A stretch of DNA of 64,000 bases from Aquificaceae bacterium (GTDB lineage: Bacteria > Aquificota > Aquificia > Aquificales > Aquificaceae), in the NCBI GenBank assembly GCA_041640635.1, contig JBEPZX010000007.1:11798-75797 (forward strand), given 5' to 3'. Both the position numbers and the translations under genes were made by a program. Of this stretch, positions 1-64,000 are shown one piece after another (the first letter of the stretch is position 1; each line of letters begins with the position of its first letter). The notes beneath the pieces are model-generated. The model did no database searches. It had not been told where the DNA came from and was given only the letters and a program-made list of their open reading frames with translations.

Positions 1-339
1 TCTAAAGGATTTAAAACCGCATTGGATGATTTTGGAGAAGGCTACTCTTCGCTTAAAATGCTTGAAGCCTTATCTCCAGATTATATAAAAATTGATATGC
101 ACTTTGTAAGGAACATACATAACGAAAGTTTTAAGAGAACAATAGTGAGCTCCATTGTCTCCGCAGCCAAAAGAATGGGAATTAATACAATTGCTGAAGG
201 AATAGAAACAAAGGAGGAGTATCTGACTGTTGTTGAGTTAGGTGTGGATTTTGTTCAAGGATACTTGTTTGCAAAGCCAACTGAAGACATAAATATAGAA
301 GCATATAAACTTACATCGGTTAATCTCAGACCATTTTAG
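1..339 (+). CDS. EAL-domain (c-di-GMP phosphodiesterase) protein, C-terminal fragment; 5' end lies upstream of window
   Basis: Frame 1 is open from nt 1 (SKGFKTALDDFGEGYSSL...). The ORF track's TTG start at 22 is artificial. Sequence shows EAL-domain C-terminal motifs (DDFGxGYSSL, IKIDxxFV, AEGIET, VQGYLFAKP). Confidence 0.75.
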   Translation, partial: SKGFKTALDDFGEGYSSLKMLEALSPDYIKIDMHFVRNIHNESFKRTIVSSIVSAAKRMGINTIAEGIETKEEYLTVVELGVDFVQGYLFAKPTEDINIEAYKLTSVNLRPF

Positions 340-434
340 TAAAAACCTTTTAGTGCGCAAATAGATACACTTAAGCACTTGTAATTTTGAAGAAACCTTT
401 CCTAAAAAGCTAATTAAACGGAAAAAGCCGGTAT

Positions 435-1598
435 TTATGCAAATATGTTCAGGAGCCTATTAAGTATCTCTTCCGCTGCTCTTAGCTTGTTCTGATTTTT
501 AATTTCGAAAATTCCATCACTCTTTGTTACCACATAGCCTTTGTAACTTCCGGATCCCATAACTTGTATAGGATTTACAACTATAGCATCTAGATTTTTT
601 CTCTTTAGCTTTTCCCTACCCAGTTGCAACATCCGATCTTCTTCTTCCAGGGCAAAACCTATAAGTACCTTTTCTCCTTTTAACTTTCCCAAGGATTCTA
701 GTATATCTATGTTTTTTACGAGTTCCAAAGTTAAAGTATCCTTTTTTTTCATCTTGCCTTTGTAGGTTTCTATAGGTCTATAATCTGCAACAGCTGCATT
801 CATAATCACTATATCTGCCCATTGTAAATTATCCAGTACCTTTTGATACATCTCCATAGCGGATGAGGCTTTGATTATTTCCACATTTTGCGGTTCCAAA
901 GCAGTAGTAAAACCTGCTATCACTCTAACATTGGCACCGTACCATCTAAAAACCCTTGCCAAAGAAAATCCCATCTCACCTGTAGAATAATTAGATATAA
1001 ATCTTACGCTGTCTATAAACTCTCTAGTAGATCCACATGTTAATAAAACATTTTTTCCTTCTAAGACTTTTGGTCTTATAGCATACTCTATCCAGTCAAT
1101 GAGTTTTTCTTTGCTGGCAAGCTTTCCTTGCCCATAATCTTGACAAGCCAGTAGCCCTTCATCTGGCTCTATTATTATGTGTCCAAGTTCTTTTAGGTGT
1201 TTTACGTGTTTTTGAACTGTAGGATTTTTGTACATGTTGGTATTAGCCGCAGGTGCTATGAGCAGATTTTTGGGGTAAGCCAATACGGTTGTGGTCAATA
1301 AGTTATCTGCCAAACCCAAAGCTATCTTTGAAAGTGTATTTATGCTACATGGTGCAATCATAAATACATCAGCCCACTTAGCAATATTTATGTGAATTAA
1401 TGGATCATCTTCCCAATCTTTATATGTCTTATATCCTGTTAGGGTATCAAAAGTTAAAGAGCTTACAAACCTTTCCGCAAAAGGTGTCATTATCACTTTA
1501 ACATCATGATTTGCAAGCTTTAATTCTCTAACCACATCGCACATTTTATAGACTGAAATGCTGGATGAAATACCCAATAACACTCTAGCCATAAACAT
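435..1598 (-). CDS. coaBC: Bifunctional phosphopantothenoylcysteine decarboxylase / phosphopantothenate-cysteine ligase (CoaBC/Dfp)
   Basis: 387 aa. N-terminal flavoprotein decarboxylase domain (LLGISGSIA-like, PAxxNTxxK) and C-terminal CoaB ligase domain (VLLTCGSTRExID..RFISNxSTG, AAVADY). Confidence 0.9.
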   Translation of the reverse strand: MFMARVLLGISSSISVYKMCDVVRELKLANHDVKVIMTPFAERFVSSLTFDTLTGYKTYKDWEDDPLIHINIAKWADVFMIAPCSINTLSKIALGLADNLLTTTVLAYPKNLLIAPAANTNMYKNPTVQKHVKHLKELGHIIIEPDEGLLACQDYGQGKLASKEKLIDWIEYAIRPKVLEGKNVLLTCGSTREFIDSVRFISNYSTGEMGFSLARVFRWYGANVRVIAGFTTALEPQNVEIIKASSAMEMYQKVLDNLQWADIVIMNAAVADYRPIETYKGKMKKKDTLTLELVKNIDILESLGKLKGEKVLIGFALEEEDRMLQLGREKLKRKNLDAIVVNPIQVMGSGSYKGYVVTKSDGIFEIKNQNKLRAAEEILNRLLNIFA

Positions 1599-1665
1599 AT
1601 CTTAACCAAATCTTCATCAAAACTTAATGAAAGTTTAACACAAGAGTTTTAACCTTAAAAATGAG

Positions 1666-2409
1666 ATGTTAGCTATAGTAGAAGTACACGATGTTAGTCC
1701 TTACTACTACGATGAGTTTTGTAAGTGTCTGGAATTGCTGAGTTTAACTGGAATAAGCAAGTTTAGTTTACTCGTAATTCCAAACTTTAGGGATAGTTAT
1801 CCTATATACAGGTATCCAGGTTTTGTTAATACCTTACATTACTCTAAGCAAGAAATAATAATGCATGGATACAATCATACATCCAGGTTCAAGTTAAAAG
1901 AAGCCCTTTATACCTATGGGGAGGGAGAGATGGGAGGGCTAACATTACAAGAAGTTTATAAGAAAATAGAAAGCGCTATAGATATTTTCCAAATAGCTAA
2001 ACTAAACACAAGTTTTTTTGTATCCCCCGCTTGGATATCTAATCCTTTTTTAGAGGATGTTCTTTCTTCATTTGGTTTTTTGGGTGTAGGTTACAGAAAG
2101 TACTTAAAAAATATTGAAAACAATCATACTGTACCATCGCGTGTTATAACTTTTTCCAGCAGAAAGGTACTTTCTTACTTAAGTACTAAAGTTCTATTGA
2201 CTGTTTACAAGCTGATTAAAGATGATCCAGTTTTGAGGTTAGCTCTGCATATGAAGGATTTTTCAAGTAAAAAGAAAATAGCCCTTTGGAGGCTTCTATT
2301 GAAAGAGATAAAAAACAGTAGGAGGTTAGTAAGCTATGGAGAGTTACTTGGCAAAAGCGGATCTTCACCTTCACTCCAAGGCTTCCAATCAGCCAGGTGG
2401 ATGGTTTAG
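1666..2409 (+). CDS. DUF2334-like predicted polysaccharide deacetylase
   Basis: 247 aa. N-terminal VEVHDVSP motif typical of DUF2334. It heads a cluster with two glycosyltransferases. Confidence 0.5.
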   Translation: MLAIVEVHDVSPYYYDEFCKCLELLSLTGISKFSLLVIPNFRDSYPIYRYPGFVNTLHYSKQEIIMHGYNHTSRFKLKEALYTYGEGEMGGLTLQEVYKKIESAIDIFQIAKLNTSFFVSPAWISNPFLEDVLSSFGFLGVGYRKYLKNIENNHTVPSRVITFSSRKVLSYLSTKVLLTVYKLIKDDPVLRLALHMKDFSSKKKIALWRLLLKEIKNSRRLVSYGELLGKSGSSPSLQGFQSARWMV

Positions 2410-4579
2410 TAAGCTCATAGGATGTCCTGAGAGTTACGCAGAGCCAAAAGAAATATATAACAGGTTAAAAGAGAGAGGAATGAGCTTTGTGACCATAACG
2501 GATCATAACACAATAGACGGGGTTTTAGAAATAGCCCATCACAACGATGTATTTGTAAGTTGTGAATACACAGTTGAGTTCCCTAAAGAGGAGTTGAGTA
2601 TTCATATACTAGCATACGGGATAGATGAAAACATTCATAGAGATCTTCTTATGCTGAGAGATAATGTATACGATTTTGTACAATACTTAAGAAGCAAAAA
2701 TGTGGCTTACAGTTTAGCCCATCCTCTATACTCTGTGAAAAGTTCTAAGATTACAAAGAGTGTAATAGAAAGATTCGTCTTGTTATTTGACAATTGGGAA
2801 GTCATAAACGGTACTAGGGGAGACCAAGTAAGATACATAGAGGAATCCATAGCACGTATGTACGACGGATGGGACAAGATTCACGAGCTCGAGAATAAGT
2901 ACAATATAAAATCTCTGAGGACAAGACCCTTTATATCCTTTACCGCTGGTTCAGATGATCATGGTGGTATGGATGTAGGAAGAACATGGACATCAGCACC
3001 TGCAAGAAGTGTCGGAGAATATCTAAAGGCACTAAAGGAAGGTAAAACGCAAGTTGACACAGAGAACTTAGGAGATGAAAGACTTATAAACATGATTTCT
3101 AGAGTAGCATACGCTCATATAAACACTAGATATAAACTTCCCAAAGATTTAAAGGAAGTATTGGATTATGTGTTTATGTACTCTAACAGTTTAAAAAGCG
3201 AAGTGATAATAAGGCACTTACTTAACATAAACGGAGAAAGGCATATTATACCCAAAGAAATTCTAAAAAAATTACCTTTCTTAAGTATGCAGAGACTAAT
3301 CGATTCTCCTTCTACATCTACTTTTGGTGAAGCTCTTATATCTCTGATTCTACAACTTGTGCCCCTCGGTATAACTTATATGAAACATCAAGAACAGTCA
3401 AAAGTAGAAGATATAGCTAAATCTATGAACATAAAGGTAACCAAGGGATACAGGCTTGCTTACATAACAGACACATACTACGAAATAAACGGAGTAGCAA
3501 GAACAGCTCGTATAGTAAGGCAAATTTCTCAAGAGTATGGACTACCTGTTGATGTAATTATTTCCGATAAAGAATCTTACAAAGAGGAAAATCTTATTGC
3601 TATAAAATCCCATTTAGAATTTGGACTTCCCTATTACCCTGAATTTAAAGTAAGAATCCCTTCCATATTGGATCTTTTGGAATTAATTCAGGATGGAAAA
3701 TACACCCATATTCATGTATCTACACCTTCAGCTCTTGGAATAATGGCATTAATTGTTGCAAAACTACTAAATTTAAAGGTAAGTTTCACATTCCATACAG
3801 ATATACCATCTTACGCCTTGGTTTATACTCAGAGCAAAGATATGGAAGATATTCTATGGAAAGCATTTAGCATTATATGCCATGCTTGCGATAAGGTTTT
3901 CGTTCCATCAATGCATTACGCAAGAATCATTATGATGAATACAAATTTAGATTACTCAAAAGTAAAAATCTTCAAAAGAGGTGTAAATATAGAAACCTTT
4001 AACTCAGCAAAAAAAGATCCCATGTTTTGGAACGAACTTTTGGGAATTAAGCCGAACAAAAAAGTTGTCCTTTACGTAGGAAGAGTTTCCAAAGAGAAGA
4101 ATCTAGATGTTTTTCTTTATCTTGCAAAAATATTCCCAGAAGAAGCATTTGTTGTTGTAGGCGACGGACCATATAGAAGAGAGCTAGAACAAAACAAACC
4201 TAAGAATGTATTCTTCACTGGATTTTTGGAAGGGGAAAAACTAGCAAAGGCTTATGCTTCGTCTTACGTATTTGTGTTCCCATCGGAAACCGATACCTAT
4301 GCGCAGGTAGTTTTGGAAGCTATGGCTAGTGGACTTCCAGTTATTGTTAGTTCGAAAGGAGCCTCACACGAACACGTGGAAGATGGGCTAAACGGTTTTA
4401 TAGCAAACTCAAAAGAAGAGTTTGCTTACAAGCTAGCTTATATATTGGAAAATGAACCTTTGAGAGATACAATGGCAAAGGAAGCCAACTTTTATGCAAA
4501 CTCACTAGAAATAAAGACCACTTATTTAGAATATCTAAGCAAAATTATGGATGGTATGTTAAATTATGAAACTGCTTGA
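2336..4579 (+). CDS. PHP-domain phosphoesterase fused to a family-1 (GT4, GT-B fold) glycosyltransferase
   Basis: 747 aa. The N-terminus ADLHLHSKAS...ITDHNTIDG is a PHP metal-binding signature. The C-terminal ~350 aa carry a GT4 signature (VGRVSKEKN...VVGDGP...FVFPSETDTYAQVVLEAMASGLPVIVS, the E-x7-E region). Overlaps the upstream ORF by 74 nt. Confidence 0.75.
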   Translation: MESYLAKADLHLHSKASNQPGGWFSKLIGCPESYAEPKEIYNRLKERGMSFVTITDHNTIDGVLEIAHHNDVFVSCEYTVEFPKEELSIHILAYGIDENIHRDLLMLRDNVYDFVQYLRSKNVAYSLAHPLYSVKSSKITKSVIERFVLLFDNWEVINGTRGDQVRYIEESIARMYDGWDKIHELENKYNIKSLRTRPFISFTAGSDDHGGMDVGRTWTSAPARSVGEYLKALKEGKTQVDTENLGDERLINMISRVAYAHINTRYKLPKDLKEVLDYVFMYSNSLKSEVIIRHLLNINGERHIIPKEILKKLPFLSMQRLIDSPSTSTFGEALISLILQLVPLGITYMKHQEQSKVEDIAKSMNIKVTKGYRLAYITDTYYEINGVARTARIVRQISQEYGLPVDVIISDKESYKEENLIAIKSHLEFGLPYYPEFKVRIPSILDLLELIQDGKYTHIHVSTPSALGIMALIVAKLLNLKVSFTFHTDIPSYALVYTQSKDMEDILWKAFSIICHACDKVFVPSMHYARIIMMNTNLDYSKVKIFKRGVNIETFNSAKKDPMFWNELLGIKPNKKVVLYVGRVSKEKNLDVFLYLAKIFPEEAFVVVGDGPYRRELEQNKPKNVFFTGFLEGEKLAKAYASSYVFVFPSETDTYAQVVLEAMASGLPVIVSSKGASHEHVEDGLNGFIANSKEEFAYKLAYILENEPLRDTMAKEANFYANSLEIKTTYLEYLSKIMDGMLNYETA

Positions 4580-5672
4580 TCTAACACCGTATTTTCACAA
4601 AAAAAGCGGTGGGATAAAAAGCTTCATACTAAAAAAGGTAGATTATCTTCCAAAATACGAAGTGCAACACGTAGTAGTAATACCGGGCAAAGAAAGAAAA
4701 AAGTACATGTATGGTTCTACAGTGTTTTACGAAGTTCCGTCTTTTCATATTCCTTTTTCGGGTGGGTATAGATTTTTTAGTGGACTAAAGGAAATAAAGG
4801 AAATTATACGACAAGAAAAACCCGACATTGTGGAGCTTGGGGGGACCTACACCATAGCTCCTTTTTTTGCCGATAAAGATTACCTGCTCTCTATATTCTA
4901 CCACTCGGATGCAAAAAAAGAGTTGGGTTTCATACCATCAACAAAGTATATGAAAGAGAGGTTTTTCAGTCTCTTGATAGACAGATGCATATCCAAAGCA
5001 GACTTAGTTATCAGCCCTTCTGAAAAGTATTCGCAATCTTTAATGGAAAAGATAAATAAAGTTTATACGTGTCCACTAGGGGTAGACACCAAGATATTTA
5101 ATCCTAGCAAAAGGGATGAAAGTTCTTTTAGAAAGAAATTTAATATACAAGAAGAAACTATACTTCTATACGTAGGCAGGCTAACAGTAGAAAAAAGGAT
5201 AGATATACTAATGAGCGCCATTGAACAATTGGATAAGAAACTTTACCATCTTTTAATAGTTGGATCTGGACCTCTAAAACTCTATGTAAAAGCTAAATCC
5301 AAAATACTTAAAAATGTAACATTTATTGATTACGTGACTTCCCAAGAAGAGCTATCCTATATATACTCCAATTGTCATATGTTTGTCAGCGCTTCTAAGT
5401 ATGAAACCTTTGGACTAGCTTTCCTAGAAGCTCAATCTAGTGGCTTGCCTGTAGTAGCTTTTGATTTAAACCTAGAAACTCAACTCCTAAAGGATTTCTT
5501 GGCTAAGGATTTTACCGTAGAAGCACTGGCACATGCTATATCCATTGCTAGGGAAAAACTTAATCCTACTATAAGAGAGTACTTACACACAAAAGTAAGA
5601 AGCTTATTTTCTTGGGAGAGCAGTTTCGATACGTATATGAGTATATATATGCAACATATGAGTTTAGTTTGA
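4566..5672 (+). CDS. Glycosyltransferase family 1 (GT4)
   Basis: 368 aa. LLYVGRLTVEKRID...ETFGLAFLEAQSSGLPVVAF is a GT4 C-terminal domain. Overlaps the previous gene by 14 nt. Confidence 0.8.
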   Translation: MKLLDLTPYFHKKSGGIKSFILKKVDYLPKYEVQHVVVIPGKERKKYMYGSTVFYEVPSFHIPFSGGYRFFSGLKEIKEIIRQEKPDIVELGGTYTIAPFFADKDYLLSIFYHSDAKKELGFIPSTKYMKERFFSLLIDRCISKADLVISPSEKYSQSLMEKINKVYTCPLGVDTKIFNPSKRDESSFRKKFNIQEETILLYVGRLTVEKRIDILMSAIEQLDKKLYHLLIVGSGPLKLYVKAKSKILKNVTFIDYVTSQEELSYIYSNCHMFVSASKYETFGLAFLEAQSSGLPVVAFDLNLETQLLKDFLAKDFTVEALAHAISIAREKLNPTIREYLHTKVRSLFSWESSFDTYMSIYMQHMSLV

Positions 5673-5795
5673 TTCAAAAGTTAGTCAATCTTTGCAAAAG
5701 TTAATTCTTTCTAATGTTTAAGCAGTGTTTTAATAAAGTTTAGATATATACGTAACGGATAAAATTGGCTTACAAAACTTATATAATTAAAGTTT

Positions 5796-7628
5796 ATGCA
5801 AGAGTATAATCCAAAACACATAGAAGGAAAATGGCAAAAACACTGGGAAGAGCAAGGTGTTTTTAAAACACAAGAAGGTGACAGCACACAAAAAATGTAC
5901 GTGCTAGAGATGTTTCCTTATCCATCTGGCAGGATACATATGGGGCATGTGAGAAACTATACCATAGGGGATGCATTATCTAGATACCTAAGACTAAAAG
6001 GTTACAATGTTCTTCATCCTATGGGTTGGGATGCTTTCGGTCTCCCAGCAGAGAATGCTGCTATAAAGCACGGTGTACATCCAGCTGAATGGACATATGA
6101 AAACATAACGTATATGAAAAAACAACTAAAACTACTAGGTTTATCCTACGATTGGGATAGGGAGATAGCAACCTGTAATCCAGAATACTACAAATTCAAC
6201 CAATGGATATTTTTGAGGATGTACGAAAAAGGGCTTGTCTATAGAAAAACAGCAGAGGTTAATTGGTGTCCCAACGACCAGACAGTCTTAGCTAACGAAC
6301 AAGTTATAGATGGAAAGTGCTGGAGATGTTCCACGCCAATAGTTAGAAAAGAAGTCCCTTCTTGGTATATACGCATAACTGCTTATGCGGAAAGGTTGCT
6401 TGAGGACTTAAAGAAACTCGAAGGACACTGGCCAGAAAGAGTTATTGCTCAACAAAGAAACTGGATAGGAAAGTCAGAAGGTGCCACCATAGTGTTTTAT
6501 GTAGATGATATACCCATAGAGGTTTTTACGACTAGACCTGACACTGTTTTTGGGGCTACCTTCTTGGCTTTGGCTCCAGAGCATCCTTTAACCTTAGAAC
6601 TTGCGAAAAAGGGAACTAATTACCAAGCTGTAGCTGAATTTGTAGATAAGATAAAATCAATGTCAACACGTGAACGGGGAACTCTTGCGGAGAAAGAAGG
6701 TGTATTCTTAGGTGTGTATGCTAAAAATCCAGCTAATGGGGAACTGATTCCTGTTTGGACAGTAAACTACGTGCTCTACGAGTATGGAACAGGCGCCATA
6801 ATGGCTGTACCAGCTCATGACCAAAGGGATATGGAATTTGCAAAAAAGTACAATCTTCCAATAAGAGTAGTAATAAAACCTTACTCAGAACACGATTGGA
6901 ACTTAGCTTATGAGGGTGATGGCACTTTAATGAACTCTCATCCTTTTGATAACATGGATTCCAAGAGCGCAAAAAAAGCTATAACTCAGTGGTTAAAAGA
7001 TAAAGGTTTTGGGAACTTTAAGGTGAGCTATAAACTCAGAGATTGGAATATATCAAGACAGAGATACTGGGGAACTCCAATACCTATAATCCATTGTCCA
7101 AACTGTGGCATAGTTCCCGTACCGGAAGAGGACCTTCCCGTCTTGCTTCCTTCCAATGTAAGTATAACTGGGCATGGAAATCCACTTGGAAGTGTTCCAG
7201 AATTTGTGAATGTTAAATGTCCAAAATGTGGAAGTGATGCAAAAAGAGAAACAGATACAATGGACACATTTTTTGACTCTTCTTGGTATTTTCTACGCTT
7301 TTGTGATCCAAAAAACGAAAAACTACCTTTTTCAGAAGAAAAGGTAAATTATTGGATGCCTGTGGATACCTATATAGGTGGTATAGAGCACGCTGTTTTG
7401 CACCTTCTGTATGCAAGATTTTTCCAAAAATTTTTATATGATTTAGGCTTAGTAAAGTATGATGAGCCTTTTAAAAACTTGGTAACCCAAGGTATGTTAC
7501 TAAAGAGATGGGTAAGCATAGGGAATTTCATGTCTTATATGAATTTGATATTAGACGATAATATAGAAAAACTCATCCATATTATAGAGGAGGTATCCAA
7601 TGACAAAGGAATTCGAAATAGGCCTTAA
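5796..7628 (+). CDS. leuS: Leucyl-tRNA synthetase, alpha subunit of a split LeuRS
   Basis: 610 aa, with the HMGH motif ([15 protein letters not shown]) and the editing/CP1 region. It ends just after the NLVTQGM region and before any KMSKS motif, as in the two-subunit alpha/beta LeuRS of Aquifex. No SD precedes the ATG, and TATAAT lies about 10 nt upstream (possibly leaderless). Confidence 0.9.
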
Positions 7629-7926
7629 CCTCATACGTACCGTATCAGGTCAGATGAGTTCCATAATAGAAACTCAAGATAGTTCTTCTGTAAAGAAGGT
7701 TGTTAAATCTATATTTAATCCTATAGTGGCTGCTGCTTATCAAATAAGAGTAGGAGAAGGTCCGAAAAAGGAAGAAATTTTGAATACTCTAATAAGTTTA
7801 GTCAAATTAATGAGAGATTTGGAAGACATAAATGGTATAAAGGTGAAAGCAAAAGATCTACTAAATTTAGTAAAAGATGTAGAAATGGAGCTAAACAATG
7901 CTACAAAAGGAAATGCAACCAGTTAA
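7600..7926 (+). CDS. Hypothetical protein (108 aa)
   Basis: A strong SD (GAGGAGG) sits 7 nt upstream of the ATG. The ORF overlaps the leuS-alpha 3' end by 29 nt and the panB 5' end. No recognisable motif. Confidence 0.45.
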
Positions 7927-8713
7927 TATAAAGACTCTTTTGAAAAAGAAAAGAGAAAGGAAGAAGATAACCATGGTTTCTACTTACGACTATATATCTG
8001 CTAAACTTTGCGATGAAGTGGGAATAGATTGTGTCTTGGTAGGTGATTCTTTAGGTATGGTTTTTCAAGGAATGAATACCACTCTTCATGTTACTTTGGA
8101 TGAGATGATATACCATACCAAGATTGTTAAAAAAGCTTGTAATAGAGCTTTCGTTATAGCAGATATGCCTTTTATGAGCTATCAAGTTAGTATAGAAAAA
8201 TCTATAGAGAATTGTGGAAAGGTGATAAAAGAAACAGGTGCTAACGCAGTAAAGCTTGAAGGTGGTGAAGAAATCGCAGAACTCGTTTATAAACTAGTAA
8301 ATATTGGAATACCAATTGTTGGGCATGTAGGTATGACTCCACAAAGTGTAAATGTGTTAGGAGGCTTTAGGGTAGTAGGAAAAGTAGAAGAGGAGAAAGA
8401 AAGAGTTATTAAAGATTATAAGGCCTTGGAAGAAGCTGGAGCTTTTATGATAGTATTGGAAAGTGTACCAAGAGATCTTTGCAGCCAGATAAATAGTTCT
8501 TCAAAAAGCATAACCATAGGTATAGGTGCAGGTCCAGATTGCGATGGACAAGTGCTGGTATTTCACGATTTGGTAGGTCTAACACAGGATAAAAAACCAA
8601 AGTTTGTCAAAAGGTATGCTGATGGATACAGCTTATTTAAATCAGCTTTACTAGAATATAAAAGGGAAGTGGAAGAGGGTATTTTCCCTTCTGAAGGGGA
8701 GAGTTATGGATGA
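7913..8713 (+). CDS. panB: 3-methyl-2-oxobutanoate hydroxymethyltransferase (ketopantoate hydroxymethyltransferase)
   Basis: STYDY...LVGDSLGMV...ADMPFMSY...KLEGG...GHVGMTPQ are PanB signatures. The start is moved to MQPVN (the ORF track gives 7898) by alignment logic with E. coli PanB. Confidence 0.9.
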   Translation: MQPVNIKTLLKKKRERKKITMVSTYDYISAKLCDEVGIDCVLVGDSLGMVFQGMNTTLHVTLDEMIYHTKIVKKACNRAFVIADMPFMSYQVSIEKSIENCGKVIKETGANAVKLEGGEEIAELVYKLVNIGIPIVGHVGMTPQSVNVLGGFRVVGKVEEEKERVIKDYKALEEAGAFMIVLESVPRDLCSQINSSSKSITIGIGAGPDCDGQVLVFHDLVGLTQDKKPKFVKRYADGYSLFKSALLEYKREVEEGIFPSEGESYG

Positions 8714-10409
8714 AACAAAGCTCTTAGAACTTTTTGTTAGGGTTGGTTACATAACCAAGGAGCAGTCTAAAGAAGCACTAACAAAGAAAGAAAAGAATGA
8801 GAGTATTATAAACACGCTCATAAGACTAGGGTTTTTAGACGAGGAGAAATTAATAGAGTTCTATTCGGCTTTCATGCCCAACAAGGTGTGGAAAGGTAAA
8901 CTAGAGGATGTATCGCTTCCTGATAATATTCTAAGAAAAATACCAGAAAGCTTTATAAAAGAGAAGTTGGCTGTTCCTGTTAAGTATCACGAAGACGGAA
9001 AGCTGGAAGTTATTATGCTTAACCCCTATGATCAGTCAATTGTAAACGAAATAAGATTCAGAACAAAGATAAATACAATACTGGCTTATGCAGCACCAAA
9101 GAGTACTATAGAAGCAGCTATTAATAAGCTTTATCCAGAAACAGAAAAAATTCTTGAAGAAATTAACTTAGAAGAAGAGGTAGAAATAGAGTCTCCAGAC
9201 TCCGAAATAAGTGTGGACATAGCACTAAGAGAAAGTGGTGAGGCTCCTATAGTAAAGCTAGGAAATGGTATCATATTTGAAGCCGTTAACTTAGGAGCAT
9301 CAGACATTCATATAGAACCGCAAGAGAAAGAAGTTTTAGTAAGATATAGGGTAGATGGGATTTTAAAAGTATATCATAGATTGCCTTTGCGTGTAAAGGA
9401 TGCCTTAATAGCAAGATTTAAAATAATGGCTAATGTGAAAATAGAGGAGAAGAGGTTACCTCAAGATGGAAGGATACGCATAAGAATTTCCGGCAGGAAG
9501 ATAGATCTGAGATTTTCCACAGTGCCGACTGTATATGGAGAAAAGATTGTTATGAGGATCCAGGAAGCAGAAAAGTACTTAGGTGTAAAGTTGGAAGACT
9601 TAGGTTTTGAGTTAGATGATTTAGAGAAGTTTAGAAAAGCCATATGGACACCTTGGGGAATGGTCTTGGTTACTGGACCTACAGGAAGTGGAAAAACTAC
9701 TACTCTTTACTCTGCATTAATGGAGAGAAATAGCCCAGATGTCAACATAATGACAGCGGAAGATCCAGTAGAAGTATCCATTCCAGGTTTAAATCAGGTT
9801 CATGTTAGAGAGGATATAGGTCTCACATTTGCTAGCGTCTTGAGAGCATTCCTAAGACAAGATCCAGACATAATCCTCATAGGTGAGATAAGGGATAAAG
9901 AAACAGCTGAAATTGGAATAAAGGCTGCTTTAACTGGGCACTTGGTATTCTCCACTCTGCACACAAACGATGCTCCATCTAGCATAACAAGATTAGTCGA
10001 TATGGGTGTAGAACCTTTCTTAGTTGGATCATCAGTGATACTTATAGTAGCACAAAGGTTAGTTAGAAAGCTGTGTCCCAAATGTAAAAAGCCTGCTGAC
10101 ATACCAAAAGAAGCACTTTTTAGATTAGGTGTTATAAACAATCTGGACGAAGATATAACCATATATACTCATAGTCCTGAAGGATGTGATTTTTGCAAAG
10201 GCAGTGGTTACAAGGGTAGAACAGCTGTTCATGAGTTGCTCGAAGTTGATGAAGACATGAGGAGATTGATAGTTAAAGGTGCTACGGCGGAAGATATTAG
10301 AGACTTGGCAAAAAAACAGGGCATGAGAACATTGTATCAGTCTGGTATTCTAAAAGTTAGAAAAGGTTTGACTTCTCTTGAAGAGGTAGAGAGAGTTTTA
10401 GCCAAGTGA
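8706..10409 (+). CDS. pilB: Type IV pilus assembly / type II secretion ATPase (PilB/GspE family)
   Basis: 567 aa. N-terminal T2SSE_N-like domain; Walker A GPTGSGKTTT; Asp and His boxes; tetra-Cys zinc motif (CPKCKK...CDFCKGSG). Confidence 0.85.
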   Translation: MDETKLLELFVRVGYITKEQSKEALTKKEKNESIINTLIRLGFLDEEKLIEFYSAFMPNKVWKGKLEDVSLPDNILRKIPESFIKEKLAVPVKYHEDGKLEVIMLNPYDQSIVNEIRFRTKINTILAYAAPKSTIEAAINKLYPETEKILEEINLEEEVEIESPDSEISVDIALRESGEAPIVKLGNGIIFEAVNLGASDIHIEPQEKEVLVRYRVDGILKVYHRLPLRVKDALIARFKIMANVKIEEKRLPQDGRIRIRISGRKIDLRFSTVPTVYGEKIVMRIQEAEKYLGVKLEDLGFELDDLEKFRKAIWTPWGMVLVTGPTGSGKTTTLYSALMERNSPDVNIMTAEDPVEVSIPGLNQVHVREDIGLTFASVLRAFLRQDPDIILIGEIRDKETAEIGIKAALTGHLVFSTLHTNDAPSSITRLVDMGVEPFLVGSSVILIVAQRLVRKLCPKCKKPADIPKEALFRLGVINNLDEDITIYTHSPEGCDFCKGSGYKGRTAVHELLEVDEDMRRLIVKGATAEDIRDLAKKQGMRTLYQSGILKVRKGLTSLEEVERVLAK

Positions 10410-10471
10410 AATCGCGTAGAAAATGAGAATGCTCATAAACCATGGTTTTCATTGTAAATAATAATTAAATA

Positions 10472-13279
10472 ATGGCATTTTGGAATAAACTACTATCTTT
10501 TAGCAAAAAAGAAAAACAATCCGCTCAGTTCATCATCAAAGCAGGCAATAAAGATTTAATGCTTTGGCTACTGCAAGAAATGGAGCCAAGCTTAGATGAG
10601 CGTATAGAAGAGTTTTGGATAGAAACTGTAGGCATATCTGACGATGGTTATTGGATATTAGTTGGAAGAAGACATGGTATCATTCAACTTTATGATTGGA
10701 AAGGACGCCTGCATAAGCTTCCATCAAGGCCCCCAGCTCAGGTTATTTCAGACGTGGTATTTAACAAACGATTTCTTGGACTTTTGACACCTCCATACTT
10801 GGTTGTTTACTTCATGGAAGACCCAAGAAAGCCAAACACATGGCGAAGCTTTAAGCTTTCTCAGGAAGGTATTAGACCTTCCGTAGGTTTAGACATAAAA
10901 GATGGAATCTTAGCTTTTGGTGTTGTGGGGGAACGCATATACACTATAGACCTAAATTCAGATTTAACATTGCAAACGGTAGATTTTAAAAGCACCTTTA
11001 GCTACAAGGACGCGGATATAGGGGAGCTCAAAACTTTAAAGATCCTCGACGCTTCGAGAATGTTTCTCTCTGGGACGAGGGGATGCGCCATATATAGCTT
11101 TTCGGGAAACCTTCAAAATGTGTTACCAATAGAAGCTATGAAAGCCGTATGCTTAAAAGGTGATAACCTTTACCTTGGCAATGGCAATCAACTTGTTATT
11201 TATAACCACCATCTTGGTACGGACCTTCAAAAAATAGAAACACCCATAAATATTTCCTACATTGATATAGATCCATCCGAAAGTTTTGCCTTCCTGGCGG
11301 ATGCCGAAAGTAACAGAATGGGAATAGTTGATCTTAAGAGTTCTAGTTTCTTAGAAACAATAGAAGGTTTCGGCAATTCCATTGTAAGAATTAGTCCTGA
11401 TGGAACTCTATACACGTCTTACTATATAGAAAACCAGGACATAAAGCTTTACTATCTTGCAAAACTCAATAGTAATTTAATAGACTTTTGGTATCCTAAA
11501 GATAGACAAAACCAAATTTTAAAAAATGCAAAAGAATTATACAAGAACTTACTAAAGAAACTCAAAGCCTCAAAAGATTTAAAAGATCTGGAAAATATAC
11601 AAGAATATCAAACCCTACTATCCATGGATCTACCCATAAGGGAGTTAAGAGAAATTATTGAGGAAACTCATAGTGCACTTGAGAACAGGCGACTAGAAAT
11701 ATTCATAGAATCCGTAAGAGAGAAAATAAATCAAGGTAATGTAACTAAAGAGGATTTAAGAGAGGTTGAAAATAAACTAAAGATTAAACCAATAAAAGAG
11801 CTTGAAGACTTAAAAGCAGATTTAATAAATTTCTTCGAAAAAAGTCTTGAAGAAAAGTTAAAAGACATGGAAAATATGCTATCAAACACACAAATATTAT
11901 CTTTCCAAGAAGCCGAAACCTTGCCTGAAATAAGAAAGTTACGCGAGTTTATAGCTTCTTTACCTAAAGAGATATACCAAAGAGGTCAGGAAAGATTGTC
12001 TAAGATCTTGAGTGAAAAACTAATAAAGTACAGATTTGAAAGATTCAAAATAACTCTGGACAAAGACAGAATTGTTTTTGGTGAGGTAGATTTTCCAAGA
12101 TTCTCTGGAGAGAGAAAGAAGCTAAAGTGGAGGATAAGAACGGAAGATAGAATGATCGTAGACAACAAAGAATATGTAAGGCTAGGTTTTGAAAGAGAAG
12201 ATGGCATAATACTAGAACCCAAAAGGTACCCTTCCATTCTAACCGTAGGAGATTTAAAACATACACCAAAATGGTTGAAGAGATACCTTAGACACTTAAA
12301 CAATCTCTACCCTTACCAGGTGTACAAAATGCCTATTATGGTTTCTTACGAGGAGACACCTTGGTTTGTTCAAAACTTGGAGAAGTTTGCTTATCTAATA
12401 AAAGAACAGCTAATTTACAGGGATGGGATAGTTATATTGGAAGGTGATGCCGGAGTAGGTAAAAATTTCTTAGTAGAAGTGTTTGCCATATTGACCAATA
12501 GACCTCTCTATATAATACCTTGCAACTCCAAAATGGAAAAAGAAGACCTTACATTTGTTTACGAGTTTGACCCTCAAAGAGGCACACGTAAAGTGTATTC
12601 CGATTTGGTAAAAGCTCTTCAGACACCAGGAGCAATAGTCTACTTTGATGAAATAAACACCTTACCAGCCTCCTTAGTAAAAATGTTTAATCCACTATTT
12701 GACTACCGAAGGTATCTAGTTCTATCTTCTGGGGAAGTTGTTAAGGCAGAAAAGGATGTAATTTTTGTAGGAGGTATGAATCCACAAAACTATCTTGGTG
12801 TTTCTGAACTTCCACAGGACATAAAATCAAGATCAGATATGCTATTTATAGATTATCCTCCCTTTGAAGACGAAGGAAATATATATCACACAGATGAAGC
12901 TCTTATATTGAGAGACTATGTACCCTCTTTGTCATCTCTGAGCAAAGAAGAGTTTGTTTATGTGTGGCACTACATAATAAACAATATACCTCTGGATATA
13001 CCAAGTAATCTTTTAACAGAAGATGTGAAATATTATGTGCATTTGCTTTTTGAACTCATATCTATAGCTAACGCTATAAGGAAGGCTTATAGATCATACC
13101 AGATGCAACAATCAGAAGAACCTGTAGAGTTTGTTTTTTCTATTAGAGATACTATTAGATGTGCACGGAGATTACAAAAGTATAAGAATAGTAAAAATGT
13201 TGTGTTAGATACAATACTGCCAAAGGTCAGTTCACCATTGGAAAAGGAAATAATTAAGTCTATAGTAGAAAGAGTATGA
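10472..13279 (+). CDS. Large multidomain protein: repetitive beta-rich N-terminus (possible beta-propeller), central coiled coil, and C-terminal MoxR-like AAA+ domain with a non-canonical Walker A (GDAGVGKN)
   Basis: 935 aa. The C-terminal region aligns by eye to MoxR/NorQ/CbbQ: VILEGDAGVGKN / IVYFDEINTLP / FVGGMNPQN / SRSD. The middle ~250 aa are heptad-rich and K/E/L-rich. The N-terminal ~340 aa show repeated G-x-I-Y-x-x-D-L-like beta-strand motifs. Confidence 0.6.
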   Translation: MAFWNKLLSFSKKEKQSAQFIIKAGNKDLMLWLLQEMEPSLDERIEEFWIETVGISDDGYWILVGRRHGIIQLYDWKGRLHKLPSRPPAQVISDVVFNKRFLGLLTPPYLVVYFMEDPRKPNTWRSFKLSQEGIRPSVGLDIKDGILAFGVVGERIYTIDLNSDLTLQTVDFKSTFSYKDADIGELKTLKILDASRMFLSGTRGCAIYSFSGNLQNVLPIEAMKAVCLKGDNLYLGNGNQLVIYNHHLGTDLQKIETPINISYIDIDPSESFAFLADAESNRMGIVDLKSSSFLETIEGFGNSIVRISPDGTLYTSYYIENQDIKLYYLAKLNSNLIDFWYPKDRQNQILKNAKELYKNLLKKLKASKDLKDLENIQEYQTLLSMDLPIRELREIIEETHSALENRRLEIFIESVREKINQGNVTKEDLREVENKLKIKPIKELEDLKADLINFFEKSLEEKLKDMENMLSNTQILSFQEAETLPEIRKLREFIASLPKEIYQRGQERLSKILSEKLIKYRFERFKITLDKDRIVFGEVDFPRFSGERKKLKWRIRTEDRMIVDNKEYVRLGFEREDGIILEPKRYPSILTVGDLKHTPKWLKRYLRHLNNLYPYQVYKMPIMVSYEETPWFVQNLEKFAYLIKEQLIYRDGIVILEGDAGVGKNFLVEVFAILTNRPLYIIPCNSKMEKEDLTFVYEFDPQRGTRKVYSDLVKALQTPGAIVYFDEINTLPASLVKMFNPLFDYRRYLVLSSGEVVKAEKDVIFVGGMNPQNYLGVSELPQDIKSRSDMLFIDYPPFEDEGNIYHTDEALILRDYVPSLSSLSKEEFVYVWHYIINNIPLDIPSNLLTEDVKYYVHLLFELISIANAIRKAYRSYQMQQSEEPVEFVFSIRDTIRCARRLQKYKNSKNVVLDTILPKVSSPLEKEIIKSIVERV

Positions 13280-13294
13280 TTTAATATTTAGTTA

Positions 13295-14653
13295 ATGGGA
13301 AAAACGCTCCTTATTATCAGTTGCAGTGATTTGTTGATTTCCTTCCTATTTTATGGTTTGGATCTCATAAAATTGAGAGTGGACAGGAAAAACATGCTTA
13401 AGCTACCTGGAGCAATCTTTAAAGGAAAGGTAAAGCGGTTGGCAAAAGGTATGGGAGGAGTATTTGTAGATATAGGACTAGAAAAAGACGCTTACCTTCA
13501 AATAAAAGGAGGTTCACTTCCTAAAGTAGGGGAAAGCGTTATTGTTCAAGTAGCCAGAGAACCTATTGGGGATAAGGGAGCCAAACTTTCAGATCACATT
13601 AAGTTAATTGGTAAATACATGGTTTATATACCTCAATGTTACGATATAAAATGCTCTTCTAAAATAGAAAAAGACATCAAAGACAAGCTCATAGAAATGA
13701 TAAGACCTTATATAACAGAAGGAGGTACTATTCTTAGAACGGTATCTGCATCTGCTACAGAGGATGAACTTATAAAAGACATTAACAACCTAGTAAAAGT
13801 TTGGGGAAATATAAAGGAGCTATACCAAAAGAAAAGTGGTATTGGTCTACTTAAACAAGGTTTTAGTGAGTACTTGGATATAATAACTAATCATTGGCAT
13901 GAAATTGATGCTATAGTTGTGGATGACATAGATATATGGAACGAAATAAATACATATCTTGAATCTTTTCATCCACAATTGATGGAAAAAGTAATATATG
14001 CAAAAGACACTGTTACATACATAAAAAGATACGATATACACAATCACATAAATAAAGTGTTAGGTAAGCATGTATGGCTAAGAGGAGGAGGTTATTTGGT
14101 AATAGAAGAAACAGAAGCCCTTACGGTAATAGATGTAAACAGCGGTGAACCTTGTGGGGAGTCTCAGGAAGAAAATGCCGTTGAAACTAATATAGAAGCA
14201 GCCAAAGAAGTGGCTAAACAAATCGTTCTTAGGGATTTAGGTGGTATAATCATTGTGGATTTTATAGACATGAAAAAACAAGAAAACAAAGAGAAAGTTT
14301 TAAAGGTGTTTCAGGAATCCCTCGGAAGTGAATCTTGCAATGTTCATATTTATGGATTTACAAAGTTGGGACTTCTAGAATTGGTAAGGCGTAGAAGTTC
14401 CAAAAGCACGCCTAGAAAACTTTCAAAAACATGCCCATACTGTAAGGGCAAGGGTAGGCTAAAAAGTGAAGAACTTCTGCTTCTCGAACTTGAAAGCGAT
14501 TTAAAAACCATCAGAGCTCGTAAATTAGAAATAGATGTGAACCCACAGCTAGTGAAGTTCGTAAAAGCGTATGTAAAAAAGCTAAGTTTGGAAAATGTAG
14601 AAGTCAAATCAAGAGAAGATATAGAGGTAGGTAAGTATGAGATACACTATTAA
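13295..14653 (+). CDS. rng: Ribonuclease G (RNase E/G family)
   Basis: 452 aa. S1 domain (IFKGKVKRLAKGMGGVFVDIGLEKDAYL) and catalytic DNase-I-like region with VIDVNSGE. Confidence 0.85.
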   Translation: MGKTLLIISCSDLLISFLFYGLDLIKLRVDRKNMLKLPGAIFKGKVKRLAKGMGGVFVDIGLEKDAYLQIKGGSLPKVGESVIVQVAREPIGDKGAKLSDHIKLIGKYMVYIPQCYDIKCSSKIEKDIKDKLIEMIRPYITEGGTILRTVSASATEDELIKDINNLVKVWGNIKELYQKKSGIGLLKQGFSEYLDIITNHWHEIDAIVVDDIDIWNEINTYLESFHPQLMEKVIYAKDTVTYIKRYDIHNHINKVLGKHVWLRGGGYLVIEETEALTVIDVNSGEPCGESQEENAVETNIEAAKEVAKQIVLRDLGGIIIVDFIDMKKQENKEKVLKVFQESLGSESCNVHIYGFTKLGLLELVRRRSSKSTPRKLSKTCPYCKGKGRLKSEELLLLELESDLKTIRARKLEIDVNPQLVKFVKAYVKKLSLENVEVKSREDIEVGKYEIHY

Positions 14654-15536
14654 GCTTAGTATATTACTTTTAGTGTTCTTAATTGGTTGTGCTAAGGTTA
14701 CAGAAGAAAAGAGGGCTAAACTTGCTCAAGAGCTGTATACTGAAGGTATGTCGGCTTATACCAATAGAGACTACAAAAAATCCGCCGAACGATTAAAAGA
14801 ATCCCTAAAGTATATGGAAAACTTAACACCTGAACAAATAAAGGAAGCAAAATACGCTATAGCTGAGAGTTATTACCTAAGAAAGGACTATATAAATGCC
14901 GCCGTATATCTTGAAGACTTTATAGGTTCATACCCCGAATCTATGGAAACAGAAAGAGCATACTTTATGTTGGTTGATAGCTATATGAAAGTAGCACCTG
15001 ATGCTTACAGAGATCAAACCTATACATTAAAGGCTATAGAAAGAGCGAAGGACTTTATCACTAGGTATCCAGAAAGCTCTTACACGGATAGAGTAATAGA
15101 ATTAATAGATAAAGCTAATACAAAGATAGCCCAGCATGAATACTTAATAGCAAGATTTTACGAAGACTTTGGCTATTACTACTCAGCTTCTTCTAGATAT
15201 AGGGATATTATGCTCAATTATCAAGGTCAAATATCCGATGTCGATATATCGTACAGATACATAAAATCTTTGCTTCTCACAAAGAAACAGGCAAAAAGGC
15301 AGCAAGATAAATACACAAAGTGGGTAAAAGAAGCCGAAAATGCTCTAAAGAAGGCTAAGAGTCAAGATGAAAAAGAAGCTATAATAAAGAGAATAGAATT
15401 CTTTAAATCAGAAATTGATAGATGGGGGAAAATAGCTGAGGATAGTTACAGGAAGGGTTTAGATGCGTTGGAAAAGTATAGGCAGTTATATGGAGAGAAC
15501 AACTACTACAAAGAATTACAAAGATATGCAAAATAG
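14637..15536 (+). CDS. TPR-like outer-membrane lipoprotein, BamD (YfiO)-like
   Basis: 299 aa. Signal peptide with lipobox LIGC|A; TPR-like helical repeats. Sits in an operon with rsfS and a lapB-like gene. Confidence 0.5.
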   Translation: MRYTIKLSILLLVFLIGCAKVTEEKRAKLAQELYTEGMSAYTNRDYKKSAERLKESLKYMENLTPEQIKEAKYAIAESYYLRKDYINAAVYLEDFIGSYPESMETERAYFMLVDSYMKVAPDAYRDQTYTLKAIERAKDFITRYPESSYTDRVIELIDKANTKIAQHEYLIARFYEDFGYYYSASSRYRDIMLNYQGQISDVDISYRYIKSLLLTKKQAKRQQDKYTKWVKEAENALKKAKSQDEKEAIIKRIEFFKSEIDRWGKIAEDSYRKGLDALEKYRQLYGENNYYKELQRYAK

Positions 15537-15537
15537 T

Positions 15538-15870
15538 ATGAATGAAAAGCTTAGTTTGATAAAAAAATTGCTCGAAGACAAAAAAGCTGAGAATATAGTT
15601 GTGTTGGATGTTTCTAAATACACCAATATAGCTGATTACTTTGTTATATCTACTGCAACATCACCTATACACGCTCGAGCTTTGGCAGATTATTTAAGGG
15701 ATGAACTCGAAAAACACGGATATCTGGTAGACCATACAGAAGGTTTTGATAGCGCCAATTGGATTCTCGTAGATCTTGTAGATGTGATTGTTCATATTTT
15801 CCAAGAAGATTATCGTAATTATTACGATCTGGAATGGCTTTACTCTGGAGCACAGAGGATAGAATTATGA
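15538..15870 (+). CDS. rsfS: Ribosomal silencing factor RsfS (Iojap)
   Basis: NIVVLDVSKYTNIADYFVISTATSPIHARALADYLRDEL...WILVDLVDVIVHIF is an Iojap/RsfS signature. Start taken at MNEKLS, directly after the bamD-like stop. Confidence 0.85.
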   Translation: MNEKLSLIKKLLEDKKAENIVVLDVSKYTNIADYFVISTATSPIHARALADYLRDELEKHGYLVDHTEGFDSANWILVDLVDVIVHIFQEDYRNYYDLEWLYSGAQRIEL

Positions 15871-17012
15871 GATTAATAAAAGTTATTTTATTGGTGGCTT
15901 TAATTCTTTTCTTTTCCCTTTTTGTAACTCAAAATTACTCAATGATAAGTCTTCAGTTGCTCAGCTTTACATTTACATTACCTGCCTTTTTGTTGGTATT
16001 GATTTCACTATTTATTGGATTCATAATACCTAGCTTTTATTTTTCCGTAAAGCTTATTTCCAAAACGAAGAAATTAAATCAAATAAGTAAAGCACTAAGA
16101 TACTTTTACAAAGGTTATCCTTCAGTAGCTTTACACGTATCTGAACAATTAGCAAAGATTTGGGAACCTGCAGGCGTTATCTATATAGAATCTAACTTTG
16201 CTACCAAGAATTATTCAACAAGCTTAAACAAACTGGAGAGAAGTGAGGGTTTAGTTGAAGGTTATCTTGGAAGCCAGTTATTAAAAATTGGTCATATTCA
16301 ATTAGCAAAAGAATACTTAATATCGGCAATAAACAAGGACGAAAATAACTTAACGGCACTAAAAGCGTATAGGGACCTATGTTATATAGAGTCCAATATG
16401 GACGAATGTATAAAGTATCAAGAAAAAATACTTAATAAATGCGAAAGGTGGGAAAAAGAGGAACAAAAATCTATACTGGCTGAATTGCTATGTATATACG
16501 CGGAATCAATGAGTGACCTAAACGAGAAAGAACAGCTTTTAGAAAAAGCTTACGATACTTACAAAACTCCTTTTACGTATTATCATTATTTAGCTTATCT
16601 GCTAGAAATAGATAATTTAAAGAATGCGAGAAAGGTTATAGATAAAGTATTTAAAGAAGGTATTCAAGATGAGGTCCTTTTAATGGCGTCTAATAAAGAA
16701 ATTCTCTTAACTAAACTTTTGGATACTATAGAGCAATACAGAGATGTAATAAATCTAGAAGTATTGGCAAGAATTTACATAAAGTTGAATATGATAAGTA
16801 AACTACAACAAATAGAATCGAATTTGAAAGAACCATTACAAACCATAGTTAAAATGCATATAAATCACTCGAAAGAAGCCAAAACTTGCAAGGATACTCT
16901 CTTAGAACTTTACAAGCCTTGGGAATGTGTATGTGGTATAAATTATAATTTGTATATGCCCCTTTGCAAGAATTGCTATAGATGGAGGGAGATTAAATTG
17001 AGGAGGTCATAA
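15867..17012 (+). CDS. LapB (YciM)-like TPR membrane protein with C-terminal rubredoxin-like zinc ribbon; N-terminus has two TM helices (LapA-like)
   Basis: ATGA overlap with rsfS. N-terminal hydrophobic segments, TPR-like middle, and C-terminal CVCG-x9-CKNCYRW resembling the LapB CxxC...CPxCRAW metal site. Confidence 0.55.
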   Translation: MRLIKVILLVALILFFSLFVTQNYSMISLQLLSFTFTLPAFLLVLISLFIGFIIPSFYFSVKLISKTKKLNQISKALRYFYKGYPSVALHVSEQLAKIWEPAGVIYIESNFATKNYSTSLNKLERSEGLVEGYLGSQLLKIGHIQLAKEYLISAINKDENNLTALKAYRDLCYIESNMDECIKYQEKILNKCERWEKEEQKSILAELLCIYAESMSDLNEKEQLLEKAYDTYKTPFTYYHYLAYLLEIDNLKNARKVIDKVFKEGIQDEVLLMASNKEILLTKLLDTIEQYRDVINLEVLARIYIKLNMISKLQQIESNLKEPLQTIVKMHINHSKEAKTCKDTLLELYKPWECVCGINYNLYMPLCKNCYRWREIKLRRS

Positions 17013-17013
17013 A

Positions 17014-17583
17014 ATGATTGTAGACGCAAGTAATAAACTTATAAGATTGAAAGTTGTATACTATGGCCCAGCTATGTCAGGGAAAACCACAAATTTGGAA
17101 TACTTAGCAAAAAAAGAAGGTATGGATATGTTAAAGATAGACACAGCTGGGGATAGAACATTGGTATTCGATTTTGCGTATAAGAAGGTTCACCTAGATA
17201 GCTTTACAGTTTCTTTCGCTTTTTATACAGTTCCCGGGCAAGAAATTTACAAAGATATAAGGTTGACTGTTTTAAAGGGTGTAGATGCTATTGTTATGGT
17301 ATATGATGCACAAAGAGAAAGACTAGATGAAAATATACGTTTTAAGCATTTGGCAATCTCGGACATTAAAAAGGTAGGAAAAACTATAGAATCCATACCT
17401 GTAGTTTTTCAGTACAACAAAATGGATCTACCAAATGCGTTAGATTTTGAATCTTTAGAAGAAGAACTTAACCAAGAGGGTTATCAATCTATATGTGCAT
17501 CGGCTATAAAAGGTGAAGGGGTTTTAGAAACAGCGTCCTTGATTACAGAAATGCTAATATCTAAATTGTCAAAATTGGTGTAA
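17014..17583 (+). CDS. mglA: MglA-family Ras-like small GTPase
   Basis: 189 aa. Near-collinear match to Myxococcus MglA: KVVYYGPAMSGKTTNLEYL, DRTLVFDF, YTVPGQ, LKGVDAIV, QYNKMDLPNA, SAIKGEGV. Confidence 0.85.
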   Translation: MIVDASNKLIRLKVVYYGPAMSGKTTNLEYLAKKEGMDMLKIDTAGDRTLVFDFAYKKVHLDSFTVSFAFYTVPGQEIYKDIRLTVLKGVDAIVMVYDAQRERLDENIRFKHLAISDIKKVGKTIESIPVVFQYNKMDLPNALDFESLEEELNQEGYQSICASAIKGEGVLETASLITEMLISKLSKLV

Positions 17584-17587
17584 AACT

Positions 17588-19012
17588 ATGTTATCTGGAT
17601 ATACAAAGAGTCAGCAAGAGCTCATAGATATAGTAAATGGATGTCTCCTCAACAAAGTGGGTGTTCTGGATCTTTTTTCTATGAGAACTTCTTTATCTAT
17701 TTATATAGAGCATGGATACGTCTTAGGTTTTTTTGTAGAAGGCATGAGAGACTTACAAGATCAGACTATAAATAGCGAAGCTTTGTTATTTTTCTACATG
17801 GCAGATTTTCTAAATTCACCTTCTGCATTCTTTAGTTTCAGAGATAGAGTAAAAAGTGATATATTCGTATATTTAAGTAGACAAATCCATGTAGAAGAGC
17901 TCATATTACAAGCTCAATTAGCTTCGTCAGAACTCATCTCTCTTCTTGAAAGAATCATTACACCTTATGCCGTCTTAAAGGCTCAGCAGCCATTTTCTGA
18001 AATGAACTTTTTCGATGGAAAAAGTGTTTATGAAATAATTGCAACTTCAAAAGACAGCTTTATAGATACAATAAGAAAACTAAAGTCCCTAATTTCCAAA
18101 GGATTCTTAGATATACATCAATTTTATCACCCTGCAAATGAAAAAAGTGAGCCTCACGTTAGCGTAATAATGCAGGGGGTAGAAGCTAACAAAATAAAGC
18201 TCATATCAATAATGGAAAACTTAGTGCTTGGTAGATTTTCAGGTTTCCTAAGGATAAACATTCATGGAGATTCTGTATATATCTATTATATCAAGGGCAA
18301 ACCCATAGCTTTACATCCTATTAACTATCCAATTTTTGATTTTTTAATTGATGTAAAAGGAGATGCAAAAGTAAGCGCAGTTGAATTAGACGATAGGACT
18401 ACAAAGTTGCTTATATTGAGGCACTTTGGTAATAGGGTTATTTCAGGTATTACGGATAATTTCTTGGAGTTGGGTAAAATACTAATGGGCATTAATATAG
18501 AGAGCAAAAGCGGTATAATTGTTATAAGATCCTCAGGGAACGAAAATTATATACTATACGAAGGTGGAAGGGTTTTAACATTTCTTAAGAAGGGTGAGGA
18601 GGGTATTATAGAAATAATCTCAGATTTGGACATAAAGCACCCATATTGGATAGATGTTATCTTTTTTGACAGTGTGGAAAACATGGATAAAGTCGTTTAC
18701 CTTTCTTTAATAAATATAACTTACGGTATCCTTCTAAGAAGTGGAAATGAGCATATTATAAATAGCGTAAAAAATTATATCGCAGGGTCAGAAAATTTTA
18801 AGTATGAGGAAGGACAAATAAAGTATAGAGGCTTACCTCAAAATACGGACGATGTTGTCGCTTTTCTTTCATTCTTACTGGATATGAGTTATAGGATCTT
18901 AGGTGAGAAAAATCTCGAGGAGGAACTTCACCAATCTTTACAGCCTTACAAAGATGTATTTAATGTTTTAGGCGTTCAAGACTATACAAAATCATTTGTG
19001 GAAGGGTACTAA
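17588..19012 (+). CDS. Hypothetical 474-aa protein with three internal repeats of a DUF4388/PATAN-like module; putative MglA partner
   Basis: Starts 4 nt after the mglA stop. Three repeats fit the pattern h..h..G.L.h..G..hYIYh.G.hh: LDLFSM..LSIYIEHGYVLGFFVEG, LISIMENLVLGRFSGFLRINIHGDSVYIYYIKGKPIA and LGKILMGINIESKSGIIVIRSSGNENYILYEGGRVL. Confidence 0.4.
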   Translation: MLSGYTKSQQELIDIVNGCLLNKVGVLDLFSMRTSLSIYIEHGYVLGFFVEGMRDLQDQTINSEALLFFYMADFLNSPSAFFSFRDRVKSDIFVYLSRQIHVEELILQAQLASSELISLLERIITPYAVLKAQQPFSEMNFFDGKSVYEIIATSKDSFIDTIRKLKSLISKGFLDIHQFYHPANEKSEPHVSVIMQGVEANKIKLISIMENLVLGRFSGFLRINIHGDSVYIYYIKGKPIALHPINYPIFDFLIDVKGDAKVSAVELDDRTTKLLILRHFGNRVISGITDNFLELGKILMGINIESKSGIIVIRSSGNENYILYEGGRVLTFLKKGEEGIIEIISDLDIKHPYWIDVIFFDSVENMDKVVYLSLINITYGILLRSGNEHIINSVKNYIAGSENFKYEEGQIKYRGLPQNTDDVVAFLSFLLDMSYRILGEKNLEEELHQSLQPYKDVFNVLGVQDYTKSFVEGY

Positions 19013-19030
19013 CTTTTTAACAAATTTCTC

Positions 19031-19444
19031 TTATAAACCTATTATTTTTATGATAGCCTTCTTGTTTCTGCATCCATCAAACTCTACATAAAAAACTTCC
19101 TGCCATGGTCCCAAATCTAAACTTCCCTTTGTTATTGGTAGTATTACCTGAAGGTGAGCTATTAGGTTTTTTAGATGTGCATCAGCGTTATCTTCACCCG
19201 TTTTATGATGATTGTAGTCTTCCTTAAAAGGTGCTATATGTTCTAACCATTCCCATATATCTTTGTGGAGACCTTCTTCATCGTCTTGAACTATTACAGA
19301 AGCTGTGAGATGCATAGAAGAAACCAGGCACAAACCTTCCTTTATACCTGATTCCTGCACTGCCTTTCTTACCTGGTCGGTAATTCTAATTATGTCTTTC
19401 CTCTTTTCCGTTTTAAAAGTTAGATACTTGGTATAAGATTTCAT
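19031..19444 (-). CDS. yjbQ: YjbQ/UPF0047 family protein (secondary thiamine-phosphate synthase-like)
   Basis: 137 aa, ITDQV...[14 protein letters not shown]...[12 protein letters not shown] is a UPF0047 signature. Confidence 0.8.
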
Positions 19445-20289
19445 CCTACTCTTATAAAACTTCTCTTTTTCAATTTTTCCAATAGATCTTTTCTTGCAGA
19501 TTCAAGCTTCCTCTGAAGTAACTCTTCCTTTAGAATTTCCGTGTTTACGCCTTCTAAAACTTCTTTTTGCCCCAATATTTGTGCAATGTAGATATGATTC
19601 TCATCTTCCGCAAATACAATCTCTCCCTTACCAGCTTTCCATACCTCTCTGTCTAATGCATCTATTAGCTCACCTTTTCCTACTTCTAAATGTTCCATCT
19701 TAATTCCTAGGCTTTGTGCTATTTTGTCCACATCCTTCTCTTTTTCCACCAACTGGGAGAGTTTTTGAGAGTCCTTTTTATCAACCACTAGTAGCTTTAT
19801 CTCCTTTACGAATTTCAAGTTGCCTCTCTTTAGTTTCTCTATCTCAGTTTCTATATCAGAAACCCTTATTTCCTTGAGTAAAAGAATGTCTAAAGCTTGC
19901 GTGGAGAGTATGAGTTTTCTTAAAAAATTTTTCAAATCCTGGGCACTTATGTTTTGTTTATGCAAATCTTCTATTAACTTATCTAAGCTTTTATTGTTTG
20001 CCTTTGCTATATCAAGAAGCATATTATCCACGTATTCGTCGCTTACGTAGGCACCTTTGCTTTCTACATACTGCGATAAAATCCAAGTATCTATAAGTCG
20101 TTGTACAACCGCTTTTTCATCGTCAGTATTGTAAAAGGACATACCGATAATTACGTCTGTCATTAGTATAGGTTCTCCATTTACCGAAGCCACTACCTTG
20201 TCTAGTAGAACTTGTGAGAAAGAGCTGTATAACGTTGCTAGAAAGAGTATAATTCCAATTGATAGTTTCTTAAGACTCTCTGAAACCAT
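19441..20289 (-). CDS. SurA N-terminal-domain-like periplasmic chaperone
   Basis: Signal peptide followed by [17 protein letters not shown] (SurA_N-like). No obvious parvulin domain. Confidence 0.5.
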
Positions 20290-21056
20290 TGTGTAAACAC
20301 CTCCTGTCTTTTCTCCTTTAGAAGTTTTTCTCTAACTAAAGGTTTAGCTTCATCCAATGGGATTATACCACTACCTCTCTTGTTTATAACTTTTAATATA
20401 AGATATCCTGATCCGGTATCTATTGGCTTAGATACTTTTCCAATATCGTAAGGATGAAGCTGATTTCTTATGATCTCTGGAAGGGTCTGTATAGAGTACC
20501 ACATGGGCGCACCTTCTCTATAATTGGCATTAGTAGGTAATCTGTTATTTATTAATGCGCTGTAAACCTCATTTGCGTTGTCTAAATCGTCAGTAAATAT
20601 TCTTTGAAGTAATACTTGTGATGGTCTTTTGAAGTCTCTCAAATTTAAGTAATAATAAGCAACGATTTGTTCATCGTTAACTACAATGTTTTTCGCTATT
20701 CTGTCTACTATTTTCTGAGATAGTAATTCTGATCTGACCATGTAAGTTACAATAGGGCTTAAGTTACGTCTACCTATTGTTCTATCTACATACTCCTGAA
20801 GCTCTGATTCAGATACAGAAATATTCATACTTTTTGCTTCTCTCTCTATTATCCTTGCACGTATGTATTCAAGCAAAAAATTTCTCATATCTTCTTTGGT
20901 AGCTTGGGTTATAGGTAAATGGACAATTTCACGCCAGTATGTACTAAAGTAACTTTGAAATTGATCTTTAGTTATAACTTCTTTGTTTATCTTGGCTACA
21001 ACTTGACCATAGCATAGATTCACAAAGAAAAAAAATAAGATGGATAAGAATACCAT
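20238..21056 (-). CDS. Peptidyl-prolyl cis-trans isomerase, parvulin (PpiC/SurA/PrsA-like)
   Basis: Signal peptide; the C-terminal SGYLILKV resembles the parvulin GYHIIKV motif. Confidence 0.55.
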   Translation of the reverse strand: MVFLSILFFFFVNLCYGQVVAKINKEVITKDQFQSYFSTYWREIVHLPITQATKEDMRNFLLEYIRARIIEREAKSMNISVSESELQEYVDRTIGRRNLSPIVTYMVRSELLSQKIVDRIAKNIVVNDEQIVAYYYLNLRDFKRPSQVLLQRIFTDDLDNANEVYSALINNRLPTNANYREGAPMWYSIQTLPEIIRNQLHPYDIGKVSKPIDTGSGYLILKVINKRGSGIIPLDEAKPLVREKLLKEKRQEVFTQWFQRVLRNYQLELYSF

Positions 21057-21084
21057 AACAGAAAAATAATACCATAAATATTAT

Positions 21085-21157
21085 GGCCCAGGGCGGAATC
21101 GAACCGCCGACACCACGGTTTTCAGCCGTGTGCTCTACCAACTGAGCTACCGGGCCT
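21085..21157 (-). tRNA. tRNA-Phe (anticodon GAA)
   Basis: Reverse complement GGCCCGGTAGCTCAGTTGGTAGAGCACACGGCTGAAAACCGTGGTGTCGGCGGTTCGATTCCGCCCTGGGCCA folds as a cloverleaf with anticodon loop CUGAAAA. No encoded CCA. Confidence 0.9.
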
Positions 21158-21168
21158 TACTATATCTA

Positions 21169-22515
21169 TTATAACCAATTGTTTACTTCTTCCAAGAGGT
21201 TATTTGGCACATAGAAGTTATCTCTTACTTGACCGTTTCCAAGCGCAACGAACTTTTGTATGGTGAGTTCTTCCAAAGCCATAGGACCTCTTGCGTGTAT
21301 CTTGTCGGTAGATATTCCCATTTCTGCACCTAGCCCAAATTCGTTACCATCCGTAAATCTTGTAGAAGCGTTGACGTAAACAGCTGCAGAATCGACGAGT
21401 TTTAAAAATTTCATTGCTTTTGTGTAATTTTCTGTTACTATGGCATCTGAGTGTTTCGAACCGTACCTTTCTATGAACTCTATAGCTTCATTCAAACTGT
21501 CCACCGTCTTTACAGCCAAAATTAAGTCCAAAAATTCTTCGTAGTAATCTTCTTCCGTAGCTAGACGTGCTTGTATGAAACTTAGTCTACTATCCTGCTT
21601 TATAACTTCCAAACTGCTTTCGTCACATCTAAGCTCAACACCCGCTTTTCCAAGCACATAAGCTATCTTCTTCCACAAATCATTAAGATGCTTTCTGTGT
21701 ATTATTAGGTTTTCTACAGCGTTGCACACAGATGGTCTTTGAACCTTTGCGTTGTAAACTATGTGAATAGTTTTCATAGGATCGGCTTCGTCATCAACGT
21801 ATATATTACAAACTCCTTTGTAGTGTTTAATGACTGGAATTTTCGCATTCTCTGCAACAGCCTTAATCAAACTCTCTCCACCCCTAGGTATGGCAACATC
21901 CACTTGTCCTTCCATCTTTAAGATTTCCCAAACTATTTCTCTTTCCGGTTTATCTATAAACTGTATTGCCTCTTCCGGAAATCCCTCTTCCTTGCATGCC
22001 TGTCTTAATATGTTTACCAGAGCCTTGTTGGAATTTATGGTTTCTTTCCCGCCTCTTAAGATGACAGCATTGGAAGACTTCATACACAGAGATGCTGCTT
22101 CTATTGTTACGTTGGGTCTCGATTCATAAATGATAAATATGACACCTAGTGGAACTCTCATCCTACCAACTTGTAAACCATTTGGCAAAGTCCACATACG
22201 GGTTATCTCCCCTACAGGATCAGAGAGCTTTGCCACATCTTGTAAAACTTTTGCCATAGACTCTATTCTTTTGTCATTTAATAGTAACCTATCTATCAAA
22301 GCATTTGAAAGTCCCAAGCTTTTTGCATATTCTACGTCTTTAACATTCTCTTCTTTTATGTAGTCTTTATTCTGTATTAAAAGCTCCGATGCTCTAAGAA
22401 GGGTTTTATTTTTTACGTCTGTAGTAATACTCAACAAGTTGGACAAAACACTCCTTGCTTTTTTTACCTTTTCTTGTGCATATTCTAACGGGTTCATAAA
22501 TTTATAATTTATCAC
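21169..22515 (-). CDS. proA: Gamma-glutamyl phosphate reductase (glutamate-5-semialdehyde dehydrogenase)
   Basis: 448-aa ORF with ProA-like ALDH-fold motifs. The true start is probably the internal Met at 22497 (MNPLEY...). Confidence 0.85.
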   Translation of the reverse strand: MINYKFMNPLEYAQEKVKKARSVLSNLLSITTDVKNKTLLRASELLIQNKDYIKEENVKDVEYAKSLGLSNALIDRLLLNDKRIESMAKVLQDVAKLSDPVGEITRMWTLPNGLQVGRMRVPLGVIFIIYESRPNVTIEAASLCMKSSNAVILRGGKETINSNKALVNILRQACKEEGFPEEAIQFIDKPEREIVWEILKMEGQVDVAIPRGGESLIKAVAENAKIPVIKHYKGVCNIYVDDEADPMKTIHIVYNAKVQRPSVCNAVENLIIHRKHLNDLWKKIAYVLGKAGVELRCDESSLEVIKQDSRLSFIQARLATEEDYYEEFLDLILAVKTVDSLNEAIEFIERYGSKHSDAIVTENYTKAMKFLKLVDSAAVYVNASTRFTDGNEFGLGAEMGISTDKIHARGPMALEELTIQKFVALGNGQVRDNFYVPNNLLEEVNNWL

Positions 22516-22584
22516 ATTTTGAATTGTATCTCTTTATTGAAATCGTAGTATAATTTCAAAAAACTTAAAGAGGTGTAAATAGAG

Positions 22585-23427
22585 ATGATGGATGTTCTAT
22601 TTATCGAGAGAGACCCTTATGCACCTATAAGGCATTGTTACCCTGTATCTAAAATACTCTACCAAACAAAAAGTGAGTATCAAGAAATAATGGTAATTGA
22701 GTCTCCTCATTTTGGAAGAGTTTTAGTCCTTGACGGCGTTGCTCAGTGTGATGAAAAGTTCGAGTACATTTATCACGAGTTTATGGCCCATGTTCCACTA
22801 TGTGCTCATCCAAATCCTGAAGATGTGCTGATTATAGGCGGTGGTGATGGTGGTGTGCTTAGAGAAGTTCTCAAACATCCTAGTGTAAAACGTGCAGTTC
22901 TGGTAGATATTGATAAGGAAGTGATTGAAACATCAAAAAAGTTTTTCCCTACTATGTCGGTGGCTTTTGATGACCCAAGGGCAATAATCTTAAACGAAGA
23001 TGGCTATAAATACATTCAGGATTACCAAAATGAGTTCGATGTAATAATAGTAGATTCTACAGACCCTGTCGGCTTTGCTCACGTATTGACAACTGAGGAG
23101 TTTTTTAAGTATGTATTTAGAGCTTTGAAGGAAGACGGTATATACGTGGGTCAAACAGAGTCGCTACACTATCACTTGGAAATAGTAAAAAGAATACAAA
23201 AATCGCTAAAAAAAGTTTTTCCTATAGTTGATCTATACACTGCAGTTATTCCTGGGTATGCAGGCTATTGGTGGACCATGTCCATAGCATCCAAAAAGTA
23301 CAACGTTAGAGAACCAGTTAAAGAGTTGAATGAAAAGACTAAGCTATATAGTTCAGACATGCACAAGCATGCCTTTTTACCAATGAGCTTCTACCAAAAA
23401 ATTCTATCTGATGAATACAATCCATAA
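22585..23427 (+). CDS. speE: Spermidine synthase (polyamine aminopropyltransferase)
   Basis: IIGGGDGGVLREVLKH...VDIDKEV...DVIIVDSTDP. Confidence 0.9.
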   Translation: MMDVLFIERDPYAPIRHCYPVSKILYQTKSEYQEIMVIESPHFGRVLVLDGVAQCDEKFEYIYHEFMAHVPLCAHPNPEDVLIIGGGDGGVLREVLKHPSVKRAVLVDIDKEVIETSKKFFPTMSVAFDDPRAIILNEDGYKYIQDYQNEFDVIIVDSTDPVGFAHVLTTEEFFKYVFRALKEDGIYVGQTESLHYHLEIVKRIQKSLKKVFPIVDLYTAVIPGYAGYWWTMSIASKKYNVREPVKELNEKTKLYSSDMHKHAFLPMSFYQKILSDEYNP

Positions 23428-23433
23428 TAGCTT

Positions 23434-23442
23434 GTGTTATAA
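23434..23442 (+). promoter_or_regulatory. Candidate extended -10 promoter element (TGtTATAAT) upstream of the rplM-rpsI-argC operon
   Basis: TGTTATAAT lies 35 nt upstream of the rplM ATG. An SD (GAAGGAGAGG) follows at 23463-23472. Confidence 0.35.
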
Positions 23443-23476
23443 TTAGAATTTTATGAAAATTTGAAGGAGAGGTAGT

Positions 23477-23911
23477 ATGAAGACATACAGAGTAAGACCT
23501 CAAGATGTAGTAAGAGAGTGGTATTTGGTTGATGCGAAAAATAAAACTTTAGGAAGGTTGGCTTCCGAGATTGCCAAAATTTTAAGAGGTAAGCACAAAC
23601 CATACTATCAGCCAGATGTGGATTGCGGGGATTTTGTAATTGTTATAAATGCAAAGGATGTACGAGTTACGGGCAATAAGCTAGAGGATAAAAAGTACCA
23701 GTTTCATAGTAACTATCCGGGCGGTCTAAAAGAAAAAACTCTTAGGTGGATGTTAGAAAATAAACCAGAGGAGGTTATAACTTTAGCTGTAAAAAGAATG
23801 CTCCCTAAAAATAGATTGGGGCACAGAATGTTGAAAAGGTTGAAAGTTTACAGTGGGAATGAGCATTCTCACCAAGCTCAACAGCCAAAGATTTTGGAGG
23901 TTAAGGCATGA
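23477..23911 (+). CDS. rplM: 50S ribosomal protein L13
   Basis: 144 aa, MKTY...[18 protein letters not shown] is an L13 signature. Confidence 0.95.
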
Positions 23912-24348
23912 TGGAAACTTTGAAGGATTTCAAAATAGGTTTTGACAATTCTCTCTACGGTACAGGAAGAAGAAAGGAGAGCATAGCTCGTGTATGGTTA
24001 ATAAAAAATACAAGCAAACAAATAGTAAAGCCTAAGGGTAGTGGTAAAGAGTACTCATTAAAGGATTTCGTACAGAGAGAATCCTTATACTATAAAGTTC
24101 TGCATCCTTTGAAACTTACTGGTTTAGAAGGTAAATTTGGAATATACGCCACAGTTGAAGGTGGTGGTATAACGGGTCAAGCTGAGGCTATAATGTACGG
24201 GATAGCAAAAGCACTCCTCAAATACAACCCTGATCTTAGATCCACATTGAAAAAGGCGGGTCTTTTAACCAGAGACGCAAGGGAAAAGGAAAGGAAGAAG
24301 TACGGTCTCATGAAGGCACGTAAAGGTTATAGATGGAGCAAACGCTAA
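23908..24348 (+). CDS. rpsI: 30S ribosomal protein S9
   Basis: 146 aa, ending [20 protein letters not shown] overlap with rplM. Confidence 0.95.
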
Positions 24349-25343
24349 AGGTTTGCGTTTTTGGTTCCACAGGCTACACCGGCATTGAGCTTTTAAGGAT
24401 ATTAAGAAATCACCCATATGTAAAGCTAACGTCCCTCATATCACAAAGCTATAAGGGTAAAAGAGCAAGGGATGTTTTGCCCTTCTTAGATTTAGATTTG
24501 TCTTTCGAAGAAGAACCTAAAGAAGATTTTGATATCGCCTTTTTGTGCCTTCCACACGAAGCATCGCTAGAAATGGTTCCCAAACTGTTAAATCAGGGAA
24601 AACGTGTAATAGATTTATCGGGTGCCTACAGGATAAAAAACCCAAAAGTATACCCAGATTTTTATGGATTTGAACATACACATTTGCAAGAACTACAAAT
24701 GGCAGTGTACGGTCTTACTGAGCTATTTAGAGATGATATGTCAAGCGCCAAACTTGTAGCCAATCCAGGGTGTTACCCTACAGCTACTTTGTTGGGATTA
24801 TATCCAGTGCTTAAGGAGGGCATTCATATAAAAAAAATCTTTGTAGAAGGCATATCTGGTGTATCTGGTGCAGGCAGAAAAACAAACCAGAAGTTTCATT
24901 TCCCAGAGATGACAGAAAACGCATTCGCTTACTCTGTAGAGAAACATAGGCATACACCAGAGATTGAGGATGTAATAAAGAGGGTAAGTGGGAAAGACAT
25001 TTACGTGAGGTTTACACCAAAGGTTGTACCTATGTCTAGAGGTATGATATGCACCATAGTTTTTGAGTGTGAAAAAATAGACTTGTTTGATGTATTTATG
25101 GAAACTTATAGAAAGGAACCTTTTATTAAAGTTGTAAAGGAACCACCTATGACAAAATACTTAGTTGGAACCAATAATTGTCTTTTGTATCCGTACTACG
25201 ATGAAAGGTTGGGAGCAGCTGTCATAATAAGCGTAATAGACAACCTTGGTAAGGGTGCGTCCGCACAGGCTGTGCAAAATATGAACGTAATGTTCCATAT
25301 AGAAGAAAAAACTGCCTTAGAAGATACTCCAGTTTTTCCTTAG
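24333..25343 (+). CDS. argC: N-acetyl-gamma-glutamyl-phosphate reductase
   Basis: VFGSTGYTGIELLRIL...ANPGCYPTA (catalytic Cys). Confidence 0.9.
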   Translation: MEQTLKVCVFGSTGYTGIELLRILRNHPYVKLTSLISQSYKGKRARDVLPFLDLDLSFEEEPKEDFDIAFLCLPHEASLEMVPKLLNQGKRVIDLSGAYRIKNPKVYPDFYGFEHTHLQELQMAVYGLTELFRDDMSSAKLVANPGCYPTATLLGLYPVLKEGIHIKKIFVEGISGVSGAGRKTNQKFHFPEMTENAFAYSVEKHRHTPEIEDVIKRVSGKDIYVRFTPKVVPMSRGMICTIVFECEKIDLFDVFMETYRKEPFIKVVKEPPMTKYLVGTNNCLLYPYYDERLGAAVIISVIDNLGKGASAQAVQNMNVMFHIEEKTALEDTPVFP

Positions 25344-25359
25344 ATATACGTCATACTTT

Positions 25360-26331
25360 TTATATGAACTTCTCTATCAAAAAGTAATACATAGGAATAC
25401 CTATCAATAAATTGAAAGGTAGAGTTATAGCTAAAGGGACAGTTACGTATATGCCGGGGTTAGCTTCGGGTACAGATAGCCTCATTACAGCAGGCACAGC
25501 TGTATAAGAAGCGCTTATACATAGAGAGGTAAACAACAGAGTGTCTCCTTTGGAAAATCCAAGAATTTTGGCAATAATTAAAGCAACAATACCATTGAAA
25601 ATTGAAAAAAGTATCCCAAAAGCCAAAAGAAATTTACCAACCCTTTTGAGATCCCCTATACGTCTAGCAGAAATAATACCTAAATCAAGTAAGAAGAGGG
25701 TAAGTAATCCTCTAAACAGATCATCGTAAAAAGGTTTTATGGTGCGCCATGAATCCTCTTTTAAGATAAAACCCATAAAAAGGGAGCTCAAAAGCAGGAA
25801 TACCGAGGAGTTAAATAATGCTTCTCTTAACACTTTACCCCATTCTCTTTCCGTATTACCGTTTGTAGCAGAAACAAATAAATGTAAAAGTAAAAGAGAT
25901 GATACGATAGCCAATGGTTCCATTATAGCCAAAGAAGCTGCTGTGTAAAGACCATAATTTACTCCTACGTGTTGAAGAAAACTTAGCGCAGCTATAAACG
26001 TTACCACACCTATAGAGCCATAAGAAGCAGCAAGTGCTACAGAGTTGTAAACATCTACAAAAGGCTTAAGAAGAAAAAATCCGTATACAGTAACAACAAC
26101 CGCCATAAAAGCAGATGCTACTAAAAACTTAAAAGCATCCCAAGATAATCCTGTATTAGCTAGCTCGTGCCCACCATGTAAGCCTATGGCTATTAACAAG
26201 TACATTGAAAACAATCTAGGCAATGGTTGGGGTATATCTAAATCTGATTTAAAAAATACAGCTAGCATACCAAACAAGAAGAACAAAATAGGAGGACTTA
26301 GAATGTTTTCGAAGACTAAGAATATGCTCAT
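25360..26331 (-). CDS. DUF897/SbtA-family permease (putative Na+-dependent bicarbonate transporter)
   Basis: 323 aa, ~10 TM helices. SPPILFFLFG...IPQPLP...GLHGG...GSIGVVTFIAAL pattern resembles SbtA. Confidence 0.55.
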   Translation of the reverse strand: MSIFLVFENILSPPILFFLFGMLAVFFKSDLDIPQPLPRLFSMYLLIAIGLHGGHELANTGLSWDAFKFLVASAFMAVVVTVYGFFLLKPFVDVYNSVALAASYGSIGVVTFIAALSFLQHVGVNYGLYTAASLAIMEPLAIVSSLLLLHLFVSATNGNTEREWGKVLREALFNSSVFLLLSSLFMGFILKEDSWRTIKPFYDDLFRGLLTLFLLDLGIISARRIGDLKRVGKFLLAFGILFSIFNGIVALIIAKILGFSKGDTLLFTSLCISASYTAVPAVMRLSVPEANPGIYVTVPLAITLPFNLLIGIPMYYFLIEKFI

Positions 26332-26397
26332 GTATTGAAAATTATATTCAAAAAAGTGTTCATCTTGTATATCAGAAATGTTGGATAGTATAGCTTA

Positions 26398-26769
26398 TTA
26401 TGTTAATTTTTCCAATAGATTGTTTGCTCCATTCAATTTTTGATAGGCTGAGGATATAACATAGTAAAGTTGTTCACCTTCCGCTATACTTAAATCGTAC
26501 AAAGTATTACTTAAATCTTTTAGTGTGCTGTACAAAGTGGAATAGAGAGTCTCGTCTAATTTTTTCTCTGGATTTGGTATCTCTTTATATATACTGAGGA
26601 TATAATCACATATACCTTTTATGGTATTTATTATATTGCTTACTTCCAGATCCTCCTTATACGCGTTTGAGACTTCGTTGTATATCTCCCCTAGTTCTTT
26701 AGCTTGGCTCTTAAAAAGCATATCTTCCAACATATGAACTGTTTTGTCCATGGCTTCACCTCTTATCAT
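26398..26769 (-). CDS. Hypothetical helical protein (123 aa)
   Basis: All-helical composition, no motif recognised. Divergent from the downstream + strand cluster. Confidence 0.4.
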   Translation of the reverse strand: MIRGEAMDKTVHMLEDMLFKSQAKELGEIYNEVSNAYKEDLEVSNIINTIKGICDYILSIYKEIPNPEKKLDETLYSTLYSTLKDLSNTLYDLSIAEGEQLYYVISSAYQKLNGANNLLEKLT

Positions 26770-26869
26770 CTATAATTTCGTCAAGTTTGTTAACTTTTCA
26801 AGAGCATTATTGTTTACTAAACTAATAAGTGGCATACTGTTTACAAAGGAGTAAAATTATTAATATACT

Positions 26870-27778
26870 ATGCTGAAGGGGATTAAAGAAACAGATAAAC
26901 TTCAGAGTATGTTTTTGGAAGTTTTGGATGATCCTTATAAGAAAGAACTGTTTATATACCTAATGTGTTATATACAAATTGTTAGAAGGGAAGGGAACTC
27001 CTTAGTAGAGCTAAGTAGGTACCTTTCGTGCTCATCAAACAGTTTTAAAAAAGATAGACATCACTGGAAAGACTTACTCGTGGAATTAAACATTTTTTAT
27101 GTGATAGATACTTATAATCGAGTTTACATTGGTAAGGATATATATAAAGTAGATGAGTCTGATATAAACCTTATAGGTCTGATAGACAACTACGCAAAGA
27201 ATTTTGAGGATTTTAGTTACAGAGTTACAAAATACTGGAATATTATTAACAAAGCTTACATACATTCTACAAAATTGGACGTGTACAACAGCATATCTTT
27301 GCTATGCTTAATTTTCAATGAGGAGCTCTACGAAGAGGCTATTTTATATGCAGAAAATTGTAGTTATAGGTTTATAAAAGAGAGTGCTTTTTTTGAAGCT
27401 GTTAAACACTTGAGTCTAATGGAAAGCTCAAGTGATAAAGAAGAAAAGATAAGACACGCTAGAAATTCATTGAAGATGCTCGGTCCACTAAAGGACATTT
27501 ATTACGAAGTTAATATAAAGAAACTGATCCAGGATGTTAATGATGCCATAAGAAAGCTCCAAAAAAACAGGGATTACAATAAGCTAAAGATAGAAATGAT
27601 AAATTTAAAAGGTAGGAGAAAAGGAGGACTTCTACAAAAAGTGTTGAGCTGGATAGAAGGAAAGTTAAAGAACCTAAAAGGAGGAAAGAAATGGACTTTG
27701 GACAGCTCAGAGATAGCTTTTTGCAGTTCCATAGATTGCTCTTGGAGAAATCAGACAAGACCCAAGATCCAAACTTAA
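26870..27778 (+). CDS. Hypothetical protein (302 aa), Lys-rich C-terminus
   Basis: First gene of a packed + strand run (302 aa / 68 aa / HD / TgpA). No motif recognised. The 3' end overlaps the next ORF by 88 nt and may be over-extended. Confidence 0.45.
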   Translation: MLKGIKETDKLQSMFLEVLDDPYKKELFIYLMCYIQIVRREGNSLVELSRYLSCSSNSFKKDRHHWKDLLVELNIFYVIDTYNRVYIGKDIYKVDESDINLIGLIDNYAKNFEDFSYRVTKYWNIINKAYIHSTKLDVYNSISLLCLIFNEELYEEAILYAENCSYRFIKESAFFEAVKHLSLMESSSDKEEKIRHARNSLKMLGPLKDIYYEVNIKKLIQDVNDAIRKLQKNRDYNKLKIEMINLKGRRKGGLLQKVLSWIEGKLKNLKGGKKWTLDSSEIAFCSSIDCSWRNQTRPKIQT

Positions 27779-27897
27779 AAAATTTGTATTTGGAAGCTTC
27801 TAGACATTTAAAGGATGCGGTAGCTTCTTTGTACAAGTTTGATCAGTCGATGAAAAAAATTAAAGAGGTTGAGAAAAAAAGCGATATTAATGCATAA
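27691..27897 (+). CDS. Small hypothetical protein (68 aa), translationally coupled to the HD-domain gene
   Basis: Very strong SD (AAAGGAGGAAAGAA) immediately before the ATG. Its stop overlaps the HD gene start (ATGCATAA). Confidence 0.5.
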   Translation: MDFGQLRDSFLQFHRLLLEKSDKTQDPNLKNLYLEASRHLKDAVASLYKFDQSMKKIKEVEKKSDINA

Positions 27898-29017
27898 AGA
27901 TTTTTCAGACCCTATTTACGGTTTTGTTAGAGCTTATGATCATGAACTTAAGTTAATAGACTCTAAAGTATTTCAAAGGTTAAGGTACATAAGACAATTG
28001 GGAATAGCTTACTTAGTTTTTCCGACAGCGCATCACACTCGCTTTGATCATTCCCTGGGAGTGATGGAGCTTTCAGGAAGAATTTATAAAGCTTTAGGTT
28101 TAAAAGATGAGAGAATTTACCAAATAGTAAGATTAGCTGGACTTTTGCACGATATTGGGCACCCTCCTTTTTCTCATACCACCGAGGTACTACTAGGCGA
28201 CAAAAGTCATGAAGAAATAGGCAAACAGGTGTTAGAGAGTGGGGAAGTAAGAGAACAACTAAAAAGGTGTGGTTTTTATGAAGATGAAATAGATTTAATA
28301 GCGCGAATAGCTTTTAAAAAGCCAAAAAATAAAGAAGAAAAGCTGTTAAGTAGTATAGTAACTGGTGAATTTGGTTCTGATAGGATGGATTATATGCGCA
28401 GAGATGCATACTTTTGTGGAACATCTTACGGATTATTTGATGTTGATAGACTTTTAAACCACATGCAGATCATAGAAAATGAAAAAGTAGTAAGTGCAAG
28501 CGCTTTAAGAACCCTGGAGAGCTTCTTTTTAGGCAGGTACTTTATGTATATTCAAGTTTACTTTCATAAAGTTATAAGGATATTGAGTATACACCTCTTG
28601 GAGTTTATAAGGGAAATCTTTGGTGAAGATTATTTTAAAAAGATGGACCTTTATTTTTCCTTTACAGACAGCCATGTGCTGGCTGAAGCCTTTAAATACT
28701 CTGATAATGTAAGTATGAAACGTGTATTCGAGAGAGAACATTTTAGAGAAGTATTTTTTTCCGAAGATACAAAAGTCTTTGAAGATGTAAAGAACCTTTT
28801 ACTTAGTAAGTTTGATAAAGATAAACTCAGATTTGATGTGTGTAGAAAGAGAATAATAGATGAAGATGTCTACGTGCTCAGAGATGATAAACTCTTTTCC
28901 ATAAGAGAAGTTTCTCCCATACTTAAAAATGCAGGAGAGATAGTTTTATGTAGAGTCTATGCAGATAGATCTATACAGCACGAGGTTAAAAAGTGGTTAT
29001 TGAACTTAGGAGTATAA
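27890..29017 (+). CDS. HD-domain phosphohydrolase, dNTP triphosphohydrolase-like (COG1078-type)
   Basis: HHTRFDHSLGV...LLHDIGHPPFSHTTE; about the size of the Thermus-type dNTPases. Start set at MHKDF (27890). Confidence 0.75.
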   Translation: MHKDFSDPIYGFVRAYDHELKLIDSKVFQRLRYIRQLGIAYLVFPTAHHTRFDHSLGVMELSGRIYKALGLKDERIYQIVRLAGLLHDIGHPPFSHTTEVLLGDKSHEEIGKQVLESGEVREQLKRCGFYEDEIDLIARIAFKKPKNKEEKLLSSIVTGEFGSDRMDYMRRDAYFCGTSYGLFDVDRLLNHMQIIENEKVVSASALRTLESFFLGRYFMYIQVYFHKVIRILSIHLLEFIREIFGEDYFKKMDLYFSFTDSHVLAEAFKYSDNVSMKRVFEREHFREVFFSEDTKVFEDVKNLLLSKFDKDKLRFDVCRKRIIDEDVYVLRDDKLFSIREVSPILKNAGEIVLCRVYADRSIQHEVKKWLLNLGV

Positions 29018-30927
29018 GATTAAGAAACTTAATACTACTTCTGGTTCACACAAACGCCATTGTAGGAATAATCTCTTTGTTTGGTACAACAAGTTTTTTT
29101 TGGTTTTTCTTTTTCGTTTACCTAACAGGTATATTTTTAGATTTCAAAAGCGTTTATCCAATAAGGAGATTAATATTAAATACAATAGGTGTAATACTTT
29201 CCCTATACTTTTTGTCTCGGTTAAGTCTTGAAAACTTGGTGTCTCCTCTGTCAAACACTCTTCTTTTATTGATTGCTATAAAGAGTTTGGAAAAAAAGGA
29301 AATTAGGGATCTGTATCAAATACTTCTTCTTTCTTTATTCGCCGTCTCTCTTTCCACCCTTCACAATTTAAATATAACCTTTTTGATAGTTCTTTTAATC
29401 GAGCTTTTTTTAGGTCTTACATCGTTAATATTCATAAATTTGTACAGAAACGTCGGAGATCAAGTTGTATACATAAGGGATGTGGCTCACTTTTTCCGTG
29501 TTTCCGTTGTATTATTCATCTTGATAGCCACTTTTTCAGTACCCTTCTTCATTGTTCTTCCTAGAAGTCAAAGTCCTATCTTTAGTTTTCTTTCGAAACC
29601 AGATGGCCTCAAATCGGGCATATCGGACAGTGTAAGTCTAGGTAAAGTTGGCGAAATACAGATGGACAATACGGTAGCCTTTAGGGTCTACGGGCTTCCA
29701 GTAGGTTTAGATAGCACGAGACTATATTGGAGAGTTTCGGTATTTGACAAGTACACCGGAAAAGAATGGATAAGCACTAGAGATAATAAAGTGGAAATAC
29801 ATAGAGGAAATGAAAACTCTTTTTCTTACACCATCTTTTTAGAGCCTACTTTTGCAAAGTACCTACCTCTTTTGGATTATCCAGCCGGTGTTACAAATTT
29901 GGAAGGTATAGAAGCCTTGGTTTATATTCAAGAAGGTAATGTATTTAGATTATCAAGAACTATTGACAAACCAATAAAGTATGTAGGATTTTCTAGCGAT
30001 ACACTTTTATACGAAGACCCTCCAGAACACTACCTAGATGTACCTAAAAACATACCCAATAGCATACTAAAGTTGGCTCAAGAAATATCAGAAAACGCAA
30101 AAACATCGCAAGAAAAGGTAAGAAGAGTTGTAGATTACTTTGGCGCAGGTGGATTTTCTTACTCCTTGAGGCTTGAAAAGTATGAAAACGACCCCTTGGA
30201 GTACTTTCTTTTGGTCTCTAAGAAGGGAAATTGTGAATACTACGCTAGTGCTACAGCTCTGCTCTTAAGAATTATGGGAGTACCAGCAAGGGTTGTTGGA
30301 GGCTACAGAGGCGCTATATGGAACAACCTGGGGAATTACTATATAGTTACCAACTCAATGGCTCATGTTTGGGTGGAAGCCTTCGTAAACGGAAGTTGGA
30401 TTAAGCTAGATACTACTCCACCATATGTACCTCCGGGGATAAGAAAGGTTTCCTGGTTTTCTCTTTTGAGCGATGCTGTAATGAGTTTTTGGCTTTCCAA
30501 GGTGGTTGGATACTCAATAGAAGATCAAATCAGCATGCTAACATCATTTAGCAAAAAACTCTCAATTGGTTTTAATAAACATGCGCTTTTGAACACACTG
30601 AAAAATACTTTTTTGGCAATACTGATTATTTCACTTCTATATGTACTTTATATCTTTTTTAGGGGATTAAGGAGAACACCAACAAACGCGTATTATGCAT
30701 TAGTAGGTGTTTTGAAAAAGGAAACTAAAATGCAAGTCGATGCAAATAAACCCCATCAATTACTCAAACAATTAGAGCACACGCCATTAAAAGTATATGC
30801 AGATTACATTGTTAATCTTTATCTAAGATATAAATACTCCCAGTATAGAATATACAATGATGAAATAGAAAAGGCTTATGAAAGCCTTGCAAAGATAAGG
30901 AGAATTATAAAAAGAGAGAATCAGTAA
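28993..30927 (+). CDS. Transglutaminase-like membrane protein (TgpA-type: N-terminal polytopic DUF3488-like region plus transglutaminase core)
   Basis: 644 aa. About 6 N-terminal TM helices; core [29 protein letters not shown]...AHVWVEAF (Cys/His/Asp triad); C-terminal TM. Confidence 0.8.
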
Positions 30928-31301
30928 TAATTATCATCACTTCTAACTTTTACAACTGTGTGAACATTTCCTCTGGGGTTAAAGTCACCTATAACTTCAA
31001 GGAATCTGGGCTTTAGAACTTCGTATAAAGCTTTGTATATCTCATTTGTTGCTTGCTCATGAGAGATATACCTGTTTCTAAATTTATTGAGCCATAGTTT
31101 TAAAGATTTAAGTTCTACTATATACTTATCAGGTATATACCTTATTTTTATAGTGGCGTAATCGGGATATCCTGAACGTGGACACAAGCAAGAAAATTCA
31201 GGAAAGGTTATTTCAATCATGTAACTCTTCTCTGTAGAAGGGTTAGGCCACGCTTCGAGCTCTGCCTTTTCTATTTCTAATTCACCATACTTTTTTTCCA
31301 T
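30921..31301 (-). CDS. queF: NADPH-dependent 7-cyano-7-deazaguanine reductase (type I QueF)
   Basis: 126 aa, [37 protein letters not shown]. Confidence 0.9.
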
Positions 31302-31320
31302 GGCTTTATAATTTTAAAAT

Positions 31321-32349
31321 ATGTTGAACAATAAAACTAATAAAGTGGAATGTAAGTTACATAGAAAGATACTTGATCAAGAACCACTATCTGAACAAGA
31401 TATACATACGCTGAGTTCTGTAATTAAAGAGCAACTAAAATTTATGGTAAAGAATAACATCCTTCCATTCCCCGAGAACTACAAAAAATGGTTTTTTATT
31501 TTTTGCTATGCTATAGAAAATGGTATAGATATAGAAGATGAAAAGTTGTTCGATTTATACAGGGACTTCTATAAAGAGGAAAGCAGCAAATACATATTTA
31601 TGGATATAAATAATGTAATAGAAGTGTTAGGTAACGTAGCTGAGGATTTGCACCTTTTGATAAAGGAACACAGAGACTATTCACAGAAAAAAGAGATAGA
31701 ACTTAGCAATATTAAAGATCTTGAAAAAAGCTCTGAAATAATAGAAAACACTGTAATATCTTTGATAAGCCACTTAAAAGATATTCAGAAAAGAAATGAA
31801 AAACTTTTAAAACAAGTTAAGAAACAAAAAAACGTCATAAGGGATATGAGTACACGTATCAAACAGCTAGAATTGGAAGCAAATCTGGATTATTTGACTG
31901 GTATAAACAATAGAAGATCTGTTGAAAGGGCTTTAAATGAATACTTTAAAGAATTTACTCTTAGTAAAGCGAAGTTTTCTGTAATTCTTATAGATATTGA
32001 TAATTTCAAACAAATAAATGATAAGTATGGTCATTTAATAGGTGATAGAGTACTCGTAAAGGTTGCATACTCTATAAAATCATCTATTAGAGCAAAAGAC
32101 ATACTTGGTAGGTGGGGTGGTGATGAATTCATCGTAATACTTCCAAATACTGACAAAGAAACAGCTAATAAAGTAAGGGAGAGAATAAGGTCTAATATAG
32201 ATCACTTAAATATCTATGCTGAAGGGGAACTTGTAAAGGTATCTGTGAGTATAGGTGCTGCGGAAGTTAGCGAAAGGCATCAGAATGTAGAAGCGCTTGT
32301 AAGTGAATGTGATATAGACATGTACAAAGACAAAGAAAAACACGTCTAA
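31321..32349 (+). CDS. GGDEF-domain diguanylate cyclase with N-terminal sensor and coiled-coil region
   Basis: RRSVERAL...FSVILIDIDNFKQINDKYGHLIGDRVL...RWGGDEFIVILPNT. Confidence 0.85.
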   Translation: MLNNKTNKVECKLHRKILDQEPLSEQDIHTLSSVIKEQLKFMVKNNILPFPENYKKWFFIFCYAIENGIDIEDEKLFDLYRDFYKEESSKYIFMDINNVIEVLGNVAEDLHLLIKEHRDYSQKKEIELSNIKDLEKSSEIIENTVISLISHLKDIQKRNEKLLKQVKKQKNVIRDMSTRIKQLELEANLDYLTGINNRRSVERALNEYFKEFTLSKAKFSVILIDIDNFKQINDKYGHLIGDRVLVKVAYSIKSSIRAKDILGRWGGDEFIVILPNTDKETANKVRERIRSNIDHLNIYAEGELVKVSVSIGAAEVSERHQNVEALVSECDIDMYKDKEKHV

Positions 32350-32518
32350 TTTGCAATAGTTTATTGTTAACGTTCTTCATAATCCTTAATACAGAAAATG
32401 TTATCTTGAAGAATGTAATCAATAAGGTATCTTGATTTTGTACTAACTCTCACTAGAACAAAAACTTTAACAAAACCTTAACAATAAGCTTTTACATTTA
32501 ATGTATGGAGGTAAGGAA

Positions 32519-32677
32519 ATGAAGGTGTTACAAGTTAAGGACAGAAAAGTAGCTCAAAAGATGGTAAGTAAGCTTTTGAAAAAGGGCATGGTGGTAGCTC
32601 AGGTAAGTCAAATAAGGGATGTAAACAAGGAGTTGATCAAGAAAGCGGATGTTGTCATAGTCACCCCCGAGAACTAA
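32519..32677 (+). CDS. Small ORF (52 aa) with strong SD, not in the supplied ORF track
   Basis: GGAGGTAAGGAAATG start context. Encodes MKVLQVKDRKVAQKMVSKLLKKGMVVAQVSQIRDVNKELIKKADVVIVTPEN. Its 3' end overlaps the convergent udg stop by 17 nt. Confidence 0.4.
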   Translation: MKVLQVKDRKVAQKMVSKLLKKGMVVAQVSQIRDVNKELIKKADVVIVTPEN

Positions 32678-33361
32678 TCAAACTTATCCCAAGCTTAATG
32701 TCATCTGTGAACTCTGCGTCCGCACCGGGATTTCTTAAAATATAAGCAGGATGGTAAGTAACCAACACTTTGATTTTGGGATTAAAAGGATAGCTTAACA
32801 CCTTGCCCCTTACCTTGGTTATCTGGGCACTCTTGCCAAATATACCTTCGTAAGCTGTAGCTCCAAGGCAAACTATAAGCTTTGGGTTTATTATTTCTAT
32901 CTCCTTCAGCAGGTACGGAATACAGCGCATCATTTCCTCCTTTGTAGGTTTTCTGTTCCCCGGTGGTCTGGATTTCACTACGTTTGTTATGTATACGTCT
33001 TGTCTATTTATACCAAACTGAGCGAGCTTTTGGTTCAGATACTGTCCGGCTTTGCCTACAAAGGGTCGTTTTTGTCTGTCTTCTTCTTCGCCTGGAGCTT
33101 CACCAATAAAAACTATTTGGCTTTCTGGATTTCCTTCACCAAAAACGTATCCGCTGGAGCCTTCGTAGAGTGTGCACTTTGATTCTCTTTGCATTCTGTC
33201 ATAAAGCTCCAAAAGTAAAGTTTTTTTATCTTTTTTAGGTTGTTGCATGGTTTTTTCTTGTGTTTGTCTTTCTTTTATCAAAGTTTCCTGTGAATCTACG
33301 TAGATTTCAGTAAATCCTAGTTCCATTAGAGAGCGTATGGTAGCCTTGATTTTTTCTTCGT

Positions 33362-33374
<13 letters not shown>
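32661..33374 (-). CDS. udg: Uracil-DNA glycosylase, family 4 (thermostable UdgA type)
   Basis: GEGNPESQIVFIGEAPGEEED...FVGKAG...ITNVVKSRPPGNRKP...IVCLGATA. Confidence 0.85.
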
Positions 33375-37465
<4,091 letters not shown>

Positions 37466-37586
37466 ATGAATATTTTAACTTGTTAATTGTCCTCCTTAGT
37501 GTATACTGTCTTTGCTGATTTAATACCGCTTTCGTTTGATAAAAAGGTTATACTATACCTTATAAACACTACAAAAGGAGAATGCT

Positions 37587-37841
37587 ATGGAAGAACAACA
37601 AATGTATGTGGTACCTTTTAGTTTGGTAGGTTTCTTTTTCACGAGCAAACCTGTAGAAGAGAGCATAAGAAACGACTTATCACCGGAGGAAATGGAAAGA
37701 CTTCAAGATATTATAGCCAGGTTTCTTTTCACCGAAGACATAAAGGTAGCCTTGTACCCGTCTATAGTTCCAGTTGATCAAGCGGAGGATGCTGTGGAAG
37801 AGCTAAAGGAAATGATATTTGGTGAAGAGGAGGAAGAATGA
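37587..37841 (+). CDS. Small acidic hypothetical protein (84 aa)
   Basis: ATGA overlap with dapB. C-terminal EEEEE tail. No motif recognised. Confidence 0.4.
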   Translation: MEEQQMYVVPFSLVGFFFTSKPVEESIRNDLSPEEMERLQDIIARFLFTEDIKVALYPSIVPVDQAEDAVEELKEMIFGEEEEE

Positions 37842-38635
37842 TAAAAGTAGCTCTATGCGGAGCGCTTGGCAGAATGGGCAAGGCTATTCTGAGACTTGCC
37901 CTTCAGGACTCAAAGGTAGATATAGAAGCAGGGGTAGAACATCCAGATTGTATAAGCAAGAGCGATTTGGGAGTGGCAAGCGGCATAAATGAGTACAATG
38001 GTAAAGTCTTAACTTCTAGGCTGGAAGATGTTTTATCCTCGTGCGACGTAGTTATAGACTTTACTGGAAATACTACAGGTGCTGTAGCTCATGCAAAGCT
38101 ATGCAGTTTTAGCAAAAAGCCGATAGTGATAGGTACTACGGGTTTTACAGAAAGTGAGCTAAGAGAGATTGAGAGGTGCTCCGAAGATACGGCTGTTTTA
38201 CTGTCTCCCAATATGAGCTTGGGTGTAAACCTTATGTTTAAACTAGCTCAAATGGCTGTTTCTGCTCTAAAGGATAAAGGCTTTGATATAGAAGTTCTAG
38301 AAATTCATCATAGGTTCAAAAAGGACGCCCCAAGTGGAACCGCTCTGGAACTTGCCAAGCACGTACAAAATGCCTACGGAGATGAATTAAACAAGGTTTA
38401 TCAAAGAGAAGGAATAAGTCCAAGAGGACAAAAGGATATGGGTATAATGGCGCTCAGAGGTGGTGATGTGGTTGGTGAACACACCCTTTACCTTTTTGGC
38501 TTTGGCGAAAGAATAGAGATAACCCACAGAGCTACTTCCAGAGATATCTTTGCAAAAGGTGCCATAGAAGCTAGCAAGTGGATAAAGGGTAAAGCACCAG
38601 GTATGTATTCTATGTTCGATGTTTTGGGGCTATGA
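37838..38635 (+). CDS. dapB: 4-hydroxy-tetrahydrodipicolinate reductase
   Basis: MIKVALCGALGRMGKAI...EIHHRFKKDAPSGTAL. Confidence 0.9.
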   Translation: MIKVALCGALGRMGKAILRLALQDSKVDIEAGVEHPDCISKSDLGVASGINEYNGKVLTSRLEDVLSSCDVVIDFTGNTTGAVAHAKLCSFSKKPIVIGTTGFTESELREIERCSEDTAVLLSPNMSLGVNLMFKLAQMAVSALKDKGFDIEVLEIHHRFKKDAPSGTALELAKHVQNAYGDELNKVYQREGISPRGQKDMGIMALRGGDVVGEHTLYLFGFGERIEITHRATSRDIFAKGAIEASKWIKGKAPGMYSMFDVLGL

Positions 38636-39048
38636 GCTTCTATGAGATAATAGAGGATGTTACAGCGGATACTGGTATAAGAGTAAAGGGAGAAAGTGTA
38701 GAGGAAGTATTTTGCAAAGCTATACTCGCCACTTTTAACGAAATAACGGATATAAACGCTGTGGATAAAAACGAAGAGTATCTTATTGAACTCTCTGGAG
38801 AAATGCCATACTTATTGGTAGATGTTATAAACAGAGCCTTGGTTTTGTTCGAAAGCAAAGGATTCGTTGCAAAAGAGTGTCATATTTTGGAACTTTCCCA
38901 GACTCATACAAGGTTGTTACTCAAAGGCGGAAGTTTCGATATTCAAAAGCATGAAGCTAAGTTGCTTATAAAAGCTGCTACATACCATCGTCTAAAGTTG
39001 GAGAAGGTGGAAAACCAAGTAGTTGCGGAGGTTATCTTTGACATTTAA
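38632..39048 (+). CDS. Archease (RtcB ligase cofactor family)
   Basis: 138 aa, YEIIEDVTADTGIRVKGESVEEVFCKA fits the archease HTADxGIRVxG pattern. Confidence 0.7.
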   Translation: MSFYEIIEDVTADTGIRVKGESVEEVFCKAILATFNEITDINAVDKNEEYLIELSGEMPYLLVDVINRALVLFESKGFVAKECHILELSQTHTRLLLKGGSFDIQKHEAKLLIKAATYHRLKLEKVENQVVAEVIFDI

Positions 39049-39886
39049 GATAAAGGATTATGCGGAGCTAGTCAAGTTTGAACACACCATATTTGCACTG
39101 CCTTTTGCTTTGGCAAGTGTAGTTATACTATACGAAACTTTTCCAGGCTTTTGGACCCTCCTTTGGATTGTGGTTGCTTTAATAAGTGCGAGAACCGCTG
39201 GGATGGCTCTAAATAGATATATAGATCTTCCAATAGATGCGCTAAACCCACGCACGAGAAATTGGGTGCACGTCTCTGGTAAGGTTAGCTTAGATGAAAT
39301 AAAAAAATTAATACTTTCTTCTTCACTTCTTTTCTTTGTTTCCACGCTCTTTATAAACTTATACGCCTTTTTACTATCACCGGTAGTTTTGTTCTTACTT
39401 TGGCTGTATCCTTACTCCAAAAGATTCACCAATTACCCTCACTTAGTTTTAGGATCCGTGTACTTTTTGATACCCTTAGGAGTAGATATAGCACTAAACT
39501 CTACCATATCTTTAAATGCCATACTTCTTGGACTGGCTATGGCCTTTTGGGTTGCAGGCTTTGATATCCTCTATGCTTTGCAGGATTATGAGTTCGATAA
39601 ATCTCACGGTATAGGTTCCATTCCCGTAAAGTATGGAATAGAGAAGGCACTATATATAGCCCGCTTTTTCCACTTACTTACCTTTTTCTTTTTGCTAATA
39701 CTAGGCATTAAAAACTTAGGAGCTATATATCTTATCGGACTTTTGGGCATAGCTGCTTTTCTGGTTTATGAACATAAACTTATAAAACCCGACGATCTTT
39801 CGAAGATAAACAAAGCCTTTTTTACAACAAATGGTTACATAAGCATTTTGTTTTTTATAATAGTTCTTTTGGACAGAACGCTATGA
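39023..39886 (+). CDS. UbiA-family aromatic prenyltransferase (menaquinone/ubiquinone-type)
   Basis: 287 aa, polytopic. LNRYIDLPIDALNPRT (NxxxDxxxD) plus a second Asp-rich region (DILYALQDYEFD). Confidence 0.8.
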   Translation: MRRLSLTFKIKDYAELVKFEHTIFALPFALASVVILYETFPGFWTLLWIVVALISARTAGMALNRYIDLPIDALNPRTRNWVHVSGKVSLDEIKKLILSSSLLFFVSTLFINLYAFLLSPVVLFLLWLYPYSKRFTNYPHLVLGSVYFLIPLGVDIALNSTISLNAILLGLAMAFWVAGFDILYALQDYEFDKSHGIGSIPVKYGIEKALYIARFFHLLTFFFLLILGIKNLGAIYLIGLLGIAAFLVYEHKLIKPDDLSKINKAFFTTNGYISILFFIIVLLDRTL

Positions 39887-40704
39887 AACCCATTTTAAAG
39901 TTATCACAAACTCACTACGTAAAGAGTTTACTTCGAAAATCTCAACTGAACACGGTATGCGAAGAGTCTAGATGTCCAAATATAGGTGAGTGCTTTTCAT
40001 CAAAGACAGCAACCTTTATGATACTCGGTGATGTATGCACAAGAGGATGCACCTTCTGTAATGTAAACAGAGGGAAGGGGCCAAAACCTAGCCAAGAAGA
40101 GCCATACAGACTTTTGCAAACTGTCAAAGCTTTAGACCTAAAGTACGTCGTTTTGACCTCACCTACCAGAGATGATCTACCAGATGGTGGTGCATCCCAT
40201 TTTGCTAAGTGCGTGGAAGTTCTCAAAAAAGAAGGATTGAAAGTAGAAGTCCTGATCCCTGATTTTAGAGGCAACAAAGGAGCTCTTGAAATAGTTTTAC
40301 AAGCTGGTCCCGATGTGCTTAACCACAACATGGAAACGGTAAAGAGACTATACCCAAAGGTGAGAATTGGTGCCAATTACGAGAGAAGTTTAGAAGTTTT
40401 AAGGCATTCCAAAGATGTAGCACCACACATACCAACCAAATCAGCTATCATCCTAGGATTTGGTGAAACCTTAGAGGAAGTTGTACAGCTTCTTGAGGAT
40501 CTAAGATCTGTTAATTGTGACTTTCTTTGCATAGGTCAGTATTACCAGCCAAGTAGGAATCACTTCCCAGTGCACAAGTATTACTCTGCGGAAGAATTTA
40601 AGCAACTGGAAAAGCTAGCTTACAGTTTTGGATTTAGGTATGTAGTTAGTGGTCCAAATGTAAGGAGCTCTTATAAAGCTTTTCAACTATCCTCTATACT
40701 TTAA
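39883..40704 (+). CDS. lipA: Lipoyl synthase
   Basis: CPNIGECF...ILGDVCTRGCTFCNV (two Cys clusters). Confidence 0.9.
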   Translation: MKPILKLSQTHYVKSLLRKSQLNTVCEESRCPNIGECFSSKTATFMILGDVCTRGCTFCNVNRGKGPKPSQEEPYRLLQTVKALDLKYVVLTSPTRDDLPDGGASHFAKCVEVLKKEGLKVEVLIPDFRGNKGALEIVLQAGPDVLNHNMETVKRLYPKVRIGANYERSLEVLRHSKDVAPHIPTKSAIILGFGETLEEVVQLLEDLRSVNCDFLCIGQYYQPSRNHFPVHKYYSAEEFKQLEKLAYSFGFRYVVSGPNVRSSYKAFQLSSIL

Positions 40705-41949
40705 CTTTATGTATTCTAAACGCTCGTAGTGATTAACAATAGGCTTGTAGTATGGCAATTTATTATTTATGGGATCATGTAGCTCGTTACATGGAACGTC
40801 TTTTAGTTCAGGTATGTATTTTTTTATATACTGGCAATGAGGGTCAAAGCGCATAGATTGCATTATAGGATTGAAAATTCTCAAAGGTCTAGGATCTGCA
40901 CCAACAGAAGCTACCCATTGCCAGTTACCGATGTTTACAACTTCATCGTAATCTATCAAGTGATGTTTGAAAAATTCTTCACCTATTCTCCAATCGATTA
41001 AGAGATCCTTGGTTAAGAAACTTCCTAGAATCATTCTAACTCTGTTGTGAATCCATTTTTCCTGTATCAATTGTTTAATACCCGCATCCACTATTGGATA
41101 ACCTGTTTTGGCATTTAAAAAAGCTTCAATGAACTCTTGATTATTTTCCCAACTTATGTGCTGCCTCTTTTCCTGAAATTCCTTTTCCTTTGTCCATGGA
41201 AAATTAAGCCTTATATGATACCAAAACTCTCTCCATGCGAGCTCTTTTATAAAAGCTTCGCTTTCCTTTGCCTTTTCGTAAATCTCTCTTATGGATAACA
41301 CTCCAAACCTTATACACGGGGAAAGCTTGGACGTCCCATCTAAAAAAGGATAGTTTCTTGTATGTTCGTAGTTCTTAAAATCAAAATTTCTTAACCTTTC
41401 TTTACATTTGGCAGGAGTGAAAATTGAAGCCTTAAATTTAATATCCTTTAAATCAAAGCCTTTTAGGTCCAATTTAGGAACATTAATAGAGTCTATATGA
41501 GCCTTCCTTAAATCTAGGCTTTTTATCCATTCATTGTAAAAACTCGTATACACTTTTTTAGGAGGTAAAACTTCTGGATTTACCAAAAAGCCATCCAAGA
41601 TTTCCAAAAACTTTATGTTTCTTACATCACATAGTTTTTTAATACATTCTACTCTTCTTTGACCGCTCCACGTATAAGCTTTTTGGGTAACCACTACATC
41701 AGGTTTTACTTCATCCAAAATTCTTTCGAATATTTCTGATGTGTTACCTTTAAAGGTGTAAACTTTTACTCCTATCTTTTCAATACACTCAGCTATAAAC
41801 TTAAATCTCTCATCGTAAGCTTTTAGATCAGACAGAATCTCCTCATCAAATATAAATACAGGTATTACCTCTCTATAGTTTTTAACTTCCTCAAAGACCC
41901 TATTATCCTCAAGTCTTAAATCTCTTTTTAGCCAAACAATTGCACGCAT
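40687..41949 (-). CDS. DNA photolyase / cryptochrome family flavoprotein
   Basis: 420 aa. N-terminal AIVWLKRDLRLEDNRVF photolyase alpha/beta domain; C-terminal FAD-binding helical domain with a Trp-rich region. Confidence 0.75.
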   Translation of the reverse strand: MRAIVWLKRDLRLEDNRVFEEVKNYREVIPVFIFDEEILSDLKAYDERFKFIAECIEKIGVKVYTFKGNTSEIFERILDEVKPDVVVTQKAYTWSGQRRVECIKKLCDVRNIKFLEILDGFLVNPEVLPPKKVYTSFYNEWIKSLDLRKAHIDSINVPKLDLKGFDLKDIKFKASIFTPAKCKERLRNFDFKNYEHTRNYPFLDGTSKLSPCIRFGVLSIREIYEKAKESEAFIKELAWREFWYHIRLNFPWTKEKEFQEKRQHISWENNQEFIEAFLNAKTGYPIVDAGIKQLIQEKWIHNRVRMILGSFLTKDLLIDWRIGEEFFKHHLIDYDEVVNIGNWQWVASVGADPRPLRIFNPIMQSMRFDPHCQYIKKYIPELKDVPCNELHDPINNKLPYYKPIVNHYERLEYIKLKYRG

Positions 41950-41985
41950 AAAAATTTCAAAGTCTTCTTAGATAAACTCCTAAGT

Positions 41986-43437
41986 TTAAGAACTTTCAGA
42001 GAGTATAAAGTTCACACAAGTTCTTACACCAAAGCCTGTAGCTTCTTTTGTATAGTATCCAAACTCCTCCTTTATATAAGCTGGGCCTGCTATATCTAGG
42101 TGTGCCCATTTAATGCCTTCATCTACAAACTCTTCTAGAAACATGGCAGCTGTTATAGCACCTCCGTATCTTCCACCAGAGTTTACCACATCAGCAGGTC
42201 CTTTTTTTATCTTCTCTCTAAGCTTTTTATCATCTAAAGGTAGTTTCCAAAGTCTCTCTCCTGTTTCTTTAGAGATTTCCAAAAGTCTGTTTGCCAAATC
42301 ATCACTGTTGCTAAAAAGCCCTGCTGTGTATTCACCCAACGCTACTATGCATGCACCCGTTAAAGTAGCAAGATCTATAATTACGGATGGTTTGAGTCTT
42401 GAAGCATAAGACAGCGCATCTGCAAGGGTTACCCTTCCTTCGGCATCTGTGTTATCTATCTCTATGGTTTTTCCATTGAGCGCCTTTATTATATCATCCG
42501 GTCTGTAGGCGGTACCACTTGGCATGTTTTCCGCTAAAGCTGATATTCCATGAACCTCTACGTTTGGCTTTAACTGGGCAATAGCTTTCATAATACCAAG
42601 CATAGCACAGGCCCCAGATTTGTCCATCTTCATAGTTCTCATGTAATCACCAGTCTTTATATTTAGCCCACCAGAATCAAAGGTCAAACCTTTGCCTACT
42701 ATGGCGATTTTAGCCTTTGGTTCCCCGGAAGGTTTGTAGATCAGATGAACAAATCGAGGGGGAGTTGAAGAACCTTTACCTACACTCCAAAGAGCTAACA
42801 TTCCCATCTCTTGTATTTGATTTTCGTCGTATACAATACATTCTAAGTTGTGCTCCTTTGCTACCTCTTGAGCCAGCTGGGCAAATGTAATAGGATTAAT
42901 AACGTTTCCAGGTTCGTTAACTATGCTTCTTGCGAAGTTTTGCGCTTGAGCTAAAATGTTTCCTATTTGTATACCTTTTTCGTCAGCGTTGTAAATATGA
43001 ACGCTTTTAATTTCCCACTCTTCTTTGTCCTTTGTTTTGTATTTGTCAAAGGTGTAACTTCCTAAAACAAAACCTTCTGCTACAGCCATTGATTTTTTAT
43101 AATCTAAGCTTTCTCCTGCGTATATCCCTATTTCCTTGATTTTGTCTTTCTTTGCTCTTTTGTATACCAAAGCTGCACTTCTTCTGTAGTTATCGAGTTC
43201 TACTTTGTCCTTTTTACCTAAACCAGCAACGTAAATTACCTTTATAGCATCGTCCTTGGTAGGCAAAAGTAACTTTACCAAACCATCCTCTTTCCCTTTG
43301 AAGTTTTCCTTTTCAAGAAGTTTTTCCACTAAATTTTTGGATTCTCCTAAGATCTCAAGATTGGAAAAATCGTTTTCATATACAAATATGGCGATACTTT
43401 CTGGTATTTGTTCAAATTGCACAGCTTTTAACAACAT
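41986..43437 (-). CDS. pepA: Leucyl aminopeptidase (M17)
   Basis: NTDAEGRVTLADAL and the M17 catalytic region. Confidence 0.9.
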   Translation of the reverse strand: MLLKAVQFEQIPESIAIFVYENDFSNLEILGESKNLVEKLLEKENFKGKEDGLVKLLLPTKDDAIKVIYVAGLGKKDKVELDNYRRSAALVYKRAKKDKIKEIGIYAGESLDYKKSMAVAEGFVLGSYTFDKYKTKDKEEWEIKSVHIYNADEKGIQIGNILAQAQNFARSIVNEPGNVINPITFAQLAQEVAKEHNLECIVYDENQIQEMGMLALWSVGKGSSTPPRFVHLIYKPSGEPKAKIAIVGKGLTFDSGGLNIKTGDYMRTMKMDKSGACAMLGIMKAIAQLKPNVEVHGISALAENMPSGTAYRPDDIIKALNGKTIEIDNTDAEGRVTLADALSYASRLKPSVIIDLATLTGACIVALGEYTAGLFSNSDDLANRLLEISKETGERLWKLPLDDKKLREKIKKGPADVVNSGGRYGGAITAAMFLEEFVDEGIKWAHLDIAGPAYIKEEFGYYTKEATGFGVRTCVNFILSESS

Positions 43438-43449
43438 TCCAAAATCCTC

Positions 43450-44034
43450 CTATGTTTTTTCTGTATCTTCCACTTTTGGCATTTCTCTAGTTAATGCAAC
43501 CTTTCCTGTTCTTGCCATCTCCTTTATACCAAAGGGTTTTACCATTTCCAAAAAGGCGTTTATTTTGTCCGTAGTACCGGTAATCTCTACTGTATATGTT
43601 TCTGGTGATACATCTACAATTCTACCTCTAAAAATTTCCACAAGTCTTAGAACTTCGTCGCGCGCTCTTGGTGTGGAAGTGTTGATTTTTATAAGGGCTA
43701 ATTCTCTTTCCACATGAGGAATTTCCGTTAAGTCTTTTACTTTTATAGTATCTATCAACTTTCGTAGCTGCTTTATTACTTGATCTATCACTATGTCATC
43801 TCCAACGACTTCCAAGGTCATTCTTGAAACTCCTGCCTCATGAGTTTCACCTACCGATAGATCCTCTATATTGTACCCTTTCCCAGCTATCAGTCCAGCA
43901 ATACGTGCTAGAACACCTACTTCATTTCTTACAAGTATGCTTATTATATGCTTTCTTATGCTCCCTTTCTTTAATTCTCTTGTCAAAGGAGTCTTTATGA
44001 CTTCTAGTGTGTTGCTTCCTACAGTATCCGCCAT
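43450..44034 (-). CDS. ilvH: Acetolactate synthase small (regulatory) subunit
   Basis: ACT domain HIISILVRNEVGVLARIAGLIAGKGYNIEDLSVG. Confidence 0.9.
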   Translation of the reverse strand: MADTVGSNTLEVIKTPLTRELKKGSIRKHIISILVRNEVGVLARIAGLIAGKGYNIEDLSVGETHEAGVSRMTLEVVGDDIVIDQVIKQLRKLIDTIKVKDLTEIPHVERELALIKINTSTPRARDEVLRLVEIFRGRIVDVSPETYTVEITGTTDKINAFLEMVKPFGIKEMARTGKVALTREMPKVEDTEKT

Positions 44035-44052
44035 ACCTACCTCCTTTTTAAA

Positions 44053-45804
44053 TTAACCAACTAGATACATGGTTTCGGCTTCTACCTTCTTCTTACCATC
44101 TTCCAATATCATATCCTTATAGGATTTACCAGCTGGAACCATTGGGAACACATTTTCTTCTTTGTCTACATGAAAGTCCATTATTACAGGTCTGTCCTGA
44201 ATTTTCAAAGCTTCTTCAATAATCTCTCTTACATCCGAAGGTTTTTCTGCTCTAAAGCCTACGGCACCACAAGCTTCAGCAAGCTTCACAAAATCTGGTT
44301 GGACACTTAGATCTACCTCCGAATACCTTTTTTCGTAGAAAAGCTCTTGCCATTGTCTTACCATTCCAAGATAGGAGTTATTTATTATAGCCACTTTTAC
44401 GGGTATTTTATACTCGACAGCGGTAATTATCTCTTGCATTGTCATTAAAAAAGAGCCATCACCATCTATAACAAATACTTCTTTATCAGGTCTACCAACT
44501 TTGGCACCTATACCAGCTGGGAATCCAAAACCCATAGTTCCAAGTCCACCAGAGTTTATGAATTGACGTTCGAAACTATACTTGTAAAACATTGCAGCCC
44601 ACATTTGGTGCTGACCTACACCTGTGGTTATTATGCTCTGTCCTTTTGTTGCTTCCCATATTTGCTCTATCACGTACTGCGGTTTTATCACTTTGTCCGA
44701 TTTTTGGTAAGTGAGAGGATGCAACTTTTTCCACTTCTCTATTTGCTCAATCCACTTTTGTCTTTCCTCTGGATATAGAATTTTTGCGCCTTCTTTCTTT
44801 ATCTCTTCTATGAGCTTTCTTAAAACGATCTTAACATCGCCCACTATAGGTATATCTACCACTATGTTTTTTGAAATGGACGCAGGGTCTATGTCTATGT
44901 GAATTATACGAGCTCTTGGAGCAAATTCGTCTATCTTGCCAGTAACCCTATCGTCAAACCTCGCTCCGACAGCTATCAAAAGGTCGCAGTTATAAACAGC
45001 CATATTGGCATAGTAAGTTCCGTGCATGCCAAGCATGTGTAAAGACAGAGGGTGAAGCTCAGGAAATGCACCTTTACCCATATTGGTAGTAGTAACTGGA
45101 ATTTTCATAAGTTCAGCTAGTTCTACTAGTTCTTTCTGGGCTTGAGCTTGAACTGCTCCTCCACCTACATAAAGCACTGGCATTTTTGCTTCCATTATAG
45201 CTTTGGCAGCTCTTTTTATTTGCTGTGGATTTCCCTCTAGATGAGGTTTATATCCAGGTAAGGAAGCTCTTACTTCTTCCTCTGAAGGTATTTTTACATC
45301 GGATAACTTTTGGGTTATATCCTTAGGTATATCTATCAAAACTGGTCCAGGTCTACCCGTTCTGGCTATATAAAAAGCTTGTCTTATTACGAGCGGAAGG
45401 TCTTCTATTTTCTTGACCAGAAAGTTATGCTTGGTAATAGGTCTTGTTATACCTACTATGTCTACTTCTTGGAAAGCATCGTTCCCTATCAAATGTGTAG
45501 GAACTTGTCCGGTAATAAAAACTGTTGGAACAGAATCCATGTAAGCATCCGCTATAGCAGTTACAAAGTTGGTAGCACCTGGTCCAGATGTAGCTACTGC
45601 TACGCCTACTTTCCCCGTAGCTTTGGCGTATCCTTCTGCCATATGACCAGCACCTTGTTCATGTCTTACAAGTACGTGCTTTATAGTCCCATCTCTATAC
45701 AAAGCGTCGTAAAATTCCATTATTGCACCGCCAGGTAAACCAAATATTACTTCTACTCCTTCAGCTTTTAAGGCTTCTATAATAATATCTGCTCCCTTTC
45801 TCAA
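44053..45804 (-). CDS. ilvB: Acetolactate synthase large subunit
   Basis: 583 aa; ThDP-binding GDGSFLM motif and FAD domain. Confidence 0.9.
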   Translation of the reverse strand: MRKGADIIIEALKAEGVEVIFGLPGGAIMEFYDALYRDGTIKHVLVRHEQGAGHMAEGYAKATGKVGVAVATSGPGATNFVTAIADAYMDSVPTVFITGQVPTHLIGNDAFQEVDIVGITRPITKHNFLVKKIEDLPLVIRQAFYIARTGRPGPVLIDIPKDITQKLSDVKIPSEEEVRASLPGYKPHLEGNPQQIKRAAKAIMEAKMPVLYVGGGAVQAQAQKELVELAELMKIPVTTTNMGKGAFPELHPLSLHMLGMHGTYYANMAVYNCDLLIAVGARFDDRVTGKIDEFAPRARIIHIDIDPASISKNIVVDIPIVGDVKIVLRKLIEEIKKEGAKILYPEERQKWIEQIEKWKKLHPLTYQKSDKVIKPQYVIEQIWEATKGQSIITTGVGQHQMWAAMFYKYSFERQFINSGGLGTMGFGFPAGIGAKVGRPDKEVFVIDGDGSFLMTMQEIITAVEYKIPVKVAIINNSYLGMVRQWQELFYEKRYSEVDLSVQPDFVKLAEACGAVGFRAEKPSDVREIIEEALKIQDRPVIMDFHVDKEENVFPMVPAGKSYKDMILEDGKKKVEAETMYLVG

Positions 45805-45926
45805 ATTCTTACCTCCTAGCTAAGATTAAAAGTATAAAATATAAACTTTTGTTAATTATTTGTTAATAAATCGCACTTTTTTGAACAGAGTTCTACTTTC
45901 TGGCTCGATTCTTTTATTTCTAAATT

Positions 45927-46151
45927 TTAGGAATTCTCCTTTAAAAAATTAGATACCATAAATTCTATCATATCTTTGTGATATAGCCTCTCCCTTTTTA
46001 GCCTTTCTATCTCCATTTCCAGCTCATGTGTCATAGGATGATGCTTCTCTAACTTATCAATTTCTTTGTCAAGTTCCTCATGTTTTTCATAGTGATACCT
46101 GAACTCTTTGTCTTTTTCTAGCAGTATCCTTATAGCCTCGTCTCTTGTCAT
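45927..46151 (-). CDS. DUF465-like small coiled-coil protein
   Basis: 74 aa with His-rich heptads (HYEKHEELDKEIDKLEKHH...). ATGA overlap with the upstream membrane ORF. Confidence 0.5.
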   Translation of the reverse strand: MTRDEAIRILLEKDKEFRYHYEKHEELDKEIDKLEKHHPMTHELEMEIERLKRERLYHKDMIEFMVSNFLKENS

Positions 46152-46558
46152 ACTATGTCCTCCTCTCTAGGCCTTAATAATATTAAACCACATAAGCTAA
46201 TTAAATATCCAAGTATGAGAGTAGATAAAGGAGCAAATAATATATATACAATGAAAGCTACTAAAAAAGGTATGTTTACCAAAGCAAATAACCAAAAGTA
46301 CCTCCTAGTTGCAGTATAGTTCCAATAAGGATCATTATGAGAAAATACGGGAAAGGATTTCTTTTTTAAAGAAATTCCTAATGGTATGCATATTACACCT
46401 ACGAAAACTACAATAACATTGGTATAAAGTATAAGTTTAGTTGGCAAGGGAAGCTTAAAATAAGGATACAAAACCAAGGAAGAAAAAAATACAAGGCTTA
46501 GAAATCCTACACTTGCAAAAAAAAATTGTCTTATTCGTTTTTTGTAGATTTGTATCAT
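46148..46558 (-). CDS. Hypothetical membrane protein (136 aa, ~4 TM)
   Basis: Hydrophobic segments only; no motif recognised. Confidence 0.45.
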   Translation of the reverse strand: MIQIYKKRIRQFFFASVGFLSLVFFSSLVLYPYFKLPLPTKLILYTNVIVVFVGVICIPLGISLKKKSFPVFSHNDPYWNYTATRRYFWLFALVNIPFLVAFIVYILFAPLSTLILGYLISLCGLILLRPREEDIV

Positions 46559-46677
46559 TAGAGAAGTATTATAATCGCTATCTAGAGTGTTATAGGATAA
46601 TGAAGAAGATAAGCCAAATTTTTAATCAAGCTAAAATAAGCAATCAGGGGTTAAAATAAGTACTAAGGTTATATACC

Positions 46678-47547
46678 ATGAGAGGAATTATAGAATTTCT
46701 TATATTCTTAGCTTTTTTTGTAATCATATTGATTAGTTCCTTAGGCGGTGATATATTCAGGGAGCTAATACAAATACTAGGAGGTGTTAATATGGGGGTT
46801 CCTTTTATTGTAGTTTTAATCATAGCTGTAATAATTTTCTTAGCTTCAAGCATCAAGGTAATTCCAGAGTTTCAAAGAGCTGTGGTATTTAGATTAGGTA
46901 GAGTAATTGGTTCAAAGGGACCAGGCATATTCATCCTCATACCCATAATAGACCAAATGGTAAAGGTGGATCTCAGAACTGTAACTCTTGATGTCCCAAC
47001 TCAGGACATAATCACAAAGGATAACGTTTCCGTGAGTGTAGATGCCGTAGTTTACTTTAGAGTTGTAGATCCTGTTAGATCAGTAGTAGAAGTAGAAAAT
47101 TACCTATTTGCTACTTCGCAAATAGCTCAAACTACCTTGAGAAGTGTGTGTGGTGCAGCAGAATTAGATGAGCTACTTTCCGAACGAGAGAAGTTAAACA
47201 TGCAACTCCAAGAAATAATAGATAAGCAAACGGATCCATGGGGCGTAAAGGTGGTTGCTGTGGAACTTAAGAAAATAGATCTTCCTGAGGAGTTACGCAA
47301 GGCTATGGCAAGACAAGCAGAGGCAGAGAGGGAAAGAAGGGCAAAGATTATAGCGGCAGAGGCTGAGTATCAAGCTGCACAAAAACTTGCAGAAGCTGCA
47401 CAGATTTTGGCAACTCAACCAATGGCTCTGCAACTTAGATACTTGGAAGCCATACAGTCTGCAAGTACAAAACCAGGAAACACCATAATTCTACCAATAC
47501 CAACAGAAATGTTCAAGATGTTTTACGGTGAGAAAATACAAAGTTAA
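46678..47547 (+). CDS. SPFH/Band-7 (stomatin/prohibitin-like) membrane protein
   Basis: N-terminal TM region; [67 protein letters not shown]; C-terminal coiled coil rich in AEAE. Confidence 0.85.
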
Positions 47548-48409
47548 GATAAACAAAGCAGGTTCCGTTTTTATATCTATAACTATACTTTTGGGCGTTT
47601 CGGCTATAAATACTGGAAATAATCTTCTCTATTTAATAGTTTCAGCATTGCTTTCTTTCATGCTTTTATCCGGTATAGCTGCTCTTTACAATCTAAGAGG
47701 TTTAGAGTTAAAGTTAATACCACCAAAGGAAGTTTTTGCTCAAAAAAGAGAGAACTTTAGAGTTCTTTTAACAAACTGGCATAAATTTCCAAAGTTTTTG
47801 TTAACTCTCGAATCTATGGGTGGGCAAGTTACTGTTCCTGTGCTCTTAAGGACCAATGAAGTCCATTTGCCTATGATTTTTAATGAGCGCGGACCAATTA
47901 ATAAAGTTAGTATTACAGTAAAAACGGACTTTCCAGTAGGTTTGTTTACCAGGTATTACCAACAGGAAGTAGAAACAGATTTTGTTGTATTTCCTAAACC
48001 CATACCTTGGGATATAAAGCTATTTCTAAATCAAGGCAAGGAAAAGCAGGAACATACAGAAACGATAACCAATCTGAGAGGTTACGATGAAATCCTTGGT
48101 ATTAAAGAGTACTCTAGTGAACCTATGAAGCTAATAAGTTGGAAAGCAACTGCAAAGACGGGAAGGCTAATGGCGAAGGAAGTCTATGCTTCGGCACAAA
48201 GTCCCATAATACTGAGATTAGATGAATTAGATGGGGATTTGGAAAGTAGGATATCGAAAGCAGCTTATGCCGCTATTAAACTCTTAGAAAGTAATTACCC
48301 AGTAGGATTGAAACTAGACGACGAATACATTGTGCCAGCGACCGGAGAAATTCAAAAGAATAAAATACTCAAAGCTTTAGCTCTCTTCCATCAAAGCCCT
48401 AGGGTATGA
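47528..48409 (+). CDS. DUF58-family protein (vWA-fold partner normally paired with MoxR ATPases)
   Basis: N-terminal 2 [41 protein letters not shown] fits the DUF58 RxYxxGD..R.IHWKAtARtgkLmVrE signature. Overlaps the SPFH gene by 20 nt. Confidence 0.7.
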
Positions 48410-49462
48410 GCCTAAGATTTTTATCATCTGTGTTCTCTTATTTAGCATATCTATAGCTTCTTTGACGTTCTCATCCTCTATATGTCCCTGCATGTCCACA
48501 AAGAAAACATAATCCCAAGCTTTTTTCTTAGATGGTCTAGATTCAATTTTAGTAAGATTTATACCATACTCGTAAAATGTTTCCAGAGCTTTATAAAGTG
48601 CACCAGGCTCATCTCTTAAAGCAAATATTAAGCTAGTTTTATCTTTACCTGTTCTTTTTGTGTTCCTTTTCCCTATAATCAGGAACCTTGTGTAATTGTT
48701 GAGGCTGTCCTGTATGTTCATAGCCAATATGTTAAGATGGTATGTGTAAGCTGCGACTTCGCTAGCTATAGCTGAAGCATCATCCACCTCAAGTGCTATT
48801 TCGCAGGCTTTTGCTGTGCTTTCAGTTTCTATCAATTGAGCACCCGGAAGATTTTTTTCAAGCCAGTTTCTACACTGAGCAAGAGCATGTTTGTGAGAGT
48901 ATACCTTTTTTATCTTTCCCAAGTTTTGCTGAGTGGATAAAAGATGAAGCTGTATGGGAATAACCACTTCCCCTACAATACGCAGATCTGACTCTAAGAA
49001 CATATCCAAAGTGTAGTTTACAACACCTTCTATGGTGTTTTCTACGGGAACTACTCCATAATCAGCTCTATCGCTTTCCACTTCAGTAAATACATCCTTT
49101 ATTGTAGCCGTTGGTATGTAAAGAGCAGAAAATCCAAAGCGCTCAAGAGCAGCCTGGTGTGTAAAGGTAGCTTTTGGTCCAAGATAAGCAATTCTCAGTT
49201 CTTTTTCCAATGACAGACAAGCAGAGATAATTTCTCTGTAAACATAAATAAGAGCCTTAGATGGGAACTCTTCTCCCGATTTTTTATTTATATCTAGAAC
49301 TTTTTCTATTATTTCCCTTTCCCTCTCGGGAACATGAATTTCCAGACCTTGGCTTTTCTTTATATCACCTACAATCTTTGCTAGCTTTGCACGTTTATTC
49401 AGAAGCTTTACTATGTCCTCATCTATCTGATCTATATTTTTCCTTAGTTCATCTAGTTCCAT
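48377..49462 (-). CDS. pheA: Bifunctional chorismate mutase / prephenate dehydratase (P-protein)
   Basis: N-terminal CM_2 (ELRKNIDQIDEDIVKLLNKRAKLA), PDT domain (AYLGPKATFTHQAAL) and C-terminal ACT domain. Confidence 0.9.
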   Translation of the reverse strand: MELDELRKNIDQIDEDIVKLLNKRAKLAKIVGDIKKSQGLEIHVPEREREIIEKVLDINKKSGEEFPSKALIYVYREIISACLSLEKELRIAYLGPKATFTHQAALERFGFSALYIPTATIKDVFTEVESDRADYGVVPVENTIEGVVNYTLDMFLESDLRIVGEVVIPIQLHLLSTQQNLGKIKKVYSHKHALAQCRNWLEKNLPGAQLIETESTAKACEIALEVDDASAIASEVAAYTYHLNILAMNIQDSLNNYTRFLIIGKRNTKRTGKDKTSLIFALRDEPGALYKALETFYEYGINLTKIESRPSKKKAWDYVFFVDMQGHIEDENVKEAIDMLNKRTQMIKILGSYPRALMEES

Positions 49463-49478
49463 TTCACGTTAATACAGT

Positions 49479-49922
49479 TTATAAACTCACAAGAGGCAAA
49501 TTGTTAGCAATTGAACGTTTTCCCAATACTTGCACTGACGCTTTTTGCTTCCAGTATTTACGTCTCTTTCTGTATATCTCCCTTAAGTATTCAGGAAAGG
49601 TTAAGCTTGGATACTTACCTTTAGCTATTTTATGAAGATGCCACCACCATTTTTCCAAAGGTTGAGAGTTATCATCTTGCAAAGGCTCATCGGATATATC
49701 CATAGCTTCTAAAAATTTATGCACATTTTGGATTAGTTTTCTGTCCGTCTTTTTCACGTATATGCTCTCCTCTAACCCTTCTTCGTGAACCTTCTCCCTT
49801 AGTTTTACAACTATGTCTGGATAACCTACGCCAAAATTTAAGAATAGCTCTACTTCAGCAAAGTATACATAATCAATATCCACTTGTTTTTTTATCTGTC
49901 CCATACTATATATTATAAACAA
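49479..49922 (-). CDS. Hypothetical protein (147 aa), upstream of and co-directional with pheA
   Basis: No motif recognised; contains a WWWHL segment. Confidence 0.4.
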   Translation of the reverse strand: MFIIYSMGQIKKQVDIDYVYFAEVELFLNFGVGYPDIVVKLREKVHEEGLEESIYVKKTDRKLIQNVHKFLEAMDISDEPLQDDNSQPLEKWWWHLHKIAKGKYPSLTFPEYLREIYRKRRKYWKQKASVQVLGKRSIANNLPLVSL

Positions 49923-50974
49923 TGATTAAAATCAGTGTAATAGGAAGTGGTGCCATTGGCTTAAGCATAGCTTTTGAACTATCCCTTAGAGGTTTTAAAA
50001 CAAAGGTTATAACCAGAGATATAAATGAAGCTACCTCTTGGGTAGCAGGTGGTATGCTTGCACCTTTTTCCGAAGGTTTAGAAGGTGATATTTTCCATTT
50101 TTCGTATGAAAGCCTAAAACTCTACAACGAATTTGTAGAAAAACTAGAGGATTCCTCAAAGCAGAGGATAGATATATGGATGAACGGTATTAATAGAATA
50201 GTATTCAAAGATGAAGATGAACTCTTGCATAAAGCTGAGTTATACTCAAGGACGTATAAAGTAGAAACTCATAAAGATCCAAAGTTGGTAAATTCTCAAA
50301 TATCCGAAAGAGTAAAAGCTATAATTCATTACCAAGAAGAAGGATGGGTAGATACTTACTCTCTCATGAATGCATTGATAAGAGCATTGGAAAGATTGAA
50401 CGTTGAAGTTATCCAAGATAGTATTCTAAGAGTTAGTATGAAAGATGGACGTATAGAAAAGCTTATAGGTATTAGAGATGAATATAAAGCAGATATGTAC
50501 GTCTTTTGCTTAGGTGCTTGGACAAGGCAACTGCTAAACATTCCCATATACCCAATCAAAGGTCAAGCTATAACACTAAACACCAGAATTTCTGATAAAG
50601 TGCTATATTCTAATGTTTCATACATAATCCCACGAAATACCTACACTTATGTAGGAGCAACGAGTGAATATGGTGATTTTTCAAAGAAAAGTACAGTATA
50701 CGGCATTTACTCTTTAATTAGCGGTTTAATGAGTGTTTTGCCATATGCTGGACAAGCGGAATTTTTAAATGCTTTAGTGGGTTTTAGACCTTGCACAGAG
50801 GATCAATACCCAGTCTTTGAGATAGGTAAAAATTACATATTTACAGGTGGTCATTGCAGGAATGGTATACTACACACACCTATAACTTCTAAAGTAGTGT
50901 CAGATTATATAGATAAAGGTTTAGTATCTAAGTATATGGAAATTTTTTCTTCCAAAAGGCTAAGTATATGTTAA
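49922..50974 (+). CDS. thiO: FAD-dependent glycine oxidase-like oxidoreductase (DAO family)
   Basis: N-terminal VIGSGAIGLSIAFELSLRG dinucleotide-binding fold; DAO-family length. Confidence 0.65.
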   Translation: MIKISVIGSGAIGLSIAFELSLRGFKTKVITRDINEATSWVAGGMLAPFSEGLEGDIFHFSYESLKLYNEFVEKLEDSSKQRIDIWMNGINRIVFKDEDELLHKAELYSRTYKVETHKDPKLVNSQISERVKAIIHYQEEGWVDTYSLMNALIRALERLNVEVIQDSILRVSMKDGRIEKLIGIRDEYKADMYVFCLGAWTRQLLNIPIYPIKGQAITLNTRISDKVLYSNVSYIIPRNTYTYVGATSEYGDFSKKSTVYGIYSLISGLMSVLPYAGQAEFLNALVGFRPCTEDQYPVFEIGKNYIFTGGHCRNGILHTPITSKVVSDYIDKGLVSKYMEIFSSKRLSIC

Positions 50975-51170
50975 TTTTTTAGTTTAGTCTTTGTGAAAAA
51001 ACTTCTGTTGGTTAAGTATTATTTAGGCTTAGTATTTGCCAAAATTTTAAAGTTTTTGTGATGTTGGTCTTCTCTTTGGGTTTATAGTGGAAAGTTAAAA
51101 GAAAATTTCTAAATTAAGCAATACCTGCATTGTATATTTTCCAGATTTAAGAAATTACTATAATAATTAA

Positions 51171-51731
51171 TTGATGAAACTATTAATACTAGCGTCAGAA
51201 TCAAAAAGAAGAGTTGAAATTCTCAAAATGTTAGGATTTAAATTCTTAGTCATTCCTTCAAGAATAGAAGAAAAATACCATGATGCAAACCCTTTGTTAA
51301 TAGCTAGACGTCTTTCAAAAGAGAAGGCTCTAAAGGTATGGAAAGAGTATAAATACTCTGTAGTGTTAGGAGCTGATACCATAGTAGTCATTGATGGCAA
51401 GGTTTTAGGTAAACCTAAGACGCAAGAAGAAGCTTACGAAATGTTGAGAATGCTCTCTGGTAAGTGGCACAAAGTTATAACCGCAGTTAGCATAGTATCT
51501 GGCAAACATAGAAAAACTTTTCACGATACTGCATTGGTTAGACTTAGAAACTTAACACATAATCAAATAAACGAGTACATTCGTAAATGTCAACCTTTCG
51601 ATAAAGCTGGTGCTTATGCTGTACAGGGGTTTGGTGCTGTTTTAATAGATAAGATAAAGGGGGATTTTTATACAGTTATGGGTTTGCCAGCTGGCAAGAC
51701 TTATAATTTATTAAAGGATGTTTTGGATTAG
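51171..51731 (+). CDS. maf: Maf-family nucleoside triphosphate pyrophosphatase
   Basis: LILASESKRR...GADTIVVIDGKVLGKPKTQEEAYEML. Confidence 0.9.
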   Translation: MMKLLILASESKRRVEILKMLGFKFLVIPSRIEEKYHDANPLLIARRLSKEKALKVWKEYKYSVVLGADTIVVIDGKVLGKPKTQEEAYEMLRMLSGKWHKVITAVSIVSGKHRKTFHDTALVRLRNLTHNQINEYIRKCQPFDKAGAYAVQGFGAVLIDKIKGDFYTVMGLPAGKTYNLLKDVLD

Positions 51732-51833
51732 CATGATATTTATGTCTTTAATATCAAGTTGTGCATATATGGTTGAAATTAATCCTGATGTAAGCATAGG
51801 TGGTGGGGCTTCTATACAACTAAAGCATAGAAA

Positions 51834-52514
51834 ATGATGTGTGAAGCGCTTGAAAAAATAGAAGAGAGAATCTTCAAAACGTGCGAAAGGACCGGAAGAA
51901 AAAGGGAAGAAATACTGTTAGTTGGCGCTTCCAAAAGTGTAAGACCTGAAATAATTAAGGTTTTTTTTGAGTGCGGACTAAAAAGTTTTGGTGAAAATAG
52001 AGTCCAAGAGTTTCTAGAAAAATACAACACTCTGAAAGACTTGCCCATAGATTGGCACTTTATAGGCACTCTTCAGTCAAATAAAGTTAAATACATCTGG
52101 GACAAAGTATCAATTATCCACTCTTTGGATAGAGAATCCACAGCCAAGGAAATAGAAAAAAGAGCAACACATACAGTAAGAGTTTTAATTGAGGTAAATG
52201 TAGGGAACGAAGAAACAAAGGGTGGGGTAGACAAAAACAATCTAAAACACTTTGTCGAAAAACTTCTACATTACAAGAACATAAAATTGGAAGGTTTAAT
52301 GTGTATACCACCTTACTCTGAAGACCCTCAAGAAAGTAGACCGTATTTTGTCATGTTGAGAGAATTAAGAGAGAATTTAGAAAGAGAATTTAACTTAACC
52401 CTGCCGCACCTATCTATGGGTATGTCTGATGACTTTGAGGTGGCTATAGAAGAAGGTGCAACTATAATAAGAATAGGTAGAGCATTATTTGGAGAAAGGG
52501 TTTACAAAAGGTGA
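51834..52514 (+). CDS. yggS: YggS-family PLP homeostasis protein
   Basis: LVGASKSV...FGENRVQEF...HFIGTLQSNK. Confidence 0.9.
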   Translation: MMCEALEKIEERIFKTCERTGRKREEILLVGASKSVRPEIIKVFFECGLKSFGENRVQEFLEKYNTLKDLPIDWHFIGTLQSNKVKYIWDKVSIIHSLDRESTAKEIEKRATHTVRVLIEVNVGNEETKGGVDKNNLKHFVEKLLHYKNIKLEGLMCIPPYSEDPQESRPYFVMLRELRENLEREFNLTLPHLSMGMSDDFEVAIEEGATIIRIGRALFGERVYKR

Positions 52515-52825
52515 AAGTCAGGTGTAAGATTTGGATAGAAACAGATGACGGAAAGCCAATAATTAGCGAAGGCAAATATAGACTACTAAAAGATATAGAA
52601 AAAACCAACTCTATAAAACTTTCTGCACAAAATTTAGGTTTAAGCTACAAAAGAGCCCACTCTCAAATCAAAACCATAGAAAAGAGAATTGGCAAAAAAA
52701 TACTTGAAAGAAGAAAAGGGGTGGGAAGTCTTTTGACTCAGCAGGGTAAAGACCTTTTAGAAATGTATGAGTCCATACTAAAAAATGTAAAAAGCGTGTG
52801 TGATATTCAAATAGATGGGGTTTAG
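52511..52825 (+). CDS. ModE-N-terminal-like winged-helix transcriptional regulator (stand-alone HTH, 104 aa)
   Basis: GKYRLLKDIEKTNSIKLSAQNLGLSYKRAHSQIKTIEKRIG resembles the ModE/COG2005 N-terminal domain. Confidence 0.6.
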   Translation: MKVRCKIWIETDDGKPIISEGKYRLLKDIEKTNSIKLSAQNLGLSYKRAHSQIKTIEKRIGKKILERRKGVGSLLTQQGKDLLEMYESILKNVKSVCDIQIDGV

Positions 52826-52930
52826 TATAGGGACAAACAAAGTTTATTTAAAAACGTTAAACATGGTGACTTCCTTGCACTAATATATAATGGATTTATA
52901 TTTATAACTTAAAACAAGTCTTAAATAATC

Positions 52931-54283
52931 ATGATTAAGCAAAGAGAACCTATAGTTGCCATTGCTACACCTTATGGTGAGAGTTCTATAGGTGTATTGC
53001 GCCTGTCCGGCGAAGGTATACTTGAGAAACTGAAGGATTTATTAAAAACAAAAAAAGATATCAAGCCAAGGTATGCACACTTTTTTGAACTTTTGGACCA
53101 AGAAGGAAGAGTCTTAGATGAAGGTGTATTGATTTATTACAAGTCCCCACACAGCTACACAGGTGAAGATATGTTAGAGCTTCAGCTGCATGGTAATCCT
53201 CTAATTTTGAAAAAAGCTTTAGAAGTTATAATGTCCAAGGGTATAAGGCTTGCCAAACCAGGAGAGTTTACAAAAAGGGCTTTCTTAAATGGTAAAATGG
53301 ACCTAACACAAGCAGAAGCTGTAATGGACTTGATAACCGCAAAAACGGACTTGGCGAGGGAGATAGCTTTGAACCAGTTAAGAGGAGAACTATCCAAACT
53401 TATAAATCCTCTAAGGGAAAAACTTATAGAAATGCTTGCCTACATAGAGGCAGATATAGAATTCGCTCATGAGGACATACCTACAATCACAAAAGAAGAT
53501 ATAATAAGCATACTAACAGACATAATTAAAAACATAGAGGATTTATTAGCTACTGTAAATAAAGGTGAGTTTATAAGAAAAGGTATTAACTTGGCTATAG
53601 TAGGTAAACCCAATGTGGGCAAGTCCTCTCTATTTAATGCTTTGCTCGGTCACGATAGGTCTATAGTGACACACATACCAGGCACTACAAGAGACTACCT
53701 GCAGGAGCAAATACACATAAAGGGAATACCTATAAATCTTATAGATACAGCAGGAATAAGAGACGCTCAAGATGAAGTAGAAAGGATAGGAGTTTTAAGA
53801 AGCTTAGAAAGGATAGAAAATGCCCATCTTATACTTTTCGTCTTAGACGGATCCAAACCTATTGATAAATACGATGAAAAGGTTTATAATTTAATAAGAA
53901 ATAAAAAACATTTGGTAGTTCTGAATAAAAAGGATCTTGGTATGAACCAGCAAACCCTTAATCTTTTCCAAGATGCTATAGTGGTAAGTGCTAAAACTTT
54001 AGAAGGCATAGAAAATTTAAAAGAGTGTATGCTAAGTAAGGTAGGTGTATTTTCCTGTGATAGCTTTAACATCTATATCTCGCTAAGACATGCTGAGCTT
54101 TTAGATAAAGCTAGAAGTATTCTAAAGGAAATCTCAAGTAAACTTATGATGTTTAGTATATCACCAGAAATTCTTGCGTTAGAAATAAAAGAAGCCTTAT
54201 CATACATAGAGGACATAGTGGGGGTGATAACCACAGAGGATGTTCTTGAAAACATTTTCTCAAGATTTTGTATAGGCAAATAG
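52931..54283 (+). CDS. mnmE: tRNA modification GTPase MnmE
   Basis: G domain LAIVGKPNVGKSSLFNALLG; C-terminal FCIGK motif. Confidence 0.95.
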   Translation: MIKQREPIVAIATPYGESSIGVLRLSGEGILEKLKDLLKTKKDIKPRYAHFFELLDQEGRVLDEGVLIYYKSPHSYTGEDMLELQLHGNPLILKKALEVIMSKGIRLAKPGEFTKRAFLNGKMDLTQAEAVMDLITAKTDLAREIALNQLRGELSKLINPLREKLIEMLAYIEADIEFAHEDIPTITKEDIISILTDIIKNIEDLLATVNKGEFIRKGINLAIVGKPNVGKSSLFNALLGHDRSIVTHIPGTTRDYLQEQIHIKGIPINLIDTAGIRDAQDEVERIGVLRSLERIENAHLILFVLDGSKPIDKYDEKVYNLIRNKKHLVVLNKKDLGMNQQTLNLFQDAIVVSAKTLEGIENLKECMLSKVGVFSCDSFNIYISLRHAELLDKARSILKEISSKLMMFSISPEILALEIKEALSYIEDIVGVITTEDVLENIFSRFCIGK

Positions 54284-54296
54284 ATAGGAGGTAAAT

Positions 54297-55586
54297 ATGG
54301 AGCAAACCACTCAAGAAAAGAAACTTTACACGTATGAGGAACTTAAAAAACTTTCTCTAAGCGAGTTGCAAAAAATAGGAAAGGAATTAGATCTACCTAG
54401 GGTTACAAATCTTCGAAAAGACAAGCTTATAGAAAAAATCCTAGATGCTCAAGCCAAAGAGGAAGGTTTAAACTTTGTCAAAGGTGTATTAGAAATACTT
54501 CCAGAATCTTATGGATTTATAAGAAGTTCAGAAAATAACTATATGCCTAGTTATACGGATGTTTACGTAGCACCTTCGCAAATAAAGAAGTTTGGACTGA
54601 GAACTGGAGATACTATAATAGGTTACGCAAGACCCCCTCAAGAAAGAGAAAAATACCAGGCTTTAGTTAAGATAGAATCCGTTAACAACCTAAGTGCAGA
54701 TCCAGAACTTCTCAAATCAAGACCTCAATTTGAAAAGCTCACGCCTTTTCATCCTACAGAAAGGTTCAATTTGGAAACATCACCAACGGAGTTATCAACC
54801 AGAGTAATAAGTTTGATAGCTCCAATAGGTAAAGGACAGAGGGGAATGATAGTAGCTCCACCAAAAGCTGGTAAAACGGTACTACTTCAAAAAATAGCCA
54901 GAGCTATTATACAGAACCATCCTGAGGTTTACCTAATCATTTTATTAATAGATGAGAGACCTGAAGAAGTTACCGAAATGCGAAGAACTGTGGGTGAAGG
55001 TGCAGAAGTTATAGCTTCTACTTTCGATGAACCACCTGAGAGGCATATGCAAGTTGCAGAGCTTGTTGTAGAGAAGGCAAAAAGACTTGTTGAATTAAAA
55101 AACGATGTTGTCATACTCTTAGACTCAATGACGCGTTTCGGAAGAGCGGCAAATGCAGTTACACCTCCTACAGGAAGGGTGTTAACTGGTGGTATAGAAG
55201 CTACAGCTCTCCAAAGACCAAAGAGATTTTTTGGAGCTGCAAGAAATATAGAGGAAGGAGGATCTCTTACAATAATAGCTACAGCGTTAATAGAAACTGG
55301 CTCGAAAATGGATGATGTTATATATGAAGAGTTCAAAGGAACAGGAAATATGGAAATACATCTAGACAGAAGACTTATGGAAAGGCGCATCTTCCCAGCC
55401 ATAAACATAGAAAAATCTGGTACAAGAAAAGAGGAATTGTTATTAGAGGATTGGGAGCTTCAGCGCATATGGGTGCTTAGGAAGTTTCTTGCAACAATGG
55501 ATGCAATAGAGGCTATGGAGTTTCTACTTGACAAGCTTAAGAAGTTCAAAACTAACAAGGAGTTCCTTAAAGCAATGCACTCATGA
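54297..55586 (+). CDS. rho: Transcription termination factor Rho
   Basis: N-terminal RNA-binding domain; [21 protein letters not shown] Walker A; full collinear Rho pattern. Confidence 0.95.
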
Positions 55587-56557
55587 ATATTATTGAGTAC
55601 ACAAAAAATTTTGGAACCTTTTCAATAAAACCTGTTAATTTGATGTATGGACAAGAAGAATACCTCTACAAAAACTTTTTAGAGAAAGCCTCCAGTTTGT
55701 ATAAAGTCGAAATACTTTGGGGTGATGAGATAAGCAGTAGGGAACTTTTGGAAAAAATTTCTGGTGGTGATATCTTTTTGTCACAAAAGAGGCTTCTAAT
55801 AGTAAAAAAAGCTCAAGACTTTTTTAAAAAGGTAAAAGATAAAACGTTCATTTATAAATTGTCTGAAAAAGCAAAAAATGTAGCGGTATTTTTTGTAATA
55901 CTTGAAAAGCTCTCAAGTCAGGATCTTCAGCAAGAACCAATAAAAACGATAGCCACCATAGGAGATGTAATAGAGATCCCAAAGGTAGATAAAAAGAAAG
56001 TAAGGGAATTGGTAAAATCAAGATTTGAAAAAGAGAAAGTCTTCATAGAAAACGAAGCTCTTGAGCTTTTGCTTTCTGAAAGCGATTATGATCTAATGAA
56101 ACTTAGGAACGAAGTTGATAAGCTCCTGCTACTTGGTAAAGAATCCATTACAGTAAAGGATATTAGGGAAATTACATTTTGGGATAAAAGCCCGAATGTT
56201 TTTGATTTCTTGGATGCTTTTTTTACCAAAGACAAAGAAGGTGCTTTGATGCAACTTTCTTCTTTGTTACGTAACGGTATATCACCTCTGCAAATTATAG
56301 CAACTATTTCAAATTACGCCATAAAGTTATACACCATACACCGAATGGTGAAGGAAGGAGCAAAAATAGAATCAGCTGCAGCTAAGTTAAATATAAAGCA
56401 GCAATTTCAGATAATGAAGTTCAAAACTTATTTAGAAAAAAGAAGCGAAAGAGAGCTAAAAACTCTTATATTTCTTCTATATCAAAAGGACATGCTTATA
56501 AAGGTTTTCTTTGAGAATCCAGAACAGGTTCTACGAGACTTGGTAATAGAATTTTAG
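55583..56557 (+). CDS. holA: DNA polymerase III delta subunit
   Basis: 324 aa, AAA+-like clamp-loader delta architecture (LMYGQEEYL...). Position and size fit; the assignment is motif-weak. Confidence 0.6.
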
Positions 56558-56575
56558 CATTATAATTTCTCATTT

Positions 56576-57154
56576 ATGAGAGGTTCAAAAGTTTATAGAG
56601 AAACTAAAGAAACAAGGATAGAGCTACAAATAAACCTTGATGGCAGCGGTAAATACACAATAGACACACCCATTGGTTTTTTAAACCATATGCTCGAAAG
56701 CTTTTCCAAGCATTCTCAATTTGACCTTACGGTGAAGGCAGAGGGGGACATTCACGTATCTTATCACCACACAGTAGAGGATGTAGGGATAACACTAGGC
56801 ATGGCTTTTTTGGAAGCTCTAAAGGACAAAAAAGGCATAAACAGGTTCGGATGGGCTATAGTGCCAATGGATGAGAGTTTGAGCTTGTGCAGTATAGATA
56901 TTTCAGGAAGACCACTTTTTTTCTATGAAGATCTGGGACTTAAAGGGAAAATAACCGATTTTGATTTTGAACTCATATGGGAGTTTTTCAAAGGCTTTGC
57001 CTTGGAATCCAAATCCACCTTGCACATAAAGGTTCTCTCTGGCAAAATACTACATCATGTCGCAGAATCCTGTATAAAATCCTTTGCTCAAGCCTTAAGG
57101 CAGGCTGTAGGTTTAACAAATAAGGATATTCCATCAACTAAGGGAACTCTTTGA
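56576..57154 (+). CDS. hisB: Imidazoleglycerol-phosphate dehydratase
   Basis: [10 protein letters not shown]...[12 protein letters not shown]. Confidence 0.9.
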
Positions 57155-57155
57155 T

Positions 57156-58850
57156 ATGCAAAGGCTTAACTTGGTTTTGGCACAGCTTAACTTCTGTGTC
57201 GGTGACATAAAGGGAAACGTGGAAAAGATAAAAAAAACGTGGAAGGATTACGATCATCTGGGAAACATTGTAGTATTTCCAGAACTTAGCGTAAGTGGCT
57301 ATCCACCCTTGGATCTACTCACAAGACACCAATTTATAAAAGACTGCCACGCGGCAATAAACGAATTGGTTAGTTTTTCCAGAGATCTAAACTCGTTAGC
57401 GGTTGTTGGTTCTCCTTTTTACGAAGATGATCTTTACAATAGCTTGGTAGTGGTAGGCAAAGGTAGTATATTGGGAGTCTATTACAAAAAACACTTACCT
57501 AACTACTCTGTCTTTGATGAAAGACGATACTTCAAGAGCGGAAACAAACCTTTAATTTTGAGGATAAAGGATTTTAAAGTGGGTTTTTCAATATGTGAAG
57601 ATATTTGGTATCCCAATGGATGGGAAAGAGAATACGCTAAATCTGGGTGTGAATGTATCGTAAACATAAGCGCATCGCCTTTTTATCTGAGAAAGTTTCC
57701 GCATAAAGAGAGACTTTTGAGCACAAGATCCCAGGACAACCTTATCTATACGGTTCACCTAAACTTAGTAGGAGCTCAGGACGACTTGGTATTTGACGGG
57801 AGAAGCGCAGTCTTCGACCCCGAAGGGAATCTGATCGCAAGACTTAAAACCTTTCAAGAGGATGTGCAAGTGGTAACGATCTTTAAAGAGAGGGTTGTTT
57901 CCAAAAGGCTCATAGATACAAGATTAAGAGAAGAGGGAAAAGTAAATATAGATACTGTAAACTACGAAGACGGAAGGGATCTTAAAGTCTTTGTAGGCAA
58001 ATTGGAGGAATCTTTTGGTGAGGAGAAGGAACTTTACAGTGCCATAACACTGGCGATAAAGGATTACGTTTACAAAAACAAGTTCCAAAAGGTTGTTGTA
58101 GGTCTATCAGGTGGCATCGATTCGGCATTGGTTGCATGTCTGGCTGTGGATGCTCTTGGGAAAGAGAATGTAGTAGCTGTTTTTATGCCTTCCATGTTTA
58201 CCTCAATAGAAAGCAAAGAAGATACCTACGCTCTTGCAAACAATTTGGATATAAAGCTCTTGGAGTTTGACATACAGGATGTATATAAAACCTACAGGAA
58301 CACACTCAACTCGGTGGACTTTACCATTGCGGATGAAAACTTACAATCACGCATAAGGGCAAATATACTTTTTTATTTATCCAACAGATACGGTTACTTA
58401 GTGCTTTCTACATCCAACAAAAGCGAGTCCGCTGTTGGTTACTCAACCATATACGGCGATATGTCAGGTGGATACGCACCTATTAAGGATCTCTACAAAA
58501 AATGGGTATACAGACTCGCCATATACAGAAATTCCATAAAGCCAGATATACCTCAAAGGATTTTGGAAAAGGCACCTTCTGCTGAGCTGCGCCCAAATCA
58601 AAAGGATGAAGACACTTTGCCACCCTATAGCCTTTTGGATCAGATCCTCGAGCTTTATATAGAAGAAAACATGGACTTTGAGGATATTGTAAACAGAGGT
58701 TTTGACAGTGATATTGTTAAAAAGGTTATAAGGATGGTCAGAATATCAGAGTATAAAAGAAAACAAGCTCCACCTGGACCAAAGCTTACAAAGAGAGCCC
58801 TATACGGAGACTGGCGCTTTCCGATAACAAATAATTACAAGCCTTATTGA
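57156..58850 (+). CDS. nadE: Glutamine-dependent NAD+ synthetase (CN-hydrolase plus NadE domains)
   Basis: N-terminal nitrilase-like domain (FPELSVSGY, ICED); C-terminal PP-loop VVVGLSGGIDSALVA. Confidence 0.9.
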   Translation: MQRLNLVLAQLNFCVGDIKGNVEKIKKTWKDYDHLGNIVVFPELSVSGYPPLDLLTRHQFIKDCHAAINELVSFSRDLNSLAVVGSPFYEDDLYNSLVVVGKGSILGVYYKKHLPNYSVFDERRYFKSGNKPLILRIKDFKVGFSICEDIWYPNGWEREYAKSGCECIVNISASPFYLRKFPHKERLLSTRSQDNLIYTVHLNLVGAQDDLVFDGRSAVFDPEGNLIARLKTFQEDVQVVTIFKERVVSKRLIDTRLREEGKVNIDTVNYEDGRDLKVFVGKLEESFGEEKELYSAITLAIKDYVYKNKFQKVVVGLSGGIDSALVACLAVDALGKENVVAVFMPSMFTSIESKEDTYALANNLDIKLLEFDIQDVYKTYRNTLNSVDFTIADENLQSRIRANILFYLSNRYGYLVLSTSNKSESAVGYSTIYGDMSGGYAPIKDLYKKWVYRLAIYRNSIKPDIPQRILEKAPSAELRPNQKDEDTLPPYSLLDQILELYIEENMDFEDIVNRGFDSDIVKKVIRMVRISEYKRKQAPPGPKLTKRALYGDWRFPITNNYKPY

Positions 58851-59006
58851 ATCTTATACCTTCAAAACTTACACGTATACGTCATATACACACCTGTCAA
58901 TGAAATTCCGTTTGGCAAGTTCTTAAGCTGTAGTTTATTTTCGGCTTGAAGGTTTAAAGAAGTGCTGTAATGCGATTTTATATACTTGCCTTTTGTGAAG
59001 TTAAAT

Positions 59007-60794
59007 CTAATCAACTCTTAATACTGTTAAAAAGGCTTCTTGTGGGAGTTCTACTTTACCAAATTGCTTTAGTCTCTTCTTTCCTTCTTTTTGTTTTTCT
59101 AGAAGTTTCTTTTTACGCGTGATGTCCCCACCGTAGCACTTTGCGGTTACGTTGGCTCTAAGTGGCGGTATGCGTTCCGAAGCTATTATTTTGGATCCTA
59201 TCCCTGCTTGAACCTTCACCTCAAAAAGTTGTCTTGGTATGACTTCTTTTAGCTTTTCAACCAATTGCCTAGCTCTTCTGTAAGCCTTGTCCCTATGAAC
59301 TATAAAAGACATGGCATCCACTGGTTCGTTGTTTATAAAGATGTTGAGCTTTACTAAATCGTCTTCTCTATAACCTATGAACTCATAGTCGTAAGAGGCG
59401 TAACCCTTGGACAAACTCTTTATTTTGTCGTGGAAATCCATTATAACCTCGCTCAGAGGCATTTCGTATTCAAGCAAAGCAGTATTTGGATCCAAGTAAG
59501 AAAACTTCTTCTGTATACCTCTCTTTTCCTGACATAGGTTCATTATGCTGCCAACGAAATCTTTTGGTGTTATTATTGTGATCAGCACATAAGGTTCTTC
59601 TATAGCTTCAACCATCCCCATATTTTCTGGAAGTTCCGATGGGTTTCTTATCTCTTTCACTTCACCCGTGTACTTCATTCTTATTCTGTAAACAACGCTT
59701 GGAGCCGTAGTTATTATACTTACGCCGTATTCTCTTTCCAGTCTCTCTTGGACTATTTCCATATGCAAGAGTCCCAAAAATCCTACTCTAAAGCCATAAC
59801 CCAATGCAGGTGAGGTCTCTGGCTCGTACTGCAAAGCGGCATCGTTTATGGCGTACTTTTCCAAAGCGTCCCTTAGTTCTTCGAAGGTGTGACCTTCCGA
59901 TGGGTATATACCGGCGAACACCATAGGTTTTGCGGGTCTAAAGCCTGGTACTGGGTCTTTTGTAGGTCTCTTGGCGTCTGTAATGGTATCTCCTACCCTT
60001 ATGTCCCTGACATCCTTTATACTTGCGGCTATGTATCCAACCTCTCCCGCAGAGAGCTTTTCCAGCTTTGCCATCTTGGGCATCTGTGCTCCCACCTCTG
60101 TTACTTCAAACTCCTTACCTGTGGAGAACAGTTTTATGCGCATACCTGGCTTTACTTCACCATCGATAACCCGCACAAAGGCAACGGCTCCTCTGTAGGT
60201 GTCGTAATAGGAGTCAAAGATGAGAGCCTTTAGATTTGCCTTTGGATCACCTTTGGGTGGTGGTATTCTCTCAATTATGGCGTTTATTATCTCCTCTATT
60301 CCTATTCCCTCTTTGGCTGAAGCTAATATGATGTCTTGGGAGTTCAAACCAAGTATATCTTCTATTTGTTTTTTTACCCTTTCGGGTTCTGCTGCCGGTA
60401 GGTCTATCTTGTTTATGACGGGTATGATTACCAAGTCTTGTTCCACAGCTTTCCAAAAGTTAGCCACCGTCTGGGCTTCTATTCCCTGAGTTGCATCAAC
60501 AAGCAGTATGGCACCTTCGCATGCGGCTAAAGCTCTGGAGACTTCGTAGGAAAAGTCCACGTGTCCAGGTGTGTCTATAAGATGCAAGTGGTAGCCCTTG
60601 TATTGCATCTTAACCGCTTGGAGCTTAATGGTTATTCCCCTTTCCCTTTCTATTTCTAGAGTGTCCAACATCTGTTCCTTTATTTCTCTACGGGAAACTG
60701 TCCCTGTAAATTCGAGAAGTCTATCTGCAAGGGTGGATTTTCCGTGGTCAACGTGCGCTATAATGGAAAAGTTCCTAATATTGCTAAGTTCCAT
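59007..60794 (-). CDS. lepA: Elongation factor 4
   Basis: [21 protein letters not shown]...; LepA-specific C-terminal domain. Confidence 0.95.
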
Positions 60795-60808
60795 GGGAGT
60801 TAAATATA

Positions 60809-60892
60809 TGCCGGAGGCGGGAGTCGAACCCGCACGCCCTCACGGGCACTGCCCCCTCAAGACAGCGCGTCTGCCAATTCCGCCACTCCGGC
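60809..60892 (-). tRNA. tRNA-Leu (anticodon GAG), long variable arm
   Basis: Reverse complement GCCGGAGTGGCGGAATTGGCAGACGCGCTGTCTTGAGGGGGCAGTGCCCGTGAGGGCGTGCGGGTTCGACTCCCGCCTCCGGCA. Anticodon loop UUGAGGG; 84 nt. Confidence 0.85.
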
Positions 60893-61052
60893 TCGCAGAT
60901 AGTATATTATATTTCTAAAGAAGGTTATTGTCAAAGTTTACGGTACTAATTTTGCTACTAAAATTCATTTGCAAGTAGTTGACATTAAAAAGATAAACGC
61001 ATAAATTTGGTTATAGCAAAAATTTAGTTAAGCCCTTTAGGAGGTGTAAAGC

Positions 61053-61919
61053 ATGACTTGGACAATAAGAAGCGTTTTGCTTCTTGGACTACTAACTGGT
61101 TTGTTTTTGTTTGTGGGTAATCTTGTGGGTGGAAAAACGGGAATGACCGTAGCCCTTATTATGGCAGGTATTATGAACTTTATAGCCTACTTTTTCTCTT
61201 CTAAGATAGTATTGGCGATGTATGGCGCCAGAGAAATACCTTATGAGGAAGCCCCCTGGTTACATAATATGGTAGAAGAGCTCGCCCAAAAGGCGGGAAT
61301 GCCAAAGCCAAAAATCTATTTGGTACCTATGGAACAACCAAATGCTTTTGCTACAGGAAGAGGACCATCGGATGGTGTTGTAGCTGTAACTAGTGGTATA
61401 CTTAGGCTTCTAGATAGGGATGAGTTAAGAGGAGTGTTGGCACACGAGCTGGGACACATAAAGAATAGAGACGTGTTGGTAGCCACAATGGCAGCTACCA
61501 TAGCAGGTGCCATATCCTATTTGGTACATATGCTCTCCTTTGCTATGTTCTTTGGACACTCGAGGGATGAAGAGAATAACAATCCTCTATCTCTAATCGG
61601 TTCTATATTGGTTCTTATAGCAACACCTATAATAGCTACCATAATCCAAATGGCTATATCCAGATCCAGGGAGTATCTGGCAGACGAGACGGGAGCAAAA
61701 ATATCCGGCGATCCTATGGCTTTGGCGAGAGCCTTGGAAAAAATACATTACTACGTTCATCAAATACCTACAGAAGTCAACCAAGGAACCGCGCACCTGT
61801 TTATAGAGAACCCATTAAAGGGCGGTGGAATTTGGGAACTATTTTCTACACATCCATCCACCGAGAAGAGGATAGAAAGGCTCAAAAATTTAGCAAGACA
61901 GATGGGAAAGGTTTACTAA
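61053..61919 (+). CDS. htpX: HtpX-family zinc metalloprotease (M48)
   Basis: 4 TM helices; HELGHIKNRD; downstream Glu (REYLADE). Confidence 0.9.
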   Translation: MTWTIRSVLLLGLLTGLFLFVGNLVGGKTGMTVALIMAGIMNFIAYFFSSKIVLAMYGAREIPYEEAPWLHNMVEELAQKAGMPKPKIYLVPMEQPNAFATGRGPSDGVVAVTSGILRLLDRDELRGVLAHELGHIKNRDVLVATMAATIAGAISYLVHMLSFAMFFGHSRDEENNNPLSLIGSILVLIATPIIATIIQMAISRSREYLADETGAKISGDPMALARALEKIHYYVHQIPTEVNQGTAHLFIENPLKGGGIWELFSTHPSTEKRIERLKNLARQMGKVY

Positions 61920-61936
61920 CCTTCCCCCTTGCTTTT

Positions 61937-63766
61937 TTACTCTAACATTTCCAGTCTTCTTAAGTAATTTTCCAAGATGAAAGAAAAGGCAAAGGGTAGT
62001 TTGGCAACGCTTTCTATCCTGATGCCTGTTCCTTCGAAATACTCCTCTATGTAGTTTTTTGTTATTCCTAAGCCTACACCTACTATGGGAAGCTTTCCTT
62101 TTAGTTCCCTTATGAGACTCTTTAGGTCAATACCTTTGAGTCCTCTTGTAGGCTCACCATCGGAAAAGAGGATTAGAGTGCCTTTCATACGGTTAGATTT
62201 TGAGAAGTTGTCCAGATCTTCAAAACTAAACATTAAAGCTCTGCCTATATCGGTTGTGCCACCTAAGCTGTTAAAAAGGTTTATCAATTTACCCTTTGCG
62301 GTGCTGTAGTCTTCTGTAAATTCCTTTAACCTGTAAGCTTTGTCGTTGAACACATCTATAGAAAAGGGCATACCTAGTTGATAGAGCACCTCAGAAACAA
62401 GGATTAAGGATCTTACAGCGTTGTCTATCTTTTCCTCTCTTTTCATGGATGAAGATATGTCCATCAGGAGCTTAAAAGCCATGATTTTTCTTTCTGGTAT
62501 TTCTCTTCTTTTGAAGATTTTTCCCCTCTTTATGGGTATTTCCGTAGAGAGTTTTTTTACGTTCATGCGCTTTCCATAAATGTGAGCTCCACCAAAGAAC
62601 TCTTCCTCTACAGGTAGCAAACGCTGAAACTTTCTCTTTAGACTCTCCACGTATGGCAACACGCTTTTTAGGTAGTATCTGTATCTTCCTTGACTTTCTC
62701 CGCTACCTTTTGAATTATTACCACTTGCTGATAACGCACTGGATGATGAGACATCTTCCCAACCTTTGACTATAAAAGTTATGAAACCTTTATGCTCTAC
62801 GTCCACCTCTAAAGTTTTTGGTAAAAAGAAGGACAAGAACTTCAGATCCCTCTCCAGAATATCCATATAAGACATCTGTTTTACGTAATCTCTCATCCAC
62901 TCAGGTAGGGTCTTTAGAGACTTTAGAATTTCTGACACGTCTTCATCAAACAGTTGTGTGGCGCTACTTTGGACGTTTTCTTTTATGAACTCTTGAACCT
63001 TTTGGGGTAGTTTGCTCAAAACATCGGTCATTATCCTTCCTTTGTGTCCATCTTGCCTGGTTTTGCCTTTAGCTTCATCGAGTAAAAGATCTATATAGTT
63101 TAGTTGCTGAGATTTCTCCAAGAGTATCCTGTATTTTCCAAAAATGTCGTTCATAAGTATTTCGTAGGAGTCTCTGTTCTTTGAAGATAGGTAGCGGTCA
63201 ATGTAGTTTCTCAAATCTAAAACCTTCTTCTGTATCTCTGCGTTGGATGTTAGATCTTTACCCAGCCAGAGCCTCAATATGTCCAACACAAACTGGTAAT
63301 GGGGATAAGTAGCATCTTTTAGATTCTCTAAAATCTCTTCGTATCTTTGCCTTATGGCGTATGCACTACTGGGATGGTTGTTTATGAGTAGTTCATCGAC
63401 CTTCATAGACTCAAGCACCGCATACAACACTACAAAACTCGCCGGTGAGTAGCCAAACCTAAAAAATTCCCTCTGTCCAAGACGCCACAAATAAAAGTCA
63501 GAGTTTAACAAGAGTTCTATCTCGTGTCTTAGGGCGTTTATGGTGTAATCTTCCGTTTTTTTTATAAAATCAGTAACGGCAAAGACTATACCTCTTGGTA
63601 TCTTTGCCACATGTGGTATGTCTTCTATTTCCCCCTTCATCCACATTTCCGTTAGTGGCAAAGACTTAGGATCATAACCCGCCCCCCATCCTTCGTAACT
63701 CGGTTGAACCTCTATGTCGTATTCATCACTCAACACTGAACTTATAACTTTCCACTTTTCTTTCAT
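61937..63766 (-). CDS. vWA-domain protein with intact MIDAS motif; NorD/CbbO-like architecture (helical N-region plus C-terminal von Willebrand A)
   Basis: 609 aa. C-terminal IMAFKLLMDISSSM (DxSxS) ... TDIGRAL ... LILFSDGEPT ... PIVGVGLG is a vWA with MIDAS. No AAA+ partner gene adjacent. Confidence 0.65.
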   Translation of the reverse strand: MKEKWKVISSVLSDEYDIEVQPSYEGWGAGYDPKSLPLTEMWMKGEIEDIPHVAKIPRGIVFAVTDFIKKTEDYTINALRHEIELLLNSDFYLWRLGQREFFRFGYSPASFVVLYAVLESMKVDELLINNHPSSAYAIRQRYEEILENLKDATYPHYQFVLDILRLWLGKDLTSNAEIQKKVLDLRNYIDRYLSSKNRDSYEILMNDIFGKYRILLEKSQQLNYIDLLLDEAKGKTRQDGHKGRIMTDVLSKLPQKVQEFIKENVQSSATQLFDEDVSEILKSLKTLPEWMRDYVKQMSYMDILERDLKFLSFFLPKTLEVDVEHKGFITFIVKGWEDVSSSSALSASGNNSKGSGESQGRYRYYLKSVLPYVESLKRKFQRLLPVEEEFFGGAHIYGKRMNVKKLSTEIPIKRGKIFKRREIPERKIMAFKLLMDISSSMKREEKIDNAVRSLILVSEVLYQLGMPFSIDVFNDKAYRLKEFTEDYSTAKGKLINLFNSLGGTTDIGRALMFSFEDLDNFSKSNRMKGTLILFSDGEPTRGLKGIDLKSLIRELKGKLPIVGVGLGITKNYIEEYFEGTGIRIESVAKLPFAFSFILENYLRRLEMLE

Positions 63767-63835
63767 AATGTTTTAAATTTAAGACGAATTAAAACGGATT
63801 TAAGACGGAGCTAAGACGGAATTAAAGCGGAATTA

Positions 63836-64000
63836 AGGAGATACCCACATAGTTCAGATAAAACAGACCAAAGGACATTAGTCCTAAGCTTAAACCATGC
63901 CAACTTTATATCCCACATAGTTCAGATAAAACGGAATGGGTTTAGGGTTAATCTTTCTACGTGATAGCATCCTTTATATCCCACATAGTTCAGATAAAAC
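63836..64000 (-). CRISPR. CRISPR array (truncated by window edge): 3 repeats, 2 spacers; repeat GTTTTATCTGAACTATGTGGGATATAAAG (29 nt, type I-B-like) in canonical minus-strand orientation
   Basis: The + strand motif CTTTATATCCCACATAGTTCAGATAAAAC lies at 63904-63932 and 63972-64000. A degenerate copy (the last 21 nt are identical) lies at 63836-63864. Spacers are 39 nt (63865-63903, 63933-63971). The degenerate repeat at the low-coordinate end implies the leader and cas genes lie beyond nt 64000. Confidence 0.85.

Follow-up and report, generated by a model that had tools for sequence, protein, structure and literature searches.

The MoxR-class ATPases are among the least understood of the AAA+ families. 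Those that gave the best sequence and fold matches to the AAA module described here belong to the CbbQ/CbbO (Rubisco activase) and NorQ/NorD (FeB insertion, NO reductase) pairs. CbbQ and NorQ are proteins of ~260-380 amino acids with a GK[ST] P-loop and no N-terminal extension, and their partners, CbbO and NorD, consist of an N-domain, a flexible linker and a C-terminal vWA domain with an intact MIDAS. The same AAA_5 module type occurs in Midasin (Rea1), which acts in eukaryotic ribosome assembly as a single polypeptide in which six AAA modules are strung together and a MIDAS domain is tethered at the C-terminus. The Midasin clients Ytm1 and Rsa4 are WD40 proteins. Here, we describe a 935-amino acid protein encoded in a window of 64,000 nucleotides from an Aquificaceae bacterium (GCA_041640635.1 JBEPZX010000007.1:11798-75797), which differs from CbbQ and NorQ in having a GKN P-loop and ~630 more residues. 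The window also encodes a 609-amino acid protein with the same plan as CbbO and NorD. Based on the comparisons below, we consider it roughly 60% probable that the 935-residue protein is the motor of a two-protein, dispersed AAA_5 plus vWA (MIDAS) remodelling machine.

Domain layout of the 935-residue protein

The open reading frame lies at positions 10472-13279 on the plus strand, begins with ATG and encodes a WD40 / helical / beta / AAA_5 protein of 935 amino acids. A gap of 62 nt separates it from the pilB stop (10409) upstream, and another of 15 nt from the start of rng (13295) downstream. Its orthologues fall into 38 protein clusters (37-100% identity), and 65 Aquificae genomic loci were found to carry the gene. 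The coordinates, length and motifs given in a preliminary description of this DNA were all borne out, the ORF and every listed motif being real. The architecture had also been called unfamiliar, and indeed neither Pfam nor NCBIfam has a family for the full protein, nor does it go under any characterised name. Rfam and tandem-repeat scans of the gene gave no match, and a promoter/terminator scan around it returned counts at or below the shuffle expectation.

The N-terminal region (aa 19-334; 10526..11473, plus strand) is predicted to be a canonical seven-bladed WD40-type β-propeller, a model that agrees with the propeller surmised in the preliminary description. Pfam gave WD40-like matches to this region below threshold, and in some orthologues only. 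It is followed by a helical module (aa 335-526; 11474..12049, plus strand), in which the AF2 model has several helices of 24-32 residues with pLDDT values of 84-92. Conservation is lowest in this module (36% identity), and a search for relatives in the PDB and Pfam found none. A coiled coil of ~250 residues had been proposed here; the helices stand, within aa 335-526, but what follows them is a small β domain (aa 527-595) and then a linker (aa 596-629; together 12050..12358, plus strand). AF2 places the strands of the β domain at aa 527-591. The motifs FER.DG..EP.R and ETPWFV.NL, both in this part of the protein, are invariant among orthologues, and the β domain and linker are also kept in relatives outside Aquificae. 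Pfam had no match for either the helical or the β module, and a PDB sequence search with the middle region produced marginal, chance-like matches only. The middle region is homologous to its equivalent in relatives of ~1100 amino acids, with an hhalign probability of 97.3%.

Residues 630-935 are a complete AAA+ module of the MoxR-type AAA_5 class, closest to CbbQ and NorQ, with a large α/β subdomain (aa 630-815) and a helical lid (aa 816-935; together 12359..13276, plus strand). Pfam AAA_5 (PF07728) matches aa 654-787 with 95.7 bits against a cut-off of 22 (E 3e-27). A PDB sequence search matched the solved CbbQ and NorQ proteins with E-values from 4e-16 (CbbQ 5c3c) to 1e-6. When the predicted structure was compared by Foldseek, CbbQ 6l1q was matched at E 1.5e-13 (TMt 0.75) and NorQ at a TMt of 0.72-0.75, the range for CbbQ and NorQ together being 0.72-0.77. 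These Pfam, sequence and Foldseek matches uphold the earlier assignment of the C-terminus to the MoxR/NorQ/CbbQ ATPases, and the AF2 model likewise predicts a CbbQ/NorQ-like AAA+ fold with both of the hairpins described below.

The layout of helix-2 insert, pre-sensor-1 hairpin, Walker B, sensor and Arg finger is common to CbbQ, NorQ and the 935-residue protein. The helix-2 insert is a β-hairpin at aa 694-710 (12551..12601, plus strand; AF2 strands 695-700 and 704-709), in which T694, Y697, E698, G704, T705 and S710 are invariant among orthologues; in NorQ, the equivalent insert lines the pore and touches the finger of the vWA protein (PMC13036017). Walker B, IVYFDE (aa 722-727; 12635..12652, plus strand), has its DE pair (D726, E727) invariant in every locus having the region. 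The pre-sensor-1 β-hairpin (aa 740-758; 12689..12745, plus strand; AF2 strands 748-750 and 756-758) contains N.LFDYRR, which is again invariant among orthologues. Sensor 1 (N770, in VGGMNPQ, aa 766-772), the post-sensor-1 loop (aa 773-784) and the Arg finger (R787, in KSRSD) span 12767..12832 on the plus strand and align with NPGY...KQRF of CbbQ. This stretch is invariant among orthologues, and residues 774-778 of the loop have pLDDT values below 50 in the AF2 model. The sensor 2 arginine is R892 in FSIRDTIRCARR (13145..13147, plus strand), which together with R896 and R899 is invariant in an alignment of 17 sequences, and its equivalent (R1090 of the relative P0143) is invariant in the family outside Aquificae. 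Overall, the large AAA subdomain shows a mean identity of 78%, with 80 of its 186 columns invariant among orthologues, and no other part of the protein is as well conserved as the ATPase core.

The residue after the P-loop lysine

The Walker A motif is GDAGVGKN (aa 658-665; 12443..12466, plus strand), in which Asn665 (codon AAT at 12464-12466) stands in place of Ser or Thr. The canonical GxxxxGK[S/T] is absent; the lysine is kept and the departure concerns the K+1 residue only. Alignment sets GKN against GKS in CbbQ and GKT in NorQ, which confirms the P-loop as first read, and GDAG[VT]GKN is kept in 38/38 orthologous protein clusters and 67/67 genomic loci. For this Asn the window uses AAT and 66 of the loci use AAC, so both synonymous codons are in use. 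The presence of GKN in all 67 loci rules out a sequencing error. Since Asn is found in every cluster and locus, whether encoded by AAT or AAC, we conclude from the comparison of these sequences that Asn665 is a selected residue.

A profile search against 1.84 billion representatives gave a broader view of this position. Among the 149 matches listed, those with a P-loop-like G-x4-G-K-x had N at K+1 in 73 cases, D in 35 and T in 7. Judged by these P-loops, the 935-residue protein is one member of a larger clade, as yet uncharacterised, with a GK[N/D] motif, and either N or D can supply an oxygen ligand. It had been assumed in the preliminary description that the residue after the P-loop lysine is invariably Thr or Ser, but GKN is found in torsinA and E. 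coli DnaC as well (PMC5628414; bioRxiv 10.1101/2022.06.23.497301). The clade offers a natural Asn/Asp swap of the Mg-coordinating Ser/Thr of Walker A with all other catalytic residues kept, and is a clean system for the contribution of the K+1 residue, for which torsin and DnaC, with their other defects, are so far the only subjects.

The vWA protein and its distribution

Relatives of the 935-residue protein outside Aquificae are ~1100 amino acids in length and have the propeller, helical, β and AAA layout in common with it; the last propeller blades can be matched with an hhalign probability of 94.9%, and the alignment with P0143 covers 550 aa at 34% identity (E 9e-87). Searched by word index, P0143 yielded one relative, and a metagenome scan gave at least nine loci. 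In 10/10 informative non-Aquificae loci, a gene for a vWA protein lies directly upstream on the same strand, and no other neighbour is conserved in these ten. The partners encoded there combine a peptidase-like domain, a linker and a vWA domain in one protein, the N-domain being a transglutaminase core in code-25 lineages and an HExxH domain in others.

The probable cognate partner in the window is a 609-amino acid vWA protein (61937..63766, minus strand), identified by Pfam VWA_2 and by collinear homology. Its helical N-domain contains a degenerate zincin-like motif, RHEIELL (63509-63529), in which the second His of HExxH is lost and with it one metal ligand; Pfam gave no match for this zincin-like domain. 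The N-domain is followed by a flexible linker that includes a hairpin (aa 336-428), in which a "finger" (aa 387-422) is modelled by AF2 as a low-confidence loop and hairpin, and by a MIDAS-type vWA domain (aa 429-609; DISSS at 62447-62461). The MIDAS residues D436, S438, S440, T505 and D536 are invariant in the family, and the AF2 model as a whole has a pLDDT of 82.8. In a fold search, the vWA domain best matched the MIDAS domain of Midasin and the vWA domain of NorD, and the best match of the protein in a PDB sequence search was Midasin (E 4e-10). Compared with the adjacent partners from outside Aquificae, its N-domain aligned with E 1e-9 and its linker and vWA domain with E 1e-14, and aa 8-566 aligned with L077 (E 7e-27). 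By these alignments, the 609-residue protein, at 61940-63766 on the minus strand, is a full-length, collinear homologue of the vWA proteins encoded upstream of GKN-AAA genes elsewhere. The preliminary description implied that a vWA partner is absent, which is probably wrong given the adjacent vWA gene in other lineages and the homologue in the window.

A distance of 49 kb separates the two genes in the window, and in T. minervae it is about 428 kb. No vWA gene was found within 10 kb of the gene for the 935-residue protein in Aquificae loci, nor did an AAA gene adjoin the vWA gene in the three loci checked (L068, L069, L083), a look-up of gene context in which P0040 (95% identical) stood in for the vWA protein of the window. 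The vWA family has the same Aquificaceae distribution as the 935-residue protein, with a comparable spread of identity (36-95% versus 37-100%). A small number of genomes were seen to encode both proteins, namely T. minervae, H. thermophilus, Thermocrinis sp., Aquifex sp. and the MAGs JBEPZA01, JAXSNR01 and RFFP01. In the window, a CRISPR array begins beside the vWA gene, and a TgpA-like protein is also encoded.

A proposed two-protein machine, its alternatives and known systems

If the two proteins work together, the AAA module would form a hexameric ring, as its homologues and the monomer AF2 models suggest, and the side-chain oxygen of Asn or Asp would replace Ser/Thr in Mg2+ coordination. 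Such coordination may give a slow ATPase that is stimulated by the vWA partner. The partner would dock on the ring with its finger in the pore, by analogy with NorD on NorQ and the MIDAS domain on Midasin, for which the docking of a vWA domain on an AAA_5-type ring has been described (PMC13036017). Its vWA domain is closest to those of Midasin and NorD, and it is these vWA domains whose docking on such rings is known. ATP turnover would then twist or pull the vWA partner, so that a client held at the MIDAS site is remodelled, and six WD40 propellers on helical arms at one face of the ring may serve to bind the client or a scaffold, or to put it in position. Because the genes are dispersed and the second His of HExxH is lost, a role as chaperone or in disassembly is more likely for the Aquificaceae machine than one in proteolysis.

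The preliminary description raised the possibility of a degenerate pseudo-ATPase. In such a reading, Asn would abolish Mg-ATP hydrolysis and the protein would be a static scaffold of propeller and helical arms, or an ATP-binding switch that does no mechanical work. Degenerate AAA+ domains usually drop several motifs together. Here, neither Aquificae nor the wider clade shows any variation in the Walker B Glu, sensor 1, Arg finger or sensor 2, and the N/D alternation at K+1 preserves an oxygen ligand. Mg2+ is normally coordinated by the K+1 Ser/Thr, and the two known GKN AAA+ proteins, torsinA and DnaC, are functional but weak, partner-regulated ATPases (PMC5628414; bioRxiv 10.1101/2022.06.23.497301) that barely hydrolyse ATP on their own, their intrinsic activity being so low that their status as true ATPases is debated (bioRxiv 10.1101/2022.06.23.497301). 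In work on ClpB, as far as it is recounted in PMC5628414, changing the canonical motif to a torsin-like one lowered activity. Torsin differs from the 935-residue protein in having no Arg finger of its own. As the other catalytic residues are invariant and conservation is highest in the ATPase core, in particular in the large AAA subdomain, a pseudo-ATPase appears unlikely, although Asn could cut hydrolysis so far that the protein serves as a nucleotide-dependent switch only. It is also doubtful that the protein is a stand-alone AAA+ chaperone in Aquificaceae, with its propeller taking over the role of a vWA adaptor and the 609-residue protein being an unrelated paralogue that works elsewhere. 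The two genes are never linked in Aquificae, vWA domains are common, and a propeller is an obvious candidate for substrate binding; yet the homology of the vWA protein in the window extends beyond the vWA fold to the N-domain and linker, its vWA domain is of the Midasin/NorD type, and the non-Aquificae proteins carry the propeller region and still retain an adjacent partner.

We give little credence to a reading in which the protein is a type IV pilus accessory that is in an operon with pilB and aids assembly or regulation of the pilus motor. The gene is on the same strand as pilB, no terminator-like site was found in the 62-nt gap, pilB lies ~5 kb downstream of the gene in three Hydrogenobaculum-type loci, and a pilC-like T2SSF gene is the convergent neighbour in one distant Aquificales locus. 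However, a survey by tblastn and ORF clustering over the 65 Aquificae loci found pilB directly upstream in only two, the window and its closest relative, which are of one lineage, so that linkage to pilB is not conserved. In other clades the upstream genes are unrelated (pgsA/lplA-like, TetR, uvrA, clpX or miaA), and the ten non-Aquificae loci keep the vWA gene only. An inference drawn from Aquificae neighbourhoods alone would thus have missed the vWA partner and wrongly indicated pilB. Scarcely any credence is due to an anti-phage or conflict system, mobile and of the MoxR-vWA type, such as Kaur, Burroughs, Iyer and Aravind have listed (PMC7159879). Their catalogue does include systems with β-propellers, and a CRISPR array adjoins the vWA gene in the window. 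But the propeller of those systems is on the vWA component, there is a third, variable component and the P-loop is GxxxTAKS (PMC7159879); PADLOC had no match for either of our proteins, and in Aquificaceae the gene is present once, amid housekeeping genes, and is vertically conserved from genus to genus. With two conserved genes only, a propeller on the ATPase and a nil result from PADLOC, the pair was not assigned to the ternary conflict systems of the VMAP, iSTAND, FtsH or propeller types.

Returning to the two-protein machine, the neighbourhood of the ATPase gene gave no consistent pointer to a client, and no rubisco or nor genes were found near it. More speculatively, and with a low probability in our estimate, the pair may be a prokaryotic, two-chain counterpart of Midasin. 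In such a counterpart, an AAA_5 ring with its own WD40 platforms and a Midasin-like MIDAS protein would strip factors from, or install them on, a large housekeeping assembly. The two genes would have been kept among the core genes of Aquificaceae and of reduced-genome, code-25 uncultured lineages, and the GK[N/D] motor would be a partner-gated, slow-stepping switch. Candidate clients are the ribosome, or pilus or envelope machinery. The ribosome is listed because rng, a SpoU-type methylase and miaA/rlmN are neighbours in three clades; a rough count of such RNA-maturation neighbours (rng, SpoU methylase, miaA) was not above the expectation for a small core genome, and we have not used it as evidence.

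Whatever its client, the clade adds a 630-residue WD40, helical and β extension on the motor itself, and a partner whose vWA domain is most like the MIDAS domain of Midasin and whose N-domain differs by lineage (intact zincin-like motif, transglutaminase core or degenerate motif). The thermophilic Aquificaceae proteins should suit structural work.

Compared with CbbQ/CbbO and NorQ/NorD, the Aquificaceae genes are not adjacent, the P-loop Cys of NorQ that forms a regulatory disulphide is Val or Thr in the 935-residue family, and the zincin-like N-domain of the partner is not detectably NorD- or CbbO-like by sequence. TorsinA and DnaC have the same non-canonical GxxxxGKN P-loop and, as weak, partner-switched ATPases, suggest by analogy a possible mode of regulation. 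They belong to other AAA+ clades, and neither was matched in the PDB sequence search; because of this difference in clade, and because R787 is kept, the likeness is convergent and concerns one residue only. With GKN alone in common, we do not place the protein in the torsin family, whose members depend on an activator of the LAP1/LULL1 type. The three-gene MoxR-vWA-transglutaminase (TgpA/YebA) systems were reportedly predicted by Zhang and Aravind in 2012 to be membrane-proximal degradation systems. Like the present clade, these systems bring a vWA protein and a peptidase-like domain together with an ATPase of the MoxR type. TgpA/YebA systems have a ~300-aa AAA_3 MoxR, a DUF58-type vWA protein and a separate membrane TgpA, whereas in our clade the peptidase-like domain is fused to the vWA domain, the ATPase is an AAA_5 protein with a long N-terminal extension, and the Aquificaceae partner is minus one metal ligand. 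Finally, the MIDAS domain of Midasin is the top match of the partner vWA domain in both fold and sequence, but the protein is not a member of the Midasin/Rea1 family: it has a single AAA_5 module, its MIDAS-like vWA domain is on a separate protein, and the WD40 domain is fused to the ATPase.

The gene and the anatomy of its product

The gene begins with an ATG and occupies positions 10472..13279 of the plus strand, encoding 935 aa; it starts 62 nt past the pilB stop and ends 15 nt ahead of a gene for an Rne/Rng-family ribonuclease. Its coordinates and length, and the positions of its motifs, were all reproduced as the preliminary description gave them: Walker A (GDAGVGKN, aa 658-665), Walker B (IVYFDE, aa 722-727), sensor 1 (VGGMNPQ, aa 766-772), and the Arg-finger region (KSRSD, aa 785-789, with R787). 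The proposed MoxR/CbbQ/NorQ identity of the C-terminus also held, as the sole Pfam domain is AAA_5 (aa 654-787, E 3e-27) and a sequence search of solved structures returned only the MoxR-class CbbQ (5c3c, E 4e-16; 6l1q) and NorQ (9qh4, 9qhd). No NCBIfam family matches the protein. Neither RNA families nor tandem repeats were found within the gene, and promoter-like or terminator-like sites around it did not exceed shuffle expectation. Two antisense ORFs, one of 105 aa within the gene (11986-12303, minus strand) and one of 120 aa within pilB (9800-10162, minus strand), give translations of low complexity and are in all likelihood spurious.

An AlphaFold2 model based on a 38-sequence alignment (mean pLDDT 85.8) predicts a disordered N-tail (aa 1-18), a seven-bladed propeller (aa ~19-334) that bears out the one suspected earlier, a helical module with helices of 24-32 residues (aa 335-526), a small beta domain (aa 527-595), a linker (aa 596-629), and the AAA+ module (aa 630-935). 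The latter includes a helix-2 insert hairpin (aa 695-709) and a pre-sensor-1 hairpin (aa 748-758), and a flexible loop follows sensor 1 (aa 774-778). The region previously called a coiled coil is indeed helical over aa 335-526, but is better named a helical module followed by a beta domain; no relative of either can be detected in Pfam or the PDB.

Conservation of the P-loop asparagine

A protein search gave 38 orthologous clusters (37-100% identity), all from Aquificaceae / Aquificales (Thermocrinis, Hydrogenobacter, Pampinifervens, Aquifex, and unnamed MAGs), and a scan of one genome per GTDB species gave 67 related loci, 65 of them from Aquificota, the nearest being a MAG with 93% identity. 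In sequence alignments to solved structures, GKN stands opposite the GKS / GKT of CbbQ and NorQ. GDAG[VT]GKN is kept in 38/38 clusters, and GKN together with a DE Walker B in 67/67 loci, with the Asn codon being AAT in the window and AAC in 66 loci, which argues against a sequencing error. Judged by this conservation, the Asn is a selected feature. The supposed invariance of Thr/Ser after the P-loop lysine is itself contradicted by two AAA+ precedents for GKN, torsinA and E. coli DnaC, both of which are weak ATPases activated by a partner (PMC5628414; bioRxiv 10.1101/2022.06.23.497301); across the superfamily, then, this residue is not always Thr or Ser.

Conservation within the protein is highest in the large AAA subdomain (mean identity to the window protein 78%, 80/186 columns invariant), followed by the propeller (50%), the small beta domain (49%), and the helical region (36%). 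Across the aligned orthologues there is no variation at D726/E727 of Walker B, N770 of sensor 1, the Arg-finger residue R787, or R892 of sensor 2. So conserved a core, with invariant catalytic residues, does not fit the degenerate, decaying pseudo-ATPase that had been envisaged.

Neighbours in the Aquificae and relatives beyond them

We compared neighbourhoods by tblastn of the window's neighbouring proteins against the 67 loci and by clustering all flanking ORFs, and found no conserved operon around the gene. The suggested linkage to pilB failed, as only the window and the 93%-identical relative have pilB directly upstream; in three Hydrogenobaculum-type loci it lies ~5 kb downstream of the orthologue. 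The rng-bamD-rsfS-lapB-like-mglA-like-DUF4388 block follows the gene in the window, as it does in L001 and in 17 other loci; its MglA-like small Ras-type GTPase and DUF4388 protein are encoded at window 17014-19012 (+). Neighbours in other clades include a SpoU-type RNA methylase; hsp33 and rpsB; dnaG, rpoD, and htpX; and bioF-like, clpX, a TetR regulator, uvrA, or pgsA-like and lplA-like genes. In the complete genome of Thermocrinis minervae (L085, LT670846.1, 1339947-1354766) the orthologue lies between miaA, 1 nt upstream, and a MatE gene, with rlmN 1.4 kb and mnmG 2.6 kb downstream. RNA-maturation genes recur beside the gene (miaA, rlmN, and mnmG in T. minervae, rng and the SpoU-type methylase in other clades), by rough count not clearly above chance. 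In a distant Aquificales lineage, a pilC-like T2SSF gene is the convergent neighbour; this lineage also has a UvrB gene split by a LAGLIDADG intein (L063 6362-9907; L082 5105-8650) and an IS605 OrfB/TnpB-like gene immediately 5' of the orthologue (L082 8713-9915). Elsewhere in the window (5796-7926, plus strand), a leucyl-tRNA synthetase ORF ends at 610 aa, in the manner of the split LeuRS of Aquifex; it is overlapped by a 108-aa ORF (7600-7926) with no Pfam match. A vWA gene beside the ATPase gene is absent from every Aquificae locus surveyed.

Two of the 67 loci are not from Aquificota (L066, labelled Candidatus Peribacteria, and L067). Their genes (L066 4650-10894; L067 1218-6102), and those of L081, are intact only with genetic code 25 (UGA = Gly); in L066, despite its label, one conserved glycine position of the AAA domain is encoded by TGA. 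L066 and L067 each encode a ~1000-1140-aa protein with a C-terminal GDAGTGKN AAA_5 module and, immediately 5', a large protein that combines a transglutaminase-like core and a coiled coil with a vWA/MIDAS domain. A profile of the aligned orthologues, searched against 1.84 billion representative proteins, yielded 2404 matches, 137 below 1e-30. Besides the Aquificae orthologues, these include dozens of ~1060-1230-aa proteins matched from the helical region to the C-terminus, whose only Pfam domain is AAA_5. Among the 149 matches listed of the 2404, those with a P-loop-like G-x4-G-K-x carry N (73), D (35), or T (7) after the lysine; the proteins with Asp make up a GHAGTGKD sister group of ~1250-1390-aa AAA_5 proteins (representatives P0212-P0287). 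One relative, P0143 (1133 aa), matches 550 aa of the window protein at 34% identity (E 9e-87), and its profile aligns with the middle module (probability 97.3%) and the last propeller blades (94.9%) of our protein, so that, on these alignments, the whole architecture is common to the clade.

The P0143 gene has a gene for a 656-aa vWA protein upstream, across an 8-nt gap. We inspected twelve non-Aquificae loci (L066, L067, L071, and nine listed by a metagenome scan), of which ten are informative, since L073 has too little upstream DNA and the identical matches L075/L076 were counted once. All ten have a homologous vWA gene as immediate upstream neighbour, in the same orientation, and no other neighbour is conserved among them.

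A candidate vWA partner and comparison with known systems

Searching the window with these non-Aquificae partners revealed a 609-aa vWA protein (61940-63766, minus strand), whose C-terminal vWA domain is confirmed by Pfam VWA_2. Its likeness to the adjacent partners is collinear and exceeds the vWA fold alone (L071 partner: N-domain E 1e-9, linker and vWA E 1e-14; L077 partner: aa 8-566, E 7e-27). Its family comprises 99 clusters, all Aquificaceae / Aquificales; their identity range (36-95%) is similar to that of the ATPase, whose named taxa and MAGs they share. The AF2 model (pLDDT 82.8) predicts a helical N-domain (aa 1-335), a disordered linker, a low-confidence loop and hairpin (aa 387-422), and a vWA domain (aa 429-607) whose MIDAS residues are invariant. 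By fold, the protein comes closest to the MIDAS domain of Rea1/Midasin (TMt 0.69-0.74) and to NorD in NorQD complexes, with alignments of ~260-290 columns versus ~190-200 for generic vWA domains, and the best PDB sequence match is Midasin (E 4e-10). The partner N-domain conserves HE[AVI]GH in code-11 non-Aquificae, is replaced by a transglutaminase core in code-25 lineages, and reads RHEIxYLL, with the second His lost, in Aquificaceae. We conclude that a vWA partner for the ATPase probably exists. Two CRISPR direct repeats (Rfam CRISPR-DR43; 63904-63932 and 63972-64000, plus strand) indicate that an array begins at the window edge, adjoining the start of the vWA gene. A TgpA-like membrane transglutaminase (TgpA_N and Transglut_core; 28993-30927, plus strand), which lacks the usual MoxR and DUF58 companion genes and has an HD-domain protein as upstream neighbour, could be a third dispersed component, or unrelated.

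In NorQD structures, a finger of the vWA domain is inserted in a pore formed by the helix-2 inserts, a mode its authors propose for AAA+/vWA pairs generally, including Midasin (PMC13036017). By homology, the ATPase would form a hexameric ring on which the 609-aa protein docks, and ATP turnover would twist or pull the latter and so remodel a client at the MIDAS site; six WD40 propellers on helical arms may bind or position the client. The P-loop Asn (Asp in the sister group) could supply an oxygen ligand for Mg2+, which would fit a working ATPase, probably a slow and partner-gated one.

The intact catalytic set speaks against a pure pseudo-ATPase or switch, though such a role is possible, and one as pilus accessory factor finds no support in the neighbourhood survey. 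The 609-aa protein may instead serve another ATPase; no AAA gene lies beside the vWA gene in the three loci examined. It is unlikely that the pair is a mobile defence system, as a PADLOC search gave no match, the architecture is unlike that of described MoxR-vWA conflict systems (PMC7159879), and the ATPase gene is a vertically inherited core gene.

The literature searched does not describe a clade-wide GK[N/D] P-loop, a 630-aa WD40, helical, and beta extension on the motor, a Midasin-like partner with a lineage-variable peptidase-like N-domain, or the dispersal of the ATPase and vWA genes in Aquificaceae. The family is uncharacterised and would be practical to study experimentally, which places it well above ordinary in interest. 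A MoxR-class ATPase with a vWA partner is itself an already known kind of system, and the protein is of less interest than was first supposed, because GKN is known from other AAA+ proteins, the gene is not generally linked to pilB, and there is probably a partner.

Follow-up and report, generated by a model that had tools for sequence, protein, structure and literature searches.

A tightly packed cassette of three genes, encoding a membrane-anchored TPR protein, an MglA-type GTPase and a protein built from three PATAN-like modules, is present in Aquificales and in the DNA analysed here, a stretch of 64,000 nucleotides from an Aquificaceae bacterium (the window). All three genes lie on the forward strand. 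The first (15867–17012) encodes the TPR protein of 381 aa; the second, mglA (17014–17583), encodes a small GTPase of 189 aa belonging to the MglA family (Group 1-like); and the third (17588–19012) encodes a cytoplasmic triple-PATAN protein of 474 aa. The TPR gene and mglA are separated by 1 nt, and mglA and the PATAN gene by 4 nt, in agreement with the original prediction of three reading frames packed as a tight operon. A GGAGG Shine–Dalgarno sequence is situated within the 3′ end of the TPR gene. The start of the TPR protein at 15867 (MRLIK) agrees with the start of its orthologues (MNFIK).

Layout and conservation of the cassette

Upstream of the cassette, the genes for RNase G (13295–14653), BamD (14637–15536) and RsfS (approximately 15538–15870), each identified by Pfam/NCBIfam matches, are packed on the same forward strand and constitute the context of the cassette, outside its core. 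The rsfS gene and the TPR gene share an ATGA overlap. Two SurA-like genes are located just downstream of the cassette in the window. Scans for promoters and terminators returned no more sites than in shuffled sequence.

The three genes remain together in every relative examined (L001–L006, L009/L010, L011/L012, L013/L014 and L017), as predicted for an operon conserved in relatives, while the identity of the PATAN protein across these loci ranges from 89% down to 21%. Five loci were returned by a genome-collection scan with a 10-sequence alignment. At least two flanking contexts of the trio are verified; the RNase G/BamD/RsfS block is retained in L001–L006, L009 and L017 and is missing in L013, where the three-gene cassette stands alone, and the flank of L011 ends with its contig. 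The six-gene block is present in Hydrogenobacter and Thermocrinis genomes. In L009, an lpxI gene lies divergently upstream of the cassette.

The original prediction also drew a nearby pilB into a type IV pilus polarity module. This gene, with its T2SSE and MshEN domains, is indeed there (8706–10409, 5.5–6.6 kb upstream of the cassette), but its link to the cassette is not supported. A pilB within approximately 6 kb occurs only in the window and in L002, the closest relative (89–93% identical), and none is seen in the visible upstream flanks of L001, L003–L006, L009, L013 and L017. Other pil genes were likewise not seen near the cassette or among the scanned ORFs of the window. The conserved linkage to pil genes expected of a polarity module was not found, and pilB was rejected as a part of the module on synteny.

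The TPR/zinc-ribbon protein and its likeness to LapB

The TPR protein has a LapB (YciM)-like architecture, with a membrane anchor, a TPR array and a C-terminal Cys4 site. Hydrophobic segments at residues 1–21 and approximately 38–65 form two N-terminal transmembrane helices; the LapA_dom profile is matched in 7/7 orthologues (best E 1e-6), accompanied by TPR matches, and the TPR region matches designed TPR proteins in the PDB. The C-terminal zinc-ribbon motif reads W-x-C-x-C-G-x9-C-x2-C-x2-W, with Cys and Trp residues invariant in the orthologues. Distant relatives possess the exact spacing of E. coli LapB (CxxCG-x9-CxxC-xx-W), and in the subclade of the window CxC replaces the first CxxC. E. 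coli LapA/LapB (YciS/YciM) share with the TPR protein the LapA-type membrane domain and the TPR array, and LapB also shares the terminal rubredoxin-like motif and a length of about 380 aa; however, the LapA-like and LapB-like parts are joined in a single polypeptide in the cassette. The predicted likeness to LapB stands at the level of architecture and not of sequence, for the comparison with E. coli LapB is not significant (hhalign probability 4%, covering one TPR only) and searches of NCBIfam, Pfam and the PDB gave no LapB match.

Such an architecture bears on a rival explanation that is possible but somewhat unlikely, in which the TPR/zinc-ribbon protein would be the LapB equivalent of this lineage and MglA and the triple-PATAN protein its dedicated regulators. 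In that case, the Ras-like switch would modulate, or steer in space, the assembly of LPS and the outer membrane, rather than act on pili. The combination of LapA_dom, TPR array and a motif of LapB-like spacing at the extreme C-terminus of a protein of LapB-like length fits this explanation, and Bdellovibrio provides a parallel, since the gene of the TPR protein that binds MglA there shares a transcript with tamAB (PMC3983030). Furthermore, most loci have bamD directly upstream, and the lpxI gene of L009 and the SurA-like genes of the window point the same way, yet all of these neighbours are absent from L013, and the similarity to LapB itself lacks significance in sequence. A literature search found no link between MglA and LapB, and we know of no MglA-family GTPase that regulates LPS.

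The GTPase, the PATAN protein and the question of MglB

The ORF at 17014–17583 is an MglA, as predicted. Residues 3–187 align with the solved MglA structures of M. xanthus (PDB 6hjh, E 9e-35) and T. thermophilus (PDB 3t12, E 2e-32), and the P-loop GPAMSGKTT, DRTLVFDF, the G3 motif YTVPGQ and NKMD are all present. The TVPGQ motif of MglA carries Thr where Ras has Asp. With the MglA–MglB systems of M. xanthus and T. thermophilus, the window protein shares a homologous GTPase (approximately 43–45% identity), TVPGQ and the intrinsic arginine finger, located beside the G2 threonine (DRTL); compared with them, its G1–G2 region is shorter, its cassette has no Roadblock GAP and the catalytic residues of its clade are relaxed. 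The window MglA possesses Ala, Arg and Gln at the positions of M. xanthus G21, R53 and Q82, respectively, and with both Arg and Gln it may be a competent GTPase.

This protein belongs to a clade of 190-aa MglAs comprising 68 clusters at identities of at least 56%, below which identity falls to 45%; in this analysis the clade was found only in Aquificaceae-type sequences. Across the 68 clusters, the position of Ras G12 (M. xanthus G21) is occupied by Ala (37), Ser (16), Thr (14) or Pro (1), and by Gly in none. The arginine finger is Arg in 43, Lys in 22, His in two and Ser in one, so that it is lost in 25/68, and the catalytic Gln is retained in 61 and replaced by His in five and Asn in two (lost in 7/68). 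Outgroup MglAs retain both Arg and Gln in 9/9. At the sequence level, the relaxed catalytic residues of the clade fit an MglB-independent operation. Ala at the Ras G12 position was considered as a marker of such independence and rejected; the nearest MglB-coupled outgroups also carry Ala, so this residue alone is not diagnostic.

The 474-aa protein was predicted to be of the PATAN/DUF4388 type, and its family bears this out. Its own match to Pfam DUF4388/PatA_N (PF14332) is borderline, at 25.1 bits with a gathering cutoff of 25.0, whereas 18/18 members of the family match DUF4388 at E≤1 (best E 4e-13), and all six relatives scanned singly exceed the gathering cutoff. The match is restricted to the N-terminal half of the model (positions approximately 4–72), and the comparison of the family with one single-domain PatA_N protein by hhalign is weak (E 0.026). 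The family is small: a search of 1.84 billion proteins gave 17 representatives at E≤0.001, and a second, word-indexed homologue search using the alignment yielded one extra sequence. Every representative examined adjoins a member of the 190-aa MglA clade.

Three of the three or possibly four predicted repeats are recovered. A BLAST self-comparison of the 474-aa protein revealed none, and the repeats emerge at the profile level only: in a profile self-comparison of 18 orthologues, residues 194–242 pair with 284–332 (E 8e-5), and residues 24–80 pair with 218–258 (E 0.016) across a 16-residue insertion. In the AF2 model (pLDDT 72), the order of helix, three-strand meander, strand(s) and helix occurs three times. 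PATAN-like module 1 (17588–18121, forward strand; residues 1–178) gave a domain model with a pLDDT of 85 and a pTM of 0.83, and is predicted to consist of a helix, a three-strand meander, a helical insertion, two strands, a long helix and a winged-helix-like tail; scanned alone, it has no Pfam match. Its helical insertion is located at residues 51–75, as judged relative to module 2. Makarova and colleagues are said to have described an alpha-helical insertion inside the PATAN domain in 2006. PATAN-like module 2 (18170–18436, forward strand; residues approximately 195–283) matches DUF4388 positions 6–59, and PATAN-like module 3 (18437–18667, forward strand; residues approximately 284–360) is connected to module 2 by the profile match at E 8e-5 and is modelled by AF2 with low confidence (pLDDT 50–63). 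Scanned alone, modules 2 and 3 match the N-terminal half of DUF4388 (E 0.033 and 0.17, respectively). The PATAN proteins of relatives contain two DUF4388 stretches, and the best stretch of P0017 falls in module 3. In place of a fourth copy, residues approximately 365–474 form a C-terminal helical domain (18680–19009, forward strand), which holds many invariant residues.

No MglB gene adjoins the cassette, as the original prediction had it. A Pfam scan of the cassette neighbours and the small ORFs of the window gave no Robl_LC7 match, and two MglB/Roadblock queries compared with the window by tblastn returned noise only (E>1). A Roadblock/LC7 gene is also absent within four genes of mglA in the window, L001–L010, L013 and L017, and in L011, the most divergent locus, a weak Roadblock gene is situated four genes from the PATAN gene and five from mglA. 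Elsewhere in the genomes of H. thermophilus, T. albus and A. aeolicus, MglA–MglB or MglB–PATAN–MglA loci are found (PMC4316618, Table S2). Of the two observations that the original prediction set jointly against itself, a canonical mglB beside a second mglA therefore occurs in relatives, and a lack of PATAN in the 474-aa protein does not.

It is improbable that the triple-PATAN protein takes the place of MglB as a non-Roadblock GAP or GEF for MglA. It occupies the position next to an MglA that has no adjacent MglB, but the suggestion of a Roadblock substitute is not supported, as neither a Pfam Robl_LC7 match nor structural similarity to MglB reveals a Roadblock fold in the 474-aa protein. Moreover, both of the nearest outgroup MglAs examined are accompanied by MglB plus a PATAN protein; hence, PATAN is usually an additional partner of MglA and not a replacement for MglB. 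An adjacency without shared function, in which streamlined-operon packing brings the genes together and MglA relies on an MglB from another locus, would agree with the MglB genes at other loci of related genomes, the unrelated housekeeping genes (RNase G, RsfS) of the larger block and the uninformative promoter and terminator scans, but is very unlikely, given that the trio stays unbroken across 21–89% identity and despite changed flanks (L013 versus the others), that the PATAN family is confined to this context in every representative examined and that the clade shows relaxed conservation of the catalytic residues on which GAP action of the MglB type depends.

Known systems and the proposed mode of action

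The novelty of an MglA/PATAN layout without MglB was overstated in the original prediction, since this layout is already catalogued for Aquifex and Hydrogenobacter and the cassette is only moderately novel. Fremgen et al. 2010 listed a 190-aa A. aeolicus MglA homologue as 'MglB: No' (PMC3000849), and Wuichet & Sogaard-Andersen 2014, who reported MglA/MglB–PATAN gene neighbourhoods, gave aq_1560 and HTH_1432 as 'MglA>PATAN>' in Table S2 (PMC4316618). These loci belong to the same family of organisms as the window and share with the cassette a 190-aa Group 1 MglA that has no MglB beside it and is directly followed by a PATAN gene; their orthology to the window genes is deduced from taxon, protein length and gene neighbourhood rather than by sequence comparison. 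However, the published tables give a neighbourhood string only and do not contain the conserved TM–TPR–zinc-ribbon partner, the triple-module build, the narrow PATAN distribution or the drift of catalytic residues.

In Bdellovibrio bacteriovorus, MglA carries S21, operates without MglB and binds the TPR protein Bd2492, whose gene is co-transcribed with the tamAB outer-membrane assembly genes; the MglA–Bd2492(TPR)–RomR hub gives rise to type IV pili at one pole (Milner et al. 2014, PMC3983030). The hub resembles the cassette in the lack of MglB, in an MglA whose position 21 is not Gly, and in a TPR protein whose gene neighbours outer-membrane assembly genes. However, Bd2492 is soluble, without LapA-type anchor or zinc ribbon, and its gene is not beside mglA; the hub involves no PATAN protein, and no RomR is seen at the window cassette. 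The only experimentally defined function of PATAN is the binding of PilB1-NTD and PilC-NTD (bioRxiv 10.1101/2021.06.11.447907). The cyanobacterial PatA-type regulators PixE, PixG and LsiR (PATAN-REC), which bind PilB1 and PilC, share PF14332 with the 474-aa protein, but fuse one PATAN to a receiver domain; the cassette protein lacks a receiver and combines three PATAN-like modules with a C-terminal domain of its own, helical kind.

By analogy with these systems, the likeliest reading of the cassette is a membrane-tethered GTPase/adaptor module controlling an envelope machine, with somewhat less than an even chance of being right. Type IV pili would be the best precedent for its output, with LPS/outer-membrane assembly as the rival. 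The TPR protein would be anchored in the inner membrane, its cytoplasmic TPR array ending in the LapB-type zinc ribbon, and its TPR domain would hold the GTP form of MglA at the membrane, as with Bd2492 and with SgmX, a TPR protein that binds MglA elsewhere. The triple-PATAN protein would act as a cytoplasmic scaffold, an effector or adaptor coupling the switch to the envelope machine. The MglA paralogue would work without an MglB/Roadblock GAP, and its switch is probably slow or largely GTP-bound, because no cluster of the clade carries Gly at the Ras G12 position and substitutions of the arginine finger and the catalytic Gln are frequent. As has been proposed for the MglA of Bdellovibrio, its control would reside in partner binding or abundance, not in hydrolysis stimulated by MglB. 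Against this mechanism, its steps are all drawn from precedent, and the MglB encoded elsewhere in related genomes could act in trans on the cassette MglA. In addition, unrelated genes are tightly packed in Aquificae genomes, which weakens arguments from adjacency.

MglA-type GTPases serve as the model of a Ras-like polarity switch in bacteria, and their mechanism is known almost wholly from MglB-coupled systems. PATAN domains are common beside MglA and MglB, and no test of their role at such loci is known to us. The cassette, a solid lead whose function is predicted from precedent, is compact, thermostable and strictly conserved, and provides MglA with two fixed partners only (TPR/zinc-ribbon and triple-PATAN), while natural drift has varied its catalytic residues (R/K/H and Q/H/N); the system is thus convenient for questions of PATAN–MglA interplay and of MglB-free control of MglA. 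It is unlikely that the LapB-like protein is an Aquificales regulator of envelope biogenesis with the MglA paralogue and the triple-PATAN scaffold as its dedicated switch. If it were, LPS/outer-membrane assembly would for the first time be placed under a Ras-superfamily GTPase, one whose clade has partly lost its hydrolysis machinery, and PATAN domains would gain a role beyond pilus control. If the resemblance to LapB is functional, small-GTPase signalling would be tied to outer-membrane biogenesis.

Organization and conservation of the cassette

The three same-strand genes of the original prediction, encoding a TPR protein (15867–17012, +), an MglA GTPase (17014–17583, +) and a 474-aa protein (17588–19012, +), lie as tightly together as claimed. 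A single nucleotide separates the TPR gene stop from the mglA ATG, with a GGAGG Shine–Dalgarno sequence located within the 3′ end of the TPR gene, and four nucleotides separate the mglA stop from the next ATG. The RNase G, BamD and RsfS genes are situated immediately 5′ on the same strand, abutting or overlapping, and the rsfS stop is overlapped by the ATG of the TPR gene (ATGA). Further upstream, a gene for a PilB-type ATPase (8706–10409; T2SSE and MshEN domains) is directly followed by one for a 935-aa protein (10472–13279, +). This protein ends in an ATPase domain of the AAA_5 (dynein/MoxR) type (E 3e-27), and its first 600 or so residues match no Pfam family. In other systems MshEN binds c-di-GMP, and a GGDEF diguanylate cyclase gene (31321–32349, +; E 2e-46) lies about 12 kb 3′ of the cassette. 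In addition, a LeuRS gene (5796–7628, +) stops short after 610 aa that comprise the catalytic and editing domains, and the next ORF (7600–7926, +; 108 aa) has no Pfam match, an arrangement consistent with the split LeuRS of Aquifex.

The six-gene block from RNase G to the 474-aa PATAN protein is present in H. hydrogenophilus (locus L001), in the 89% relative and four further Hydrogenobacter or Aquificaceae genomes (L002–L006), and in cultured Thermocrinis minervae (L017); it is kept in L009 and L010, where the PATAN protein is merely 29% identical. In L013 and L014 (25% identity), other housekeeping genes lie upstream, but the three genes remain together with overlapping ends; the TPR homologue there has 369 aa (BLAST E 5e-26) and retains both the TM part and the Cys motif. 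In L011 and L012 (21%), the contig begins inside a gene whose 3′ end encodes this Cys motif, and mglA and the PATAN gene come next. Since the trio persists where the flank has changed, the conserved unit is the TPR–MglA–PATAN trio. By comparison, among the loci with a visible upstream flank, pilB and the AAA_5 gene stand beside it solely in the window and L002 (89–93% identical), which lends little weight to the proposed type-IV-pilus module. On the 3′ side in Hydrogenobacter and Thermocrinis, the PATAN gene is joined by stop/start codon overlaps to genes for a response regulator of OmpR type and a HAMP-HisKA kinase (L001 11394–13377; L017 9983–11960), whereas the window has no such pair and instead a convergent YjbQ gene and two convergent SurA-like periplasmic chaperone genes (19441–21056, −). 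In L009, lpxI (888–1673, −) is divergent from the block. The upstream bamD, the SurA-like genes and lpxI give the surroundings an outer-membrane biogenesis flavour, which is not conserved everywhere.

The triple-PATAN protein and the TPR protein

The predicted PATAN/DUF4388 nature of the 474-aa protein is confirmed by a borderline Pfam score (25.1 bits; gathering score 25.0), by DUF4388 matches in 18/18 family members at E ≤ 1 (best E 4e-13), and by scores above the cutoff in 6/6 relatives scanned individually. DUF4388, PatA_N in the newer Pfam release, is equated with PATAN in a Synechocystis preprint (bioRxiv 10.1101/2021.06.11.447907). The family is tiny: among 1.84 billion representatives searched exhaustively with the profile, 17 proteins reach E ≤ 0.001. 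Three modules were recovered, and the possible fourth copy is absent. BLAST self-comparison found no internal repeat; profile self-comparison aligned residues 194–242 with 284–332 (E 8e-5), and residues 24–80 with 218–258 (E 0.016), the first of these copies carrying a 16-residue insertion. Modules 2 and 3, scanned separately, each match the N-terminal half of the DUF4388 model, and in relatives either two stretches pass or the best one falls in module 3. In the AlphaFold2 model (pLDDT 72; 85 for residues 1–181 modelled alone), the order helix, three-strand meander, strand(s), helix is seen three times. Module 1 has a predicted helical insertion and a winged-helix-like tail, and the C-terminal domain, all-helical and predicted with good confidence, contains many invariant positions.

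The TPR protein resembles LapB in architecture, as predicted, without being a proven LapB. LapA_dom (two TM helices) and TPR models are matched by 7/7 Aquificaceae orthologues, whose C-termini share an invariant W-x-C-x-C-G...C-x2-C-x2-W motif. In distant relatives the motif reads CxxCG-x9-CxxC-xx-W, with the spacing found at the very end of E. coli LapB (MG1655). Homology at the sequence level could not be shown: hhalign against E. coli LapB gave a probability of 4% over one TPR, and no LapB model in Pfam, NCBIfam or PDB was matched. From the positive charges that follow its second TM helix, the TPR and zinc-ribbon parts are likely cytoplasmic, on the same side as MglA and the PATAN protein, both of which lack hydrophobic segments.

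The MglA clade and the absence of a neighbouring MglB

The MglA assignment stands, with full-length matches to the solved M. xanthus (E 9e-35) and T. thermophilus (E 2e-32) proteins and the motifs GPAMSGKTT, DRTLVFDF, YTVPGQ and NKMD. A search of 5.8 billion proteins places it in a clade of 68 clusters with a sharp boundary: members are at least 56% identical, and the next MglAs drop to 45%. Members are nearly all 190 aa, and the named ones are Aquificaceae (Hydrogenobacter, Thermocrinis). None of the clusters has Gly at the position equivalent to Ras G12 and M. xanthus G21 (A 37, S 16, T 14, P 1). Ala here was considered as a marker of MglB independence and rejected, because two inspected outgroup MglAs, each directly after a Robl_LC7 gene with a PatA_N gene nearby, also carry Ala. 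The intrinsic arginine finger is replaced in 25/68 clusters (Arg 43; K 22, H 2, S 1) and the catalytic Gln by His or Asn in 7/68, whereas 9/9 outgroup MglAs retain both. By these alignments the drift is specific to the clade, and differs from the Arg stated to be conserved across all Group 1 members (PMC4316618). The window MglA itself has Ala, Arg and Gln; its closest relative, P0031 (93% identical), has Lys for Arg.

As predicted, no MglB was found in the window by Pfam, small-ORF Robl_LC7 or tblastn scans. Four ORFs without a Pfam family at the thresholds used (26398–26769, −, 123 aa; 46148–46558, −, 136 aa; 49479–49922, −, 147 aa; 26870–27778, +, 302 aa) show no MglB likeness by tblastn. 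Among the examined loci, the only Roadblock-like gene near the trio is a weak Robl_LC7 gene in the most divergent locus, L011 (4278–4646, −, 122 aa), four genes from the PATAN gene. Related species also have MglB-coupled loci, tabulated as <MglA<MglB (HTH_1830, Thal_1140) or MglB>PATAN>MglA (HTH_0572, aq_1844, Thal_0484) (PMC4316618).

Functional interpretation

The layout of an MglB-less MglA beside a PATAN gene has been recorded before in probable orthologues. Fremgen et al. 2010 (PMC3000849) list a 190-aa homologue of A. aeolicus, which shares 43% identity with M. xanthus MglA, as having no MglB. Wuichet & Sogaard-Andersen 2014 (PMC4316618) tabulate aq_1560 and HTH_1432 (both 190 aa) as 'MglA>PATAN>' and, citing Makarova et al. 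2006, point to PATAN genes in the vicinity of some mglA genes of Groups 1 and 5. Bdellovibrio MglA (S21, without MglB) has as its binding partner a TPR protein whose gene lies with tamAB, and this MglA is required for pilus formation and prey invasion (Milner et al. 2014, PMC3983030). A literature search returned no study testing PATAN against MglA or linking MglA with LapB. This analysis adds a third conserved partner of LapB-like architecture, the three-module build of the PATAN protein together with the extremely narrow spread of its family, and the natural loss of catalytic residues across the MglA clade.

The cassette is well supported as a functional unit, for which a membrane-tethered GTPase/adaptor complex is tentatively the most likely picture. 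The main rival, somewhat unlikely, is a switch acting in LPS/outer-membrane biogenesis; this reading treats the LapB-like architecture and the nearby bamD, surA and lpxI genes as direct pointers to function. A PATAN protein acting as GAP or GEF of MglA is less likely still, and is compatible with both readings; mere adjacency without shared function is the least probable. In the favoured GTPase/adaptor complex, MglA-GTP would be tethered by the TPR protein, and the GTPase would be slow or mostly in its GTP form instead of being cycled by MglB. The triple-PATAN protein would provide a multivalent link to an envelope machine; the only PATAN targets with experimental support are motor components of type IV pili (bioRxiv 10.1101/2021.06.11.447907).
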